IMG/VR virus record: IMGVR_UViG_3300005099_000009
Span: 1 to 61,313 of that record
Source: a virus
Taxonomy: Duplodnaviria > Caudoviricetes
Length of the DNA: 61,313 nt
Direction: 5' to 3' (one strand)
Below are positions 1-61,313 of this stretch, piece after piece (the first letter of the stretch is position 1; every line of letters begins with the position of its first letter). The notes below the pieces were generated by a model. It saw nothing but the letters and a program-made list of their open reading frames with translations. It did no database searches and was not told the DNA's origin. A program made the position numbers and the translations under genes.

Positions 1-2
1 CG

Positions 3-167
3 GCGGGCTGGGCCACGGCCGCCGGGCCCGGCTGGGCAGCGAGGCCCGTCGTGCAGGAGATACACTACCATTACCACGAGGCCCCCGGCGTCACGCCGGA
101 GGCGAGGGCCAGCCTGCGGCAGGACTTCGAGGCCATGGAGCTTTACGCCAGGTTGCGCTACAGGTAG
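3..167 (+). CDS. C-terminal end of tape measure protein (partial)
   Basis: Open frame 3-167 (AGWATAAGPG...ELYARLRYR*) directly upstream of the Dit gene; the TMP N-terminus is at the other window end. Confidence 0.7.
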   Translation, partial: AGWATAAGPGWAARPVVQEIHYHYHEAPGVTPEARASLRQDFEAMELYARLRYR

Positions 168-172
168 GGAAG

Positions 173-976
173 ATGGACTTCTACTGGATCGACCCGGGCG
201 GCAACGTGACGCAGCTGGGCCAGACGTCCAGCACCAAGGTGAAGGAATGGAGCGGGCTGGGAATGGCCCCCTTGGAGCACTTCGTCCAAGGCTTGCCTTG
301 GGAGCACCGCCGCTACCACCGTGGGCTCAAGTTCAAGCCGCGCGTGGTGCAGCTCGCCGTCTGGGACTTTCGGGCTACGGCCAGCGAGCAGGACGCCCGC
401 CAGACGGCGCTGCTCGCGGCCCTCAACCCCGACAGGGGCGAGGGCACGCTCAAGATCGTCCTCGACGACGGCACGATTCGCTATTTGGACTGCTACGTTC
501 AAGAGGGCCCGGACTTCGCCAGTAGCGACAGGCCGCGCTGGGGCGGCTCGCAGTTCTACACCGTGCGCTTCGTGGCCCTCGATCCTTTCCTCTACGATCC
601 CGACCAGAAGAGCGCCAGCGCCAGCTTCAACGGCAGCACGGCGGTGACCTTCACCTGCGCGAACGGCGGGCATATTGATACCTACCCCATTATCACTCTC
701 AGCGGCCCGGTCACTAACCCTAAAGTCACGCTGGTCGCCACGGGCGAATATATCGAGCTCAGCTACGACTTGGCGTCGGGCGACACGATCACCATAGACT
801 GCGAGGCGGGGACGATCTACCTCAACGGCTCGACCGACCTCATTGACAAGCTCACAAAGCCCAGCACGTTCTTCTCCTTGCCGCGCGGCTCGCAGATCTT
901 GAAGCTCACGGCCTCGGCGGGCACCGGCTCGGCTACCGTGGCCTGGTACGATAAATTCTTGGGCTTAGGAGGGTAA
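173..976 (+). CDS. Distal tail protein (Dit / siphovirus tail family)
   Basis: Follows TMP; motifs F.ALDPFLYD, NGGHIDTYPIITLSGP.TNP, TIDCE, FFSL.RG typical of Dit. Confidence 0.8.
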   Translation: MDFYWIDPGGNVTQLGQTSSTKVKEWSGLGMAPLEHFVQGLPWEHRRYHRGLKFKPRVVQLAVWDFRATASEQDARQTALLAALNPDRGEGTLKIVLDDGTIRYLDCYVQEGPDFASSDRPRWGGSQFYTVRFVALDPFLYDPDQKSASASFNGSTAVTFTCANGGHIDTYPIITLSGPVTNPKVTLVATGEYIELSYDLASGDTITIDCEAGTIYLNGSTDLIDKLTKPSTFFSLPRGSQILKLTASAGTGSATVAWYDKFLGLGG

Positions 977-980
977 GGAA

Positions 981-1481
981 ATGCCAGCGACGGTGAAGAT
1001 TTACAGCTACCACGGCTCGACCCCTTCGGGGTCGGACGTGACGGACAGCACCATCCGCTTCAAGACGGCGGACAACGACGCGCAGGATACGTCCAACCCG
1101 ATTGTCATCCCCGATTCGGGCACCAACTACAGCTACATCAAGCAGCTTGCGCTCTACGCCGAGACCTCGCCGAGCGGCACGATAGACAATGTCAAGTTCT
1201 ACGGCCCCGGCAGCTTGGGCTGGACGGGCTGCGGCTGCTACGTGACCACGAGCTCGACCTACACCGACCCGACGACCCAGCAGGACACGGCCCTCTCGGG
1301 TTGGACGGACAACTTCGGCAGCTACACATCATCCAGCCCCCTGAGCGTGGCGGGCAGCATCAGCAACCCCGACACGGGCAGGGTCAGCGACTACGTCGTC
1401 CTGCAGCTCGGCGTGGAGAGCACGGCGGAACCCGGAGTGCAGTCGTCGGTGCAAATTACAATGCGCTACGACGAGACTTAG
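981..1481 (+). CDS. Putative minor tail structural protein
   Basis: S/T/G-rich 166 aa ORF in tail operon with SD-like GGAGG/AAGGA upstream. Confidence 0.6.
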   Translation: MPATVKIYSYHGSTPSGSDVTDSTIRFKTADNDAQDTSNPIVIPDSGTNYSYIKQLALYAETSPSGTIDNVKFYGPGSLGWTGCGCYVTTSSTYTDPTTQQDTALSGWTDNFGSYTSSSPLSVAGSISNPDTGRVSDYVVLQLGVESTAEPGVQSSVQITMRYDET

Positions 1482-1526
1482 GCATAGCGAGCCGAATGCC
1501 ATCGGCGGGAGGGAAGACGCAATACA

Positions 1527-1943
1527 ATGCGCGACTGGTACGACTGGGAGGCTTGGGGCGAGGGGGGCTACAGGCTTCCCCGCTTCGGGCCCGATGGGGA
1601 AGAAAACAGTACGGCGCACATTGACCGAGAGCGGGTGCGGGCGGTCGTGGTGAAGCGCCGTCCCGACGGGCGCGTGCTGTTCGTCCAGCATGTTGACCCG
1701 TCGAAGGGCGAGCGCCTGATCGCCTTCGCCCGCGTTTACGTTACTTGCGGGAAAGGCGAGTTCCGCGTGTTCGTCGTCGGCTGGCAGCGCACTGTCGGGG
1801 GCAGGAACGTGAAGGTGCTCAACTATATCCTGCCCGATGGCACAGTGCACTCGTCGAGCAATGATGATTTGCCAGCAATCAATTTGATTGGGTTGATGGC
1901 CGTAAATCGGCCGAAGGAGGATAAATTATGCCAAAGCGCTTGA
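1527..1943 (+). CDS. Hypothetical protein
   Basis: GGGAGGG upstream; tiles with neighbours. Confidence 0.55.
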   Translation: MRDWYDWEAWGEGGYRLPRFGPDGEENSTAHIDRERVRAVVVKRRPDGRVLFVQHVDPSKGERLIAFARVYVTCGKGEFRVFVVGWQRTVGGRNVKVLNYILPDGTVHSSSNDDLPAINLIGLMAVNRPKEDKLCQSA

Positions 1944-2416
1944 AGATCGTGAAGGTTCGCATTCGCCGAGGGGGTCCGAGCGAGGACATGATGGTGTATC
2001 CGTCTCGTTACGATGCGCAAGAAGTGGACCGCTGTGGCATCGGCCCGCTCAATCTCCAGAGAGGTGCTGGGGCCTACTCAGGCCACATCGGATTGGGTGG
2101 CGACGAAGAGTGGTGCCTCATTGCTTTGCCGCCCGATCTGGCCGCCGAGTACGCCAAAGATCCCGATATGGAGATCGTTACCGTAGACGAAGCCGATGCC
2201 CTCATGGAGGAGTGGCGGAAGTTTCGGGGCGAACCTGAGATTCTTATCAATGACCCGGACCGCCTGCGCCTGATTCACTTGAAGATAGCGAGGGGCCTCC
2301 AGCCCAGTCAGGAGGACCTGAAAGCGCTTGATCCCGACGACGACACGCCAGGCGTGGTGCGGCGGCTCTGGTCTCTGCGCAGGCTGGCCCAAAAGGCGGG
2401 GATTCAATTTGAGTAG
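1928..2416 (+). CDS. Hypothetical protein
   Basis: AAGGAGG SD; overlaps neighbours. Confidence 0.6.
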   Translation: MPKRLKIVKVRIRRGGPSEDMMVYPSRYDAQEVDRCGIGPLNLQRGAGAYSGHIGLGGDEEWCLIALPPDLAAEYAKDPDMEIVTVDEADALMEEWRKFRGEPEILINDPDRLRLIHLKIARGLQPSQEDLKALDPDDDTPGVVRRLWSLRRLAQKAGIQFE

Positions 2417-2996
2417 AGTCTGTATTTCTATAGCTACAAAAGGTTACATCCGGGCCGAGACGGTGGAGTGGCTACTGGCCGAGTTCGTGCGGCTGGCCCC
2501 GAACGTTGAGGTGCACATCGTTTGCACCCGCAAGCCGCTCATGCATGCTCGCAACGAGCAGGTGTGGCGCTTCTTGGCCGGCCGTTGCACGCACCTATTC
2601 ATCTTGGACAGCGATTGCCTGCCGCAGCCCGACACCATTCGGCGCTTGCTGGCCTATGGCAAGCCGATCATCTCGGCGCCGCACTCTTGCCTGATTAACG
2701 GCGAGCGCGGCCTGATGGTGGTTGACCCGGCCCCTAACGGGAAGGGTTATGTGCAGCATTATCCCCTACGGGGGCTTCAAGGCCCGAATGTGCGGGTGGG
2801 TTGCGGTGGCCTACTCATTGCGAGAGAAGTTTTTGAGACGTTGGAGCCGCCATGGTTCAAGTTTGAGTACGATAGGCGAGGATGCTTGAAGAAAGGTGAG
2901 GATTTTCACTTCTGCGAGAAAGCTTTGGCTGCCGGCTATGAGATATGGGCGCAGTGCGACCTTTGGCAGAAACACTGGTGTGGGGAGTGGATATAG
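2409..2996 (+). CDS. GT-A fold (GT2-like) glycosyltransferase
   Basis: ARNE, FILDSD (DxD), GCGGLLIAREVF, PWF, GEDFHFC motifs; TTG start inferred. Confidence 0.8.
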   Translation: MSRVCISIATKGYIRAETVEWLLAEFVRLAPNVEVHIVCTRKPLMHARNEQVWRFLAGRCTHLFILDSDCLPQPDTIRRLLAYGKPIISAPHSCLINGERGLMVVDPAPNGKGYVQHYPLRGLQGPNVRVGCGGLLIAREVFETLEPPWFKFEYDRRGCLKKGEDFHFCEKALAAGYEIWAQCDLWQKHWCGEWI

Positions 2997-5900
2997 ATGG
3001 GCAATGTAATCAGTGCAGACTTTGATGCCGACAAGCATTACCGACACTCCGGATTTAGTTCGACAATCACGGATAGTTATACCTCGCCAGGGATTCAGCC
3101 TTGGGGTATCACTTGGGACGGCGACAATGTAATCAGCGCGGACCAAGATGCTGCTAAGCATTACAAGCACTCGGGATTCAGTTCTACAATTACTGCCAGC
3201 TATGCGTCCCCTGATATCGCTCCTAACGGTATCACTTGGGATGGCGACAATGTAATCAGCGCCGGCGGGGTCGCTTATAAGCATTACAAGCACTCTGGGT
3301 TCAGTGCGACGATCACCAATAGCTATTCAGCAACTAGATACGACACCGACGGCCTTACTTGGGATGGTAATAATGTAATCGGTACAAGCAGCGCTTATGA
3401 TAAACATTGCAAGCACTCGGGATTCAGCTCTACCATTACGGCCAGCTATTCGACGCCGGCGAAAGAGCCTCGGGGCGTCACTTGGGATGGCGACAATGTA
3501 ATCAGCGCGGACTTGGATGCCGATAAGCATTACAAGCACTCTGGGTTCAGTTCTACTATCACCGACAGCTACACCAGCCCGGGCAGCAGACCCATGGGCA
3601 TCACTTGGGATGAGCGGTATGCAAACGAGCCGCCCTCCTCACCCACCTCCCTCTTGTGCGAGGGGCAGATAAACCCCACAGGCGTAACAGACTTCACGCC
3701 CGAATTCAGCGCCATCTATAATGATCCCGACAGCGGTGATATTGCCACGCACGCCCAAATCCAAGTAGATGATGATTCGAGCTTTGCTAGCCCTATTTGG
3801 GATAGTGGCTGGCTTGATATCTCCGATGTCACCGAGGGCAGCCGTTGTGCTGACATCAGCTACGCGGGGCCCGCGCTCAGCCTCAACGCGCAGAAGTACT
3901 ATTGGCGCATCCGCTTTAAGGACGACGATGGGGCAGAAGGCAGTTGGAGCACCGAGGAAGCTTACTTCATCATGGCAGGGGAGCAGTCTTGCTCCTTGGA
4001 CGCGCTGCTTAAGGGCGTCTACGATAGGCAGGTCCAGCTGGATGCGCTGCTCAAGCTGACGAGCACGCGCCAAGCCCAAGTGGACGCCGGCCTCAAGGGC
4101 ACCTTAACAATTGAAACCAATCTGGACGCCAGCCTCAAGGGCACGCAGGTCCGGCAGGCCAGCTTGGACGTCGTGCTCAAGAAGCAGTACGAGCGCCAGG
4201 CCCAAGTTGACGCCGACCTCAAAGGCACGCTCGCGCGCCAAGCCCAAGTGGACGCCGATCTCAAGGGCACCCTAGCGGCCGGCGCCCTTCTCGACGCCCT
4301 CCTCAAGAAGCGCTATACGCGCCAAGCTGCCCTTGACGCCCAACTGGTCTGGCGGCTGACGGCCCAAGCCTCGCTGGACGCGCTTCTCCAAGCGACCTGC
4401 ACCAAATCGGCCAGCTTGGACGCGCTGCTCAAGACCGTCGTCGCGAAGTCTTGCGCGCTAGACGCGCTCCTCCAGTCGGCCCCGCCTGAGCTTACTTGGG
4501 TCAACGTCTACGACTCCGACGGCAACCTCAAGGCCCGCGTCCGGGAGTGGCAAAGCTTGACCTACACCGTCCGCTCCAACAAGCCTGGCACCTTGGAGCT
4601 TAAGTTACACAAGGATGCTCAAGGCTTCGATTACTTAATGGACGGCAACCAGGTGGAGGTCTGGCGCAACGGGGAGGCAGTCTGGGCGGGGATCATCGTC
4701 TCTGAGGAGTTCGGCTACGACGAGGCAGGCGCGCCCTCGGCCTACCGCGTCATCGGCGCCTACGACTTCAACATCCTGCCCTACAAGCGCATAGTCGAGC
4801 GCCCGGCGGGCCAAGACCTGCGCTCCCACACGGGCAAGGTGGACGACGTGATGCGGCAGTTCGTTCGCGACTGCTTGGAGCCGGGCACCGCTTCGGCCAG
4901 CCGGGCCGTGACGGGCTTCTCCGTGGAGGCCGACCAGAGCCTGCATCCCGACACCAAGACCTTGGCGGGCGGCCCGAAGGATACCCTAGGCGGCCTCCTG
5001 GAGAAGTGGGCCGACGCCTACAGCGTGGATTGGTGGATCGAGGCCAGCTTGGGCACCTCGCCCAGCTACACCTTCAGGTGCAAGTACCCCCAGCGCGGCA
5101 GCGACAGGACCGACAGCGTCGTCTTCACCATCAACCGCAAGAACGTCACCAAGCTGCGCCTCTGGTCGGACAGCGTGGACAAGGCCAACTACGTTTACGT
5201 CGGCGGGCCCGGCGAGGGCGCGGCCCAGACGGTGCAGGGCTACTACAGCGGGAGCAGCGAGCCGACGGGCCTCGACCGCTGGGAGGCCTTCGTGCCCGCG
5301 CCCGACGCCCAATACGCCGACCAGCTCGAGGTTTACGGCGAGGCGTGGCTAGACGCCTACGGCCAACCCGTGACGGGCGTGGAGTTCGAGCTCGCGCCGA
5401 GCGAGGCCGCCAGGTGGCACTCCGATTGGGACGTGGGCGACCTGGTGACGGTCTACGACCCCTGGAGCAATACGACCCGCGAGGCCAAGGTAGAGGAGGT
5501 CACCGTCGCCATCGGCGAAGACGGCGTGGAGCGGATAAGCGTGGTCGTGGGCGACCCCAGGCCCAGCAAGTGGGAGCTCCTGCAGAGCCGCGTCGGGCCT
5601 TACTCCAGCTTCAACGACCAAGCCCCGCCCGACACGCCGACTGGCCTCAGCTACTCGACCGGCACTTACCAAGACGACCAGGGCGTCTGGCACGCCAAAT
5701 TGGAGCTCGACTGGGACGACAACAGCGAGCTCGACTTGGCGGGCTACGTGGCGGAGATCAAGCGCAGCGGCGAGACCAAGTGGCAGGCTCAGCGGGTCAC
5801 CGAAAGCGGGGCCGTCTTCGAGGGCCTGGAGCTGGGCGGCAGCTACTACGCCCGCGTCAAGGCGATTGACCGGGCGGGCAATGAGAGCAGCTACGCCAAT

Positions 5901-6956
5901 TTCGCCGGGGGTTCAGCCATTCAGATGCCTACTGACACCTATGCCCCGGCAACGCCAACCGGCCTGACCGTTACCGCCGCCAAAAAAGCAATCGTTATCA
6001 CAGTCGACAAGAACACCGAAAAAGATTGGGCGGGCAATGAGTTTCATGTTAGCACAACCTCAGGCTTCACACCCAACTCTTCCACCCTTGTATATTCGGG
6101 CAAAGCAACCTCGTATACTTATAATTGTCCAACTTATGACACGTATTACGTGCGCGTGCGGGCTTATGATACGAGCGGCAACTTTAGCGATTACACGGAT
6201 GAGGCATCTGCTACCCCCGAACGGGTGGTCGGGATACAAGGCGACGTTGGCCCCAACACAATTCCTGACTCGGCTATCATCGAATGCGATTGGGCAAAGA
6301 TTACCAATGTGACGATTGTAGACGCCGACATTCAGAATTGCAGCGTGAATAAGCTTACAACGGGAGGCTTGTCGGCAGAAATTACGGTTCAATCAGGAGG
6401 CAAGATTCAAGTCGGTGGCACATTCGTAATTGATGATACGGCGATAAAGGTTTATGGAGAGGGTTCTCTACGATTCTACAGTTCGGACGGAGCAACTTAT
6501 CAGACGATTTATCATGACGGGGCGGAAATCCACGCCCAAGGGATGAGAGTTGACAGCACCATACAGGCCTATGGTGGCTTGGCAACCCACAGCACTGTGC
6601 GGCCCCAAACGGCAGACTCGGAGTATTGCGGGACAGATAGCCTATATTGGTATGTTGTGTCTTGCCATTACCTCCACGCAGATGGAATTGGAAGCCATCT
6701 GGACGGCGACGTGCTCTGTTACGATGACTTTCTTCCGAGCAGCGATAACGCGTATGATTGCGGGAACGCCTCCAGGCGCTGGGCGCTGGTTCGCGGCGTG
6801 ACGGTCACAAGCGGCGACCTTGGGTTTGAGGAGAAGGTATGCCCTATTTGCGGTCGTGCGTTCAAGGAGGGAGACGAACTAGTTCTCCGCGTCAAGAAGG
6901 TCTTAGATGACCAGATTCTTACGGTTCCGATGCATAAGAGCTGCAGGAGGAGTTGA
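2997..6956 (+). CDS. Multidomain tail-tip / receptor-binding protein (propeller repeats, Ig/FN3, 14-aa repeats, Gp37/Tal-like hub, FN3 pair)
   Basis: 1319 aa; YYWRIRFKD and YYARVKAID.AGN / YYVRVRAYD.SGN FN3 motifs; YVGGPGEG...WDVGDLVTV hub-like region; position after Dit. Confidence 0.75.
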   Translation: MGNVISADFDADKHYRHSGFSSTITDSYTSPGIQPWGITWDGDNVISADQDAAKHYKHSGFSSTITASYASPDIAPNGITWDGDNVISAGGVAYKHYKHSGFSATITNSYSATRYDTDGLTWDGNNVIGTSSAYDKHCKHSGFSSTITASYSTPAKEPRGVTWDGDNVISADLDADKHYKHSGFSSTITDSYTSPGSRPMGITWDERYANEPPSSPTSLLCEGQINPTGVTDFTPEFSAIYNDPDSGDIATHAQIQVDDDSSFASPIWDSGWLDISDVTEGSRCADISYAGPALSLNAQKYYWRIRFKDDDGAEGSWSTEEAYFIMAGEQSCSLDALLKGVYDRQVQLDALLKLTSTRQAQVDAGLKGTLTIETNLDASLKGTQVRQASLDVVLKKQYERQAQVDADLKGTLARQAQVDADLKGTLAAGALLDALLKKRYTRQAALDAQLVWRLTAQASLDALLQATCTKSASLDALLKTVVAKSCALDALLQSAPPELTWVNVYDSDGNLKARVREWQSLTYTVRSNKPGTLELKLHKDAQGFDYLMDGNQVEVWRNGEAVWAGIIVSEEFGYDEAGAPSAYRVIGAYDFNILPYKRIVERPAGQDLRSHTGKVDDVMRQFVRDCLEPGTASASRAVTGFSVEADQSLHPDTKTLAGGPKDTLGGLLEKWADAYSVDWWIEASLGTSPSYTFRCKYPQRGSDRTDSVVFTINRKNVTKLRLWSDSVDKANYVYVGGPGEGAAQTVQGYYSGSSEPTGLDRWEAFVPAPDAQYADQLEVYGEAWLDAYGQPVTGVEFELAPSEAARWHSDWDVGDLVTVYDPWSNTTREAKVEEVTVAIGEDGVERISVVVGDPRPSKWELLQSRVGPYSSFNDQAPPDTPTGLSYSTGTYQDDQGVWHAKLELDWDDNSELDLAGYVAEIKRSGETKWQAQRVTESGAVFEGLELGGSYYARVKAIDRAGNESSYANFAGGSAIQMPTDTYAPATPTGLTVTAAKKAIVITVDKNTEKDWAGNEFHVSTTSGFTPNSSTLVYSGKATSYTYNCPTYDTYYVRVRAYDTSGNFSDYTDEASATPERVVGIQGDVGPNTIPDSAIIECDWAKITNVTIVDADIQNCSVNKLTTGGLSAEITVQSGGKIQVGGTFVIDDTAIKVYGEGSLRFYSSDGATYQTIYHDGAEIHAQGMRVDSTIQAYGGLATHSTVRPQTADSEYCGTDSLYWYVVSCHYLHADGIGSHLDGDVLCYDDFLPSSDNAYDCGNASRRWALVRGVTVTSGDLGFEEKVCPICGRAFKEGDELVLRVKKVLDDQILTVPMHKSCRRS
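3000..3614 (+). repeat. Five tandem 123-bp (41-aa) coding repeats
   Basis: NVISAD.DA.KHYKHSGFSSTIT.SY.SP...P.GITWDG x5; AATGTAATC recurs at 3003, 3126 and onward every 123 bp. Confidence 0.95.
3990..4476 (+). repeat. About twelve 14-aa coding repeats ((L/V)DAxLK core)
   Basis: LDALLK, LDALLK, VDAGLK, LDASLK, LDVVLK, VDADLK x2, LDALLK, LDAQLV, LDALLQ, LDALLK, LDALLQ at 14-residue period. Confidence 0.9.
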
Positions 6957-7189
6957 AAATGCGGCAAATTACCATTGCCGACATCGAGCTCTTGAATATC
7001 TGCGTCAGAAAAGTTAAAGAGAGGATAGTTGTAGAGTGTTCCTATCGCTTCCTCGATGAAAAAGGGGCTCCGGTCCCCGTGTTCAACCGGCATCTCCAGT
7101 TGGAGCCGGAGGGCACAAGGCTTGCCCAAATAAAGAAGCTGCTTGAGCAAATCCATATGTGGGTAAAAGAGCGGGAGGAGTTGGCGTGA
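6953..7189 (+). CDS. Hypothetical protein
   Basis: GGAGGAG SD; overlaps tail gene stop. Confidence 0.55.
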   Translation: MKMRQITIADIELLNICVRKVKERIVVECSYRFLDEKGAPVPVFNRHLQLEPEGTRLAQIKKLLEQIHMWVKEREELA

Positions 7190-7368
7190 TGGCAACACGG
7201 CTGGTTTTGACGATTGTCTGGGAGCAAAATCGGGCGCCGGCGATTTCCATTGTGGAGCCCCAGAAAGCTCGGTTGGGCGACGTCTTGATGGCGCTGGCGG
7301 CAGCGCAAATGGCGTTGCTTTCGGGCTGGCAGCAATCGGATGAAGAGGGGGTTGAAAATGAAGGATAA
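7189..7368 (+). CDS. Hypothetical protein
   Basis: GGAGGAG SD, TGATG coupling. Confidence 0.45.
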   Translation: MATRLVLTIVWEQNRAPAISIVEPQKARLGDVLMALAAAQMALLSGWQQSDEEGVENEG

Positions 7369-7597
7369 AATCTCAGATGATCAGGCCATCGCATATTTCA
7401 GGAAGATGTGGGGCCTGGATTCTTGGGGCAGGCTGCGCCGCCTATTCAGGCCCTCGGGCTACCTGATTGTAGCTGGCAATCTTGCCAAGCCGCCCGAATG
7501 GTGGCTGAGGGAAATGGAGGCCCGGTCCGAAATCGGGCGCAAGCACTTGGAAGTGCTGAAGAGGTATCTACAGAAAAAGCGGGAGGGAGAGCAATGA
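7358..7597 (+). CDS. Hypothetical protein
   Basis: GAGGGGG SD; ATGA overlap with next gene. Confidence 0.5.
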   Translation: MKDKISDDQAIAYFRKMWGLDSWGRLRRLFRPSGYLIVAGNLAKPPEWWLREMEARSEIGRKHLEVLKRYLQKKREGEQ

Positions 7598-8523
7598 AGA
7601 TCGTGTGCTGTGAGCCGGATTTCGACGTAGCGACCCACTGGTGGTACTACTGGGTGCGGGAGCTTGTCGCCAAGCCTGCGCGGAGGGCGGGCTACGAGGT
7701 TGTTGAGCTGTATGCTGCACAAGACAATCCGAGCACTTTCAGGGCCGAGATGCAGGATGCAATTTGGTTGGCAGGCGTTGGACACGGCAATGCGGATCAG
7801 TTCACGGGGCAAAATACAATGGTGCTGTTGGATGTCGCCAACCCTGCCGATGGCACATTAATGAAGGGGCGATTTTACGCTCCTTGCTCTTGCTCCACGG
7901 GCAAGCGCCTAGCACCTTGGCTGGTTGAGGCGGGCGCGGTCGCGGCTTGGGGCTATGCAGATCTGTTTTGGTTCGTTGTCGATCGCAATAATTGGCCCGA
8001 CGGCCATTGTCATTACTTCGCCGAATCGCACCATGCGGTGGACCGGGCCATGCTAATCGAGGGAAAGACTGTTCGGGAAGCTTACGAGGCGGCTTACGAT
8101 GCCTTCAGCAAGGCGATGCAGGAAGCCCCTGAGCAGTGCCGTCCGTACCTCATGCACGACAGGGACAATCTCGGATGGTGGGGCGACCCCGACGCGACCA
8201 TCACGGAGCCGCCGGAGCCCCCGCCCTCGGATCTGCGCATCACTGCTTTCTACAAATTCCGCGATGAGACGGAATGGACGCCGATTGGCGAAATGGAGCC
8301 GGCGGGTTTTGAATATCAGCTTACCTGGGAAGTGCCTCGGGAAGGTATATGCCGATTGAGATATGTAGCCGAGGAGGCCAGCGAGAGGGCCGAGGCCGAG
8401 ACGGGTGATTTCACGATCAAGTTTCCGCCATCAGGGATCACAATTACACCCGTCTACCCTCAAGGTGGCGAAACTATCGAAAGCCGAGAGATTAGGCTGC
8501 GCGTCAAGGTGGAAAAAGATTAG
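7594..8523 (+). CDS. Putative clan CD (gingipain/caspase-fold) cysteine peptidase with Pro linker and C-terminal beta domain
   Basis: AGVGHG (His-Gly) followed by APCSCSTG and GAVAAWGY, the pattern of C25/CHAT-type peptidases. Confidence 0.55.
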   Translation: MKIVCCEPDFDVATHWWYYWVRELVAKPARRAGYEVVELYAAQDNPSTFRAEMQDAIWLAGVGHGNADQFTGQNTMVLLDVANPADGTLMKGRFYAPCSCSTGKRLAPWLVEAGAVAAWGYADLFWFVVDRNNWPDGHCHYFAESHHAVDRAMLIEGKTVREAYEAAYDAFSKAMQEAPEQCRPYLMHDRDNLGWWGDPDATITEPPEPPPSDLRITAFYKFRDETEWTPIGEMEPAGFEYQLTWEVPREGICRLRYVAEEASERAEAETGDFTIKFPPSGITITPVYPQGGETIESREIRLRVKVEKD

Positions 8524-8609
8524 CTGCTGGTACCAAGTCCAAATCATGAGCCGTTAAACTTGGCAGGCATGTTCAGCTTGAGGTGTCATAACTATTCTGT
8601 TGTGGACAA

Positions 8610-9662
8610 ATGGCTAGATCAAAGCTAGGAGTCCAAACCTTAGTGCCGGAGATCAAAGCTCTAAGGTGGGTGCAGGAGTACCGGCCTGGGCTGTTTAAGA
8701 TCGTCGTCTGCCGCCCCGAAGATTACGCGGCTTGGATGCGCGGAATCCCAGATGGCGTTATGCTAATAGCGCGCTACTACGGCGCGGGCGACGTTGATTA
8801 CTGGGAATGGACGGAGGCCAACGCCAACACGCTGGCCGATCTCATGGAGAGGGCCCACGAGGTGCTGCGCGGCCGCGTGGACGCCTGGGAGTGCGTGAAC
8901 GAGCCGGTGGTCAACTCCGTCCCCAGCATGAAGCGCTTGGCCGCTTTCGAACGCGCTTGGGCCGAGCGGATGCGGGCCCGCGGCCTTAAGACCATCGTGG
9001 GCAACTTCGCCGTGGGCAACCCGGAGCCGGAGCTTATGCCTTACTTCCGCCCGGCGCTGGAGGCGGCGGACTACTTTGGTTACCATGGCTACGGCGCGCC
9101 GCGCATCCTGAGCGGCGCGGAGTGGTACGCCCTCCGCTACCGCAGGCTGCTGGAGGCGGCGGGGCTGGAGAAGCCCGTCATCCTCACCGAGGCCGGGGTA
9201 GACGGCGGCGTTTTGGGCGGGAGGCTGCGGGGCTGGCGTACCTTCTGCACCGATGACGAGTACGTGGCCCAGCTCAAGGAGTTCGACCGCGTTCTGCAGG
9301 AAGACGAGCGCGTAGTCGGCGCGACCATCTTCTGTTACGGCAATTGGGACAGCCGCTGGCAGACCTTCGATCTCACTAGCCGGGCGGCCTTGCTCCTGGG
9401 GGAGTACGTCGCCTCGTCCAGCTGGGACGAGGCGGCCTGCGGCGAGTGGCTGCGCAATTTACTCTGGAACGAGCTGGGCGTGCCCTACAACCCCGACGCG
9501 GCCTTCCCAAGGGTCGCCCGCGAACACGGGCTGGGCCGCCCTGTCACGCCCGAAGGCCGGGCCGCCTGGAGGGGCGTGAGGGTGGCCTTCCAGGGCTTCG
9601 CCAACGGCTTCGTGTTCTGCAGGGAAGGCGATTGGGGCAACGTGAGGGTTTGGAAGTGGTGA
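8610..9662 (+). CDS. Clan GH-A-like TIM-barrel glycoside hydrolase, candidate endolysin
   Basis: WECVNEP (acid/base), FGYHGY, VILTEAG (nucleophile); short C-terminal binding-like domain; upstream of holin-like gene. Confidence 0.7.
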   Translation: MARSKLGVQTLVPEIKALRWVQEYRPGLFKIVVCRPEDYAAWMRGIPDGVMLIARYYGAGDVDYWEWTEANANTLADLMERAHEVLRGRVDAWECVNEPVVNSVPSMKRLAAFERAWAERMRARGLKTIVGNFAVGNPEPELMPYFRPALEAADYFGYHGYGAPRILSGAEWYALRYRRLLEAAGLEKPVILTEAGVDGGVLGGRLRGWRTFCTDDEYVAQLKEFDRVLQEDERVVGATIFCYGNWDSRWQTFDLTSRAALLLGEYVASSSWDEAACGEWLRNLLWNELGVPYNPDAAFPRVAREHGLGRPVTPEGRAAWRGVRVAFQGFANGFVFCREGDWGNVRVWKW

Positions 9663-9745
9663 AAACATCGCTAAAGAGCGGTAACCGGCCGCTCTCAACG
9701 GCGAGGGCTGGCATCGGCACCAGAGCGGATGGGGAGGTGAGGAAC

Positions 9746-10027
9746 TTGGCTTCTAACGCCGAAATCCTGCGCTACCTCCAAGAGGCAATAGAGACGAAGA
9801 TCGAGATCAATACCCGGCACCTGGAGCGGCTGAACGGGGTCTTGGAGAAGCACAGCCGCATCTTGGAGGAGCATGACTCGCGGCTGGGGGAGCATGAGGT
9901 GAAGCTGGCCATGCTGAACCAGGAGCAGAGGCATCACAGCGTGAATTGGGACAGGGTGATAAGCATCTGCGTCGCCATTTTGGAAGGGGTGATCATAGCC
10001 CTGCTCCTGGCTTACTTGAGACTATAG
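9746..10027 (+). CDS. Holin-like protein (coiled coil plus one C-terminal TM)
   Basis: GGAGG SD before TTG; heptads then VISICVAILEGVIIALLLAYL. Confidence 0.5.
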   Translation: MASNAEILRYLQEAIETKIEINTRHLERLNGVLEKHSRILEEHDSRLGEHEVKLAMLNQEQRHHSVNWDRVISICVAILEGVIIALLLAYLRL

Positions 10028-10039
10028 GAGGTGAGCAAG

Positions 10040-11167
10040 ATGGCCGGTGTCTCCTGGACACCGGAAGAGGAGGCCGACTTGAGGGCCACCTTGCCCCCGG
10101 ACGGCTGCCTCACGCAGGCGGCCTACCGGGAGTTCGTGGCCCGCAACCCGGCCCTCAACGCCCGCCGCAGCTATCAGGCCTGGCGGATGAAGGCCAGGGA
10201 GCTCTTGAGCCAGGGCCGGGCCATCGCCCACGCGATGCCCCAATTGAGCTATCCCGATCGGCAGCCTCCGCCCTGGGAGGAGCGGCTGGCGTGGGCGGCG
10301 GAGGCCAAGAAGCAACGGGAGCGGGATGACATCTTCACCTTCTTCGCCACGGCTGAGATCGCCGCCGATTCGCCCGTGGGTGTGCTCTTCACCAGCGATT
10401 GGCAGCTGGGCTACCTCGGCGTGGACTACGAGAGCTGGAGGGCGCACTTGGAGAGGTTCCTCGCCACGCCGAATCTCTATATGCTGCTGAACGGCGACCT
10501 GATACACAACGTGGCCGTGCACCGGACGCTGCGGGCGGCCTTCCAGCAGGTCATGACCCCTGAGCAGCAAATGCTGGCCGTGGCCGACTTGGCGGCGGAG
10601 CTCGTCGAGCGCGGCAAGCTCCTCGCCGTCACCCTCTCGGAGGAGCACGACATGAGGGACGCGCGCCTTACGGGGCATTCCACGCTCATGCAGCTCCTCC
10701 GCGACAAGAAGGTGCCCCTCTTCAACAACCGGGGGTGCCTGGTGCTCAAGGTGGGCGGCTGGCACTACGTCATCTACTGCGTGCACAAGAGCCGATATTA
10801 CTCGTTCCTGAACCAGCTTCATAGCGGGCAGAGGGAGTTCCAGCTGGGCATCCCGGCGAACGTCGTCGTGACTTCGCACACTGACCGGCCCGCTTGGGGG
10901 AAGTATCCCTGGTATCCCGAGCTCCGGCGGCTCTTGGAGTACTTGGGCGAAAGCTTCCCCCTGCCCTTCACGCTGGGGGAGGAGGTCTACCTGGTCCAGA
11001 CCGGGAGCTATGAGGTGGACGCGGAATACGGCGTGAGGCAGTTCGGGCTGCTGCCCAGGCCCAAGCCCATCATCTTGGTCTTCTGGCCCGACCGCTTCAA
11101 GATCGCCGTGGTGGAAAGCTTTGAGGACGCGGAGAGGTATTTGGGGTTGAAATGCGGAGGGGATTGA
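10040..11167 (+). CDS. Calcineurin-like metallophosphoesterase with divergent motifs
   Basis: FTSDWQLG, LNGDLIHN, SEEHD, CVHK, TSHTD align with DxH, GD, GNHE, H, GHTH motifs. Confidence 0.7.
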   Translation: MAGVSWTPEEEADLRATLPPDGCLTQAAYREFVARNPALNARRSYQAWRMKARELLSQGRAIAHAMPQLSYPDRQPPPWEERLAWAAEAKKQRERDDIFTFFATAEIAADSPVGVLFTSDWQLGYLGVDYESWRAHLERFLATPNLYMLLNGDLIHNVAVHRTLRAAFQQVMTPEQQMLAVADLAAELVERGKLLAVTLSEEHDMRDARLTGHSTLMQLLRDKKVPLFNNRGCLVLKVGGWHYVIYCVHKSRYYSFLNQLHSGQREFQLGIPANVVVTSHTDRPAWGKYPWYPELRRLLEYLGESFPLPFTLGEEVYLVQTGSYEVDAEYGVRQFGLLPRPKPIILVFWPDRFKIAVVESFEDAERYLGLKCGGD

Positions 11168-11328
11168 TGCCCAACGACTTGGAAAGCGCCTTGACGAAAA
11201 TCTTAGAGAGGGACCGATGGGGATTGCAATCTGGCCCAATTCGCTGGGAGACGCTCGTGGAGCTGCGCCGCACCTACCGCGACGGCAGGACGAGCTCCGA
11301 GTTCCTTCCCTATAGCTGGCGGGGCTGA
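11167..11328 (+). CDS. Small hypothetical protein (53 aa)
   Basis: GGAGGGG SD, TGATG coupling; MPNDLESALTKILERDRW...; not in ORF track. Confidence 0.45.
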   Translation: MPNDLESALTKILERDRWGLQSGPIRWETLVELRRTYRDGRTSSEFLPYSWRG

Positions 11329-11399
11329 CCCTTGCGGGCCGTCCCGGAGGGCAAGCCGAACGTGGCGCGGGCGAGAATCATTAGATAGGAATGAAAGAA

Positions 11400-11448
11400 G
11401 GCGGGCGAAAGCACAACCGGGAAAAATTTTCCGGTTCTTGGCCCGTCT
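11400..11448. terminator. Hairpin between convergent transcription units
   Basis: AACCGGgAAAA-A-TTTTCCGGTT stem inside GGCGGGC/GCCCGTC. Confidence 0.45.
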
Positions 11449-11451
11449 GAG

Positions 11452-11835
11452 TTATGTCGAGCGGCGCCTGCGCTTGCGCCGCCGCCAGCGGAGGTACTCG
11501 GCGTAGTCGCGGACGGCTTCGAGCTCCGCGTCGTCCATGGTGACGATGAGCTCCATCACCTCGGAGTAGAGCCTGTCCGTCTGCGGGGGCCGCTTGAGGT
11601 AGCCCGCCAGCTCCAGCACCCTGGTGAGCGGGGTGTCGGCCCAATCTGCGATGGCGACCAACGTCGCTAAATCCGGCTCGTGGCGTCGGCGGGCGATGTT
11701 GGAGATGGTGCCGGTCGAGATGCCCATCTCCAAGCAGGCCTCCGTCAGGCTGATTCCCCGCTCCAAGCAGCGCTGCTGGACGAAGACGGCCAAGGGGTGG
11801 GGGTTGTCTATGTAAAATCTGCAGCGTGCGCGCAA
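11452..11835 (-). CDS. XRE-family HTH repressor
   Basis: RGISLTEACLEMGISTGTISNI...EPDLATLVAIAD; AGGAGG SD. Confidence 0.85.
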   Translation of the reverse strand: MRARCRFYIDNPHPLAVFVQQRCLERGISLTEACLEMGISTGTISNIARRRHEPDLATLVAIADWADTPLTRVLELAGYLKRPPQTDRLYSEVMELIVTMDDAELEAVRDYAEYLRWRRRKRRRRST

Positions 11836-11977
11836 GGTAACTTCCTCCTAATGTTAAAATTGCGTGGATTTACAAAACGTGAGCGTAACCAATAGCGCTT
11901 CTGTCACGTTATAATAGTAAGAAACGTTAAACGGAGGTAGGGGAAGTTGAAGCGCCTGCGGAAAGCGGCCCGGCGTC

Positions 11978-12388
11978 TTAGCCTTCGCCAGCTCCGAGCC
12001 CTGGTGGTGTTCTTCGAGTCGCTGGCTGCGTGGCTAACGCCTCGATCAAGCTAGCTGCTACGTCCCGCAAATTCGGCGGCAACTTCTTGAGCGCTGCCTC
12101 TAATCTGTGGAGCAAAAGCTCAAATTCCTCGTCTGCCCCGCGTTGCGGAGCGAGGCCGCATAGGGCCAGCATGTACTCGTAGTCGCCGTCCAGCGCCTCG
12201 GCGAGCTTCTTGAGCGTGGTGGCCTTAGGCAACGGCTGGCGCATCTGCCTGAGCTTGGGCAGGTAGGTGCGGTGCAGCCCCGCCGCTATGCTAGCTTGCG
12301 ACTAACTCATGCCTTTCGCCTTCCTGAGCCTGTCAAGGTACTCGATCAGAGTCTCGCCCGGCTGCGCGGCTATGCCCTTTTTCGCCAT
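11978..12388 (-). pseudogene. XRE-family repressor with in-frame TAG at codon 29
   Basis: AGGAGG SD then ATG at 12388; MAKKG...RKAKGMS*SQASIAAGLHRTYL...PKATTLKKLAEAL; stop at 12302-12304. Confidence 0.8.
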
Positions 12389-12438
12389 TCTACCTCCTCA
12401 ATTTCCTCTTACACTTGCTCCGTTTCTATGTCAGCCCC

Positions 12439-12467
12439 ATTATACCCCAAAATTGCTCAAAAGTCCA
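12439..12467 (-). promoter_or_regulatory. Leftward sigma70-type promoter for repressors
   Basis: TGGACT-17 bp-TATAAT on minus strand. Confidence 0.6.
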
Positions 12468-12526
12468 GCCCTTGGTAGTTTACAATAAATTACCTTAAAA
12501 TTTTGTAAAATTGAAGAAAAAAACCC

Positions 12527-12555
12527 TTGACAAAACGAAGTTTTTCATGTATAAT
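12527..12555 (+). promoter_or_regulatory. Rightward consensus sigma70 early promoter
   Basis: TTGACA-17 bp-TATAAT with A/T-rich upstream element. Confidence 0.9.
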
Positions 12556-12711
12556 ATAGGCGAAAAATCTCTCAGGTCGCTCCTTGTTCCCATTTTTCTC
12601 GCAAAACTGCTAAGCAACTTATTCAACACATTGAGCCAAGGGCTCTTAGGACAGGGAGCGGAAGGCGGAAAAGAAGATACATAGTGCGAAGTTGAGAGGG
12701 TTTTTAGGCCA

Positions 12712-13080
12712 ATGACAGAAAAAGCGCTAAATAAAGCAAATCAGTCCCAGAACCCACAAGAAGCGGAGGGCGCTTTTAGAATTAAATCGCGTCCCCGGCG
12801 GGATAACTCCAAGTTGGTCGAGCTCCACGTAGAAGGAAAGTGGCGGCGAAGCAAGTGGTACGATCGGTTCTGTTTCCATTGCGACCGCGAGCGCAGCAGG
12901 GCCGTGGAGCTTGAGTGGTGGGGCAAGATGACCCGCTGGGGGCGCGTTGAGTTTTGGGCGCGGTGCCCTGAGTGCGGATGGCGGAGCCAGCCTTATTGCG
13001 TGGGCTGGCGGCCGCCCAAGCCAGGGACCATCAATCAATGGGGGCACGTACAAGGCGTGAAGCCGCGCCTTGCTTGTTGA
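12712..13080 (+). CDS. Zn-ribbon hypothetical protein
   Basis: CFHC and CPEC pairs; first ORF after early promoter. Confidence 0.55.
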   Translation: MTEKALNKANQSQNPQEAEGAFRIKSRPRRDNSKLVELHVEGKWRRSKWYDRFCFHCDRERSRAVELEWWGKMTRWGRVEFWARCPECGWRSQPYCVGWRPPKPGTINQWGHVQGVKPRLAC

Positions 13081-13364
13081 TTATAACACTCAATACCAAG
13101 ATCGGCAAGAAAAAGGACAGCAAGACGATGAGAAAGTGCGCAGCCGTAAACTGTAACAAAGCAAGATATGTATTGTGGCAGCCCAGTCTTGGCCCTAAAG
13201 CGCTATACCGACCAGGCTATCATATCCGGGGCTTTGGCGCTATCCCTTTATGCAAAGAGCACGCCGAAATCGTGCGAAAAGGGTTACCTGTTGATTTTCA
13301 AGTACGGTGGAAAGGCGCTGTATGGAGCGCCAAAAGCTTAATTGCATAGAAAGGAGGCGCTGGG

Positions 13365-13712
13365 ATGAAACGTGCGGATCGTATTAACATTGATTTCGAT
13401 TTGCGGGCGATGGGCGTGCCGGATGTGCCCCAGATCGTGGTTGGAATGCCTTATAGATGGCCTTACAACGCTGGGCCTTACGGCATCTATCACCAGGAAT
13501 ATGTCCCGCTAGCAAAGATTCCCGGTACACAACTTTTCATTTCTTGGTTTTGCGGTTTCGTGGAGCCTTGCCCGCACCGCAGCCATTATGGTTTCGTGAA
13601 GCCGACCCAAGCAGATTTCGAGAAGGCTGCAGAGGTTGTCGAACAGCTGGCATCGCAGGATCCCATGATGTGGCAAGGCATAGTCCGTAAGGCTTTCAGC
13701 GAGGAGGCTTAA
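13365..13712 (+). CDS. Hypothetical protein
   Basis: AAAGGAGG SD. Confidence 0.65.
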   Translation: MKRADRINIDFDLRAMGVPDVPQIVVGMPYRWPYNAGPYGIYHQEYVPLAKIPGTQLFISWFCGFVEPCPHRSHYGFVKPTQADFEKAAEVVEQLASQDPMMWQGIVRKAFSEEA

Positions 13713-14642
13713 ATGGTTATCACAAGACAGCTTCCAAAGGCCGAGGGCGTGGGCCTCAAGTTCTTGCACCCTTCAGGCTGCACCTATTTCGAAGGCAAGC
13801 CGTTCGCTTACTTATTGCCCGCGCCCGGCGAGAAGTGGGGGCCCTGGTTCGAGCACCCGGAGCCTGCCGAACCGGACGGGAAGCCCTGCGGCCCTGGCCG
13901 GTTCCACATCATGCTTAAGCTGGATTCGCATTTCGCGTCGCTTAATTGGTGGCCCTGGTGGGTCCAATGGGCGGGCCGGATCGGGGGCGACGAGCTTAAG
14001 GTGGGGGTACGCTGGGTCAGGTTGCGGCGGATCAGTTTACCAGCGTTCTGTCGCGCCCTGCGGCCCCCATTCAATTGGGGGAGAGGCGCATTCCTTTCTG
14101 GCCTGAATCTGCCTTATGGCGACTTGCGCGATGCCGATTTTGGCCAGGCCACCTTGCGGCGCGCCGATTTGCGTTACGCCGATCTCAGAGGAGCCAATTT
14201 ATGTAAGGCGGACCTCCAACAGGCCAACCTTGAGGGTGCCCGCTTAGAGAGCGTCCGCGCCAGCCAAGCCCAATTCGCGCAGGCGCACTTGGTGGGCGCC
14301 TTGTTACGAGAAGCCGATCTGGAGGGTGCCCATTTGCGCGGCGCCGATCTGGCGGAGGCCCAATTGGCTAGGGCGCGGCTTCAGGACGCCGACTTGGTCG
14401 GGGCCAATCTCATTTTCGCTTACCTGGTCCAAGCCGACCTGCGGAGGAGCGACCTTCGCGGGGCCCGTTTCGCGGAAGCCAACTTAAGCGAGGCCAATCT
14501 TTGGGGAGCCGACCTGCGGGGCGCCGACCTCCGCAAGGCGTATCTGGACGGCGCTGACCTGAGATGGGCCGACCTCAGAGGAGCCAATCTGCAAGGGGCC
14601 TCTCTAAGCAAAGCCAAGCTTGAAGGGGCAAGACTGCCGTAA
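13713..14642 (+). CDS. Pentapeptide repeat protein
   Basis: C-terminal ~185 aa of A(D/N)Lxx repeats. Confidence 0.92.
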   Translation: MVITRQLPKAEGVGLKFLHPSGCTYFEGKPFAYLLPAPGEKWGPWFEHPEPAEPDGKPCGPGRFHIMLKLDSHFASLNWWPWWVQWAGRIGGDELKVGVRWVRLRRISLPAFCRALRPPFNWGRGAFLSGLNLPYGDLRDADFGQATLRRADLRYADLRGANLCKADLQQANLEGARLESVRASQAQFAQAHLVGALLREADLEGAHLRGADLAEAQLARARLQDADLVGANLIFAYLVQADLRRSDLRGARFAEANLSEANLWGADLRGADLRKAYLDGADLRWADLRGANLQGASLSKAKLEGARLP

Positions 14643-14652
14643 GGAGGACAAG

Positions 14653-15000
14653 ATGGGCTTTCGCGAAGAATGCGCAGAAGGATTGCAAGCCGCGCTTGAC
14701 CGCACGGCAGAGATCGTCCAGGCATTGGCCCAAGACCCTGGTGAGGCGAAGATCAACGAGTGGCTGGAGGCGTACGATCCGCGCGGCGACTGGAAAGCCC
14801 TGTGCACAGGGATGTCCTATATTCACGGTCTCGTGACCGCCCGTTATCTAGGTCCTCTCCGCGCGGTGGAGTTCTTGCTGCTCCTGGCCCAAGCGCTTTG
14901 GATCCGGGGCTTCTTGGCGGGCGTGCAGGAAGGCCGACGCCAAGCGAAGGCCGAGCTGCTGACCCGCCGATGGGAGGTGCAAGATGTATCATCCGAATGA
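14653..15000 (+). CDS. Hypothetical protein
   Basis: AAGGAGG SD. Confidence 0.6.
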   Translation: MGFREECAEGLQAALDRTAEIVQALAQDPGEAKINEWLEAYDPRGDWKALCTGMSYIHGLVTARYLGPLRAVEFLLLLAQALWIRGFLAGVQEGRRQAKAELLTRRWEVQDVSSE

Positions 15001-16381
15001 TTTCCGGGCAGTCTTGGAAAAGCTCGCGCAGCCCTTCCCCGCCGAGGTCATCGAGTGGAGGCCGGGGCAGGTGAAGGGCAACCGCGCCCAAGCTCTACCT
15101 TACGTGGACAGCCGCGTCTACATGGACCGCTTGGACGAGGCAGCGCCCGGTTGGCTCGACGATTACTCCCTCCATATCACCGATGGGAAGCTTATCGTCG
15201 TCTGCGAGCTGGAGGTGGCCGGTGTCCGTCGCTGCGATCTGGGCGAGGCCAGGCTAGACGACGAGAACGCGGCCACCAAAGCGGCGGCCCAAGCGTTCAA
15301 GCGTGCCTGCGCGAAATTCGGCTTGGGGCGGGGGCTCTACGAGTGGCCGCGGATTTGGGCGGACTACGACCCGCAGCGCAAGACCTTCACGCCTGAAGCG
15401 TGGAAGCTGCTGCGCAGCAAAGCCGTCGAGTTTACAAGGGGCAAAGCCGCCACCACTGCGTCTTCCGTGGAAACTAAGCCGGACCATTCAGAAACACAGC
15501 AGCCCCCTCGGCCTTCGCGGGCTCCGCAACCCGACTACACCGCCTTCTGGCGGGAAGTGAGGAAGCGCGGCCTGACTGCGGAGCAGGTCAAGAAGGAGTT
15601 GGGCGCCACTCCGAAAGAGTGGCTGGCCGCGCACCCCGGCAGCACCCTGGACGATGCGCTCGCCATCGTCTTGGCGAGCCAAGAAAGCCAAGCGGGGGCG
15701 GAAGCGGAGGCCGCGACCCCGCTAGATGCCCTGGAGCAGAGCCAAACGGGCCAAGGCGCTTCCCCAGAGGCCTCTCGTCCCGACCTTTTGGCGACGGTCA
15801 AGCGGCCTACCGACCCGCAAACTCTGAAGCGCTGCCTCCAAGGGCTGGCAATGTTCTACCTCCGGCCCGGCAAGAACGGAGGCCGGGGGCTGAAGGGCCC
15901 CGCCACGCCGAAGCAGATCGGCCTCGTCGCGGGGCTGCTTAACGGGGCCCTGAAGGAGTGGGACGACCCCGACGAAGCGCGACACCAAGTCCTGCAGCAC
16001 TTAGTGGACAAGCCTTCTGCTAAGGCCCTGACCAAATACGAGGCCGCCGCCCTGCTCGACTGGCTGACGGGCGGGGAGGGCAGCGAGCTGGACTCCCTCG
16101 CCGCGACGGAGGCCCGCGCCGTCGCGAAGGCGGTTGCCGGGAGCGAGAAGGAGGCTGAGGAGCCGACAGGCGGGGACGGCGACGGTGACCCGTTCGCCAA
16201 CGCGGAGAGCTTCCGAGCGCTCGTTCGGAGGTCCTTCGGGGACGAGCGGGCGTTCTTGCAAGCCGCGGGGCGTTCCCAGTGGACCTTGGAAAAATACTTT
16301 GAGCACTATGGGCCGGTAGGCTGCGCCAGCAATTTCGCCACAATCCTGGCCCGACAAGTGGCAGAAAAGAGAAAAGCTTAA
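14984..16381 (+). CDS. Rad52/Rad22-like (Sak) single-strand annealing protein with long C-terminal extension
   Basis: L.QPFP...IEWR, YVDSR.YMDRLD, AFKRACAKFGLGRGLY. Confidence 0.85.
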   Translation: MYHPNDFRAVLEKLAQPFPAEVIEWRPGQVKGNRAQALPYVDSRVYMDRLDEAAPGWLDDYSLHITDGKLIVVCELEVAGVRRCDLGEARLDDENAATKAAAQAFKRACAKFGLGRGLYEWPRIWADYDPQRKTFTPEAWKLLRSKAVEFTRGKAATTASSVETKPDHSETQQPPRPSRAPQPDYTAFWREVRKRGLTAEQVKKELGATPKEWLAAHPGSTLDDALAIVLASQESQAGAEAEAATPLDALEQSQTGQGASPEASRPDLLATVKRPTDPQTLKRCLQGLAMFYLRPGKNGGRGLKGPATPKQIGLVAGLLNGALKEWDDPDEARHQVLQHLVDKPSAKALTKYEAAALLDWLTGGEGSELDSLAATEARAVAKAVAGSEKEAEEPTGGDGDGDPFANAESFRALVRRSFGDERAFLQAAGRSQWTLEKYFEHYGPVGCASNFATILARQVAEKRKA

Positions 16382-16503
16382 ATGCCCAAGGAGCTATTGG
16401 AGAATCTCTGCCCCGTTCGTGACGCAATTATTAAGGCGGCCAAGAATCCTAGGCTATTGGCTAGGCGGCGGGGCGGAGACTATCAAGCTGCAGGAGAGCA
16501 CTC

Positions 16504-16632
16504 ATGTGGGCTTGGATCATCTTGATTGTAGGGTTATTCTTCGCGGCCTTGCAGGGCCAATGGTGGCTGGCAGCCGTCTGTATCGCAGCGGCTTTTGCCT
16601 TGGCTTGTAATAGTTCAGACACAAAGCGCTAG
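16504..16632 (+). CDS. Small membrane protein (42 aa)
   Basis: AGGAGAG SD; MWAWIILIVGLFFAALQGQWWLAAVCIAAAFALAC; not in ORF track. Confidence 0.45.
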   Translation: MWAWIILIVGLFFAALQGQWWLAAVCIAAAFALACNSSDTKR

Positions 16633-16650
16633 CCTAGAAAGGAGGCAACT

Positions 16651-17568
16651 ATGCTTCCCGACCTGAAGGGCTTGAGCGGGCCGGAGAAAGAAGCCTGCTT
16701 GGAATATTTCAAGGCCATGCAGAAGGCGATCAATCTCGCGCCGCTGCCCTGTTCGGAAGCGACGCTAAACTCCAAGCCGCGTGGCTGGAAGGCCATACAG
16801 AAAGCCAAAGCCCGATGGCTTCTGGCGCGCGGCTGGGAGTGGCTAGGAGAAGGCGAGCCCGAATTTGGGAAAGGCATGTTTGGACACGGAGATAGCTGCT
16901 ACGATACACGGGAATCTTATAAACCTTCTTATGTCCGAGTGATGGTTATTCCCCCTGAGATGGCCGCCGACTTTCAAGAGCTGAACCGGCGCGTGCTGCC
17001 CGCGCTAGAGTTGGGAAGCATCAAGAAGCCGTCTCTATTTAAGAGGGAATGGCCGCAAGGCGTCAAGCCTCGCCCAAAGAGGGAGCTGAAGGAGTGGATC
17101 GAGCGCTTCTCCCGCGAACCGGGAGACAAGAGGCCTGTGCGCTTCGCGGGCGAGACTGATGAAGTCTATAGGCTACGCTGCCGATTTGCCGAGTTTAGCG
17201 TCTATTGGCTTGCTGGCGAATTGGAGGATTGGCTGCATTTGGGCGAGGAACTCAAGGCGGCATATGCAGCCTATCGGAACCGGCTTCGCGACTTAAGCTT
17301 TTGGGAGAAACGCCTTGAAATGGCCGCGAGCGCTGAGGACCGCGATGAGGTATTAAACTGGATGCGTTGCGTCAAGCAAGACCTTGAGGAGCTTTGGCAT
17401 CGAATCCAAGAGTTACGCGAAGAGCGGAGGGCGCTTTTCGGGCGGGCAAAGACCCGTAAGAGGGAAGAGCTGCCGGGAGGGAAGCTGTCCGAGTTCAGGC
17501 CAGTCACCTTGCCGAAGGCAACTTGGCCCAAGCGCTGGACGGCGCAGCAGATGGCGTTCGCTTTATAG
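16651..17568 (+). CDS. Hypothetical protein with coiled coil
   Basis: AAAGGAGG SD; 305 aa. Confidence 0.65.
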   Translation: MLPDLKGLSGPEKEACLEYFKAMQKAINLAPLPCSEATLNSKPRGWKAIQKAKARWLLARGWEWLGEGEPEFGKGMFGHGDSCYDTRESYKPSYVRVMVIPPEMAADFQELNRRVLPALELGSIKKPSLFKREWPQGVKPRPKRELKEWIERFSREPGDKRPVRFAGETDEVYRLRCRFAEFSVYWLAGELEDWLHLGEELKAAYAAYRNRLRDLSFWEKRLEMAASAEDRDEVLNWMRCVKQDLEELWHRIQELREERRALFGRAKTRKREELPGGKLSEFRPVTLPKATWPKRWTAQQMAFAL

Positions 17569-17577
17569 GAGGTTAGC

Positions 17578-18120
17578 ATGGGTTGGGCAAACCTCGACGA
17601 GGCGCTGGCGGATTTGGCCGAGGCCACAGGGACGATGCGACACGACCTTTGGCGCATCGCCGACCTCTGCCGCAATATCATAGACGATTTCGGGGCTTAC
17701 GGCACTTACAAGGCGATGGCAGGCGTGACGGGCTACACCACCCGCCGCCTACGCACCTTCGTGAAGGTGGCGCGGGCCTTCCCGGAGGAGTGGCGCTTTC
17801 CCGATGTGCCATTCCATCTCTACGAGGTGGCATCGGAGACCGAGCGGCCCAGGGAGTGGTTGAGGTTGGCCTTGGATAGCGGCTGGTCGGCCCGCGAGTT
17901 GGCCGACGCCATCGCCGAAAGCCAGGGCAAGCGCCTCAGCCCGGTCAAGCTCTTCGACGGGGAAGCGACGCTCATTGCCCACGACTCGGTGTGGACGGTG
18001 ACGATCGCGGCGGGCCGCGACTGGCCCGACGGGGACGGTGAATGGCCGGTGCACGTAATTTTGAAACGGATTTTAAAGCCGGAGGACCGCGAAGGTACGA
18101 AAGGAGGCAGGTGTAAATGA
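17578..18120 (+). CDS. LmbU/DUF1016-like DNA-binding protein
   Basis: WRIAD...YG.Y...TG....L....VARAF....R...WL..A...WS.REL pattern; AGGAGG SD. Confidence 0.55.
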   Translation: MGWANLDEALADLAEATGTMRHDLWRIADLCRNIIDDFGAYGTYKAMAGVTGYTTRRLRTFVKVARAFPEEWRFPDVPFHLYEVASETERPREWLRLALDSGWSARELADAIAESQGKRLSPVKLFDGEATLIAHDSVWTVTIAAGRDWPDGDGEWPVHVILKRILKPEDREGTKGGRCK

Positions 18121-18638
18121 GCACGCGGGCGTTTGTCTTGATAGGAGCTCTTCTCGGCGCTATGACGTGTATTATCGGCACCACGACGGGTACCCGACGG
18201 GGCTTGGCGTGGGGAATAATCAAGGTGCTCAAAGCTGGGGCCAGAACGCCGGGCAAGATAGCCGAGCATTTGGACCTAGAAGATTATCGCAGAGTAGTTT
18301 CGACAATCGAAGAGGCTTTCCCCTCGATCCAAGCCGACATTGAGTGGATATATAAGATAGATATCGAGGGTGATACGAAATTCACACAATTAACGATTTA
18401 CAGAACCAGCGTACCAAAGCGCATGCCAGCCTTACTTTTTAAGGTTTGGGGCTCCTATGCACATTACTTCCCGCCAGACATTGAAACCATCCGCAAATGC
18501 TTAGAGCAAGGCCATCTCCCTGATTCCTATGACCTTTTCTTCTTGCCAAATGTCGAAACCGAAATGTATATCGTGGAGCGAATTGCCGGTATTGTTCTTA
18601 ATGCCTTAACAGCTTTCTTTAATAATCCTTGGATTTAG
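18117..18638 (+). CDS. Hypothetical protein (lower GC)
   Basis: ATGA overlap; AGGAGG upstream. Confidence 0.5.
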   Translation: MSTRAFVLIGALLGAMTCIIGTTTGTRRGLAWGIIKVLKAGARTPGKIAEHLDLEDYRRVVSTIEEAFPSIQADIEWIYKIDIEGDTKFTQLTIYRTSVPKRMPALLFKVWGSYAHYFPPDIETIRKCLEQGHLPDSYDLFFLPNVETEMYIVERIAGIVLNALTAFFNNPWI

Positions 18639-18675
18639 ACATCACTTCTGATATAAATTTAATTGAGAGAAGCTT

Positions 18676-18894
18676 ATGGCACGCAAACACCCGCACAGTC
18701 ACGCGACGCCGGACTGGGAGCGTCACAAAGAAAAAGAAACGGCAAAGCGGCGGCGCCGCAATAAGGAGCGTCGGTCGCTACTGCAGAAGCTGAGGCGGCT
18801 GGGCAAGCGCCCAAGGTCTCCCAGCAAGAAGCACCGCACGCGGCGCCACCACCGCAACCGCCGCAGCCGCTTCAGCATTCTGGGCTGGAGGTAA
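18676..18894 (+). CDS. Highly basic Arg/Lys-rich peptide
   Basis: KRRRRNKERR, KKHRTRRHHRNRRSR. Confidence 0.55.
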   Translation: MARKHPHSHATPDWERHKEKETAKRRRRNKERRSLLQKLRRLGKRPRSPSKKHRTRRHHRNRRSRFSILGWR

Positions 18895-18899
18895 GGTCA

Positions 18900-18998
18900 A
18901 TGGCGAAAGGCAGCGCTGCGAAGCCCAATCCCAAAGCGGGCAAGCCGGGCGGCCCACCCAAGCGCTGGTCCCCGCCCGGCAGGAGGGGCAAGGCATGA
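18900..18998 (+). CDS. Small basic Pro/Gly/Lys peptide (32 aa)
   Basis: GGAGG SD; MAKGSAAKPNPKAGKPGGPPKRWSPPGRRGKA; ATGA overlap with next gene. Confidence 0.45.
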   Translation: MAKGSAAKPNPKAGKPGGPPKRWSPPGRRGKA

Positions 18999-19339
18999 GC
19001 TGGTGGGTAAGCTTGGAGCAGGATGGCAAGCCCGTCGAGGTGGAACGCCATTGGGAAGGCGGCACCTTTACGGTTGGCGGCTCCACCCTGGCGGAGATCA
19101 ACATTACCTACAACTACGGGTTCTTTTACCGCCATTGCTTGCACCCGGACGGCCTATGGTGGCTCGACGGCAAGCGCGCCAGAGATTGCGTCGGGCGATT
19201 GGAGGCGGCGATAAAGGAGCTGGGCGCGAGCCGCTATAGGGACTATTGGACGCCCACGCCAAGCAACGCGGGCTTCGCTTTAAGCATCTTGCTGGCGTGG
19301 GCGAAGGAGCATCCTGAAGCGACATTCCGGGTGAGATAG
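18995..19339 (+). CDS. Conserved-looking phage hypothetical protein
   Basis: AGGAGGGG SD; NITYNY...LDGK...YW.PT..NAG. Confidence 0.7.
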   Translation: MSWWVSLEQDGKPVEVERHWEGGTFTVGGSTLAEINITYNYGFFYRHCLHPDGLWWLDGKRARDCVGRLEAAIKELGASRYRDYWTPTPSNAGFALSILLAWAKEHPEATFRVR

Positions 19340-19343
19340 CGAC

Positions 19344-19617
19344 GCTGGCCCGGCATGAAGGGCACCCGGCCACGGGGTCGGGCGAGCCGCGGCGGGGCCC
19401 CGTGGCGCAACCCCGCCTGCTGGTCCCTCTTTGGCCTATTGGCGGAGCTTTCCGCTCCGCCGGGTGGGCTGGTATATATATGAGCAGCTCCGACCGGACA
19501 CGTTATGTGGCTCCGGGAGTAAACTTACCAAAGGTGAGGGCCCGAGTGGCCGACTAGCCGCCAGCCCACTTGGGGGCGCGGAAAGTAACCCAAGATCGCC
19601 CAATTGCCTTGGCCAGC
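19344..19617 (+). ncRNA. Candidate structured ncRNA (~275 nt)
   Basis: Closing GCTGGCC/GGCCAGC plus several internal stems; strand assumed from operon. Confidence 0.45.
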
Positions 19618-19637
19618 ACATTTCACGCTATAGAAAG

Positions 19638-20048
19638 ATGTTCAAGGATTACCGAGGAAAAATCCAAAAACGCTATATTGCCTTTACGCGACGCGACGTG
19701 GACGAGCTGATCGAGCGGCGCCGCAGCCTGTACCGGGGCAAGCCCCGCAAGCGCGACCCCGAATGGCTGCGGAGGGCCCACGCGCTCGCCAGCGAGGTCA
19801 TGGGCCTGCGGCAGGCCATCGGGGAGCTGCGGCGCTTGGCCGACCTGATCGAGAGCGGCAGGGAAATCGAGGACTACTTGGAGAGGGGGCAGCCGCTGCC
19901 ATCGCCCCGGATCAAGGCCAAAAGCGGAACGCTCTACTACCTGCAAGAGCGGGACGCCGCGCTCTGCGAGCGGCTCAGGCGCTTGGAGCGGGAGCTTGGC
20001 TCGATCTGGAAAGAAAGAAGGGCCACTCTGCCAAGCTGGATGCGGTAA
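19638..20048 (+). CDS. Hypothetical protein
   Basis: MFKDYRG...; start moved to ATG 19638. Confidence 0.55.
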   Translation: MFKDYRGKIQKRYIAFTRRDVDELIERRRSLYRGKPRKRDPEWLRRAHALASEVMGLRQAIGELRRLADLIESGREIEDYLERGQPLPSPRIKAKSGTLYYLQERDAALCERLRRLERELGSIWKERRATLPSWMR

Positions 20049-20062
20049 GAGGGAGAAAGGGC

Positions 20063-20302
20063 ATGGGCTTGGACATCTACTTCAAGGAGGATATTGCGAA
20101 CATTCTGGCGGCTGTCTCGCAAGCGGCCTCGTCCGCAGGGGCCTACTCTGACGACGCCGAGGCGGCGGCCTTCCGGCAAGGTTGGCAAGCGTGCATAGCT
20201 GCCCTAGTTACCGCCTTCGGACTCGGAGATGAGTGGCCCGCGTCGAAGGTTGAGGTTGTGGTCATCGAGCGGCCACGCTTAACCGTTCATGAGACTAAAT
20301 AG
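20063..20302 (+). CDS. Hypothetical protein
   Basis: MGLDIYFKEDIANIL...; purine-rich SD. Confidence 0.6.
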   Translation: MGLDIYFKEDIANILAAVSQAASSAGAYSDDAEAAAFRQGWQACIAALVTAFGLGDEWPASKVEVVVIERPRLTVHETK

Positions 20303-20318
20303 CAGGGAGGTGTAGGGT

Positions 20319-20567
20319 ATGAAAGACGAATATGTGCTGGAGGACATGGAGGGCAACTTCGTTTGCGTCATCTTCGCGCCGCCCGATGAAAATGAGCTCG
20401 TTCGGCGCGGCTACCGCCTATTTGGGCCCGTGCCCTGCTTGCCTTATCCTGTGCTGCGGTGGCGGGACGACGAATGGGTAATGGACGCGCCGTATGCGGG
20501 GGGCTACTACGTTTGGCGGCTCAAACGGAAAAATCTTCCGAATTACGATTGCTTCACGAAACAATGA
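20319..20567 (+). CDS. Hypothetical protein
   Basis: GGGAGG SD. Confidence 0.55.
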   Translation: MKDEYVLEDMEGNFVCVIFAPPDENELVRRGYRLFGPVPCLPYPVLRWRDDEWVMDAPYAGGYYVWRLKRKNLPNYDCFTKQ

Positions 20568-20649
20568 GCGCAAACTTGCCCAAAATCGAATTCCAATTTG
20601 AGGGTTTAGCTAAATTGGCCGAAATAGCACAAATAAGAGGAGGTATAAA

Positions 20650-21084
20650 ATGTTGGATAATGAAGAAGTTTTACGCCGTGAGTTCGCTGAAGTCCAAGCG
20701 GAGTATAAAGATGATTCGCCTGAAAGATTTATTGCGCGCCGCCGAGTCCGTGCCATTATCTGGGAGAAGACAAAGGGAAGATGTTGGTACTGCGGCTGCG
20801 AAATGAATCCCTTTGTAGAATTTACCGTAGACCATGTTATTCCGATTTGCCGAGGTGGCACAAACGATTACGATAATCTTGTGCCTTGCTGCCGCAGCTG
20901 TAATCGCAGTAAGGGCAAAGCAACTTTGGAGCGCTTTAGAGAGCGGATGGCAGTACGCCAAGCTGGGATCCCGGCCTTTACCGACGAACAATTAGAATAT
21001 CTATATTCTATTGGTGTCAACGTGCCCTCTGTACGAGCAAGCGAGTTTAAATTCTACTTTGAGCGTATACAGAAAACTCAATAG
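20650..21084 (+). CDS. HNH endonuclease
   Basis: CWYCG...TVDHVIP..RGG.N.YDNLVPCC.SCN.SKG. Confidence 0.92.
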   Translation: MLDNEEVLRREFAEVQAEYKDDSPERFIARRRVRAIIWEKTKGRCWYCGCEMNPFVEFTVDHVIPICRGGTNDYDNLVPCCRSCNRSKGKATLERFRERMAVRQAGIPAFTDEQLEYLYSIGVNVPSVRASEFKFYFERIQKTQ

Positions 21085-21142
21085 TGAAGGTTGAGAGGAA
21101 TCCACCCGATTCAAGAAATGGTAATGGAGAGAAGGGAGGCTA

Positions 21143-22210
21143 ATGACCCAAGGCGGCGTTCTAGAAGTTATCCGCAAAGAAGGAATAGGTTACACCCAAG
21201 ATGGCAGATCCATCCCTTGGACAGAGGTTTATATCAAGATCAAGGTTGCCTTTCGTCAGAAAGCCTTAGCTTTGCTGAAGGGGCCTAAGCTATCCTGTTT
21301 CCTCTGCATAGCCTTACATATAGGCGAGGATGGCACCGCCAACCCAAGCATTGATACTATTGTGAGGGAAACTGGCTACAAGCGCCCTACCGTCTGCAAG
21401 GCCTTGGCCGAGCTGGAAGCCCTCGGTTTCATAGAGAAAACCAGGCGGCGGCATGACACAACCCTATATCGGGTTAGGGGCTATGCCTGGTTCGGAAAGA
21501 GCGGTAAAAGTAAAGCTAATTTACTTTTAGACGAAGAACGCCGTCTAAAAGTTGGGTCAAGTAAAAGTTCACTAAGTAAACGTTTACGAAATGAACCCAA
21601 AGATTATCCAAATATTAAAGATAAACCAGAGTATAAAGATTATAAGCCCCGCTCTCAAAAACAAAACGATTCATCTTTACTTTCCGAGAAGGATTCGCCG
21701 GACGATTGGCTCCCTCCTGCGGAGGAACAGATGAAGGTCTTGGCCGCGGGCAGCTTGAAGGCCAAGGAGCTTGAGGCCTACCGCCGGCTCGACGAGCTTT
21801 ACGCTCGGCTCAAGGGCATCGAGGTGCCTGAAGACGAGTGGCGCTCGGAGCGCTGGCACCTGGCTTGGAAGCGGGTCCTCAACCCCTTGCGCTGGGATAC
21901 GGGGAAGGCGCTTGAGGCATTGCGCCTCATGGCGACCGACCCCAAGAAGGCGGACTGGCTGGGTCAGACTAGCTCGCCCTTGGCCATCGTGGAGGACCTG
22001 ATTGACATCGCCCAGTCAGGACGCTTGAGCAGCCGGGACGACGAGCTGAGGGAAGAGGCCAAGCTTTGCAACGCTACCGCTTTCCCCAGGGATGTCTGCC
22101 CCTATCAAGGGGCGCCGACGTGGCCCTTCCCGAAGTGCCGGTTTTGCCCGCGTTTTCAAGGCAATAAGCAAAGTGCTAAGGAGCGCGCCCTTCTTGCCGA
22201 AGCCGCTTAA
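21143..22210 (+). CDS. Replication initiator (N-terminal winged HTH)
   Basis: NPSIDTIVRETGYKRPTVCKALAELEALGFI; AT-rich repetitive linker. Confidence 0.75.
   Translation: MTQGGVLEVIRKEGIGYTQDGRSIPWTEVYIKIKVAFRQKALALLKGPKLSCFLCIALHIGEDGTANPSIDTIVRETGYKRPTVCKALAELEALGFIEKTRRRHDTTLYRVRGYAWFGKSGKSKANLLLDEERRLKVGSSKSSLSKRLRNEPKDYPNIKDKPEYKDYKPRSQKQNDSSLLSEKDSPDDWLPPAEEQMKVLAAGSLKAKELEAYRRLDELYARLKGIEVPEDEWRSERWHLAWKRVLNPLRWDTGKALEALRLMATDPKKADWLGQTSSPLAIVEDLIDIAQSGRLSSRDDELREEAKLCNATAFPRDVCPYQGAPTWPFPKCRFCPRFQGNKQSAKERALLAEAA
21500..21680. other. Putative replication origin inside initiator gene
   Basis: Perfect 11-bp inverted repeat ACTTTTAGACG (21523)/CGTCTAAAAGT (21542); AAAGAT-led repeats at 21599, 21617, 21635; AT-rich. 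Confidence 0.6.
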
Positions 22211-22259
22211 GCCGGGGCGAGGAGGCAGGCTTAAAGAATTCCTATGGAGGTGATGGAAG

Positions 22260-22607
22260 ATGGAGTGGGTAATCGAGAATTGGCATTGGATCCGAGAGGT
22301 GCTTTGGGTCACGGTTGGCATCTTGGTCTTCGCCTACAGGGTTTGGCGCAACCGCGAGGTGGACAAGTACATAGGCATCGTCCTCGACTGGGTGAAGAAG
22401 TTCGCGGGAGAGAGCCTGGAGGCCGTGACCGAGGAGGAGGTCTACGCCCTTGCGGGTGCCGTTTACGACAAGTACATCGCAGCTACCCTGCTTGGCATGG
22501 TAGTATCTCGCAAACGCTTCCAGGAGCTAAGCTGGGCAGCCTGGCGTTGGTTCGTAGAACTGGAAGCTGAGCGGGCAATAACCTTTAAGGCCCTGGGCCG
22601 TTACTGA
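22260..22607 (+). CDS. Small membrane protein
   Basis: N-terminal TM VLWVTVGILVFAY; GGAGG SD. Confidence 0.55.
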   Translation: MEWVIENWHWIREVLWVTVGILVFAYRVWRNREVDKYIGIVLDWVKKFAGESLEAVTEEEVYALAGAVYDKYIAATLLGMVVSRKRFQELSWAAWRWFVELEAERAITFKALGRY

Positions 22608-22608
22608 T

Positions 22609-22923
22609 GGAAAACCCCGCCCCATTCGTGACGCCCGAGGCTCGGCGGATGATGCAGGAGGGGCATCTTGGCTTAGGCGTGGGGAGAATAGCGCGGCCTT
22701 GGATATATCCCACGCTGAAGTGCGGTGCCGTGCTCGCTCTATTGCCAGGTAGACGGCGGGGCGGGGCTGGGACGGGCGCAGTAGGAGGCTGCAATAAGTG
22801 GTCAAGTTCATGGACCTGCCCGGCCTCGTTTGAAGGGCGTGAGAGCCCCGCGGCGACGTGTCCGGCAAGGAAGCCTCCTCGCCCTGGCGCCGGCTTTGGC
22901 CGCGGGGCCACGCCTGCTTTTCC
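22609..22923 (+). ncRNA. Candidate structured ncRNA (~315 nt) with possible pseudoknot
   Basis: Closing GGAAAA/TTTTCC and multiple long internal stems; strand assumed. Confidence 0.5.
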
Positions 22924-22988
22924 TGACAGAATAATACTTGAATAATTGGCCTTAGATACTCGGGATTTCGGGTTCAAGGAGGTATAGC

Positions 22989-23606
22989 ATGTTACTAACA
23001 ATGGATGAATTGCGATTTCGATTCAAGCGCGCTTGCTCGGTTGTCGAGGAGCTGCGCGACGAATACGAGGAGGCGGTGATGCGTCGCTACGAGCGCGCTT
23101 TGCGGGAGATGGAGGAGATCATCCCTGAACTTCGTCGCTTGGCTTGGGAGGAATCCCAGCGCAATCGCGAGGCCTGGCTTCAGGAAAAGCGGGAGCTGGA
23201 GGAGGACGTCGCCGCCGCCAAGGAGCTTCTAGTCCGCAAGGAGAACGAGCTCAAGCTCGCCAAGGCGGAGGGACGGACGGAGGAGGTCAAGAAGCTGGCG
23301 GGCGAGGTGGAGGACGTGAAAGCCCGGCTTGCCCAACTTAATGAACGCTACCGCGCCGTTTTGGGCCGCGAAATCAACTATCGCCCCGATGCCGAATTCG
23401 TCGGCACGCTGGGCGAGCTCAAGTTGGCCTTGCTGCGTCCCGATTTCCTTTTGAGCCGCCAATGGGCTAAAGCTCTCCTTAAGGGTCCTTGGCGTTGGGC
23501 CTTGGAGGACCAGCCGATTCGCGTCAAGTTTAGCTTAGAAACGGGCGAGCCGATCGAATGGTGGCCCAAAGAACCGACGCATTTGCCTTGGAGGAGATGG
23601 CCGTAG
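22989..23606 (+). CDS. Coiled-coil hypothetical protein
   Basis: AAGGAGG SD; E/R/K-rich heptads. Confidence 0.65.
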   Translation: MLLTMDELRFRFKRACSVVEELRDEYEEAVMRRYERALREMEEIIPELRRLAWEESQRNREAWLQEKRELEEDVAAAKELLVRKENELKLAKAEGRTEEVKKLAGEVEDVKARLAQLNERYRAVLGREINYRPDAEFVGTLGELKLALLRPDFLLSRQWAKALLKGPWRWALEDQPIRVKFSLETGEPIEWWPKEPTHLPWRRWP

Positions 23607-23678
23607 ATAAAAGGCTAATTAATATATTCTTGAAATGGATAGTGAATTAGCAATCCTCAGAGAGGGAGGGATTTTTAA

Positions 23679-23978
23679 ATGAGCAATGAATTTATCTCCA
23701 AGCTTAGTGCTTTGGTGAATGCTGCTATGCAGTTTGGGGCCGATCCGACTGGGCCCAATAGCAAGAATTTAGGTGAGCGCGTCAACGGGCTCACGGTAGA
23801 ACTTGAGCGTTATGTGGAGAGGTTAGAGGCCGTAGCAAAGGCGGCCAAGGAATACATCCACGATTGCAACGCGCTCTGGCGGGGCGAGCTCACGATCCAC
23901 GAGTACGCGCCCGGCGAAGACCCGAAGTGGCGATTGCGAAAGGTGGTTGACCAGCTTAACCAAATCTTGTCATCTTGA
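23679..23978 (+). CDS. Hypothetical protein
   Basis: GGGAGGG SD. Confidence 0.55.
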   Translation: MSNEFISKLSALVNAAMQFGADPTGPNSKNLGERVNGLTVELERYVERLEAVAKAAKEYIHDCNALWRGELTIHEYAPGEDPKWRLRKVVDQLNQILSS

Positions 23979-24059
23979 CAAGATTCGTGAGCCTTATTTC
24001 CTCGTTGCTGGCAAGATGCATAGAATTATTGTCTTAGCAAGATGCTGAGAGGGTGTTCA

Positions 24060-24353
24060 ATGCAACAGTACCAAGCATCTAGAAAGCAGATTGCAGACCA
24101 AATGCGAGCCCACTATAAAGAATTATCGGGAGAGTGTAGTGATTGGCTCTCTGCCATGCCAGAGGCCATTGACGCTTGGGAGCGAGAGCCGGTGCTTCTT
24201 GAAAGAATTGCCCGGTTGGAGGCTCGAGTTGGGGCGCTGGAAAAGGCTCTTCTGACCATTCGTGACTGGGCAGAGCACAATCCGGATTTCAATATCGCAC
24301 ATTGGCTATATAGCGTGGCATACACAGCCCTTAGCGCTGGTAATTTGAAATAG
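24060..24353 (+). CDS. Hypothetical protein
   Basis: GAGGGTG upstream of ATG 24060. Confidence 0.5.
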   Translation: MQQYQASRKQIADQMRAHYKELSGECSDWLSAMPEAIDAWEREPVLLERIARLEARVGALEKALLTIRDWAEHNPDFNIAHWLYSVAYTALSAGNLK

Positions 24354-24368
24354 TAGCGGAAGAGAGTC

Positions 24369-24935
24369 ATGAGTTCAGGCGCTTGGCGGATTTTAGAGAA
24401 TACCATTCACATTCTGGGCGTAGCTGATCCCGCAAACTCTTTTGAGGCTGAGCTTATCGAGACGCACCGCTGGTATCTGCGGATGGGCTTGGCCGTGGTC
24501 TTCAAGCTGGGCGTGGCGAAAGGGTTTCATAAGCTGGGGCGGGGCTTGGGCTATTGGTTCCCGAAGGCCCCGACGCCCTGCGACTTCGTGGGCTGGCTGT
24601 CGGACGGGCGCGTGGTGGCCTTCGACGCCAAAATGCGCCGCGTCCGCTCGGAGAGGGACTGGCGCTGGCGCTACAGCGACGCCCCGGCGCACCAGGTAGC
24701 TGCCCTGCAGCTCGCGGAGGAGGCCGGGGGCTGGGGCTTCTTCCTGGTGGCCATCTTGGGCGGCAACTTGGAGGAGGCGCGTGTCGTGCGCGCCAGCCTT
24801 CTCGCGCCGCGCCGATCAGTTGACCTGCGGGAGTGTCCTCGTATAGAGTGGAGGTTGAGCGCCCCGCAGTGGGACTGGCTAAGCGCTCTTAACGAGCTTC
24901 TCGGCAAGGAGGCTGGCCATGGTTCGACAGCTTAG
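24369..24935 (+). CDS. RecU-like Holliday junction resolvase
   Basis: FE..L, V.KL, PCDFVG, VAFDAK, HQ..AL motifs. Confidence 0.75.
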   Translation: MSSGAWRILENTIHILGVADPANSFEAELIETHRWYLRMGLAVVFKLGVAKGFHKLGRGLGYWFPKAPTPCDFVGWLSDGRVVAFDAKMRRVRSERDWRWRYSDAPAHQVAALQLAEEAGGWGFFLVAILGGNLEEARVVRASLLAPRRSVDLRECPRIEWRLSAPQWDWLSALNELLGKEAGHGSTA

Positions 24936-25155
24936 CTTAGACGCAATGCTGAGGGAAGTGAAACCGCGCCCCGACGGTCGGGCGTGGCTCGTGGTGAGCG
25001 GCGACGAAAACGAGGCGCAGGCCATCGAGCGCTACAGAGAGCGCTTCGGCGCCCCGCCCCAAATGGTGCGGAGGGGCAAGCCAGACGGGGCCTGGTGGCT
25101 TGGGCCCGTACCCGAAAGGGGGGAAGCTGGCGATGAAAGCCTTCGAAATATTTGA
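24919..25155 (+). CDS. Hypothetical protein
   Basis: AAGGAGG SD. Confidence 0.55.
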   Translation: MVRQLSLDAMLREVKPRPDGRAWLVVSGDENEAQAIERYRERFGAPPQMVRRGKPDGAWWLGPVPERGEAGDESLRNI

Positions 25156-25255
25156 CCGCTATTGCTGGGTGATAATCGCTTTATCCGCATTATATTTCGC
25201 GGGCCATATTTTGCGGGCCTGCGCGCGCTAAGCAGGTCTGCGTTAGATTTAAGGG

Positions 25256-26110
25256 ATGGCAAAGATGAAGCCGCAGGGGATCAAGGCGAGATTAAAATCA
25301 TTCGTCCTGAGCGATTTAGGCTTGTTCGACGTAGATCAATGGATCATCTATACCCTCATGTTTGCCACATTGGGGCAGGAAGGCCGCTACCTGGAATCCC
25401 TGCTCCAGGGCCAAGGTTGGGGCTTGGGCTTCCTCCAGGCGGCGGTGATTGACGCCGCCGTCTGGCGGTGCAGCGTATGGCTGCGGCGCTTCACGGGGGC
25501 CAAGCAGAGGCGGGCAGCCTTGGCGGGCGTGCTCTTCTTTTCGCTGGCCTCGGTAGTGTTCAATTACGGATACTACACGCGCTTTACTGCTGAGCCGCCG
25601 CTGATTTGCGCTGCTCTGGCGATTTTTCTGCCTTCTGCGATCGGCCTTCTGAGCTATCTGCGCGGAGTGCGCCTGTCCAGCGCAAAGTTCGGCGATGAAT
25701 TCGCCGAAAGGCGGCGTTCGGCACCTCATCGTGCCGAGAAAGCTGAAGAGTCCAGCGCAATTATATCAAGGCCTGTGCAACCGGCAGTGTTGGGCGCGCT
25801 ACCTACGACAATCAGCATGACGGAATCGGTGTTGAGCGGCGATGGTCGTGACGAGAATATGATGAAAGTCTTGGAGAAGCTGAGGAATGCAGTGGGCGGC
25901 GACGATTTTGTGGTCAGCAAGGTGCTTCCGCAGCTGGGCTGGGGCGAGACTTACGTGAGGGAAGCGTTGCGCTGGGGCCTGCGGCGGGGCCTGGTGGAGC
26001 ATCCCCGCCACGGGCGCTGGCGCTTGAGGACTGACAAGTGGCCGGGAGGTGATGGACATGGCAAGACGCGGGAGACCGAAGCATCCGGCGACGTTCTGCC
26101 GTCCGCTTGA
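25256..26110 (+). CDS. Multi-TM protein with C-terminal winged HTH (DUF2637/SpdA-like architecture)
   Basis: Four hydrophobic segments (AAVIDAA, SVVFNY, AIFLPSAIGLL), linker, then LGWGETYVREALRWGLRRGLVE. Confidence 0.5.
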   Translation: MAKMKPQGIKARLKSFVLSDLGLFDVDQWIIYTLMFATLGQEGRYLESLLQGQGWGLGFLQAAVIDAAVWRCSVWLRRFTGAKQRRAALAGVLFFSLASVVFNYGYYTRFTAEPPLICAALAIFLPSAIGLLSYLRGVRLSSAKFGDEFAERRRSAPHRAEKAEESSAIISRPVQPAVLGALPTTISMTESVLSGDGRDENMMKVLEKLRNAVGGDDFVVSKVLPQLGWGETYVREALRWGLRRGLVEHPRHGRWRLRTDKWPGGDGHGKTRETEASGDVLPSA

Positions 26111-26369
26111 CGGCTGCCGGTTTTGCGAGCGGCGGATGGAGGTGTTGCGGGCCCTTGGGGCTTATCACGAGGCCTACGGTTGCTGGCCCACGGCCAGCAA
26201 GCTGGCGCAGCAGTTAGGCCTCACGCCGGGCTCCATCGCGCCGCTGCTGGGCTGGCTGGAGGCTGGCGGCTATGTGGAGCGCTTCCGGTATGCGGCGGGC
26301 CGCCGCCTGACGGAGAAGGGTTGGGACGCCCTGAGGGAGAGCAACGATGCGGAGGCTGTTGCGGCGTAG
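26058..26369 (+). CDS. LexA-type DNA-binding domain protein
   Basis: YGCWPTASKLAQQLGLTPGSI...L.WLE.GGYVER; no peptidase domain. Confidence 0.7.
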   Translation: MARRGRPKHPATFCRPLDGCRFCERRMEVLRALGAYHEAYGCWPTASKLAQQLGLTPGSIAPLLGWLEAGGYVERFRYAAGRRLTEKGWDALRESNDAEAVAA

Positions 26370-26877
26370 CTTTGAGGGGGGCGCGAGGGAGGCCGACGGC
26401 CTCTGGCACGAGCGCTGGGGGCGCAGGGCCTTCTTGGCCGTCTGCGCCGCGGCGGGACCGTTGGCTCTCCGCTACGGCCCCTGGCCGGTGTGGTTCGCGC
26501 TGGGCTTCTGGATCGGCGTTTACCTGGTCACGCCCGACTGCGACTTCCTCTCAATCACCAGGGCAGAGAGCCGCTGGTTCCGCGACCCCCGGCGGGGCGA
26601 TCCCTTGAGCTGGGTCGGGGCCGTCGTCCGCTTCCCGGTGGGGCTGGCGGCCCTGGCTTTGGGGTTCCTTCCTGGCCTGATCTTATCGCATCGGGGCGTT
26701 TCCCACACGCCGGTCTTGGGCGCGGCGGTGATCGCGGTCTTGGCCCTGCCCATCCCTGCAGCGCTCTTGGCTTGGGCGGGGAAGCTGGACTGGCTCGTCA
26801 GGGCCGAGGCGGGCGTAGTGTGGCTGGGCTTCGCCGCGGCCCACTTGCTTCATATCTTGCTCGATAAATTGGGATGA
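26347..26877 (+). CDS. Membrane metal-binding protein (DUF2227/YdjM-like)
   Basis: PDCD, SHRGVSHTP, HLLHILLD motifs with TM segments. Confidence 0.7.
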   Translation: MRRLLRRSFEGGAREADGLWHERWGRRAFLAVCAAAGPLALRYGPWPVWFALGFWIGVYLVTPDCDFLSITRAESRWFRDPRRGDPLSWVGAVVRFPVGLAALALGFLPGLILSHRGVSHTPVLGAAVIAVLALPIPAALLAWAGKLDWLVRAEAGVVWLGFAAAHLLHILLDKLG

Positions 26878-27125
26878 GCAGAAGTCGAAAGGAGAGATAC
26901 AAGATGACTAGAGACGAGAGGAGACTGCTCGAGGCCCTGAAGAGCCTGCCGCACGTGACTGAATTTCAAGCCCATGCAGCATACGTACTGCTTCAAGTCA
27001 ATGGCATAGACAACGCGCTGGAATACGTTGACAGGTTACGTCAGGGTATCCAACCCACATTACCTCTGGAAGCCGCATGGGAAATTTGGCTTGAGGAGAA
27101 TTCTGCTGAATTGGCGAGGAGATAG
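26874..27125 (+). CDS. Hypothetical protein
   Basis: Tiles with neighbours. Confidence 0.5.
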   Translation: MSRSRKERYKMTRDERRLLEALKSLPHVTEFQAHAAYVLLQVNGIDNALEYVDRLRQGIQPTLPLEAAWEIWLEENSAELARR

Positions 27126-27127
27126 AG

Positions 27128-27379
27128 ATGAACGATGGAATAGCGATTGAGATACGCGTCACGGGCCAAGAACCCTTGCGCCGCGTTAGCGAAGGCGCCT
27201 TCCTGCTGGTGCTGGTGACGGACGCGGGGGAGCGCTGGGAGACGGCGGTATACAGCTACCATCAGCCCCTTAACCTGCTGGAGATGGCGACAGCGGCCTC
27301 CAAGGGCTTAAAGCAGCATATTATCGAAGCATTGGGCGAGCTTGCTAATGCTGCAGGCGAAATAGAAATAGCCGACTAG
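27128..27379 (+). CDS. Hypothetical protein
   Basis: GAGGAG SD. Confidence 0.55.
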   Translation: MNDGIAIEIRVTGQEPLRRVSEGAFLLVLVTDAGERWETAVYSYHQPLNLLEMATAASKGLKQHIIEALGELANAAGEIEIAD

Positions 27380-27387
27380 TGGGATAA

Positions 27388-28143
27388 ATGCATGCCGAAA
27401 CTAGTGTCGAGCTCCAGCTCCAAGATGAAATGACTGAGCCTGCTTGGGGCATAGCCGCGCTGGTTGACCAGTGGATCGCCGACCGCCGCGCCCAGGAGCA
27501 GGCGGGGCGTCCCAGGGGCGGCTCGATCTGGCCCTCCAGCGTGGGCCTGTGCCTGCGGAAGGCCATCTACCAATACCGGGGCTGCGAGCCGACCAACCCG
27601 CCCCCGCCGCGCCTGCTGCGGATATTCGAGGTGGGCAAGCTTTTCGAGAAGTTCATCCTGGAGATGCTAGAGGAGCGCGGCGTGCTGGTGGCGGCCCAAC
27701 TCGAAGTCAAGTCACTATTCTTCTCAGGCCGCATTGACGCCCTCGTGCGGCAGGGCACGCAGCTCTACGTGGTGGAGCTCAAGACGATTCATTCGAAAGG
27801 GTTTATCTACCGCGATTTGCCTTATGCCCATCACGAAGTACAGGCCTTGGTCTACCACATCTTGGCCGAGCTCAATGGCTGGGCCCCGCTCGCGCCGCCC
27901 CACCTCGTCTACATCTCCAAAGACGATTTGCTGATTGACGAGTACGTGGTCAGCCTGCAGAAGAAGGTCGAGGTGGAGCGGCTGATGCGGGAGGCGGCGG
28001 CCTACGCCCGCGACGGGAGGCTTCCCCCGCGTTTGGAGGGAGGGCCCAGGCGCTGGGAGTGCTGGCACGAGGCGGGACAGAGGCCCGCTTGCGAGTATTT
28101 TGATTTGTGTTGGGGAGGCAAGGAGAGAGGTTATGAAGCGTAA
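27388..28143 (+). CDS. PD-(D/E)XK Cas4-like exonuclease
   Basis: PSSVG.CLRK, GRIDAL, VELKT, Q...Y and C-terminal Cys cluster. Confidence 0.85.
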   Translation: MHAETSVELQLQDEMTEPAWGIAALVDQWIADRRAQEQAGRPRGGSIWPSSVGLCLRKAIYQYRGCEPTNPPPPRLLRIFEVGKLFEKFILEMLEERGVLVAAQLEVKSLFFSGRIDALVRQGTQLYVVELKTIHSKGFIYRDLPYAHHEVQALVYHILAELNGWAPLAPPHLVYISKDDLLIDEYVVSLQKKVEVERLMREAAAYARDGRLPPRLEGGPRRWECWHEAGQRPACEYFDLCWGGKERGYEA

Positions 28144-28420
28144 AAATCTAAGCGATAAAATATATCATGCTATTAAGACTGAATTGGAGACTTGGGGCCA
28201 TCCCTATCTTCAGTTCCGAGTCAGTGCATTGCCTAATTCATATTGCTTTGAGGCTTGGCATTACGGTCATCGTGTTCTATGGCGCATAGTTCCTCGTGAG
28301 ATTATAGCCGCTTATAAAGGTGACATTATTCGAGCTATTCTTAGAGAATTCGCAAGCGACTGGTCTCTCTCTTTATTGCGGAGACGTGACCGATCTTGCG
28401 AAACTTCAGATAGCGACTAG
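28133..28420 (+). CDS. Hypothetical protein (lower GC)
   Basis: GGAGAGAGG upstream of ATG. Confidence 0.5.
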   Translation: MKRKNLSDKIYHAIKTELETWGHPYLQFRVSALPNSYCFEAWHYGHRVLWRIVPREIIAAYKGDIIRAILREFASDWSLSLLRRRDRSCETSDSD

Positions 28421-28496
28421 GCTCCAGGGTTGTCAATTGGGTGTATCAACGCTTCAAATTCGCAGGAAGATATTGAGCCGCAAGCCGGGAAGGGCG

Positions 28497-29720
28497 ATGG
28501 CTAGTCTTTTGTCCGAATTCCAGGCCCGGCGGAACGCGCTCTTGGCGGCGCTGGACGCCAACAACCTCCGGGGGCGCCTGGTGAAGAGCGCCGTCGGCTC
28601 TCAGCTCATCGCCTTCCGCTTCCGGTTGTGGCGTCCGCTCCGCAAGGACGTGATGGAGGCGCTGAACCTGGCCTCGACCCTGGATTACGCTCTGCGGGTG
28701 AGCGGCGTGCGGGTGGCCCTGGAGGGCGGGGACATCGTGATAGAGGTTCCCCGCCGAGGGTTCACGCCCGTGCTCGCCGCCCCGCTCAGGGGCAGGGGAT
28801 TGAAGGTGCCGCTGGGCCGGGACGTCTGGCTCAGGCCGGTGCTGCTGGACTTCGCCAGCCCCTCCAGCCCCCACGCGCTCATCGTGGGAGCCAGCGGCGC
28901 GGGCAAGAGCGAGCTCTTGGCGGCCATCATCTTCGGCTTGGCGCGGCAGAATTCCCCCGAAAGGGTGCGCATCGCCCTGGTGGACACGCGCCGGGCCGAA
29001 CCTCTGGCGAGGTTCGGGCGTCTGGCCCATCTGGCCTTCCGGCCCGCCAGGACGCCAGAGGAGGCGGCCTCGCTTTGCCGCTGGGCAGTGGAGGAGCTGG
29101 AGCGCAGGGAGCGGAACGGGGCGACGCGCCCGGCTATCTTCTTGGCGATAGATGAGGCATTTGACGTCCGAGCCCGCCATAAGGACGTCGAGGAGCTGCT
29201 CATGAGGCTCGCCAGCGGGGGCCGGGCCAAGGGCATACACCTGATCCTCGCCACCCAGCGCACCACGCGGGAGGCATTGGGCAGCCCCCTCATACAGGGC
29301 AACGTCCTGGTGAGGCTGGTGGCGAGGGTGGCGAGCTCCAGCGACTCGTTCCTCGCCACGACCGTCGCCAAGGCGGGGGCGGAGAGGCTCTTGGGCCGGG
29401 GCGATTTCTTGGCCGTGAGCCCCTTGGGCAGGGTAGTGCGCTTCCAGGGCGCGCTGGTGAGGCCGCGCGACGTGCGGGAGCTGCCGTCGGCCAGCCCCGC
29501 GCCCATTCCCGCCCAGGAGCCCCCTGCGAAACCGAAGCGCTCTTGGGGCGGGCACAATCGCGTGCCCGACGAGGAGCTGGGCCCCATCGTGGAGTATTTC
29601 CTGACCGATCCGGGGGCCAGCATCCTGGGAGCCAAGCGGAGGTTCCGGCGCGGCGACGGGCCGGTCTACCGGGCGAGGGAGATCGCTTTAAGGAGGCTTG
29701 AGCATGCGGGAGACGGATAG
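28497..29720 (+). CDS. FtsK/SpoIIIE-family DNA translocase without N-terminal TM
   Basis: IEVP alpha-domain end, Walker A GASGAGKS, Walker B LAIDE, GRAKGIHLILATQR, AERLLGRGDFL; start uncertain. Confidence 0.88.
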   Translation: MASLLSEFQARRNALLAALDANNLRGRLVKSAVGSQLIAFRFRLWRPLRKDVMEALNLASTLDYALRVSGVRVALEGGDIVIEVPRRGFTPVLAAPLRGRGLKVPLGRDVWLRPVLLDFASPSSPHALIVGASGAGKSELLAAIIFGLARQNSPERVRIALVDTRRAEPLARFGRLAHLAFRPARTPEEAASLCRWAVEELERRERNGATRPAIFLAIDEAFDVRARHKDVEELLMRLASGGRAKGIHLILATQRTTREALGSPLIQGNVLVRLVARVASSSDSFLATTVAKAGAERLLGRGDFLAVSPLGRVVRFQGALVRPRDVRELPSASPAPIPAQEPPAKPKRSWGGHNRVPDEELGPIVEYFLTDPGASILGAKRRFRRGDGPVYRAREIALRRLEHAGDG

Positions 29721-30099
29721 GGTTAAATCGTTCTTGATGCTGGTCCTTGCTTTGGCCGTAGTGGCCGGGGCGGGCGCGGTGGGCTACTGGTTCACGCATA
29801 ATCTGTCCCGCGACGCCCAGATAGTTCTGGTGACGCTGCTGGTGGGCGTCCTCCCGGTCATTTTGGCCTTCAGTCTGGTGAGCCTCTGGCTCATCAAGGC
29901 CATCGTCCGCGACCGGGAGGCGGACATGACGGAGACGCGGGCGCTCTACCACAGCCTGTTCCAGCAGGCGCAGCGCCAGACGCCGGTCAACTTGCACATC
30001 GGTAAGGGGCAGCCCGCCGCGCTGGAGACGCCGCTGGCGAGCCAGCAACCCGCCCCGGAGCAGCTCGTGATTTTGGGGCAGGAGGAGCTTGAGCAATAA
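29704..30099 (+). CDS. Two-TM membrane protein
   Basis: AAGGAGG SD; two hydrophobic stretches; overlaps FtsK stop. Confidence 0.65.
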   Translation: MRETDRVKSFLMLVLALAVVAGAGAVGYWFTHNLSRDAQIVLVTLLVGVLPVILAFSLVSLWLIKAIVRDREADMTETRALYHSLFQQAQRQTPVNLHIGKGQPAALETPLASQQPAPEQLVILGQEELEQ

Positions 30100-30412
30100 G
30101 GAGGTGTGGAGAATGGACCGTCTGTTGCGCCCCAAAGAGAAGGCGCTCATCGCTTGGGTGCGCAAATTAGGGAACGCTGAGACGGCAGAACCCTTGGTGG
30201 TCCATGACCTTCCCGAAGCCGATGTCCTAGGCGTGGAGCGCCTGAGCGACCTTTCGCCGATAGAGAAGCGATTCTTGAAGGCGATCGAGCAGTTGTGCTA
30301 TCCGCCGCTGAAGCTGACGGTACGCAACGGCCGGGTGGTCAAGTTCAGTTGGCTGGAAAAGACTTTTGCGGGGCCGGTTTGGCACTTGGAGGTGCTGAGC
30401 GAGCGGGGATAG
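30089..30412 (+). CDS. Hypothetical protein
   Basis: SD motifs, tiling. Confidence 0.55.
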   Translation: MSNKEVWRMDRLLRPKEKALIAWVRKLGNAETAEPLVVHDLPEADVLGVERLSDLSPIEKRFLKAIEQLCYPPLKLTVRNGRVVKFSWLEKTFAGPVWHLEVLSERG

Positions 30413-30429
30413 GTCGAGGAGGAGGCGTC

Positions 30430-30726
30430 ATGAGGTGGTTCTTTGCTTTCCTAATGATATTGGGCGCCGCAGTGCTCTGCTATGGCTGCGGCAGGCTCGT
30501 GGTATTGGCCATGGCATTCCTATCGCCTTTTGGCCAAGGCCTGGCTATCGGAGGCTTTGTTGGCTTCATAGCGGGCTGGGCCAGTTTTTTGGCGTACGGC
30601 TCATGGGTTGTCCGCAGGGAGCGGCGCGCCCGGCTGCGCCAAGTAAGGCAGAAGTTGGAGAGGCTCAATAGCCAGTTGGATGAGGTTCTGGCGGACGCCT
30701 TGCGGAGGCAGAGTCAAATGGATTAG
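30430..30726 (+). CDS. Membrane protein with C-terminal coiled coil
   Basis: GAGGAGGAGG SD; MRWFFAFLMILG... Confidence 0.6.
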   Translation: MRWFFAFLMILGAAVLCYGCGRLVVLAMAFLSPFGQGLAIGGFVGFIAGWASFLAYGSWVVRRERRARLRQVRQKLERLNSQLDEVLADALRRQSQMD

Positions 30727-30737
30727 CAGGGGTAGAT

Positions 30738-30946
30738 ATGAGACGCAAGCGCAAATAATCGAGGCTCCAGCGCCAAATCGTGGTTTGGCTTGATTCTCCT
30801 GAATTTGGCTTGGCTGAGCTGCTGAGCGCGGGCGCTTGGCTGGGCTTTTGCGCCGGACCATGGTAACGCTGTCGACGGCGCTGGGCTCTGTGAAGCTGGT
30901 GCTGAGCGCCTTAAGGGGCAAGTACCGCCGGGTAAAAAAAGAATAA
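30738..30946 (+). pseudogene. Probable disrupted small gene
   Basis: MRRKRK*SRLQRQ...GFCAG then frame change to TMVTLSTALG...KKE*. Confidence 0.35.
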
Positions 30947-30995
30947 GCGTAAGCTGCGCCCTGAGCCGGCGCAGGGCTGATAAAGCCTGAGCGGA

Positions 30996-31045
30996 AGCAG
31001 GGGCGTTTAAGGTATATCATTCCTTAGCGCCCCTGCTACTTTTTC
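30996..31045. terminator. Intrinsic terminator at convergence of the two early arms
   Basis: GCAGGGGCG..TAAGG/CCTTA.CGCCCCTGC stem followed by T-tract. Confidence 0.7.
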
Positions 31046-31051
31046 CTTGTT

Positions 31052-31297
31052 TCAGATTTTGCGCCGAAAGATGCTTTTCCAGTCCCTGTCTGTCAAGTGA
31101 GGCCCCCAAATCTCCCCCCATCCTTGGGCCTCCAGCGCTTGCTTGTTGTCGGGATAGCACGGATCGCACCAGGGGTGCGAGAAGTGATCATTGGAAAAGC
31201 AGCAAGCGTCAACCTCGATGTACTCATATCCGGGCTCGGCGCGAAGCCCGTACGGATACATCTCAAGCTCTTCCTTTGTGATAGTTATACCGATCAT
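31052..31297 (-). CDS. Hypothetical protein
   Basis: AAAGGAG SD. Confidence 0.6.
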   Translation of the reverse strand: MIGITITKEELEMYPYGLRAEPGYEYIEVDACCFSNDHFSHPWCDPCYPDNKQALEAQGWGEIWGPHLTDRDWKSIFRRKI

Positions 31298-31651
31298 CTA
31301 AGCTTTACTCCTTTCTAGAAATCGCTTGACGGCCTTCCGGCTTACCAACCAAGTGGAGCTCGACTGCCTGGCGGCGAGCCGCCCTTCGCGGACGGCGCTC
31401 ATTAGCGTCTGGTAAGGGACGTTGAACTCTTGGGCAGCTTCCCTTAGAGTGAGTTCAAACCAGTCGTTAGCCAGAAAAGCTTCCGCGGGGATTTCCGCGA
31501 CTTCGTCGCCCAAACAGCGGACATGGCGGGACACGAAATTGTTGGGCAGGTTGTCAACCCTGACCCAGAACCCTGTGGCGGGATCGAAGTAAATTTCGCA
31601 GGTTTTGGCTAGCTCGCCCGCTCTTGCGTGGCTTACACTGATGCCCTGCAT
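31298..31651 (-). CDS. Excisionase-like/MerR-type HTH protein
   Basis: LTLREAAQEFNVPYQTL..AVREGRL.ARQ..STWLVSR; AAGGAGG SD. Confidence 0.75.
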   Translation of the reverse strand: MQGISVSHARAGELAKTCEIYFDPATGFWVRVDNLPNNFVSRHVRCLGDEVAEIPAEAFLANDWFELTLREAAQEFNVPYQTLMSAVREGRLAARQSSSTWLVSRKAVKRFLERSKA

Positions 31652-31685
31652 TCTTCTATCACCTCCTTCTTTAGATTTGATAGCC

Positions 31686-31886
31686 TCATACTCGAGATCT
31701 TGTGACCCCATTACGGCACGCCAGCCATTGCACCCACGGGATAATGCGATAGGGATGCGGATACTGACGGAGTGCGCGCTCTAGCCGCAGGGCGCTAGGG
31801 GAGTAATGGCTGGTTGAATACCAGCGAATCTTGTCTTGGCGTCGGAATGCGACCCTGATCCCCCGTAGGATCAATGAAGTAGCCAA
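31686..31886 (-). CDS. Hypothetical protein
   Basis: Tiles in leftward early operon. Confidence 0.4.
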   Translation of the reverse strand: MATSLILRGIRVAFRRQDKIRWYSTSHYSPSALRLERALRQYPHPYRIIPWVQWLACRNGVTRSRV

Positions 31887-31904
31887 TCATAAGCAGGCCA
31901 GTCA

Positions 31905-32366
31905 TTAGGCCTTCTCCTGTTCTTTATCGGGGCGTTTCCATTCCATGACGATTCGGAGACTGGGCCCAATATTCCAACGAGCGATCCTTGATCGCTTATT
32001 AATTATCAGGGCGGGCCCGATGGTATAGCGGTTTAGATTTGATTTGTAAATTATCCATATGGAAAACGGGCCTAGTCTTACCTTGTGTTTGTTGCAGTCC
32101 TTGCCTTTTGAGTGTGTAAGCCTCAATTCCGCCCTTGTTGCGTAGGCTTGCCCAGCACATTGGTTCAGGAATAGCGTCCACCCCTTGAGCGTCAATACAG
32201 CGTGGGCGGCACCGGCATCAAGCAAGGAATTGGCAAGGCTAGCGATGCGCTGCTTATTGGCGCTCGATGGGTAGGGGTAAATGCGATCGGAGTAGATGTC
32301 AGCGCCCCGGCGAGAGATCATAATGGCACCTTCGCTATAGGTGATATAGCCTATATAGGCTTTCGT
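31905..32366 (-). CDS. Hypothetical protein with ACG at the expected start
   Basis: AGGAGG-ACACA-ACG in frame with the ORF-track ATG at 32321. Confidence 0.55.
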   Translation of the reverse strand, partial: TKAYIGYITYSEGAIMISRRGADIYSDRIYPYPSSANKQRIASLANSLLDAGAAHAVLTLKGWTLFLNQCAGQAYATRAELRLTHSKGKDCNKHKVRLGPFSIWIIYKSNLNRYTIGPALIINKRSRIARWNIGPSLRIVMEWKRPDKEQEKA

Positions 32367-32467
32367 TGTGTCCTCCTTTCTATCGGGCTGGGCTTGTCCC
32401 GGTTGGCTTCTGCCCCTGCCTGGCCCGGAGGACGCTCCGAGGCGGGGGGCAGGCCGGAAGCCCTGCT
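32367..32467 (-). repeat. Intergenic hairpin repeat, copy 1
   Basis: Matches 33448-33551 along its length and 32772-32820 in the core. Confidence 0.85.
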
Positions 32468-32474
32468 GGGCGGC

Positions 32475-32684
32475 TTATTCCCAAGCCTCTTTTATGGCTT
32501 CTATCCGATCAATGGCCGCCTCAAGGCTACGGCCTGCGTACCAAGCTGTCTTTCCGAATGGCTTGATCCACCACCCGTAGGGGCGTTGACCGAAAGGGCC
32601 GTAGCCCTTCCAAATGCGGGCGGCATTGGCTGCTTGGCCGACCAATTTAGCATAAGCTTCCCTAATTCTCTCTTCGGCTTTCAT
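32475..32684 (-). CDS. Hypothetical protein
   Basis: AAGGAGG SD; MKAEERIREA... Confidence 0.65.
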   Translation of the reverse strand: MKAEERIREAYAKLVGQAANAARIWKGYGPFGQRPYGWWIKPFGKTAWYAGRSLEAAIDRIEAIKEAWE

Positions 32685-32689
32685 TCTTG

Positions 32690-32726
32690 CCTCCTTCATT
32701 GGCTTGCTCTTTAAATTGGATTTTCT
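32690..32726 (-). repeat. Duplicated 5' leader (copy of 34119-34157)
   Basis: CCTCCTT..ATT.GGCTTGCTCTTT.A.TTGGATTTTCT at both sites. Confidence 0.85.
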
Positions 32727-32771
32727 ATCTTTTGCCGGACCTCTCACCCCGGCGTATTCGCTGTGTGGGTT

Positions 32772-32820
32772 CTGGCCCCGGAGGACGCTCTGAGGTGGGC
32801 AGCAGGGTGGGAGCCCTGCT
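32772..32820 (-). repeat. Intergenic hairpin repeat, copy 2 (core only)
   Basis: CCGGAGGACGCTC.GAGG.GGG..GCAGG..GG.AGCCCTGCT. Confidence 0.8.
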
Positions 32821-32835
32821 CAGAGGCTCGCTCTT

Positions 32836-33447
32836 TCAACCGAAGGAGATTCCATATTCCTCCAATTCTTGGCGCTGTAGTTTGCGCGCCAATTTGATCT
32901 TCTCGGCCATGCAGGTGCCCCTAGGCCAATCCAGCCTATACCCTTTGTTATTGGCCGGGGCATCGGGAGGGAGGTCTGGGCGGTGTAGCATCGGGGGCAG
33001 AGATCGTCGAAGTCCCCGCACCTCCACCGCCCATATCTCGATGTCGCCGGGCTCCTCGGTTAAGAATTCGCTAAGGCAGCTCAGGGAGTCGAACACCGTG
33101 AGATCATAGCCCGCTTGGGCTAGGCGGGGTGGAGCCGAGACCCACTCGCCCGGCTTGTAAATGACACGGGCCTCCCCTTGCGCGAGGCAGGAGGTGAGCT
33201 CACCATCCTCCCCACGTTTTACGACTTTGTAGTAATATGAGATGAATTCATCGAGGGCGGCGGAGATGGCAGATTTATACATATTGAGCTCTGCACTCTC
33301 ACTTATATGGCTCTGTAGCTCATCGAGGAATTGGGCATAAATTTCCCTGCCCTTATCGGGTTCTTGCCGAATGGCCCTGGCAAGAACTTGGGCGGTATCC
33401 TCGACCTGAATATTCGCTCGCTCGTTCACTTTTAGATATTTATACAT
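32836..33447 (-). CDS. Hypothetical protein
   Basis: AAGGGGG SD; 203 aa. Confidence 0.7.
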   Translation of the reverse strand: MYKYLKVNERANIQVEDTAQVLARAIRQEPDKGREIYAQFLDELQSHISESAELNMYKSAISAALDEFISYYYKVVKRGEDGELTSCLAQGEARVIYKPGEWVSAPPRLAQAGYDLTVFDSLSCLSEFLTEEPGDIEIWAVEVRGLRRSLPPMLHRPDLPPDAPANNKGYRLDWPRGTCMAEKIKLARKLQRQELEEYGISFG

Positions 33448-33551
33448 TGTGTCCCCCTTCCTAATTGGGCCGGGCTTCTCCTAGCTGGCTTCTACTCTCG
33501 TGCCTGCCCGGGAGGATGCTCCAAGGCGGGCAGCAAGGCGGAAGCCCTGCT
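33448..33551 (-). repeat. Intergenic hairpin repeat, copy 3
   Basis: See copy 1. Confidence 0.85.
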
Positions 33552-33816
33552 AGCGACAAGGGATATGATTAATGCAGCCAGCGATATAATTAGCCGCCTC
33601 GAAAGCCCGTCCAGGATGTTTGTGATCAAGGAGAATCTCCTTGTAATAATATCCGCCATTGTGATAGCTCCATCTTTCGGGGATTTTGATTTTTAAGCCG
33701 GGGATGGCTTGCTGCACTTCCCGGAGGGCTTTTTCAGCTGCCGGCCATTGGCGCTCAGCCACGGACACGCCAGCACAATAGAATCCTTCGGCTACAAGAT
33801 TATCTCGATTGATCAT
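33550..33816 (-). CDS. Hypothetical protein
   Basis: GAGAGG SD. Confidence 0.6.
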   Translation of the reverse strand: MINRDNLVAEGFYCAGVSVAERQWPAAEKALREVQQAIPGLKIKIPERWSYHNGGYYYKEILLDHKHPGRAFEAANYIAGCINHIPCR

Positions 33817-33828
33817 GATGCCTCCTCT

Positions 33829-34110
33829 CTATGCCTTCAAATGGGCTGCGACTCGCTTGGCGTCTTCTAAGGAGCCCTTCACCGCGCAGCCGAGCCACTT
33901 CCCGCCCGGCCAATTCATTGTGACATCCCAACTCTTGAAGCGATTGAGTTCTACGCGGATCGTGTAATTGCCCGTATCGGCTTCGGCTCCCTTGCGGGTA
34001 TCGCGCCAAGCCAATTCGCGAGATTCGTTGGAGAAGCTGGGCCACCCCCACGGGCTCTTTTGGGGAATGATTTGGATTCCAAGCTTCTGGGCCAATTCTT
34101 TCGCTTTCAT
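33829..34110 (-). CDS. Hypothetical protein, first gene of leftward early operon
   Basis: AAGGAGG SD. Confidence 0.65.
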   Translation of the reverse strand: MKAKELAQKLGIQIIPQKSPWGWPSFSNESRELAWRDTRKGAEADTGNYTIRVELNRFKSWDVTMNWPGGKWLGCAVKGSLEDAKRVAAHLKA

Positions 34111-34163
34111 CGCTCTTTCCTCCTTTTATTTGGCTTGCTCTTTTAGTTGGATTTTCTGCTAAT

Positions 34164-34192
34164 ATTATACCAGAAAAATCTCTTTTTGTCAA
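34164..34192 (-). promoter_or_regulatory. Leftward consensus sigma70 early promoter
   Basis: TTGACA-17 bp-TATAAT with TGn extended -10. Confidence 0.9.
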
Positions 34193-34238
34193 GGGTTTTT
34201 AGGCAAATTCACAAAATTTTAAGGTTTGTTATGTTAGT

Positions 34239-34454
34239 ATGAAAAACTTGGACTACGAGGACAGCGAGCTGGTGCTGAAGGCGCTGGGCCAGCTGACCGA
34301 AAGGCAGCTGCTGGTATTCGCGCTCTGGCTCGCAGGTTTCGGGGCCAAAGAGATAGCCCGGTTATTGGGTTTGTCAGAAGGCACGGTGAAGCGCCATTTA
34401 AATCGGGCTCGGCAAAAAATGCGACAATTCGCCGAAGCTTATCTAATCTGTTAA
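34239..34454 (+). CDS. Stand-alone sigma70 region-4 (ECF/LuxR-like HTH) protein
   Basis: ALGQLTERQLLVFAL..AGFGAKEIARLLGLSEGTVKRHLNRARQKM. Confidence 0.85.
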   Translation: MKNLDYEDSELVLKALGQLTERQLLVFALWLAGFGAKEIARLLGLSEGTVKRHLNRARQKMRQFAEAYLIC

Positions 34455-34464
34455 GGAAACTCAT

Positions 34465-34492
34465 GTCAACCAGAAACGCCTTATCGCCGTCT
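34465..34492 (+). promoter_or_regulatory. Possible ECF-type promoter
   Basis: GTCAAC-17 bp-CGTCT upstream of the sigma-2 gene. Confidence 0.35.
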
Positions 34493-34506
34493 TAGTAAGT
34501 AGAGAG

Positions 34507-34833
34507 ATGACTTTTCAAGAATTCGATAAGTTATACGAGAACTACTGGCGCTTAGTGCGCGCTATGGCGGCGGACTACGCCCACAGTCCGCTCGACGCTG
34601 AGGACATCGTCCAAGCGGTCTGGGAGCGAGTCTGGGCAGGGGCGCCGACGCCGTCGGAGTTGGCGAACCCCAAGGCTTACCTGAGACAGGTGGTGCGGCG
34701 CGTCGCGGACGACTACTATGGCGCCAGCCCCCAAGCGGTCTCCTGGGAGTGGCTGACGGAGGCCGACTTGGGCGGTCGGCTCCCGCTGGAGGAGATGGGT
34801 TTGGTGGCCGACCTGCGCGGCAGGAGGTCGTGA
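34507..34833 (+). CDS. Stand-alone sigma70 region-2 (ECF-like) protein
   Basis: FDKLYENY...DAEDIVQAVW.RVW...PKAYLRQVVRR..DDYY. Confidence 0.8.
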   Translation: MTFQEFDKLYENYWRLVRAMAADYAHSPLDAEDIVQAVWERVWAGAPTPSELANPKAYLRQVVRRVADDYYGASPQAVSWEWLTEADLGGRLPLEEMGLVADLRGRRS

Positions 34834-35231
34834 TGGGGCGCGGGCTGCAGGAGCTTTCGACCGAGCACGAGCTGCATGGCTGGGCGCGTCACGTGGGCAA
34901 GGCGGCGCTTCGGTTGGCCTTGGCGATCTTGGCCCAGGCCGCCTGCGATTGGCGCGCCGCGAGGGAAGGCCGCCTGAGCAACGAGCATAGGCGGTTCTTG
35001 GAGCTGGCGGGCTTCGGCGACGCGCGGGAGGAGCTGCGGGAGTTCTTCTTGGGCGGCTGGTGCGAGTTTCTGGCCGACTCGCTCGCCTGCGAGCGCTGGG
35101 AATTGGAGCGCTGCTACAAGCACGGGATGTTCGCCGGGCTCAAGGCGGTGCAGCGGCGCTGCTCTTGGGGCTTAGTTAAGGGTGAGTACTTGGACTATCT
35201 TGCGCTTTTAAGAGTTCTGGAAATAGAGTGA
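34833..35231 (+). CDS. Hypothetical protein
   Basis: AGGAGG SD; LA.AIL.QA..DW...FF.G.W pattern. Confidence 0.6.
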   Translation: MGRGLQELSTEHELHGWARHVGKAALRLALAILAQAACDWRAAREGRLSNEHRRFLELAGFGDAREELREFFLGGWCEFLADSLACERWELERCYKHGMFAGLKAVQRRCSWGLVKGEYLDYLALLRVLEIE

Positions 35232-35335
35232 GGGCGGGTGGCGGCGGGGAGTTGGGGACGCGCGCGGATTAGTCGCCTCCGCCCGAATTCGGAAGAATTT
35301 TCGGAATTTGTAAGTGGACCAACCTTGCTGGCCAG

Positions 35336-35542
35336 ATGACCAAGTTTCGCGTGTACCAGCTCAGGCTGCGCGGCGAGCCGCGAATAGTGGAGCTGCTCAA
35401 GTGTTACGTTCCGGCCCAGCCCGCTACCTTGGCGGAGGCCAGGGAGTACCGGCGGGCCGTGGAAACGCTCTTTGGCAATGCCGTGCAAGTGGAGATATTA
35501 AGTGTGGAGCGGCGAACACGTCCTATCGTTCGTTCACTTTGA
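35336..35542 (+). CDS. Hypothetical protein
   Basis: 68 aa ORF ending just before queD. Confidence 0.45.
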   Translation: MTKFRVYQLRLRGEPRIVELLKCYVPAQPATLAEAREYRRAVETLFGNAVQVEILSVERRTRPIVRSL

Positions 35543-35550
35543 GGTTTAAG

Positions 35551-35907
35551 ATGTTTAGTGTGATTGTGGAGCAGACCTTTAGCGCAGCGCATCGCCTGCC
35601 GGGGGTGCCGGTTTGCGAGCGACTACACGGCCACAACTTCAGGGTTGTAGTAGAGTTAGGCTCAGCTCAGCTAAATGAGCAAGGTATGGTTATAGACTTC
35701 CGCGAAGTTAAGCAGGCTTTGCGCGAGATACTCCCTGACCATACTTACCTTAATGAGCTACTCTCGGAGCCTCCTACTTCCGAAGTCTTATCTCGATGGA
35801 TTTTCAGTCAACTAAGAGATCGTGGCTTGCCTGTTTTGCGGGTTACGGTATGGGAGGGCGAGAAATCGGGTGCTAGCTACTGGGAAGATGGAGTATTACC
35901 TTGCTGA
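35551..35907 (+). CDS. queD: 6-carboxytetrahydropterin synthase
   Basis: FSAAHRL, CERLHGHNF, GMVIDF, DH.YLN, PTSE, VWE. Confidence 0.92.
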   Translation: MFSVIVEQTFSAAHRLPGVPVCERLHGHNFRVVVELGSAQLNEQGMVIDFREVKQALREILPDHTYLNELLSEPPTSEVLSRWIFSQLRDRGLPVLRVTVWEGEKSGASYWEDGVLPC

Positions 35908-36502
35908 GCCGCCTTTCTGGTCAATCCAAGGCGAAGGCTTGAGATCAGGCTGCCCCACTATATTCATTCGGCTGGCGGGCTGTAATGCTACTCCCGATTT
36001 CTGGTGTTGGGAGTGGTGTGACACGAAGTACGCACGTCACCGTCAGGGATCAGCGAAGCTTAGCTTAGACGAACTTATATACTTAGTAGAGGCGCGAGCT
36101 AATGAGAGTAAGACGGATTGGGTCTGTATTACAGGAGGTGAACCTCTATGTCAAGCGTTACGCCCTTTGATTGATGCCCTCAAGGCTCGGCGCTTTAAGA
36201 TTCAAATCGAGACCAATGGCACTCTGTTTCAGCCTCATCTGAGGGTGGATCATTGGACAGTCTCGCCCAAGACGGAGCAAGTAGTGGAATTCTATTGGGG
36301 TGTGGCGAAAGAGTTTAAGTGGGTTGTAGCTCGTCCTAGCGATCTAAAGCGCGTTCGTATTCCTTCGTATTTCTGGGGCGCTACTATTTTACAGCCCGAA
36401 AGTAATCGTCCCGATGCTATTTGTTGGTGCTTAGATTACATCAAGAAGCACCCGCGTTGTCGGCTGGGCTTACAGCTACATAAAATCATAGGAGTGCGAT
36501 AA
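35888..36502 (+). CDS. queE: 7-carboxy-7-deazaguanine synthase (radical SAM)
   Basis: SIQGEG, FIRLAGCN..CDT, ITGGEP, IETNG, VSPK, LQLHK. Confidence 0.92.
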   Translation: MEYYLAEPPFWSIQGEGLRSGCPTIFIRLAGCNATPDFWCWEWCDTKYARHRQGSAKLSLDELIYLVEARANESKTDWVCITGGEPLCQALRPLIDALKARRFKIQIETNGTLFQPHLRVDHWTVSPKTEQVVEFYWGVAKEFKWVVARPSDLKRVRIPSYFWGATILQPESNRPDAICWCLDYIKKHPRCRLGLQLHKIIGVR

Positions 36503-37059
36503 TGGGACAATTCAATCAACTAGCGGTAGAGCGAGCGGTTTATGATTTACTCATTGCGATAGGCGAAGACCCTTCCCGGCCAGGGCTACGGGATACCCCA
36601 CGGCGTGTAGCAGAGATGTACTATGAGCTCTTACACTACCAAGACACGCACCTTACTGCTTTCCCCAACGAAGAGAAATATGACCAGATGATCATTGTGC
36701 GTCACATCCCCTTCTGGAGCTTATGCGAGCATCACTTGCTTCCTTTCGGGGGTTATGTGAGCGTGGGGTATATTCCTACCAATAAGCTATTAGGCTTATC
36801 CAAGCTCATTCGTATTGTAGAGGTATTCGCGCATCGCCTACAGCTCCAAGAGCGGATGACCCAACAGATTGCTAATACGATTCAGCAGCACATTAACCCA
36901 TTAGGCTGTGGTGTATTAGTTGAGGCCGAGCATTTATGCATGAGTGCTAGAGGAGTCAAGAAGCAAGGGCACAGGACTATCACTAGTGCTCTGAAGGGAG
37001 TTTTATTGGACAAACCAGAGGCTCGGATGGAGTTCTTGAGATTGTGTGGGTATAAATGA
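36502..37059 (+). CDS. folE: GTP cyclohydrolase I
   Basis: DTPRRV, SLCEHHLLPF, GLSKL, QLQER, HLCM..RG. Confidence 0.95.
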   Translation: MGQFNQLAVERAVYDLLIAIGEDPSRPGLRDTPRRVAEMYYELLHYQDTHLTAFPNEEKYDQMIIVRHIPFWSLCEHHLLPFGGYVSVGYIPTNKLLGLSKLIRIVEVFAHRLQLQERMTQQIANTIQQHINPLGCGVLVEAEHLCMSARGVKKQGHRTITSALKGVLLDKPEARMEFLRLCGYK

Positions 37060-37893
37060 AAATTTACTTTGTAGACAGCGGTTCATGGGCATGCGTATTT
37101 ATAGAGGAGCGTGTTAATCGAATCCTTATTAGCTTCGCGGAATTCAATACCCGCAAAGCTCTTGAATCTTACATTAGTCAGTTTGACTACCCCCTTGACA
37201 TCTTCTTCGATAGCGGGGCTTTCTCAGCTTATTCTAGAGGCTACCGTATAGACCTGGAGGACTACGGGCGCTTCCTCTTAGAGAATCAGCACTTCTTCAC
37301 AGTATACGCCAACTTAGACGTTATTGGTGATTGGCGCGCTACTTGGGATAATCAACAAAAGCTGGAAGCGATGGGCTTGTCGCCTTTACCTGTGTTCCAC
37401 TATGGCGAGCCTTGGGAGTACTTAGAGCAACTAGTTCGGCGCTACGACTACTTGGCTTTGGGAGGTATGGCAGGTGTCCGTTCCAAAACTAAGCTTGTTC
37501 CATGGATAGCTCAATGTTTCTGTATTATTCGATCAATTAAGCCACATTGTAGAGTGCACGGCTTTGCCTTGACCTCACCGTTTTTATTGCGGCTGTTCCC
37601 ATGGTATAGCGTAGATAGCTCTTCGTATGCAGCTAGCCGCTACGGCCAAATATTTCTGTGGGGATGGGTGTCGTTGTGTGAGTTGGGATTTAGACCGCTG
37701 CAATCCATTTTCTCCGCGTATCTTGGCGTTATTGCGAAAGAACGGCTTAAACCTGCAAATGGTTCTCCGGGCATTGAGGACTGAGCGAACCAGCTCTGCA
37801 TACCTACCTCTCTTTAAATGCAATGTTCGTACGTTTCTTAGACTAGAGGAGCAAATCAATGCAAATCAAAGACATTCCCATCGAGCTAATTGA
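37056..37893 (+). CDS. DpdA/TGT-like 7-deazaguanine DNA transglycosylase, apparent frameshift at 37660-37663
   Basis: DSGAFSA, NLDVIG, PVFH, ALGGM, HGFALT, WYSVDSSS; as sequenced ends at 37784, and removing one G extends it to 37893. Confidence 0.75.
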
Positions 37894-38515
37894 ACCTAAC
37901 CCTTGGAATGCGAGGCGTTTATCGCGTGACGACCCTCGCTTTCGATCCATTGTTAACGCAATTCAGATGGATGGCGAGCTTTCCTCTATTCCTATCGTCC
38001 GTCCTCTGCCCAATGGACGCTACCAGATGGTGGGAGGTTGGCATCGTACTTTAGCGGCTAAGGAAGCAGGTCTTAAATCTATTCCCTGTATTGTGCGCGA
38101 GATGAGCGAGCAGAGGGCGCGCGAGCTTACATTGCTGCTAAACAAGGCGGAGGGCGATGATGATTGGGAAGCGCTACGCGAAGCTTTACGAGCGCTAGAG
38201 GAAGACTTTAACCTAACGCGGGAAGAAATTAGCGATCTCACCGCTTTTGATCTTAATGAGATTGATGACTTACTTACCTTTAGCTTAGACGACTTAGCGT
38301 CTCTAGCTCAACTTGCCAAGGAAGCGCCCGAACCGGATGATGAAGAGATGCAATGGGTTAGGCGCAGTTTTCGCTTGCCAGCCTCGGCAGCGCGAGTCGT
38401 AGACGAGGCCATTCAGCGAGTGGAGCAACAAGAAGGGGTGCAAGCTTGGCGCGCCTTAGAACTAATCTGCGCTGACTTCTTAGCGGGAGCAGAGCAGGAT
38501 GTCTCGGTGGCCTAA
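37859..38515 (+). CDS. ParB/Srx N-terminal domain protein
   Basis: IEPNPWNAR, PIVR, YQMVGGWHR..AA...G...IPC. Confidence 0.85.
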   Translation: MQIKDIPIELIEPNPWNARRLSRDDPRFRSIVNAIQMDGELSSIPIVRPLPNGRYQMVGGWHRTLAAKEAGLKSIPCIVREMSEQRARELTLLLNKAEGDDDWEALREALRALEEDFNLTREEISDLTAFDLNEIDDLLTFSLDDLASLAQLAKEAPEPDDEEMQWVRRSFRLPASAARVVDEAIQRVEQQEGVQAWRALELICADFLAGAEQDVSVA

Positions 38516-39197
38516 AGCCGTTGTGCTACTTTCGGGAGGCATTGACTCAACGACCTTGGCTACTTATTTACTGTCCCTTGACTTTGAGGTCTATGCTCTT
38601 ACAGTCGCATATCAGCAACGCCACCAGCGAGAAATCGAGGCGGCCCGCACTATTGCGCAGAGCTTAGGCATAGAGCATCGAGTTATCCAAGTCCCTCTAC
38701 AAGGCATAGCACGCAGTGCTCTCTTGGGCGATTCGCCAATTCCTCATACCCAATATAATCAAGAGACGCAGAGGCAAACCGTAGTGCCCAATCGCAATAT
38801 GATTTTGTTAAGTTTAGCTGTTGCCTGGGCGGTTTCTCTTAAGGCAGAAGTTGTGGCTTATGCAGCGCATCGTTCAGACTATGCAGTTTACCCTGATTGC
38901 CGGGATGTGTTCGTGAGGCCCTTGCGCCAAGCGATTCAAGCTGGTAATTACTCTGCTCCTACTCTCCTTGCCCCATTCCTCTATTACACCAAAGCGCAGA
39001 TAGTGGCCCTAGGCTTAAAGTTGGGCGCGCCGTATCATCTTACTTGGTCGTGCTATGAAGGTGACGAGCGTCCTTGCTTGGAGTGCGGGACGTGTCGTGA
39101 GCGTACGGAGGCGTTTGCTCTCAATCAAGTGCCTGACCCTGTGCTCACTCCGGAGGAGTGGCAGCAAGCTTTGCAGATCATTGGTTGGAAGGAATGA
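38499..39197 (+). CDS. queC: 7-cyano-7-deazaguanine (preQ0) synthase
   Basis: SGGIDS, VPNRN, YPDCR, TWSCY..C..C..C. Confidence 0.95.
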   Translation: MSRWPKAVVLLSGGIDSTTLATYLLSLDFEVYALTVAYQQRHQREIEAARTIAQSLGIEHRVIQVPLQGIARSALLGDSPIPHTQYNQETQRQTVVPNRNMILLSLAVAWAVSLKAEVVAYAAHRSDYAVYPDCRDVFVRPLRQAIQAGNYSAPTLLAPFLYYTKAQIVALGLKLGAPYHLTWSCYEGDERPCLECGTCRERTEAFALNQVPDPVLTPEEWQQALQIIGWKE

Positions 39198-39712
39198 CAG
39201 AACCTTGGGAACGTCAACCTGGCGAGAGTTCTAAAGCGTTCTATGCTTTTACTATATATCGCGACCTCGGCCCCAAACGGTCATTGCGCAGGGCCGCGGA
39301 GATATACTATTCGGGCAAATCCAAGGTAAATCTGGGGCAGATCGAGTACTGGTCTTACAAGTATCATTGGGTTGAGCGCGTCCAAGCTTGGGACGACTAC
39401 CAGGACCGGCTCAAGCGGGAGGCGCATCTCAAGGCCGTGGAGGAGATGGCCGACCGCCATGTCAGGTTGGCGCTGGCCCTCCAGGCCAAGGCCGCCGAGA
39501 GGCTAAAGCAGCTGCCCGCCGAGAAGATTGGCCCCGCGCAACTGGTGCGCATGATTCGGGCGGGCGTGGAGATCGAGCGCAAGGCGAGGGGCCTGCCCGA
39601 CTGGCTTATCGAGATAGCCGACCTGAGCGATGAGGAGCTTGTCGCCCGCTACAAGGAGCTGCTTGAGAGAATTGGCGGCGCTGCGGCTGATAGCGCGGAG
39701 GAGGGGGATTGA
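39194..39712 (+). CDS. Terminase small subunit
   Basis: PWERQPGES.KAF.AF..YRDLG..RSL...W.ER..AWD; directly upstream of TerL. Confidence 0.75.
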   Translation: MTEPWERQPGESSKAFYAFTIYRDLGPKRSLRRAAEIYYSGKSKVNLGQIEYWSYKYHWVERVQAWDDYQDRLKREAHLKAVEEMADRHVRLALALQAKAAERLKQLPAEKIGPAQLVRMIRAGVEIERKARGLPDWLIEIADLSDEELVARYKELLERIGGAAADSAEEGD

Positions 39713-41168
39713 GCTCCCGGAGCCGGCCAGCCGCCGCTACGAGCGGTTCTGCGAGCGCTACCGGGACGACCCGGTGGCCTTCCGCCACGACATCATACGG
39801 GACTCCAAGGATATACCTTACCAAGATGAAATACTAGCTGCATTGGTGGAGCGCAAGCGGGCGGCCGTGCGCTCGCCCCACGGAGTGGGCAAGACGGCTG
39901 TCGCGGCTTGGGCCGTGCTGTGGTTCGTGCTCACCCGCCCGGAGGACACCAAGGTGGTCACCACGGCCACGGCTTGGCGGCAGCTCACCAAGTACCTCTG
40001 GCCGGAGATGCACAAGTGGGCCCCCAAGCTCCGCTGGGACCTGGTCGGCCTCCCGCCTTGGCAGAGGGACAGGCAGCTCCTGGACCTCGCCATCAGGCAC
40101 GGGCCCACCTGCGAGGCGTTCGCCGTGGCCTGCTCCGACCCCGACACGATAGAAGGGGCGCACGCGGCCAACCTGCTGTACGTGTTCGACGAGGCTAAGG
40201 GCATCCCGCCCGCCACTTGGGACGCGGCCTTCGGAGCCTTCGCCTACGGTGATGCGTACGCGCTGGCGATCTCCACGCCGGGCCCCCCTGTGGGGCGCTT
40301 CTACGAGATACACGCCCGCAAGCCGGGCTACGAGCGCTGGTGGACGCGCCACGTCACGCTGGAGGAGGCGCTGGCCGCGGGCATGGTCAGCCCGGAGTGG
40401 GTGGAGGACTGCCGGAAGGCCTGGGGCGAGGATAGCGCCGTGTTCCGCCAGCGCGTGCTGGGGGAGTTCGCCGCCGACGAGGAGGCCGCTGTCATCCCCC
40501 TGGCCCTGGTGGAGGCAGCCATCGAGCGCTGGCGGGCCTGGGACGCGGCGGGCCGCCCACTGGAGGGCAAGCGCGTGCTGGGGGTGGACGTGGCGCGTTA
40601 CGGGCGGGACCGCTCGTGTATAGCCGAGCGGGTGGGCAACGTAGTGGTGGGCTTGGAGAAGTGGGGGCAGGCCGACCTCATGGAGACTACGGGTCGAGTG
40701 AGGGCGCGGCTGGGGGATGGCGTCGCCCACGTGGACGTGATAGGCTTGGGCGCAGGCGTGGTGGACAGGCTCCGCGAGCAGGGCTGCAGGGTAGTCGGCG
40801 TGAACTTCGCCGCCAAGACGGAGGCCGCCGACCGCAGCGGCGAGCTTCAATTCCTGAACGTGCGGGCTGCCGCCTGGTGGGGCCTGCGGGAGAGGCTAGA
40901 GGCCGGGGAGGTGGCCTTGCCGCCCGACGATGAGCTGATAGGCGACCTGGTGGCCCCGCGTTACTCCTATACTTCCGCCGGCAGGCTGAAGGTGGAGAGC
41001 AAGGAGAATGTCAGGGCCAGGCTGGGCCGCAGCCCCGACGTGGGCGACGCGGTCGTCCTGGCCTTCTGGGAGCCGGGGCTGGCCTTGGAGCCTGCCCTGG
41101 CGCGGGTGGAGTTCGACCCCCGTGAGCTAAGACGAGGGAGTTATGGGCTGGCGAGATCGCGTTATTGA
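39663..41168 (+). CDS. Terminase large subunit
   Basis: Walker A PHGVGKT, Walker B VFDEA, ISTP, nuclease GVDVARYG.D, SPD.GDA; TTG start inferred. Confidence 0.93.
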   Translation: MRELAALRLIARRRGIELPEPASRRYERFCERYRDDPVAFRHDIIRDSKDIPYQDEILAALVERKRAAVRSPHGVGKTAVAAWAVLWFVLTRPEDTKVVTTATAWRQLTKYLWPEMHKWAPKLRWDLVGLPPWQRDRQLLDLAIRHGPTCEAFAVACSDPDTIEGAHAANLLYVFDEAKGIPPATWDAAFGAFAYGDAYALAISTPGPPVGRFYEIHARKPGYERWWTRHVTLEEALAAGMVSPEWVEDCRKAWGEDSAVFRQRVLGEFAADEEAAVIPLALVEAAIERWRAWDAAGRPLEGKRVLGVDVARYGRDRSCIAERVGNVVVGLEKWGQADLMETTGRVRARLGDGVAHVDVIGLGAGVVDRLREQGCRVVGVNFAAKTEAADRSGELQFLNVRAAAWWGLRERLEAGEVALPPDDELIGDLVAPRYSYTSAGRLKVESKENVRARLGRSPDVGDAVVLAFWEPGLALEPALARVEFDPRELRRGSYGLARSRY

Positions 41169-42798
41169 GTGGCTGGGCGGGGTCCCCCTATCCCGCCACT
41201 CGCAGGAAGTCAAGAGGGCCTTCGAGAGCGGCGCTTGGTGGGCGGGCGAGGACGAGCCGCCTCCGGGCGGCGGGCCGGGCGGCTATCGCTGGGGCTACCG
41301 CCGCTTGGGGGCAGGCTTGCGGGACGTGGCCGAGGTGGACTACCACGAGGCCATCGAGCGCGTGTGGCGCCTGTACCGCACGAACCCCCTGGCCCGGCGG
41401 CTGATCCTCACCCAGCGCGACCAGGTCGTGGACACGGGCATCCGGCCCGTCGCCAGGGACGAGCGCGTGCAGGCCGTCTTGGACGAGTTCTGGGACGACC
41501 CCGTCAACCGGATGGGCGAGTTCGTCTACATGGCCGCCTTGCAGCTCTCCATCTTCGGCACGCAGGTGTACGTGGCCTTTCCCGACTTGGAGTGGAAGGA
41601 CGGCGGCGTGGTGGGCACGGGCCGGGTGAGGCTGGGCTACGTCGACCCGGCGGAGATCGAGGACATCGAGCTCGACCCCGACAACGCCCGCATCCCCGTG
41701 GCCGTCCGCCAGCGCAGGGAGACGGGCGAGACGCGGGTGTACCGCGTGATACACTTGGACGAGCGGCCCGACAGCCCCACGCGCGGCCTGCTCATAGGGG
41801 CCATGCCCGACCTCAGGGAGGACAGCCCCACCTACGGCAAGCTGGTGGACGAGAAGGGCCGGGTGTACGACGGGAGCTGCTTCCTCTTCCGGGTGAACCA
41901 CGTGATGAACGGGAAGTGGGGCTGGCCCGACATCCTGCACTTGGTGGACTGGCTGGAGCAGGCCGACCTCTTCTTCTTCGACATAGCGGAGCGGATTTAC
42001 TGGCTCACGACCTTCGTCTGGGACGTCCTCCTGCAGGGGGCGACCCCGGAGCAGTGCAAGGCGCGGGCCAAGGAGATCGCCACCTACCCGCCGCGCCGAG
42101 CCAGCGTCCAGGTGCACAACGAGAAGGAGGTCTGGACGCCCATCTCGCCTAGCCTCGGCCAGGCGGACATAGAACGCGCCGCGCGGGTGCTGGTCTGGTG
42201 GATCGCGGGGATAGGCTTCGCCGTCCCGGAGACCTGGCTGGGCTGGGGCAAGGGCACGACCTTCGCCTCGGCGAAGGAGCTGGGCGTGGTGACCCGCAAG
42301 GTCTTGGCCAGCCGCCAGAGCGTCATCCGGGAGATGGTGGAGCGGATGTGCCGCTTCCAGATAGACCAGGCTATCATCGCCCGCCGCCTGCCGCCGGACG
42401 TGGACAAGGCGGTTGACGTGCCCATGCCCAGCTTGGACGTCCGCGATTTGGGCGGGGCGGCGGCCAGCCTCCGCACCGTGGCCCAGGCGCTGGCGTTGGC
42501 CGTCTCGGCCAACGTGATGAGCCGGGAGGCGGCCGTCCAAGTTCTGGCCTACGCCGTCAAGGAGTTCGGCGTGGAGCTGGACGCGGAGCAGCTCAGGCCC
42601 GCGCAGGAGCAGTCGCTGGAGCAGATTCGGAAGAATCTTCAGGATTTGGAGCAGTGGGATAAGGTGCCGCTTGGCGAGCCGCTGCCGAAGGGCGAGGCCC
42701 TCGCGGGCTGGAAGGTGACGCCGGAGGACATCGAGCGCGCCAGGCGCGAGTTCGACGAGGTCTTGGAGCTGATGGGCGTTGAGCGGGCAGAGCGTTAG
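41143..42798 (+). CDS. Portal protein
   Basis: 551 aa after TerL; NPLARRLI, GWPDI, T.ASAKE features. Confidence 0.8.
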   Translation: MGWRDRVIEWLGGVPLSRHSQEVKRAFESGAWWAGEDEPPPGGGPGGYRWGYRRLGAGLRDVAEVDYHEAIERVWRLYRTNPLARRLILTQRDQVVDTGIRPVARDERVQAVLDEFWDDPVNRMGEFVYMAALQLSIFGTQVYVAFPDLEWKDGGVVGTGRVRLGYVDPAEIEDIELDPDNARIPVAVRQRRETGETRVYRVIHLDERPDSPTRGLLIGAMPDLREDSPTYGKLVDEKGRVYDGSCFLFRVNHVMNGKWGWPDILHLVDWLEQADLFFFDIAERIYWLTTFVWDVLLQGATPEQCKARAKEIATYPPRRASVQVHNEKEVWTPISPSLGQADIERAARVLVWWIAGIGFAVPETWLGWGKGTTFASAKELGVVTRKVLASRQSVIREMVERMCRFQIDQAIIARRLPPDVDKAVDVPMPSLDVRDLGGAAASLRTVAQALALAVSANVMSREAAVQVLAYAVKEFGVELDAEQLRPAQEQSLEQIRKNLQDLEQWDKVPLGEPLPKGEALAGWKVTPEDIERARREFDEVLELMGVERAER

Positions 42799-43378
42799 GG
42801 AGCAGCAGGCGCCTCTGCGCACGGCGGAGCAAAGGCGGCAGTTTGTTGCCCTGCGCCAGCAGCTTTTCCGGCGCGACGCGTCCAACTTGGCGCAGCGGCT
42901 CGTGGAGGGCCACATCTCGCTGGCCGACTGGCAGCGCGAGATGAAGCTGCTCATCAAGGACCTCCACGTGACCTGCGCCGTGGCGGCCAAGGGCGGCGAC
43001 TGGCGCGCTATGACGCCTCGTGACTGGGGCAGGGTGGGCGCGGAGTGCAGGAAGCAGTACAAGTTCCTGGCGCGCTTCGCGCAGGATATCTTCAAGCGCG
43101 CGCAAGAGGGCAAGCCGCTTACCTCGGCCATAGCCGCCCGCGCGAGGCTCTACGCTGGGGCGGCGAGGGCGACCTTCAGCCGCATCGAGCAGCTGGTGGA
43201 GAAGGCCCTGGGCCGGACAGAGGTGCGCTGGGTGACCGACCCGCTCGTGGAGAGCTGCCCCGACTGCTTGGAGCTGGAGGCCAGAGGCTGGATGCCCATC
43301 GAGGAGCTCACGCAGTTCCCCGGCGACGGAAGCACGCAGTGCGACGGGAACTGCCATTGCCACTTGGAGTATCGTTAG
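42779..43378 (+). CDS. MuF/SPP1 gp7-like head morphogenesis protein
   Basis: After portal; W....ESCPDC...PGDG.T.C.GNC.C. Confidence 0.75.
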   Translation: MSGQSVREQQAPLRTAEQRRQFVALRQQLFRRDASNLAQRLVEGHISLADWQREMKLLIKDLHVTCAVAAKGGDWRAMTPRDWGRVGAECRKQYKFLARFAQDIFKRAQEGKPLTSAIAARARLYAGAARATFSRIEQLVEKALGRTEVRWVTDPLVESCPDCLELEARGWMPIEELTQFPGDGSTQCDGNCHCHLEYR

Positions 43379-43379
43379 A

Positions 43380-44117
43380 ATGCTTTGGAAACTGGCGGCT
43401 GAGGCGATCGCCCAAGAGATGAAGCTTTCGGAAATCACCCTGCAAGCGCTCAGGGCCCTGGGCGAGGGCAAGCGGGCCCGGCAGGAGATTGGCTCGCTTC
43501 ACCGCCGCTGCCATCAGCTTTGGGGCCTATTGAAGCGGGGCGCGCAAGTCAACAAGGAGGACGTCGTCAACGCCCACGCCATCTTGGTGCGAAGGATGAA
43601 GGAGCTGGGGCTTAATCATAATATGGTAGATGACTTAGATAGAATCAGCAAGCGCTTCGAGGCCATTTCCTTGCCCGACTTGGACGGCTTGCCGGAGCGC
43701 ATCCTGGTGACCGAGGACTTCGTCTCCATCGTGGGCAGCGTGGCTCAGGGCGGGCAGGGCCACGACTTGGACGTGCTCATCCGGGCCGTGTTGGACGGAC
43801 GGGATTTCCGCATCCAGGCGGAGAATGTGCACCTGCCCTTGCGCAAGGCGCTCGACCCAGAAAAGCGCGGCTACCTGCACTTTATTGCGAATCCAAGCGG
43901 TCCGCACGCAGATTGTATACCATTATACGACTTAATGCTTGTTCGGAAGTCGCAAATTAAAGTGAGGCGCGTAGGCGAGGCAGACGGCGAGTATAAGGCA
44001 GACAGCGAGTATAAGGTAGACAGCGAAGACGAAGCTAGGGTCAGCGACGAGGAGCTGGTTCGCCGCTGGGCCGAGCTTGCCTTCTCGCCCGGGCGGCACT
44101 CCGAGCAGAAGCAGTAG
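43380..44117 (+). CDS. His-rich helical domain plus Pol-beta-superfamily nucleotidyltransferase
   Basis: FVSIVGSVA...HDLDVLI (hGS...DxD); N-terminal H..CH...H...H. Confidence 0.6.
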   Translation: MLWKLAAEAIAQEMKLSEITLQALRALGEGKRARQEIGSLHRRCHQLWGLLKRGAQVNKEDVVNAHAILVRRMKELGLNHNMVDDLDRISKRFEAISLPDLDGLPERILVTEDFVSIVGSVAQGGQGHDLDVLIRAVLDGRDFRIQAENVHLPLRKALDPEKRGYLHFIANPSGPHADCIPLYDLMLVRKSQIKVRRVGEADGEYKADSEYKVDSEDEARVSDEELVRRWAELAFSPGRHSEQKQ

Positions 44118-44374
44118 CGAGGAGGAGGGTCGCGGTACTGGCTGACGTACCAGCGCCAGTTGCCGAGAATCTCCAGTGCGGCTTCGCGGCGGGTGATCAG
44201 GCCCTTGCGCACGGCAACCTCAAGCTTGATCTCGCCGCGCCGCTTGGCCCAGTGACACGTCCAGCAGAGTAGGTGCGTGCCGAACTGATTGGAGTACTCA
44301 TTGCCTAGCCACTTGCGGGGCACATAGTGGTCTACGGTCAAATGGCTGGTGGCGCCGCAGTAATCGCACTGCAT
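43871..44374 (-). CDS. Antisense HNH-like Zn-binding protein
   Basis: CDYCG...LTVDHYVP...LCWTCH..K; AAAGGAG SD; 3' part overlaps 43380-44117. Confidence 0.75.
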   Translation of the reverse strand: MQCDYCGATSHLTVDHYVPRKWLGNEYSNQFGTHLLCWTCHWAKRRGEIKLEVAVRKGLITRREAALEILGNWRWYVSQYRDPPPRYCFCSECRPGEKASSAQRRTSSSSLTLASSSLSTLYSLSALYSPSASPTRLTLICDFRTSIKSYNGIQSACGPLGFAIKCR

Positions 44375-44410
44375 AATCCGGTCTCCTTTCGGCGATTAAT
44401 TTCGTCAAAT

Positions 44411-44439
44411 ATTATACCAAAAAATGTCAAGTTTGTCAA
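44411..44439 (-). promoter_or_regulatory. Consensus sigma70 promoter driving the antisense HNH gene
   Basis: TTGACA-17 bp-TATAAT with TGn extension. Confidence 0.88.
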
Positions 44440-46685
44440 GGATAGAGCAGGAGATTAGGCGCAGGGGCATCGAGCTCAAGCTCGACTTGGGCTGCGGCGA
44501 CCGCAAGCCCCCTGGCTACATCGGCATTGACAAGAAACCGGGGCCGGGAGTGGACATCGTTTGGGACTTGGAGCGGGGCATCCCGTTCCCCGACAACAAG
44601 TTCGACGTGGTCAGGGCGTGGCACTTCTTGGAGCACATGCCCGATCCCATCTTCATCATGGACGAGGCCTGGCGCGTGCTCAAGCCGAGCGGCGTCTTGG
44701 AGCTGGAGGTGCCCGCCACGCCGGGCGACGGGGCCTTCGCCAACCCTACCCACAAGTCGTACTGGAACAGGCTCTCGTTTCAGTTTTACAGCGACGACAC
44801 GTTGCGCCAGAGCTGCGGCGTCCGAGCCAAGTTCAGCATCGAGGAGCTGGAGGAGCGGGACGACCCGGAGTGGAGGTGCCGGTACGTCCGCGCCAGGCTT
44901 AGGGCGGTCAAACCCCGCGCCAACGAGGCCATCAGGCCGTTCAGCCGCTTTATCCCACCCAAGCCCGCCATGGCATTTTACACCGAGTTTTTCTCGGCGG
45001 AGGAGGCGTGGGAGAAGTGGGCCAAGGACAGGATCGCCGACGGCATCCAAGTCGAGCCGAAGTTCAACGGCTTCCGCGCCATCGTCGAGAAGGCGGGCAG
45101 CCGGGCCCGCATGTGGATCGAGGACTCGCCCGGCAAGAACATCTTGCCGAAGTTCCCCGATGTCGAGAAGGCCGTCAAGTCCATCGCCGACGACTTCATT
45201 TTGGACTGCGACTTGGGCATTGAGGAGAATGGTCACCGCCTGCCCCGCATAAGGCTGATGACGCTGACCGCCGACAAGCCGGAGCTGGCCCCCGGCCAGC
45301 GCGTGGTGGTGACGGCGTTTGACCTGCCTTACTGGAACGGGCCGCTGGACGAGACGCCGCTGTCCGAACGGCGGGCCAAGCTGGAAAGCTTTTTCGGTAA
45401 GCGCCTGAAGCCATCACCTAACTTCCGGTTGTCGCCCAAGCGCGTCGCGCGCGACAAGGCGAGCTTCTTGGCTGCCAGCAAATGGGCCGCGTCGCAGGAG
45501 ATGAGCGAGGGCATGGTCGCCAAGACGCTGTCGTCGCCGTACGCGCTTAGCGGCGCCACGTCGGAGTGGGCGAAGGTCAAGCACGTGGTCGAGGTCAAGG
45601 CGATCGTCCTCGGCAAGCAGGCCAACAAGAACGGCACGTGGAGCTACCGCTGCGGCCTTCTGTTGGGCGATGCTGATTACGCCAATACTGTCGAGGTAGA
45701 CGGCCAGAAATACGTGGACTTGGGCAAGACGTTTGCTACCAAGATAAAGGCCGACGTGGGCGACATCGTGACGGTCGAGGTGGAGGAGATTATCGAGAAG
45801 GAGAACTCGCTCCACTGGCTGGGCCCCAAGGTGGTGGACGTGGACAAGGCCCGCAGGCAACCGTACTTCGCCAAGCAGGTGATTGACTTGGCGAAGCGGG
45901 GCCGCGTTTACCAGCGGGCAGCCGAGGCCCTGGGCGACGAGGGCGAAACGCGGGGCGAGCGGGCGGCGAAGTGGTGGGCAGAGCACTGGCACGAGGTCTT
46001 CCCGGCGTCGGGGCGCGGGCGCTTCGTCTACCAGCACCACTACAGGCACTTACCCAAGAAGGAGCAGAAGCTGGGCGAGGACGAGCTGCTGGGGCTCCCG
46101 CGCGGCGTCAGCGTCCACGGCGACCTGCGCTTGGAGGGCGACGACGCGCTTTGGGGCGTATCCGTCTTCCTCGGCAAGGCGGAGGATGTGCGCAAGGCGG
46201 GCGGCTGCCGCCTGTGCAGCTTGCCTCCCGACGACAATTTGCAAATCGCGTTCAAGCTGCCGCAGCCCAAGGGCTGGCTCGACGTCGGGAAGCGCAAGCC
46301 GATGATGTGGGACCCCGGCGACGCCGTCGAGGGCAAGTTGGACAAGTTCTTCGCCGTGGACTGGGGCACCTACGACATGGGCGTAGCGCGGGAGCACATG
46401 ATCGAGATATTCCTGCGCGGCAACAAGCTGAAAGGCCGCTACCTGTTGGAGTACGCCCCCATAGGCGGCAGGCGCGTCTGGATCATAGACAGGCCGCGCG
46501 ACCAGACGCCCTACGCCGAGAGCCACAAATTGGAGGACGTGGTGCGCGAGCTCAGACGTAAGGGACAAAAGTGGCTCATTTGGGCCAAGCCGGGCGCGAG
46601 GCCGCGCAAGATTGACGTGACCAAGTTTAAGGCAGAGAGCGTGCGCGAGGTGATTTGGCGGTGGGCCAGCCAAACCTTAAGTTGA
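44424..46685 (+). CDS. SAM methyltransferase - ATP-dependent ligase - LigD-type phosphoesterase fusion
   Basis: LDLGCG/HFLEH; ligase motifs EPKFNGFR, ILDCD, AFDL, EGMVAK, WAKVK plus OB-like region; FVYQHH..HGDLRLE..DWGTY..LRG.KLKGRY. Confidence 0.8.
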   Translation: MSSLSRIEQEIRRRGIELKLDLGCGDRKPPGYIGIDKKPGPGVDIVWDLERGIPFPDNKFDVVRAWHFLEHMPDPIFIMDEAWRVLKPSGVLELEVPATPGDGAFANPTHKSYWNRLSFQFYSDDTLRQSCGVRAKFSIEELEERDDPEWRCRYVRARLRAVKPRANEAIRPFSRFIPPKPAMAFYTEFFSAEEAWEKWAKDRIADGIQVEPKFNGFRAIVEKAGSRARMWIEDSPGKNILPKFPDVEKAVKSIADDFILDCDLGIEENGHRLPRIRLMTLTADKPELAPGQRVVVTAFDLPYWNGPLDETPLSERRAKLESFFGKRLKPSPNFRLSPKRVARDKASFLAASKWAASQEMSEGMVAKTLSSPYALSGATSEWAKVKHVVEVKAIVLGKQANKNGTWSYRCGLLLGDADYANTVEVDGQKYVDLGKTFATKIKADVGDIVTVEVEEIIEKENSLHWLGPKVVDVDKARRQPYFAKQVIDLAKRGRVYQRAAEALGDEGETRGERAAKWWAEHWHEVFPASGRGRFVYQHHYRHLPKKEQKLGEDELLGLPRGVSVHGDLRLEGDDALWGVSVFLGKAEDVRKAGGCRLCSLPPDDNLQIAFKLPQPKGWLDVGKRKPMMWDPGDAVEGKLDKFFAVDWGTYDMGVAREHMIEIFLRGNKLKGRYLLEYAPIGGRRVWIIDRPRDQTPYAESHKLEDVVRELRRKGQKWLIWAKPGARPRKIDVTKFKAESVREVIWRWASQTLS

Positions 46686-46984
46686 GCGATCTTTGGCCTG
46701 AGGAAATTCGCGTTGAGTTAAGTAGGGAGCAGGCGATCGTGATCCGTTCCGACGGACGGGTGAAGCTACCCGAAGGCGTTAGCCCGGAGACGGCGGCGTC
46801 GCTCTTCTGGGAAGCTCTGGCCCGGCAGTTCGGCGGCGCCTACCGCCAATGGTGGCGTTACAAGCCGCTTCTGGACAAGCTCGACGAGGCGGGCTTCGGC
46901 CTGTTCTTGGTGCAGGTGCACGGCAAGCGGCCCGTGGGCGTGACGCCCAAGCTTAAAATCGAGAGGTTGGGAATCTACCGTTAG
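46655..46984 (+). CDS. Hypothetical protein
   Basis: GAGGTG SD. Confidence 0.5.
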   Translation: MAVGQPNLKLSDLWPEEIRVELSREQAIVIRSDGRVKLPEGVSPETAASLFWEALARQFGGAYRQWWRYKPLLDKLDEAGFGLFLVQVHGKRPVGVTPKLKIERLGIYR

Positions 46985-47025
46985 CTCAATTCAGCTAGCA
47001 AATCTTTAGGCCGGGCCCGCCGGAA

Positions 47026-47093
47026 GGAAGGCCGACGGGAAGGCATATCAGGCGAGAGCTGGTTCGCCGTGACGTGCTTTCCCGTCGGCCTTT
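47026..47093 (+). promoter_or_regulatory. Long hairpin in capsid-gene leader
   Basis: GAAGGCCGACGGGAAGGCA / TGCTTTCCCGTCGGCCTTT with inner GGCGA/TCGCC. Confidence 0.6.
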
Positions 47094-47124
47094 CTGCTAG
47101 TACGCCGAAAAGGAGGTGAGAAGC

Positions 47125-49527
47125 GTGGAGGAGAAAGAGCAGCAGAGGGGCAACGCGCTCCTCAACGCCGCCAAGCGGGCGCTCAAGTTGATGGCCGACG
47201 GCCTCGCCGCGCTGGAGGAGGACGCCGACAAGGCCAAGGGCCTCTTCGAGAAGGCGGGCGACGTGCTGGCCGCGGCCTTGGGCTACCCCTCGCCCGAGGC
47301 CCAAGAGGAGATGGCCGAGGCGCTGCGGAAGGCGCTCCAGGGCGTGATGGACGCGCTCAACCGCAAGGACTACGCCAAGGCCAAGGACCTCTTGGAGAAG
47401 CTGTTGGGGCAGTACTACGGCTACTCGTACGGCTATCCCTATGCCAAGCCGAAGGAGGGCGAGGAGGCCGAGGGCGGCGAGAGTGAGCCCGGCAAGGTGA
47501 CCGAGACCGTGCGGGCCTTCGAGGCCATGCGCAAGGAGGGTAAGGTCTGGGAGGTCACCATCATCCGGGCGGGGCTCTCGCTCAACAACAACTACTACCC
47601 GCCCGAGGTGCTGCAGGAGGCCGCGCCGCTTTTCGAGGGGGTCAAGGTCTTCGACAGCCACCTGAACGACGAGGAGTGGCGCGCCCGCCGACAGCGCAAG
47701 GTCAAGGAGGAGTACCTGGGCTGGATTGACCAGGTGCGCTTCGACGAGGCGGCCCAGGCGCTCAGGGGCCTGTTCCACGTGGTTGACCCAATCCTGCGGG
47801 AGAAGATGAAGAGCGTCTGGGAAGCCGGTCGGCGGGACGAGTTCGGCTTCTCCATTGACGCGGGCGTGGACGCCGAGCCGCGTCTGGTGGAGAACCAGCG
47901 CGTCAACTTCATCAAGAAGATTTTGGCCGTCAACAGCGTGGACGTCGTCTTCGACCCCGCGGCTGGCGGCAGGATGGAGCGCATGGTAGAGAACAAGGCA
48001 AAGGAGGTGAAGGAGATGACCAAGGATGAGCTTCTGGAGGCGCTCAAGGAGCTCTCGGACGAGGAGCGGAAAGAGCTTCTGGAGGGCTTGACGCCCGCCG
48101 AGGAGGAGGCCGAGGCCGGGGAGGCCGAGCCGCAGGCGGAGGAGGCGGAGGCCGAGGCCCAAGCCGAGGCGGAGACCCAAGAGGAGGCCGGGGAGGCCGA
48201 GGCGGAAGAGGAGCAGCCCGTGACGGAGGAGCTGGAGCTGCGCCTTTACCGGCTGGAGCTCAAGGAGGAGCTGGCCGAGAGCGGCTTGCCCAAGGCGGCC
48301 CGCGACTTCCTCTGGGAGCAGTTCAGCGGCAGGCCCTGGCCCATGGAGGAGGTGCGCAAGGCCATCGAGGGCCAGCGGCAGGTGCTGTCGAGCGTGACCC
48401 AGGCGGGCCAGGTGAGGGGCATGGGCGGCCTGCGGATCACGGCCAGGCCGGTCATCGAGCTCGACGGCTTCCAGCTCGCCCTGGAGCGGATGCTGGGCGT
48501 GCTGGACGAGGACCAGAGGGGCAAGGCGCCCAAGATCTACAGCCTGCGGGAGTGGTACGTGGCCCTCACCGGCGACGACCAGTTCCTGGGCGTGGTCGCT
48601 CCTGAGCGCGTGACCGAGGCCAACGTGACGACGAGCTCCGTCACCAGCATCGTCAAGAACGTGCTGAACAAGCGCATCCTCAAGCAGTGGGAGACGCTGG
48701 AGAGCAAGCGCTGGTGGGAGCCCATCGTGACCCACTACGACGAGGACACCATCAACGACGTCACGGTCTATCAGACTTACGGCATCGGCGCGCTCGACAC
48801 CGTGAACGAGGGGGCGGCCTATACCGAGGTGAGCTGGGGCGATTACGAGGAGACGGCGAGCTTTTCGAAGAAGGGCAACTACATCGGCATCACGCTGGAG
48901 ACCTTCATGAGGGATAACCTCAACGCCCTGCGGCGCATTCCCGACGCCCTGACCCGCGCCTTCTTGTACACCGTGAGCGACCTGGTGAGCACGGTGTTTA
49001 CCTCGAATAGCGGGGAGGGCGTGACGCTGGGGACCACGAGCCGCCACCTGTGCAACAGCACGGACGGCAACCTCGGCTCCAGCGCGTTGAGCTACGCCGC
49101 CTTCGACGCCGCGCAGACCGCCCTGGCGAAGCTGACCGAGGCCGGCAGCGGCAGGCGGCTGGGCATCTACGCCAAGTACCTGTTGGTGCCCATTGACCTG
49201 CGGTCCACGGCCTACCAGATCAGGGACAGCGAACGCGATCCGGACAACGCCGAGAATGGCGTAAACGTTTGGCGCGGCCAGTTCGAGGTCATCGTCGTCC
49301 CGCAGTGGACGGACACCAACAACTGGTACCTGATCGTTGACCCGAAAGACATGCCCATCATCGGCCTGCACTGGTACCGCGGCCAAAGGACGCCTCAGCT
49401 CTTCCAGGCCGAGAACGAGACCACCGGGGCGCTCTTTACAAATGACGAAATAAGGTACAAGGTACGCTTCTGGGTGGCTCGCTCGGTGGCGGACTACCGG
49501 GGCGTCTACGGCAGCGTGGTGAGCTAA
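47125..49527 (+). CDS. Prohead protease - scaffold - major capsid polyprotein (Mu gpT-like capsid)
   Basis: Protease-like DSH, GFSI, VDVV.DPAAGG; E/A-rich scaffold; KYLLVP.DL and W..T.NWYL capsid motifs; AAGGAGG SD before GTG. Confidence 0.88.
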   Translation: MEEKEQQRGNALLNAAKRALKLMADGLAALEEDADKAKGLFEKAGDVLAAALGYPSPEAQEEMAEALRKALQGVMDALNRKDYAKAKDLLEKLLGQYYGYSYGYPYAKPKEGEEAEGGESEPGKVTETVRAFEAMRKEGKVWEVTIIRAGLSLNNNYYPPEVLQEAAPLFEGVKVFDSHLNDEEWRARRQRKVKEEYLGWIDQVRFDEAAQALRGLFHVVDPILREKMKSVWEAGRRDEFGFSIDAGVDAEPRLVENQRVNFIKKILAVNSVDVVFDPAAGGRMERMVENKAKEVKEMTKDELLEALKELSDEERKELLEGLTPAEEEAEAGEAEPQAEEAEAEAQAEAETQEEAGEAEAEEEQPVTEELELRLYRLELKEELAESGLPKAARDFLWEQFSGRPWPMEEVRKAIEGQRQVLSSVTQAGQVRGMGGLRITARPVIELDGFQLALERMLGVLDEDQRGKAPKIYSLREWYVALTGDDQFLGVVAPERVTEANVTTSSVTSIVKNVLNKRILKQWETLESKRWWEPIVTHYDEDTINDVTVYQTYGIGALDTVNEGAAYTEVSWGDYEETASFSKKGNYIGITLETFMRDNLNALRRIPDALTRAFLYTVSDLVSTVFTSNSGEGVTLGTTSRHLCNSTDGNLGSSALSYAAFDAAQTALAKLTEAGSGRRLGIYAKYLLVPIDLRSTAYQIRDSERDPDNAENGVNVWRGQFEVIVVPQWTDTNNWYLIVDPKDMPIIGLHWYRGQRTPQLFQAENETTGALFTNDEIRYKVRFWVARSVADYRGVYGSVVS

Positions 49528-49537
49528 GAAGACTGAC

Positions 49538-49587
49538 GGCGGAAGGGCTTTGAAGCCTGCCTGATAGGTTTCCGCCTTTCCCTCTTT
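49538..49587 (+). terminator. Putative terminator after capsid gene
   Basis: GGCGGAA/TTCCGCC stem followed by pyrimidine tract. Confidence 0.45.
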
Positions 49588-49611
49588 AAATGATTGAAGG
49601 GAGGTTGCAAT

Positions 49612-50262
49612 ATGGGCACGACTAGGTGGAAGAGCAAGCTCAAGTTCAACGGCAGCGCCTGGTGTCCCGACGACACCTACCTTTACTTCGGCGACGACAA
49701 CGACGTCTCGGTTACTTGGGACGGGACGAACCTCATCGTGGCCGCCGCCGCGGACGACACCCTCATCGAGATCGGCGACGCAGCGGCCACTCAAAAGTCG
49801 TTCGACGTGAAGATTTACGGCGACGGGGCCAACGGCGCCGACTACCTGCATTGGGATGCCTCGGCCAACGAGCTCAAGCTGGTAGGCGACGCGAACATCG
49901 TTCGGGAGGAGTCGGCGAGCCAGGCCGTGTTCCAGAGCCGGGCCACGGTGAGCTACACCGATACGTCGGCCAAGACGCTGTTCACCATCCCGGCGGGGGC
50001 CGACATCATCGGGATAATCGTTGATGTCACCACGGCCTTCAACGACAGCGGCACCGACCTCTTGGACATCGGCACCAGCTCGGACGGCGACTACTTCAAG
50101 AACGACTTGGACGTGAGCTCGGTCGGGCAGACCATGACCGGTTGGAGCCACTTGGGGGACGTGGGCTCTAGCGACATCACGGTGACGGCGACCTATACAG
50201 GCCAGAACGGCGACGCCAGCGCGGGCCAAGCGACCGTCATCTTCCTGTGGACGGTGAGCTAG
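49612..50262 (+). CDS. Putative head decoration/structural protein
   Basis: GGGAGG SD; D/G/T-rich; follows capsid. Confidence 0.6.
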   Translation: MGTTRWKSKLKFNGSAWCPDDTYLYFGDDNDVSVTWDGTNLIVAAAADDTLIEIGDAAATQKSFDVKIYGDGANGADYLHWDASANELKLVGDANIVREESASQAVFQSRATVSYTDTSAKTLFTIPAGADIIGIIVDVTTAFNDSGTDLLDIGTSSDGDYFKNDLDVSSVGQTMTGWSHLGDVGSSDITVTATYTGQNGDASAGQATVIFLWTVS

Positions 50263-50263
50263 C

Positions 50264-50485
50264 ATGGCTGACTTGGAGCGCAGGCTGGCCGAGGTGCGAG
50301 CCGCGCTTCTCCGGGCGCGGGCCAAGCTCCAGCGCTTGGAGGAGCTGCGCGACCAGGCCGAGTACGAGGTGGGCTACTTGGAGGGCCAAGTAGCGCTTCT
50401 GGAAGAACTGACTCAAGAGGAGGAAAGCGATGCAGGAGAAGGCAGTGATCTACACTTTCCACGCGCCGGGGACGATGAGCGCTGA
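50264..50485 (+). CDS. Small coiled-coil protein
   Basis: Heptad pattern; tiling. Confidence 0.5.
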   Translation: MADLERRLAEVRAALLRARAKLQRLEELRDQAEYEVGYLEGQVALLEELTQEEESDAGEGSDLHFPRAGDDER

Positions 50486-50786
50486 CCTCGACATCCGCTT
50501 CAAGCTCCCCTTCGGCGCGACCCTGATCCACGTAAGCGCGGTAGGCAGCAACAGCAACGACGCCACCATTAAGGTCGGCACAAGCTCGGATGACGACGCC
50601 GCCATGACGGCTAAGTCGTTCGGCGACAGCGGTACGCCCGCCGAGTATGACGAGGACGACTTCGTCGGCTCCGAGTTTTACCACTTCGACGACGGCGACA
50701 CCGTGGTCGTCACGATAGACTACGACGGCAATAGTGGCACGGCGGTGGACGACCCCACCGTGGTTCTCACTTTCCTGACCGGCTAG
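50430..50786 (+). CDS. Putative structural protein
   Basis: GAGGAGG SD. Confidence 0.6.
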   Translation: MQEKAVIYTFHAPGTMSADLDIRFKLPFGATLIHVSAVGSNSNDATIKVGTSSDDDAAMTAKSFGDSGTPAEYDEDDFVGSEFYHFDDGDTVVVTIDYDGNSGTAVDDPTVVLTFLTG

Positions 50787-50872
50787 TCCGGCTGCGCGAG
50801 GCGCGTATAGCGGCGCAGTCTCGACGGGCGAACCGCGCCTCATAGCCCGTCACTCGCAGCTGGGAGGTTGCC

Positions 50873-51253
50873 ATGGACCTGGTGAAGCTCGCCGTCGCCA
50901 CTACGGGGTCGGACGGGTCGGCCACGGGCAGCGCCACCTCGGTGATGGTATCGGGCGTGATTTATGCTATCTACTTGGACTACCACGCCTCTGCTCCGGC
51001 CACCACGGACGTGACGCTGCGCATGGCGGGGACGCCTTATGAGAGCATCCTCAGCATCTCGAACAGCAACTCGGACGGCTGGTACTACCCACGCCGGCAG
51101 GTCTGCGGCGCGGACGGGACGGGCCTGACCTACGACGGCACCCACGCCGTGGCCGAGCCCTTCGTGGTGCACGACCGGCTGACGCTCAGCGTGGCGGGAT
51201 GCAACGCCCTCAGCCCGGCGGTGACGGCCTACATTTACGTCAAGAGGTGCTAA
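50873..51253 (+). CDS. Putative structural protein
   Basis: GGGAGG SD. Confidence 0.6.
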   Translation: MDLVKLAVATTGSDGSATGSATSVMVSGVIYAIYLDYHASAPATTDVTLRMAGTPYESILSISNSNSDGWYYPRRQVCGADGTGLTYDGTHAVAEPFVVHDRLTLSVAGCNALSPAVTAYIYVKRC

Positions 51254-51964
51254 ATGTCCATCGCCTTGACGACCTTCCGGGCCACGGTCGCCAACCTGAT
51301 ACAGGACTCGGAGGGCATACTCTCCAACGACCAGATCGACGAGCAAATCAAGAACGCCCTCGCCAAGTACAGCCGCGAGAAGCCGGACGAGGTGGTGGCC
51401 GAGTTCTCCGGCGACGGCGGCAAGTACTACTCCGTCGCCAGCAAGCTGAGCCGCTGGGAGGACGGCTTCTCCGTCGTCCTAAGGGTGGAGTATCCCGCGG
51501 CGGACGTCTCCGGCGACGAGGAGCCGCAGATGCTCGAGGACAACGAGTGGACGGTCTTCGAGGACGCCAATGGCAAGTGGCTCTACTTCCCCAACTACTC
51601 TCCTAAATCTACGGAGAACGTCCGAGTGTGGTACACCGCGCCCTACCAGTTCAGCGGCTCGCCGGAGGCTGTGGACGTGCCCTCCGAGGACTTCTACGCC
51701 ATCTGCGAGCTGGCGGCCTCGCTCTGCTGCTGGCTCTTGGCCTCCTACTGCGTGCAGAAGAAGTTCGACTTCGAGGCCGACGGCCAGCGGGTCAAGCGCG
51801 GCGAGATGGCGAAGATGTACCGCGACCTGGCCCAGCGCTACGAGGCCAGCTACCGCAAGCACCTCAAGCTGCAGGAGGGCTTGAGCCCCGGCGCGGCCAC
51901 CGCCGACTGGGACGTGACGCCGCGCGGCTTGGAGTACCTGTTTCACCCGTCCTGGAGGAGGTAA
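51254..51964 (+). CDS. Putative head-tail adaptor
   Basis: Synteny; precedes head-closure gene. Confidence 0.55.
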   Translation: MSIALTTFRATVANLIQDSEGILSNDQIDEQIKNALAKYSREKPDEVVAEFSGDGGKYYSVASKLSRWEDGFSVVLRVEYPAADVSGDEEPQMLEDNEWTVFEDANGKWLYFPNYSPKSTENVRVWYTAPYQFSGSPEAVDVPSEDFYAICELAASLCCWLLASYCVQKKFDFEADGQRVKRGEMAKMYRDLAQRYEASYRKHLKLQEGLSPGAATADWDVTPRGLEYLFHPSWRR

Positions 51965-52329
51965 TGGCGCTGACCGCTTCGGAGCTGTCGAGCATGAGGG
52001 AGGCGGTCGAGGACCTGCTTCCCGACACCTGCGTCATACAGAGCCGATCTTGGCAAAGCGACGGGATGGGGGGCGGCTCTTACATTTGGACGGACGCCTA
52101 CACCGACGTGCCCTGCCGCTTGGCCCCGCGCCGCTTTCGGGAGAGGGAGGCGGTCGTGGGCGACAAGCTCAGTGTGCACAGCTTCTGGGTGCTGACGCTC
52201 CCCCACGACCAGGAGATTGACGAGACGATGCGGGTTGTCGTGGGCGGCGAGACCTACGAAGTGGTCAGCGTCAACCGGGCCCAGAGCGAGCGCGTGGCGG
52301 TGAGGGCCGACTTGGTGAAGGTCAGTTAA
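51964..52329 (+). CDS. Head-closure protein (SPP1 gp16-like)
   Basis: DGMGG...W......PCR, R.VVGG.TYEV.SV. Confidence 0.75.
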   Translation: MALTASELSSMREAVEDLLPDTCVIQSRSWQSDGMGGGSYIWTDAYTDVPCRLAPRRFREREAVVGDKLSVHSFWVLTLPHDQEIDETMRVVVGGETYEVVSVNRAQSERVAVRADLVKVS

Positions 52330-52385
52330 TCTGTGCGGAGATTGTTACTTAATTGGCAACTTTCTGCAACGAAAGTAGGAGCGAG

Positions 52386-53552
52386 ATGTCCTTAAGGCTG
52401 CTCTTCATGGCGAATTCGCCGTGGTGCCCCACGGGCTACGGCGTGCAGGGCAAGCACATCGTGCGGGGCTTCCGCAAGCTGGGGCACGAGGTGGCCTACT
52501 TCAGCTTCTACGGCCTCCAGGGGGCGAAGCTGGAGGTCAACGGCCTCACGATGTATCCCTTGGCCTACTCCCAGTGGGGCGACGACGTCGTGCGGGCCCA
52601 CATGGACGACTTCCGGGCCGACGCGCTCATCACCCTGCTCGACATCTGGGTGCTGCCGGAGCGGTTCTTCGAGCAGGCCCGGCCGCTCTGCCCCTGGTTC
52701 CCCGTAGACCAGTATCCTGCCCCGCCGCTTATAGTGCGGAACGCCAAGCGCTGCTACCGGCCCATCGTCTACAGCCGCTTTGCCCGGAGGGCCATGGCCG
52801 AGCAGGGCGTGGAGTGCGCCTACATCCCGCACGGCGTGGACACGAAGGTCTTTAGCCCCGGCGACAAGCTGGAGGCCCGCAAGAGATTGGGCCTGCCGGA
52901 GGACGCCTTCGTCATCGCCATGGTGGCGGCCAACAAGGGCTACCCCAGCCGGAAGGCCTTGCCGGAGGCGCTGCTCGCCTTCCGGCGCTTCCGCGAGAGG
53001 CACAAGGACGCGGTGATTTACCTCCACACCCTGGCGGGCGACCAGATGGGCGGCGTGGACTTGGTGGCCGTCGCCGAAAGTCTAGGGCTCCCGCCCAGCG
53101 CGGTGCGCTTCGTCGACCAGTACCGCTACACGTGCGGCCTGCCCGCGAGCTACGTGGCGGACGTGTACCGGGCGGCCAACTTGCTCCACGCGGCCAGCTA
53201 CGGCGAGGGCTTCGGCCTACCCCTAATCGAGGCTCAGGCTTGCGGGACGCGGGTGGTGACGGCCGCTTGGAGCTCCATGCCGGAGCTCACCTTCGACGGG
53301 ATAGCCACCGAGCCCGCCCAGCGCTTCTGGACGCCGCTCAACTCGTGGGCGGCCGTGCCCTCGGTGGACGCCATCGTGGAGGCGTGGGAGGCGATCTACC
53401 GGGGCGGGCTGGGCGACCCTTGGGCGCCCAGCGAGAGGGCCGTGCGGGCGGCCCAAGCTTATGACTGGGACAGGGTGATGGACGAGTACTGGCGTCCCTT
53501 CTTGGACGACTTGGAAAAGAGGCTGATCGCCGATGGACTTAAGCGGAGCTGA
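52386..53552 (+). CDS. GT-B (GT4-like) glycosyltransferase
   Basis: PTGYG.Q, IPHGVD, RK, GEGFGLPLIEA (EX7E). Confidence 0.92.
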   Translation: MSLRLLFMANSPWCPTGYGVQGKHIVRGFRKLGHEVAYFSFYGLQGAKLEVNGLTMYPLAYSQWGDDVVRAHMDDFRADALITLLDIWVLPERFFEQARPLCPWFPVDQYPAPPLIVRNAKRCYRPIVYSRFARRAMAEQGVECAYIPHGVDTKVFSPGDKLEARKRLGLPEDAFVIAMVAANKGYPSRKALPEALLAFRRFRERHKDAVIYLHTLAGDQMGGVDLVAVAESLGLPPSAVRFVDQYRYTCGLPASYVADVYRAANLLHAASYGEGFGLPLIEAQACGTRVVTAAWSSMPELTFDGIATEPAQRFWTPLNSWAAVPSVDAIVEAWEAIYRGGLGDPWAPSERAVRAAQAYDWDRVMDEYWRPFLDDLEKRLIADGLKRS

Positions 53553-54201
53553 GTGCCGGGCCCTGCGGATCGGGAAGGTGCCCAGCCCCAAGCAATTACG
53601 GGCCTTCTACAACGCCATCGCCAAGGAGCCCGGCTACCAGGAGGCGATGTGCCGCGAGCCCCACCAGAAGGCGCGGCTGGCTCGCATCAAGGAGCTTTTG
53701 ACCGTCATCCTGCCCTTCGCGCCGAGGGTGCTGGAGTGGGGCTGCGCGGACGGGCTGCTGACGCGCTGGCTGGCGGAGCGCGCCGACTGGGTGGTGGCCA
53801 TAGACTGGGCCAGGCCCTGCATCGAGCGCTGCCGGAAGCTGGGGCTGAGGAACGTGGGGTGGTTCTGCGGCTCGCTGGAGGCTTATGAGAGGAAGGCGTT
53901 GGCCGAGGAGTACGACGGCTTCGACTTGGCGGTGGCGAGCCAAGTCTTGGAGCACTGCCTCGACCCCGTGGCCGAGGTGAGGAGGCTGGCTAGGCTGGCG
54001 GGCGGGATACTCGCCAGCGTGCCCATCGCCGAGGAGCCCAACCCGGACGCCTTCAGCTTGGAGGCGCGCCGCAACCCCAAGAAGCCGGGCGACGGCAGCG
54101 GCCACATCTGGTGCTTCCGGCCCGACACGTTCAGGGCGCTGTTCAGGGAGGTCTGGTGGTACGAGGACAACGGGATAGACGCCATCATCCTTGGAAGATG
54201 A
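53533..54201 (+). CDS. Class I SAM-dependent methyltransferase
   Basis: VLEWGCADG, FDLAVASQVLEH. Confidence 0.88.
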   Translation: MDLSGAECRALRIGKVPSPKQLRAFYNAIAKEPGYQEAMCREPHQKARLARIKELLTVILPFAPRVLEWGCADGLLTRWLAERADWVVAIDWARPCIERCRKLGLRNVGWFCGSLEAYERKALAEEYDGFDLAVASQVLEHCLDPVAEVRRLARLAGGILASVPIAEEPNPDAFSLEARRNPKKPGDGSGHIWCFRPDTFRALFREVWWYEDNGIDAIILGR

Positions 54202-54202
54202 G

Positions 54203-55015
54203 ATGCGCATAGGCTGGCTGCACGACTGGCGGCTGGAGGAGAGGCCGGGCGGGGCCCAGCTCACCAACGAGCTCATGATACGGGCCGCGCCGCCCTGGGC
54301 GGAGGTGGTGCGTTGCTGGCCCGGCGGGATGAGGCCCGCCGACGCCTACATCCTCAACAACGTCAAGCGCTTCTCGCAGGAGGAGCTGGAGGCGGCCTGC
54401 TCCCGGCCTTACGTCAAGTACGAGCACGACTACTGGGACTGCCCGCAGCCTTGGCAGCGGGAGTGGATCGGGCCGGTCTACGCCGGGGCGCGGGGCGCGC
54501 TGTTCCTCTCGCCGCTGCACAGGGACAGCTTCTTGAGGCTGAGCGGGGTGCGGCCCAAGCGCATGGCCTGCGTGCCTTCGCCGATAGACGTGGAAACTTT
54601 CCGAGCCGCCCGGCGGAGAGCGGGCAAGCGGCGCGGCGTGGTCTGGCTGGGCGAGTTCCAGCCCCACAAGGGCGTGATGGAGGCTTGCCGCTGGGCGGCG
54701 CGCCACGAGCCGGTGGACTTCTACGGCTGGGGGCCGCTGAAGCCCTTCGGGCCGGGCGTGAGGTTCCTGGGGCGTTTGCCCTGCGAAAGGGTGCCCGGCG
54801 TTCTGGCGCGCTACGAGAAGCTGTTGTTCTTGCCCAGGTGGCCGGAGCCTTTCGGCAGGGTAGTGGCGGAGGCAAAGCTGGCGGGCTGCGAGCTAATCTG
54901 CAGCCCGAACGTGGGCGCTCTTTCTTGGGGCTGGAGGACGCTGGAGGAGTGGGAGGAGGGCGTGGGCGAGGCCCCACAGCGCTTCTGGCAGGTCATGAAG
55001 GAATGGCTGTCCTGA
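54203..55015 (+). CDS. GT-B (GT4-like) glycosyltransferase
   Basis: GGAQ, HKG, PEPFGRVVAEA (EX7E). Confidence 0.85.
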   Translation: MRIGWLHDWRLEERPGGAQLTNELMIRAAPPWAEVVRCWPGGMRPADAYILNNVKRFSQEELEAACSRPYVKYEHDYWDCPQPWQREWIGPVYAGARGALFLSPLHRDSFLRLSGVRPKRMACVPSPIDVETFRAARRRAGKRRGVVWLGEFQPHKGVMEACRWAARHEPVDFYGWGPLKPFGPGVRFLGRLPCERVPGVLARYEKLLFLPRWPEPFGRVVAEAKLAGCELICSPNVGALSWGWRTLEEWEEGVGEAPQRFWQVMKEWLS

Positions 55016-55126
55016 AGGAGCTGAGGCGGTTCTTGGCTTGGCTGGACGCTCGCATGGCGCGGGAGCGCGACGCCGACGTGGTCGCCGCGTTGAGCGAGGT
55101 CTACGCCTGGCTGGCGAGGCTGATCT

Positions 55127-55501
55127 ATGAGGCGCAACTGGAGCAAGCACAGGGTCAAGGTCGAGCTCGACTTGGGCAAGCTGAGGCAGGTGAAGGGCGC
55201 GGCGAGGGAGCTCGTCGCCGAGCGCCTGGAGGAGGGCGCGGAGCGCATAAAGCAGGGGGCCAGGCGCCTCTGCCCCAAGCGCACGGGCCGCACGGCGCGC
55301 TCCATTGACAAGATCAGGGAGGGCGATCTTAGCTGGGTCGTAACGCATGGCGTCGGCGATCCCGAGCGTGGCCCCATCGGCATGTTCTTGGAGCTGGGTA
55401 CGCGCCGCATGGCTCCCCGGCCCCACTTGGTTCCCGCCCTTGAAGCCGAGAAGCCGGAGCTAATCAAGGACATTGAGACGGTGTTCGAGATGATGCGCTG
55501 A
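55127..55501 (+). CDS. HK97 gp10-like tail completion protein
   Basis: A...CP.RTG....SI, FLELGTRRMAPRPHL.PA. Confidence 0.85.
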   Translation: MRRNWSKHRVKVELDLGKLRQVKGAARELVAERLEEGAERIKQGARRLCPKRTGRTARSIDKIREGDLSWVVTHGVGDPERGPIGMFLELGTRRMAPRPHLVPALEAEKPELIKDIETVFEMMR

Positions 55502-55573
55502 GGGCGTAGCTCAATCCGGCAGAGCGCCGGTCTCCAAAACCGGCGGTTGCAGGTTCGAGTCCTGCCGCCCTTG
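55500..55573 (+). tRNA. tRNA-Trp (CCA)
   Basis: Acceptor GAGGGCG/CGCCCTT, anticodon arm CCGGT-CTCCAAA-ACCGG, T arm GCAGG-TTCGAGT-CCTGC, G discriminator, no encoded CCA. Confidence 0.9.
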
Positions 55574-55609
55574 CTCATCGAATCCAAAGAGTGTAGGGAG
55601 GCTAAAGCA

Positions 55610-57457
55610 TTGAAAGGCTTATTGTTGCGAGCGCTGCTTGTGTTTCTGTTGACTGTGGGATCGTTCATAGCTCAGGGGCTCACCGTGGTCAGGCCGAACG
55701 AAATCAGCGTCTTGACCTACCGCACCCTTCCGGCCTATCAGGAGGAAATGGGCTACATCGCCGAGCCGGGCATCTATTTGACCGACCCCTTTGCGGAGCG
55801 GATCACCCTGAAGTCCAGCATCCGATGGCCCACGACCCGCGACTACCTCGACGCCGCGCTGCTGGCCGACGGGCTGCGGGACTTCTGGTACGAGGAAGAG
55901 GGGCCGCAAAACCCGCAGTCCAAGGAGGAGGTCCTCCAGATGGTGGAGGACGTCAAGCCCTACATCAACGCTTACACCGAGGCCATCGGAAGGCCCGTGG
56001 CGGTGGACGAGGTAGTCTTCTTCTGGCCCGAGAAGGGAAGCGGCAGGTACGACTTGCCGATCGCGTATTACTGCTACATCCGCCGCCATATCGCCGTCAA
56101 CATGGCCTTCTTCCGGGAGTACATGAGGGGCGACGACAGCTTCTTGGCCACCCTCGTCCACGAGATGTCGCACTCTGCCCTGAACTTCATGACGGGGGAG
56201 AGCCTCTGCCAGCTCCTGACGTTGCAGGTGCTCTACGACATGGCGGAGGACGGGTATCCCGGCGCCCGCTTCGCCTTCTGGGACGAGCTGCGCTCCTGGT
56301 TCATCTGCGCGGCCCGCTACCGCGTATACTACAACCACGGCTGGCGGGCGCTGAGCATCGGGCAGGCGCGCGCCATCGGCCAAGAGCTCAGGTGGTACCA
56401 CGAGAAGCAAGAAGAGAGGCTTCCCGTCGGCTGGGCGACGCACGATTTCGGCTTGTATTTGCCCTCCATAGGTCGCCAGCTTTACTGGGCATTGACGGGG
56501 CATCCCTACATCCTCGACCTCGAAAGCCTCGACAGGAGCCCCTTCGTGGCCCTGACGAAGGCTGTGGTGAATTGGGAGTATGGCTTGCGCGTTGAGGGCT
56601 TCCACATTCGCCCCGCCAGGCTGCTGCGCAAGATGGGCGTCAGCTATGGCCTTTTGCGCCGGATATTCGGCCCGAATTACTGGAGCATCGACTGGGCAAT
56701 CGTTCGGGGTGAAAGGGATGACTTAGATTTCTATCTCAACCTGATTTATAAGGGCGAATACGTTCACAAGAGGGAGTTCGAGGCCAAGCTGAGGGAGGAT
56801 TTCGAGCACTTTGCCCCGATCTGGTGGGAGTACCTGTACGGCCCGCTCCAAGTGATCGAGATGAAGGGCGCGGGGATGCCTTGCAGGTACGTCACTTGGA
56901 CGACCGACATCAACGACATTTTGGCAGGAGGGGACTTCGCCATCATTCTCTCTTTCTACTTCGGCTTCGGGGCCAAGATTTCGGAGATGACCTTCGAGGA
57001 CGTTGGGCCCGTCATCTGGCGGCTTTTGGACGTCAAGCTGACGCCGCAGGTCGAAAGGCGCGAGGGCGGATATGAGGAGATCGTGCCCTTCATCGTCGAG
57101 ATGCCCCCTGAGCAGCCGCGCGTCCGAGTGTTCCCTACTGCTCCGCTGGTGGGCCTTGTTGTTGTGTCCGTGGACTGGAAGTTGAGGAAGCGGAGATGGA
57201 ACAAGGCCATGAAGGAACTCCTCTGGCATTACTTCATCAATGTCTGCATTGCGGTTGACCAATTCTTCAACGCGCTGTTCTTCGGCGACCCAGACGAGAC
57301 CATTTCCAGCAGGCTGGGGAAGTTCAAGAATCGCGTTGCTCCCTACGGCTGGATTTGCTGGCTGTTGGACTTCATTGACCCTGGGCATTGCGAGAAGGCG
57401 ATCGAGCCGGATGAGGGCAAGGACCAACTTGCGCCGTTCAAGCGAGAAGAGCATTAG
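55610..57457 (+). CDS. Membrane-anchored HEXXH metallopeptidase-like protein with in-frame C-terminal small domain
   Basis: GGGAGG SD before TTG; N-terminal signal/TM; LVHEMSH...E; TM plus KLRKRR; then DQ..N..GDPDETISSR..HC from 57209. Confidence 0.6.
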   Translation: MKGLLLRALLVFLLTVGSFIAQGLTVVRPNEISVLTYRTLPAYQEEMGYIAEPGIYLTDPFAERITLKSSIRWPTTRDYLDAALLADGLRDFWYEEEGPQNPQSKEEVLQMVEDVKPYINAYTEAIGRPVAVDEVVFFWPEKGSGRYDLPIAYYCYIRRHIAVNMAFFREYMRGDDSFLATLVHEMSHSALNFMTGESLCQLLTLQVLYDMAEDGYPGARFAFWDELRSWFICAARYRVYYNHGWRALSIGQARAIGQELRWYHEKQEERLPVGWATHDFGLYLPSIGRQLYWALTGHPYILDLESLDRSPFVALTKAVVNWEYGLRVEGFHIRPARLLRKMGVSYGLLRRIFGPNYWSIDWAIVRGERDDLDFYLNLIYKGEYVHKREFEAKLREDFEHFAPIWWEYLYGPLQVIEMKGAGMPCRYVTWTTDINDILAGGDFAIILSFYFGFGAKISEMTFEDVGPVIWRLLDVKLTPQVERREGGYEEIVPFIVEMPPEQPRVRVFPTAPLVGLVVVSVDWKLRKRRWNKAMKELLWHYFINVCIAVDQFFNALFFGDPDETISSRLGKFKNRVAPYGWICWLLDFIDPGHCEKAIEPDEGKDQLAPFKREEH

Positions 57458-57472
57458 GATTTAACCTTTGGA

Positions 57473-57712
57473 ATGGCTTATGTCAGGATTGACTTGGACA
57501 GGATCGGCGAGCTGCACAGGCAGGGCGCGGTGCGCAAGCTGGTCACGGAGGAGCAGCGCCGCGCCAACCGCGAGCGCTCCTTGGCGGCCCGGAGGAAGTA
57601 CTTGGCCCAGGGCAACGCTTGGGGATACCGCACGCTCGACCTGATGCAGAAGCGCGAGGCCAAGCGCCGCCAAAGGCGCGCCCAGCGCCGCCATAAGCGG
57701 AAGATGCGATGA
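57473..57712 (+). CDS. Basic hypothetical protein
   Basis: R/K-rich; ATGA overlap with next gene. Confidence 0.5.
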   Translation: MAYVRIDLDRIGELHRQGAVRKLVTEEQRRANRERSLAARRKYLAQGNAWGYRTLDLMQKREAKRRQRRAQRRHKRKMR

Positions 57713-58113
57713 ACGCTTTGGAGAAAGCCCTTTACAGCAAGCTGACGAGCGACGCCGACCTCGTGAACAAGCTGGGGGGGACTCGCGTCTACAACCAGAT
57801 CATCCCGCAGGAGGCCTCGCTGCCCGCCGTGGTCTTCAGCCTGGCGGGAGGGGGCTACGAGAACGTCGCCCCCAAGGACGCCCAGAACGTGCTCTACCTC
57901 GTCAAGGCCGTCTCGAAATCTAGCCTGAAGGAGGCGGGCGAGATAGACGAGCTCGTTTCGGATTGCCTGCATAGGCAGTCGCTCGACGTCGAGGGCTGGG
58001 GCGTGTTCTGGCTGAGGCGGGAGGCCGCCGTGCGCTACGTGGAGGTCGGACCGGGCGGCGAGACGTACTACCACGCAGGGGCCAACTACCGTATTCGGAT
58101 GGAGAAGGAGTGA
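57709..58113 (+). CDS. Tail terminator (DUF3168/gp17-like)
   Basis: ALY..L..DA.L....G.RVY....P....LP.VVF; synteny. Confidence 0.8.
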   Translation: MNALEKALYSKLTSDADLVNKLGGTRVYNQIIPQEASLPAVVFSLAGGGYENVAPKDAQNVLYLVKAVSKSSLKEAGEIDELVSDCLHRQSLDVEGWGVFWLRREAAVRYVEVGPGGETYYHAGANYRIRMEKE

Positions 58114-58422
58114 ATGGATTGGTTACTTTCAGCGATGAGTGCCTTGATGCTTTGGCTTATGGGCAACCATAGCCGGTGGGGGCCCGCTCTAGGACTCTGC
58201 AATCAGGTTCTCTGGATGTTCTATGCAGTCTCTAGGCGTCAATGGGGGCTTTTGCCAGGGATTGCACTTTATACGCTGATTCATTTGAGGAATCTTAAGC
58301 GTTGGTGGCAGGGGGGGAAGAGAGTTAATGAGGTCAACGGCGAGCGCGTACCAATTGCACAAAGCGGTCAAAAAGCGCATGCGTCAAAGAAATCCTTCTC
58401 TCAGTGCGCAGCTTTCTCATGA
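58114..58422 (+). CDS. Small PnuC-like membrane protein (lower GC)
   Basis: DW.......LWLMG...WG..LG..NQ.LW..YA....W pattern. Confidence 0.5.
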   Translation: MDWLLSAMSALMLWLMGNHSRWGPALGLCNQVLWMFYAVSRRQWGLLPGIALYTLIHLRNLKRWWQGGKRVNEVNGERVPIAQSGQKAHASKKSFSQCAAFS

Positions 58423-58542
58423 GAAGATAATCGAGTTGATGGATAGGCTTTCAAAGAAGATAGCCGACAGAGTTCCTTTTGAGACTTGGCAAGAGGCGAT
58501 GGCTTCCATCCGAGATAGGACATAGCATAAGGAGGTGGAGCT

Positions 58543-58665
58543 ATGGAGCCAGCGGTGCGCAAGAGGCTGGAGGAGCTGGAGCGCAAGGTCGAGGAACTGG
58601 AGCGACAGCTGAAGGAGATGAGGGCCAAGTGCGCGCGCAAGCGCAAGGCCAAGGAGGGGAAGTGA
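58543..58665 (+). CDS. Small coiled-coil peptide (40 aa)
   Basis: AAGGAGG SD; MEPAVRKRLEELERKVEELERQLKEM...; not in ORF track. Confidence 0.55.
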   Translation: MEPAVRKRLEELERKVEELERQLKEMRAKCARKRKAKEGK

Positions 58666-58885
58666 CGGACTGGGCCGGCGATGACTGGAGATACTGGTAT
58701 CCCGCTGAAGCCCAGACCACTTCAGCGGAACGAGGCCCCCGCCCTAGGGGGACGCCCCGAAGAGCGGAGACCCCGCGCCGCTTGGGCGGGGGCCTGACGG
58801 GAAGGCGGGTTGGTGGCATCGCGGGGGCCACGGGCTAATTCGGCGGAATCGGGAAAAATTTTCCGCTTTCAAGGAGGTGTGAGAG

Positions 58886-59281
58886 ATGGCTCGCTATACG
58901 GGCAAGGATCTGCACGTGGAATTCGGCGGCACCGACCTTTCGGGCGACTTCCGTACCTTGGAGGTGACCGAGAGCATCGACATCGTGGACGCCAGCGCCG
59001 GGAGCGACACCCACAAGGAGAAGCTCACCGGCCAAGAGGACTGGACGGCCACCCTCACCATCTTGGACACCACGGACGGTTCGACCATCTGGGAGGCCGT
59101 GGACAAGGGCACCGAGGGCACGCTGACTTGGTACCCGCAGGGCACGGCCAGCGGCAAGCCCAAGCACTACGGCAAGTGCATCGTCAGCGAGCGGAGCCGC
59201 AACTTCCCCTACAACGACGTGGTGGAGATCACGGTCACCTTCGAGGGCAACGGGGTGGTAACCGACACGACGGTCTCCTAA
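58886..59281 (+). CDS. Major tail (tube) protein
   Basis: AAGGAGG SD; G..DW.AT, YP.G..SG.P...G; upstream of chaperone and TMP. Confidence 0.8.
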   Translation: MARYTGKDLHVEFGGTDLSGDFRTLEVTESIDIVDASAGSDTHKEKLTGQEDWTATLTILDTTDGSTIWEAVDKGTEGTLTWYPQGTASGKPKHYGKCIVSERSRNFPYNDVVEITVTFEGNGVVTDTTVS

Positions 59282-59306
59282 ACCGTGACGTAGGAGGCAA
59301 CGGGAC

Positions 59307-59669
59307 ATGACTGAGAAGAAGCTCCTCACCAGGGAGGAGATACTCTCCCTCGACGACAGACCCACAGAGCTCGTCTATGTGGAGGAGTGGGGCGGCTGGG
59401 TGCGCGTCCGGGGGATGGGCGCGGGCGAGCGCTTCGACTTCCTGCAGGAGGTGCGGCGCCCCGATGGCCAAGTGGACGCCAAGGCCCTCAGCATCAAGGC
59501 CGTCCTGCGCTACGTGGTGGACGAGGAGGGCCGGCCCCTCTTCAAGGAGGAGGACTACGACGCCCTCTGCCAGAAGTCGCCCCAAGCCATAGATACCATC
59601 GTGGCGGTTTGGGGCCGGCTTTCGGGCATACAGCCCGGCGCGGTGGCCGAGGCGCGAAAAAACTCCTGA
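59307..59669 (+). CDS. Tail assembly chaperone (G)
   Basis: V.EWGG.V.VR, VVDEEG..LF, ends ARKNS*. Confidence 0.88.
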   Translation: MTEKKLLTREEILSLDDRPTELVYVEEWGGWVRVRGMGAGERFDFLQEVRRPDGQVDAKALSIKAVLRYVVDEEGRPLFKEEDYDALCQKSPQAIDTIVAVWGRLSGIQPGAVAEARKNS

Positions 59670-59893
59670 ACGAGGGCGAGCTGTACCTGCAGTTCGCCCT
59701 AGCCGAGATCCTAGGCATGACCGTGGGCGAGCTCCGGCGGCGCATGAGCAGCTTGGAGTTCACCTACTGGCAGGCCTACCTCGACTTGCGCCAGAGGGTG
59801 ATGGAGCAGAAGTCTCGCAAGCCCAAGTGGAGTATAGCCCAAATCTTAGAGTGGCTGCGCGAGGCGGAGAAGCTGAGCAGGAGCAAGGCTTAG
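59307..59893 (+). CDS. Tail assembly chaperone GT via programmed -1 frameshift
   Basis: Slippery A AAA AAC at 59657-59663; -1 frame continues LA..LGMTVGEL..RMSS.EF..W.AY. Confidence 0.85.
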
Positions 59894-59902
59894 GAGCGTA
59901 AT

Positions 59903-61313
59903 GTGGTCGGGACGGAGATCGCCAGGCTTTACGCCAGCATAGGGGCGGACATAAGCGGCTTGGAGCGCGGCTTGGAGCGGGCCGAGACGCGCCTGCAGAA
60001 GGCGGCCGCGGCCATGCAGGGCACGGGCGCGGTCCTGAGCGGGGCCCTGACCGCGCCCCTCATGGCCGCCAGCGGCGCGGCGGCCAAGCTGGCCGTGGAT
60101 TTCGACGCCCAGCTGCGCAACATACAGTCCATCGGACGCCAGACGGAGGCCCAGCTGCAGGCTTTGGGCCAAACCTTCATCACGATGTCCGCCGACATCA
60201 CCAAGACGACCGACTCGGCCGTCAACCTGGCTGCGGCCTTCTACGACATCCAGGGCTCCGGCTTCGCCGGGGCGGACGCGATGAAGGTCCTGGAAGCCAG
60301 CACCAAGGCCGCCAGCGCGGGCCTCACCACCACCGAGGTGGCGGCGGGGGCCCTGTGCGCCTCGCTCAACGCTTACGGCGAGAGCGCCGACCGGGCGCGG
60401 GCCTTCTCGGACGTGCTCTTCCGCGTGGTGGACGTGGGCGTGGGCACCTTCGAGGAGCTGAGCCACTCGCTGGGCTACGTGGTCGGCTCGGCTGCCCAGG
60501 CGGGCGTGAGCTTCGAGGAGGTGGGCGCGGCCCTCGCCACCATGTCGAAGCAGGGCATCGAGTTCTACAAGGGCGCCCGGGCCTTGAACATGCTCATCTT
60601 GGCGCTCATAGATCCCTCGGATGAGCTCGCGGACGCGCTCAAGTCCATCGGCTACGAGTCGGGCCAAGCGGCCATAGACGCCCTTGGCCTGGCGGGCACG
60701 CTCCAAGCCTTGGAGGAGGCGGGCTACGGCGGCACGGAGCAGATGGCGAAGCTGGGCTTCTCCTCCATGGCCCTGCGTGCCGCACTGGCGCTCACGGGCA
60801 AGGGCGCGGAGATGTTCGCTGGGGACTTAGAGGCCATGCGCCGCGCCAGCGAGGGCGCTGGGGCCACCCAGGAGGCCTTCGCTATCCAGACCCAGAGCGT
60901 GGCCGCGCAAATGGCGAACGCGCGCAACAAGCTGGAAGCCTTGGCCTTGGGCTTCGGTCAGCTGCTCCTCCCGGCCATCACCGACGCGTTGGACTGGGCC
61001 GGGCGCTGGCTGGACTACCTCAACAGCCTGGACGAGTCCACCAAGCGCTGGGTCGCGACCACGGCGGGGATTGCCGCCGCCGTCGGCCCCGGCCTCATCG
61101 CCCTGGGCAAGCTCGCAAGCGCCGCGGACAGGCTGAGCAGCCTCTTCCGTAGCGCCCAAGAGCGCGCCCTGGAGAAGATAGGGGCCATCAAGCGGGAGGC
61201 CGACGTGGACCTCGCCGCGGCCTCCAGCGCCGGCAAGCTCGCCGCGGCCCTGGGCGGCGCGGGAGGGCTGGCCGCGGCCTTCGGGGCCGTGGGCGCGGCC
61301 GCGGCCTATCTCA
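59903..61313 (+). CDS. Tape measure protein, TP901 family (partial, runs off window)
   Basis: AGGAG SD, GTG start; IARLYASIGAD.., DFDA..., A/G/L-rich; absent from ORF track because it has no stop in the window. Confidence 0.92.
   Translation, partial: MVGTEIARLYASIGADISGLERGLERAETRLQKAAAAMQGTGAVLSGALTAPLMAASGAAAKLAVDFDAQLRNIQSIGRQTEAQLQALGQTFITMSADITKTTDSAVNLAAAFYDIQGSGFAGADAMKVLEASTKAASAGLTTTEVAAGALCASLNAYGESADRARAFSDVLFRVVDVGVGTFEELSHSLGYVVGSAAQAGVSFEEVGAALATMSKQGIEFYKGARALNMLILALIDPSDELADALKSIGYESGQAAIDALGLAGTLQALEEAGYGGTEQMAKLGFSSMALRAALALTGKGAEMFAGDLEAMRRASEGAGATQEAFAIQTQSVAAQMANARNKLEALALGFGQLLLPAITDALDWAGRWLDYLNSLDESTKRWVATTAGIAAAVGPGLIALGKLASAADRLSSLFRSAQERALEKIGAIKREADVDLAAASSAGKLAAALGGAGGLAAAFGAVGAAAAYL

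Follow-up and report, generated by a model that had tools for sequence, protein, structure and literature searches.

Why should a phage head module encode a nucleotidyltransferase (NTase), a methyltransferase, an ATP-dependent ligase, and a LigD-type 3'-phosphoesterase (PE), and why are these domains spread over two open reading frames that share a frame? The locus lies in a window (i.e., the whole 61-kb viral record analyzed, 61,313 nt) in which TerS, TerL, and portal genes are situated further upstream, followed by a MuF-like ORF, ORF245, ORF753, and a capsid fusion gene (Table 1). A sequence-only reading had proposed that ORF245 and ORF753 are two cooperating genes of a virion-delivered end-processing system. 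Both ORFs were recovered where that reading had placed them, and they are in one frame because both start coordinates are divisible by 3. The motifs it had named are also present (G119-S120...D129-L-D131 in ORF245; KFNG at 213 to 216, DCD at 261 to 263, FVYQHH at 534 to 539, HGDLRLE at 565 to 571, and DWGTY at 646 to 650 in ORF753), and the flanks are as it described, with a MuF-like ORF upstream and a protease-capsid fusion downstream. The stop of the MuF-like ORF is located 1 nt before the start of ORF245; Pfam VG15 matched this upstream ORF only at 0.041, below the cutoff. On the evidence of their sequences, ORF245 and ORF753 are real genes rather than chance frames, in the case of ORF753 because a database search gave 122 relatives at E≤1e-3, many of them with E<1e-100, along with Pfam domain matches.

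Table 1. Features of the locus and its flanks (coordinates in the window)
Feature	Coordinates	Strand	Basis or content
MuF-like small head protein, C-terminal Cys/His cluster	42779..43378	+	phrog_24776 at 2.2e-30
ORF245, 5' half of the gene, 245 aa	43380..44117	+	Helical module ~aa 14-95, Pol-beta-type NTase core ~aa 105-190, acidic linker tail
Helical N-terminal module	43419..43664	+	Sub-threshold Pyr_excise likeness
HNH endonuclease ORF, 167-aa open frame	43871..44374 (44374->43871)	-	PF01844 at 4e-5
HNH cassette, inserted; left border approximate	44080..44439	-	Promoter, RBS, HNH ORF
ORF753, 3' half of the gene, 753 aa	44424..46685	+	Methyltransferase, ATP-dependent ligase, PE-fold domain
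Class I SAM methyltransferase domain, aa 18-165 of ORF753	44475..44918	+	Methyltransf_23, Methyltransf_11
ATP-dependent ligase: adenylyltransferase aa 200-388 + OB to ~aa 475	45021..45848	+	PF01068
LigD-type 3'-phosphoesterase-fold beta-barrel, aa 530-700 of ORF753	46011..46523	+	Model and profile
Conserved alpha/beta C-terminal extension after PE barrel	46524..46682	+	Predicted model elements
ORF109, unknown product	46655..46984	+	Other frame; 31-nt overlap with ORF753 end
Protease-scaffold-major capsid fusion, 803 aa	47116..49527	+	Phage_capsid_4 at 1.7e-30

Comparison with relatives indicates that, instead of being two cooperating genes, ORF245 and ORF753 together make up a single conserved gene of the phage head module, each contributing one half. 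ORF245 aligns with the N terminus in 85/120 homologs also containing the ORF753 part, and the two parts directly abut in fused relatives; in the fused homolog P0005, for example, residues 1 to 202 correspond to ORF245 aa 14 to 214 and residues 199 to 922 to ORF753 aa 18 to 735. The NTase part is present in 74 of 80 viral loci (of the six loci without it, five are on contigs truncated at the 5' end), and in 67 of these 74 it shares one open frame with the PE part. Alignment with the fused relatives begins within the first 20 residues of ORF753 (aa 1 to 20), placing the cut where a linker joins the NTase domain to the methyltransferase domain, with no residues missing relative to the fused forms. 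The 306-nt gap between the halves (44118 to 44423) contains five further stops in the frame of the split gene. Natural splits at different linkers also occur, for example at loci L010, L012, L024, L027, L060, and L077.

The element that divides the gene is, as the comparison also shows, a free-standing HNH cassette inserted into the NTase-methyltransferase linker, yielding two in-frame ORFs, and the frame shared by ORF245 and ORF753 is the trace of this split. The cassette is AT-rich (~330 to 360 bp; local GC 30% at 44400 to 44449 versus ~63% around it) and lies on the strand opposite to the split gene. Its promoter consists of a -35 box (TTGACA, 44439 to 44434), a 17-nt spacer, and TG-TATAAT ending at 44411, a 12/12 sigma-70 match plus TG for which shuffles give 0.5 expected; an RBS (AAAGGAGA, 44389 to 44382) and an ATG at 44374 follow. 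The HNH domain covers aa 3 to 44 of the ORF (24.1 bits; cutoff, 21.4), which also matches eight PHROG HNH families (best, 3e-6). The ORF occurs once in the window, and no HNH match was found among the 80 related loci. Its last ~85 codons, antisense through the tail of ORF245, are probably read-through, and the -35 box overlaps codons 4 to 6 of ORF753, of which the ATG and about five codons appear to derive from the cassette. In Aeromonas phage Aeh1, nrdA is split by the free-standing homing endonuclease gene mobE, and the halves can still work. The present case is similar in that a small endonuclease gene inside a coding region leaves two ORFs; it differs in that the HNH gene lies antisense to the interrupted gene and carries a consensus promoter of its own.

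The 5' half begins with a helical module of weak resemblance to pyrimidine-dimer DNA glycosylases (Pyr_excise, PF03013), which matched 14 of 50 family members at E≤0.05. On rescanning, 8 of 10 members scored 14.7 to 21.2 bits (cutoff, 23), six of them over most of the 81-position profile and two over its C-terminal part only; the window copy gave no PF03013 match in the Pfam scan. The identification of ORF245 as a minimal Pol-beta-type NTase, in agreement with the GS..DxD assignment of the sequence-only reading, is supported by the invariance of G119, S120, D129, and D131 in 50/50 members (D184 in 45/50), by an above-cutoff NTP_transf_2 match in a homolog (P0031), and by weak fold matches. The best Foldseek match of the AlphaFold model (pLDDT, 82.7) was the minimal NTase MntA (E, 0.046). 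Minimal NTases often modify proteins instead of extending DNA.

The methyltransferase and ligase assigned earlier to ORF753 both exceed their Pfam cutoffs: Methyltransf_23 (2.8e-10; 40.6 bits versus 27) and Methyltransf_11 (2.1e-9; 38.3 versus 21.2) for the former and DNA_ligase_A_M (1.8e-16; 60.9 versus 26.2) for the latter. The methyltransferase lacks the DPPY/NPPY DNA-methylase motif, and its closest outside relatives lie within glycosyltransferase-rich proteins (P0116, P0117, and P0119). The ligase matched PDB entries 3gde (2.4e-8) and 2cfm (1e-7), with the alignment reaching aa 471. Nine of its columns are nearly invariant among 20 sequences (K213, R218, D300, and G363 in 20; D261, E362, K367, and K384 in 19; K386 in 18). 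Motif I reads KxNG (Asn in 17/20), and the motif III acid is variable (Asp in 9, Asn in 7, and Glu in 2).

The LigD PE fold predicted for the C-terminal domain was borne out by both structure and profile searches. In Foldseek, the AlphaFold model (pLDDT, 90.5; pTM, 0.88) had LigD PE structures as its top seven PDB matches (E, 1e-6 to 1e-4; probability, 1.00), and the family profile matched only PE structures in the PDB (5dmp, 7.8e-4; 3p43, 1.8e-3). Nine residues (H539, R541, H565, D567, R569, K611, P615, W618, and E661) are present in 68/68 sequences, and the clade retains the His-His-Asp-Arg core. The chemistry may nevertheless differ, because the canonical catalytic His is replaced by Gln (48/68) and the canonical Tyr by Trp (68/68). 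Beyond the barrel, the model contains two helices (197 to 212 and 239 to 251) and a strand element (217 to 231). A tail of at least 100 aa follows the PE in 68 of 78 loci, and one of ≤15 aa follows it in the remaining 10. The window protein ends where its relatives run on into an XkdF-type protease (PF14550), which was not found in the window; the window copy has no known capsid-targeting signal.

At E≤1e-30, the family comprises 217 clusters. None of 50,697 GenBank phage records contains a member, save for an archaeal-virus ligase of 24% identity, and we found no published description of the family. Its linkage to the head module, noted earlier for the window, is conserved: upstream neighbors at 65 loci include Portal_Mu (27), Phage_portal (17), and Phage_Mu_F (12), and downstream neighbors at 74 loci include the major capsid families Phage_capsid (15), Phage_cap_E (15), and Phage_capsid_4 (1). 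Among 43 nonredundant full-length members, 37 end in the XkdF-type prohead protease, and optional inserts comprise uracil-DNA glycosylase (UDG; 13), a metallo-beta-lactamase domain (4), Dam (3), and Acb1 (1). The prohead protease works inside the procapsid. XkdF-family peptidases have been interpreted in one report as head-processing peptidases (PMC7824862).

These observations suggest that DNA-repair enzymes may be carried within the virus particle, and the C-terminal protease in 37/43 relatives is the best argument for such delivery. With moderate confidence, we offer as the best explanation a split head-module gene whose product belongs to a genome healing and sealing array built in the procapsid and delivered with the DNA. 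The array (in order, helical module, minimal NTase, class I methyltransferase, LigD-like ligase with OB domain, and divergent PE) would be built into the procapsid along with the fused protease, be freed from it by cleavage, and exit the virion with the DNA. Once the genome has entered, blocked 3' ends would be cleaned by the PE and nucleotides added by the NTase, after which nicks or cohesive ends could be closed by the ligase. Protection from host defenses would come from the methyltransferase and, in relatives, from UDG, Dam, the metallo-beta-lactamase domain, or Acb1. In the window phage the protease is on the capsid gene, so that the two enzyme halves would have to be recruited in trans or act free in the cell. 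Locus L029 has the same layout, with a protease-less fused NTase-ligase-PE gene followed by an 810-aa capsid ORF.

A rather unlikely alternative is that the enzymes are expressed late but not packaged and make replicated concatemers fit for packaging by mending their nicks, gaps, uracils, and blocked ends, with the protease link being a mere late-operon gene fusion. The location in the late head/packaging operon by TerS, TerL, and portal genes fits this account, as do the ATP requirement of the ligase (ATP being available in the cytoplasm), the absence of the protease tail from the window copy and 10/78 relatives, and the natural splits at other linkers. However, covalent joining to a procapsid-internal enzyme in 37/43 full-length members favors packaging, Acb1 and Dam cargo is most sensible at entry, and the Rad52, RecU, and PD-(D/E)XK replication/recombination genes of this phage are placed elsewhere.

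It is improbable that the module acts on RNA, either in heal-seal-methylate repair against host anticodon nucleases (similar to Pnkp/Hen1 or T4 Pnkp/Rnl) or in a capping-like pathway. RNA repair and capping sets do combine a 3'-end phosphoesterase, a covalent nucleotidyltransferase, and a class I methyltransferase, which the present set resembles; the methyltransferase is without a DNA-methylase motif, and RNA_ligase (6.4e-5) and mRNA_cap_enzyme (1.4e-4) each matched 1 of 43 relatives. DNA ligase families, however, matched 42 of 43 members, in which DNA_ligase_A_M is the family concerned, an OB domain is present, and the best NCBIfam match of the ligase is the NHEJ ligase domain (TIGR02779, 7.4e-19). 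The capping variant, raised speculatively in the sequence-only reading, also loses ground in that the window protein has no mRNA_cap_enzyme match and the single match among relatives is weak. Furthermore, kinase and triphosphatase domains were not found with Pfam, no Hen1 structure was among the PDB matches at E≤1, the methyltransferase is optional (36/80 loci) and replaced by a D12 DNA adenine methylase (Dam) in 3/43 members, and DNA-specific UDG is inserted in 13/43. That the locus is a decaying relic, inactivated by HNH insertion and protease-domain loss, is likewise hard to credit: the gene is interrupted, its protease tail is missing, no Shine-Dalgarno sequence was seen upstream of ORF753, and two near-invariant helical positions deviate (72, Arg for Glu, which is found in 48/50; 76, Leu for Arg, found in 47/50), but 245 plus 753 codons of 63% GC DNA contain zero internal stops, column counts show every family-invariant NTase, ligase, and PE residue intact, the cut falls exactly in a linker with nothing lost, and L029 shows the protease-less form to be a regular architecture.

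The parallel with LigD of bacterial nonhomologous end joining (NHEJ), in which PE, ligase, and polymerase act with Ku, was only partly upheld. A ligase is fused to PE-fold and nucleotide-adding domains in both systems, but the NTase here is of the minimal Pol-beta type instead of the archaeo-eukaryotic primase (AEP) type, and Ku (PF02735) was not found anywhere in the 61-kb record. The PE has an insert of ~20 residues between the two metal-binding His residues in addition to the Gln and Trp replacements, the ligase scores 68 bits, far short of the TIGR02779 equivalog cutoff of 227.75, and the gene belongs to a phage head module and usually ends in a prohead protease. For the packaged array, phage P1 Dar offers a precedent: the DarB methyltransferase-helicase is incorporated during head morphogenesis, injected, and protects incoming DNA. 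Both cases concern a large DNA-modifying enzyme, head incorporated in P1 and putatively so here; however, the two are unrelated in sequence, Dar is not known to include a ligase, PE, or NTase, and P1 uses separate head-incorporation proteins in place of a protease fusion. Mycobacteriophages Omega and Corndog encode their own Ku. Their genomes are circularized by NHEJ at cos ends with host LigD, as stated in PMC12848934 (citing Pitcher 2006), a case of LigD-type joining at injected ends; here, in contrast, the phage itself carries the ligase and PE, without Ku. The polyvalent proteins known from phages and conjugative elements (Iyer et al. 2017, PMC5512222), for which entry into the host together with the DNA is predicted, share with this family several catalytic domains per polypeptide, variable cargo, and MuF/portal linkage. 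For this family we infer packaging into the capsid and entry alongside the DNA, and we group it with such virion-delivered proteins. Its anchor would be the C-terminal prohead protease, in contrast to their N-terminal MuF. In the main text of PMC5512222, the terms XkdF, LigD, and UDG do not occur, the only ligases are RNA ligases, and the only phosphoesterases are 2H-type or pyrophosphate-clearing domains in polymerases/NTases.

Downstream of the split gene, ORF109 had no Pfam match above noise, no PHROG or NCBIfam match, and no match among the 120 homologs. The 803-aa capsid fusion matched phrog_29592 (9e-79) and phrog_4523 ("major head and protease protein"; 1.8e-42), with phrog_15531 ("head maturation protease") covering aa 129 to 368; its true start is likely the GTG at 47125, which is preceded by AAGGAGG.

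ORF245 and ORF753, which a sequence-only reading had interpreted as a Pol-beta-type nucleotidyltransferase (NTase) and a fusion of methyltransferase, ATP-dependent ligase, and LigD-type 3'-phosphoesterase (PE), were both recovered in one frame of the plus strand, with every sequence motif quoted for them present (positions in the table). A search with ORF753 returned 122 relatives, mostly of 800 to 1300 amino acids (aa). BLASTP of both ORFs against the 120 listed proteins revealed that 85 also match ORF245, always N-terminal to the ORF753-like part. In the relative P0005, residues 1-202 resemble ORF245 aa 14-214 and residues 199-922 resemble ORF753 aa 18-735, i.e., the parts abut, as they also do in P0013, P0014, P0006, and P0026. 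An alignment-based scan of IMG/VR yielded 80 related loci; no relative emerged when viral contigs were scanned with a single sequence. The NTase part is present in 74 of the 80 loci (of the six others, five are contigs truncated at their 5' end) and lies in one uninterrupted open frame with the PE part in 67 of these 74, and the ligase part occurs in 77 loci, sharing the frame of the PE in 72. By comparison with these relatives, the two ORFs are the halves of a single gene.

Positions of features in the window
Feature	Position	Strand	Description
QueC	38499-39197		7-deazaguanine pathway
TerS	39158		head/packaging operon
TerL	39630		head/packaging operon
Portal	41143		head/packaging operon
Small MuF-like ORF	42779		phrog_24776
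ORF245	43380-44117	+	245 aa; NTase half
HNH ORF	44374->43871	-	HNH domain at aa 3-44
HNH ORF promoter	44439-44411		TTGACA-17-TG-TATAAT
ORF753	44424-46685	+	753 aa; methyltransferase-ligase-PE half
Inverted repeat	47031-47090		perfect, 12 bp, 36-nt loop
Protease-scaffold-capsid fusion	47116		803 aa; Pfam and PHROG matches
Glycosyltransferase gene	52353-53552		phrog_2170, 1.6e-37

The 306 nt separating the halves contain five further in-frame stops, and a minus-strand ORF encodes an HNH domain (PF01844, 4e-5, 24.1 bits versus a cut-off of 21.4) that eight PHROG HNH families also match. Upstream of this ORF are AAAGGAGA, at a distance of 7 nt from the ATG, and a sigma-70 promoter (12/12) that is the sole promoter-like site in 4.7 kb (shuffles give 0.5). 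GC content is 30% at 44400-44449 versus about 63% around it. Since the -35 box of the promoter lies inside ORF753 codons 4-6 and the similarity of ORF753 to its fused relatives starts at about aa 6-20, the ORF753 start codon appears to belong to the cassette. HNH matches were found in 0 of the 80 related loci, and tblastn of the HNH protein against phages gave no match. We conclude from this arrangement that the NTase-methyltransferase linker received an insertion of some 330-360 bp, a free-standing HNH cassette; the common frame of ORF245 and ORF753 is what this event left behind. The serine-rich end of the HNH open frame, antisense through the ORF245 tail, is probably read-through. A self-splicing intron was rejected, as Rfam detected no intron or other RNA family in 43300-47200. 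The locus represents a clean example of a gene interrupted by an HNH cassette.

Splits at other linkers were found in the related loci L010, L012, L024, L027, L060, and L077. In L010 (a 75.9-kb IMG/VR contig), the NTase-methyltransferase part (locus 122-1858) lies about 8 kb upstream of a ligase-PE-protease ORF (9848-12115); this is another, wider split of the same gene. Among 65 upstream neighbors of related loci (mostly portal and MuF genes), LAGLIDADG_3 matched two and Intein_splicing one; mobile endonucleases therefore seem to be recurrent in these head modules.

The N-terminal half carries the catalytic motif of the proposed NTase. As a single sequence, ORF245 had no match in Pfam, PHROGs, NCBIfam, or PDB, and its family profile retrieved nothing meaningful from PDB by sequence. 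Its AlphaFold model (pLDDT 82.7) gave weak Foldseek matches, of which the best was the minimal NTase MntA (E = 0.046, probability 0.75; MntA matches span E 0.046-0.18). In a 50-sequence alignment of this region, G119, S120, D129, and D131 are invariant (50/50) and D184 is present in 45/50; the resulting pattern, hG[GS] ... DxD, is as aligned the signature of Pol-beta NTases. NTP_transf_2 exceeds its cut-off in the relative P0031 (28.8 bits versus 21), inside the ORF245-aligned region, and is matched at E<=0.05 by 4 of the 50 members, with DNA_pol_B_palm matched by one. Atlas feature matches to NTP_transf_2 clusters, at 0.88, are a lead only. About the first 80 residues of ORF245 are helical, and 14 of the 50 members showed a sub-threshold Pyr_excise match in this module. 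When ten members were rescanned, eight matched at 14.7-21.2 bits (cut-off, 23); in six of these the match extends over the greater part of the 81-position profile, and in two it is confined to the C-terminal part. We treat this likeness as a lead rather than as family membership.

ORF753 matched DNA_ligase_A_M (1.8e-16, aa 204-386), Methyltransf_23 (2.8e-10), and Methyltransf_11 (2.1e-9) in Pfam. Its methyltransferase is of class I and above the Pfam cut-offs; no DPPY-type motif was read in the window sequence, and there was no Hen1 structure among the PDB matches. This domain is optional, being present in 36 of the 80 loci. The nearest relatives of the methyltransferase domain outside the family reside in the glycosyltransferase-rich proteins P0116, P0117, and P0119. 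The ATP-dependent ligase assignment was borne out: PF01068 scored 60.9 bits (cut-off, 26.2), the similarity to the archaeal DNA ligases 3gde and 2cfm runs through the OB domain to aa 471, and conservation extends to the lysine of motif I and to motifs IIIa, IV, and V. Across aligned sequences, K213, R218, D300, and G363 are found in 20/20, E362, K367, and K384 in 19/20, and K386 in 18/20. Deviations occur in motif I, which reads KxNG (Asn in 17/20), and in the variable acid of motif III. The best NCBIfam match was TIGR02779, the ligase domain of LigD in nonhomologous end joining (NHEJ), at 68.1 bits, far below its equivalog cut-off of 227.75. GenBank phages gave no match to the split gene at the DNA level, and GenBank viruses gave at the protein level only a ligase of the archaeal virus ANMV-1 plus scattered methyltransferases. 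This ANMV-1 protein (KP703175.1, 3200-5800), an 866-aa "ATP-dependent DNA ligase" that adjoins a MutT-like hydrolase, shares 24% identity with ORF753 aa 207-675, a stretch that includes part of the PE region.

The C-terminal domain has the LigD PE fold in its structural model, in agreement with the sequence-only reading. When the AlphaFold model of aa 501-753 (pLDDT 90.5, pTM 0.88) was compared with PDB by Foldseek, LigD PE entries took the first seven places (3p43, 3n9b chains A and B, 3p4h, 3n9d, 5dmp, and 2lj6; E 1.1e-6 to 1e-4, probability 1.00), followed by a match at E 0.014. The window protein had no match to PF13298 and scored 14.7 bits with TIGR02777 (E = 0.019; cut-off, 144). A 68-sequence PE profile searched against the whole PDB matched only five distinct-sequence LigD PE chains (5dmp at 7.8e-4, 3p43 at 1.8e-3, 3p4h, 3n9b, and 2lj6), and the relative P0058, 59% identical in the PE domain, passes PF13298 (36.6 versus 31.1). 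H539, H565, D567, and R569 are invariant (68/68) and align to the QxH ... HxDxR core, of which we take, from Shuman-lab work, the two His and the Asp to be metal binding and the Arg to be neighboring. In the alignments, HxDxRLE of the family has its counterpart in 5dmp, 3p43, and 3p4h, and about 20 extra residues separate the two His.

The DHPxxY segment of canonical PE domains holds the catalytic His84 and Tyr88, and its His and Tyr are reportedly essential in Pseudomonas LigD. By hhalign (probability 91%), the window QPKGW pairs with QPLAW in the second of the two PE copies that the relative P0105 has, and phmmer placed this QPLAW on DHPLDY of 3n9b. The chain of alignments, which is sequence based and not a superposition of structures, assigns Gln614 to the His position and Trp618 to that of the Tyr. 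The canonical His position is occupied by Gln (48), Glu (6), Gly (6), Met (4), or Ile (4) in the 68 sequences, and the Tyr position by Trp in 68/68. Given these replacements, the ORF753 C-terminal domain belongs to a divergent clade of the PE superfamily, one without the canonical catalytic His, for which the invariant K611, H658 (67/68), and E661 are further catalytic candidates. BFVD contained a single significant PE-fold match, an unnamed 827-aa protein. P0105 itself (814 aa, metagenomic) carries a metallo-beta-lactamase domain and then two tandem PE domains, the first (aa 261-486) of the phage clade and the second (aa 509-612) more canonical (PF13298, 57 bits) but with Tyr at the conserved Arg of HxDxR.

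The PE profile matched 945 of 1.84 billion representatives at E<=1e-3 (445 at <=1e-10 and 217 at <=1e-30), mostly proteins of 500-2000 aa. A search of 185,579 species genomes turned up only five loci, and each of them was in a MAG (one each from Chloroflexota, Dehalococcoides, Dehalococcoidales, Desulfobacteraceae, and Leptospira). The family is sizeable but known only from metagenomes, without a cultured member, and so has escaped experiment. For a domain census, 62 complete ORFs of at least 700 aa were reduced to 55 by removing 7 near-duplicates, and 43 were scanned, 12 being omitted to keep within a size limit. Pfam detected the ligase in 42 of the 43, an XkdF-type Peptidase_S78_2 in 37, Methyltransf_11 in 22, UDG in 13, metallo-beta-lactamase in 4, D12 Dam in 3, NTP_transf_2 and Peptidase_S78 in 2 each, and Acb1 in 1 (PF23474, 2.6e-22). 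The Acb1 anti-CBASS phosphodiesterase domain inside this relative's polyprotein represents direct counter-defense cargo. In relatives, the protease forms the last domain of the protein. A tail of at least 100 aa follows the PE in 68 of the 78 loci with a complete 3' end, and the remaining ten end no more than 15 aa past it, like the window.

The linkage to the head module that the sequence-only reading had noted in the window is kept in the related loci. Neighbors were defined as the longest same-strand ORF of at least 100 aa starting within 1.5 kb downstream or ending within 1.5 kb upstream. The upstream neighbors (n = 65) matched Portal_Mu (27), Phage_portal (17), P23-45 portal (17, overlapping Portal_Mu), and Phage_Mu_F (12); the downstream neighbors (n = 74) matched Phage_capsid (15), Phage_cap_E (15), and Phage_capsid_4 (1), the remainder being unrecognized. 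The related locus L029 shares the layout of the window, in that a portal and a fused NTase-ligase-PE gene without protease precede a capsid ORF of 810 aa. In the window, the protease lies on the capsid gene and not on the enzyme halves; neither XkdF (PF14550) nor Peptidase_S78 (PF04586) was detected there, so the protease part of the 803-aa protein is assigned from PHROG names only. ORF109 was ruled out as a frameshifted XkdF remnant, since it resembles none of the 120 homologs and the window has no PF14550 match.

Prohead proteases are assembled inside procapsids, and an enzyme array fused N-terminally to one would therefore be encapsidated. PMC7824862 interprets the XkdF peptidases as enzymes of head processing. 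From the XkdF fusion (37/43) and the head-module position, we infer packaging and delivery with the DNA: the array would be encapsidated with the protease, freed by cleavage, and ejected with the genome. After entry, the PE would serve to clean 3' ends, the NTase to add nucleotides, and the ligase to seal nicks or cohesive ends; a methylase, UDG, or Acb1 would counter defenses. Such a route would resemble that of P1 Dar, a known case of a protein packaged in heads and delivered with the DNA. It also matches the delivery into the host with DNA proposed for polyvalent proteins, which like this family unite several unrelated catalytic domains within a single phage polypeptide and vary in domain content (PMC5512222). 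On these comparisons, we rate the locus as a polyvalent phage protein of the virion-delivered type built of LigD-like parts, with delivery presumed. Bacterial NHEJ differs in using Ku and a primase-type polymerase: as the sequence-only reading had observed for Ku, PF02735 is absent from this 61-kb viral contig (estimated completeness, 84%; the B. subtilis control was positive), and no primase-polymerase family was among the Pfam matches of ORF245 or ORF753. Phages Omega and Corndog need host LigD for circularization, according to a passage of PMC12848934, and thereby show the usefulness of this kind of chemistry at entry. Literature searches limited to article texts revealed no account of a prohead protease joined to such a ligase/PE/NTase array, which the supplementary architecture tables of PMC5512222 might list.

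A more far-reaching reading, which we hold as possible at less than even confidence, is that many uncultivated tailed phages carry an in-capsid, prohead-protease-anchored, complete kit for processing DNA damage. It would comprise a glycosylase-like module and/or UDG, a 3'-end-cleaning PE, an NTase, a ligase, and sometimes a methylase, and would bring base-excision and end-joining enzymes with the injected genome. Ahead of all phage gene expression, these would repair damage that had built up in the particle or been caused by nucleases of the host. An unlikely alternative to packaging and delivery is that the enzymes mature DNA in the cytoplasm before packaging. A role in RNA repair or capping, the latter raised in the sequence-only reading, is improbable: PF01331, the mRNA capping guanylyltransferase family, matched one of 43 relatives (1.4e-4) but not the window, and capping and tunnel-metalloenzyme folds appeared only at E 0.26-0.6 in Foldseek. 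Evidence against it also comes from the inserts that are specific for DNA, from the match to DNA ligases that includes the OB domain, and from the catalytic residues, which are intact. The same three features speak against a decaying relic, an equally improbable reading, and in the alignments the invariant residues are intact in both window halves.

To our knowledge, a phage whose genes are not yet expressed has no tools other than its virion-delivered proteins, and those known modify or shield DNA or block defenses. A packaged set for ligation, 3'-end healing, and nucleotide addition would work on another principle, since it would actively repair the genome that enters, and would be relevant to phage survival under restriction, nicking defenses, and long extracellular exposure. 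Fusion to a prohead protease would also be a natural way of loading large enzymes into capsids and is of interest for cargo delivery.

Several other features of the window were recorded. The inverted repeat (GGCCGACGGGAA ... TTCCCGTCGGCC), between ORF109 and the capsid gene and just upstream of the AAGGAGG of the latter, gave only miRNA-like hairpin noise in Rfam and may be a regulatory or terminator element. Two frames antisense to head genes (41188-43131 and 46981-50325, minus strand; 647 and 1114 aa) have translations low in complexity and rich in Arg, Ala, and Gly; these and other long antisense frames are taken to be GC-rich shadow ORFs rather than genes. The glycosyltransferase gene lies among structural genes downstream of the capsid gene. 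The phage also encodes Rad52, RecU, a PD-(D/E)XK nuclease, ParB, FtsK/SpoIIIE, and a pentapeptide-repeat protein. Finally, GTP cyclohydrolase I, QueC, a PTPS/QueD-like protein, and a radical-SAM protein constitute a 7-deazaguanine (queuosine-precursor) pathway, whose ORFs other than QueC lie between 1 and 39.7 kb, and this gene content suggests modified guanines in the phage DNA.
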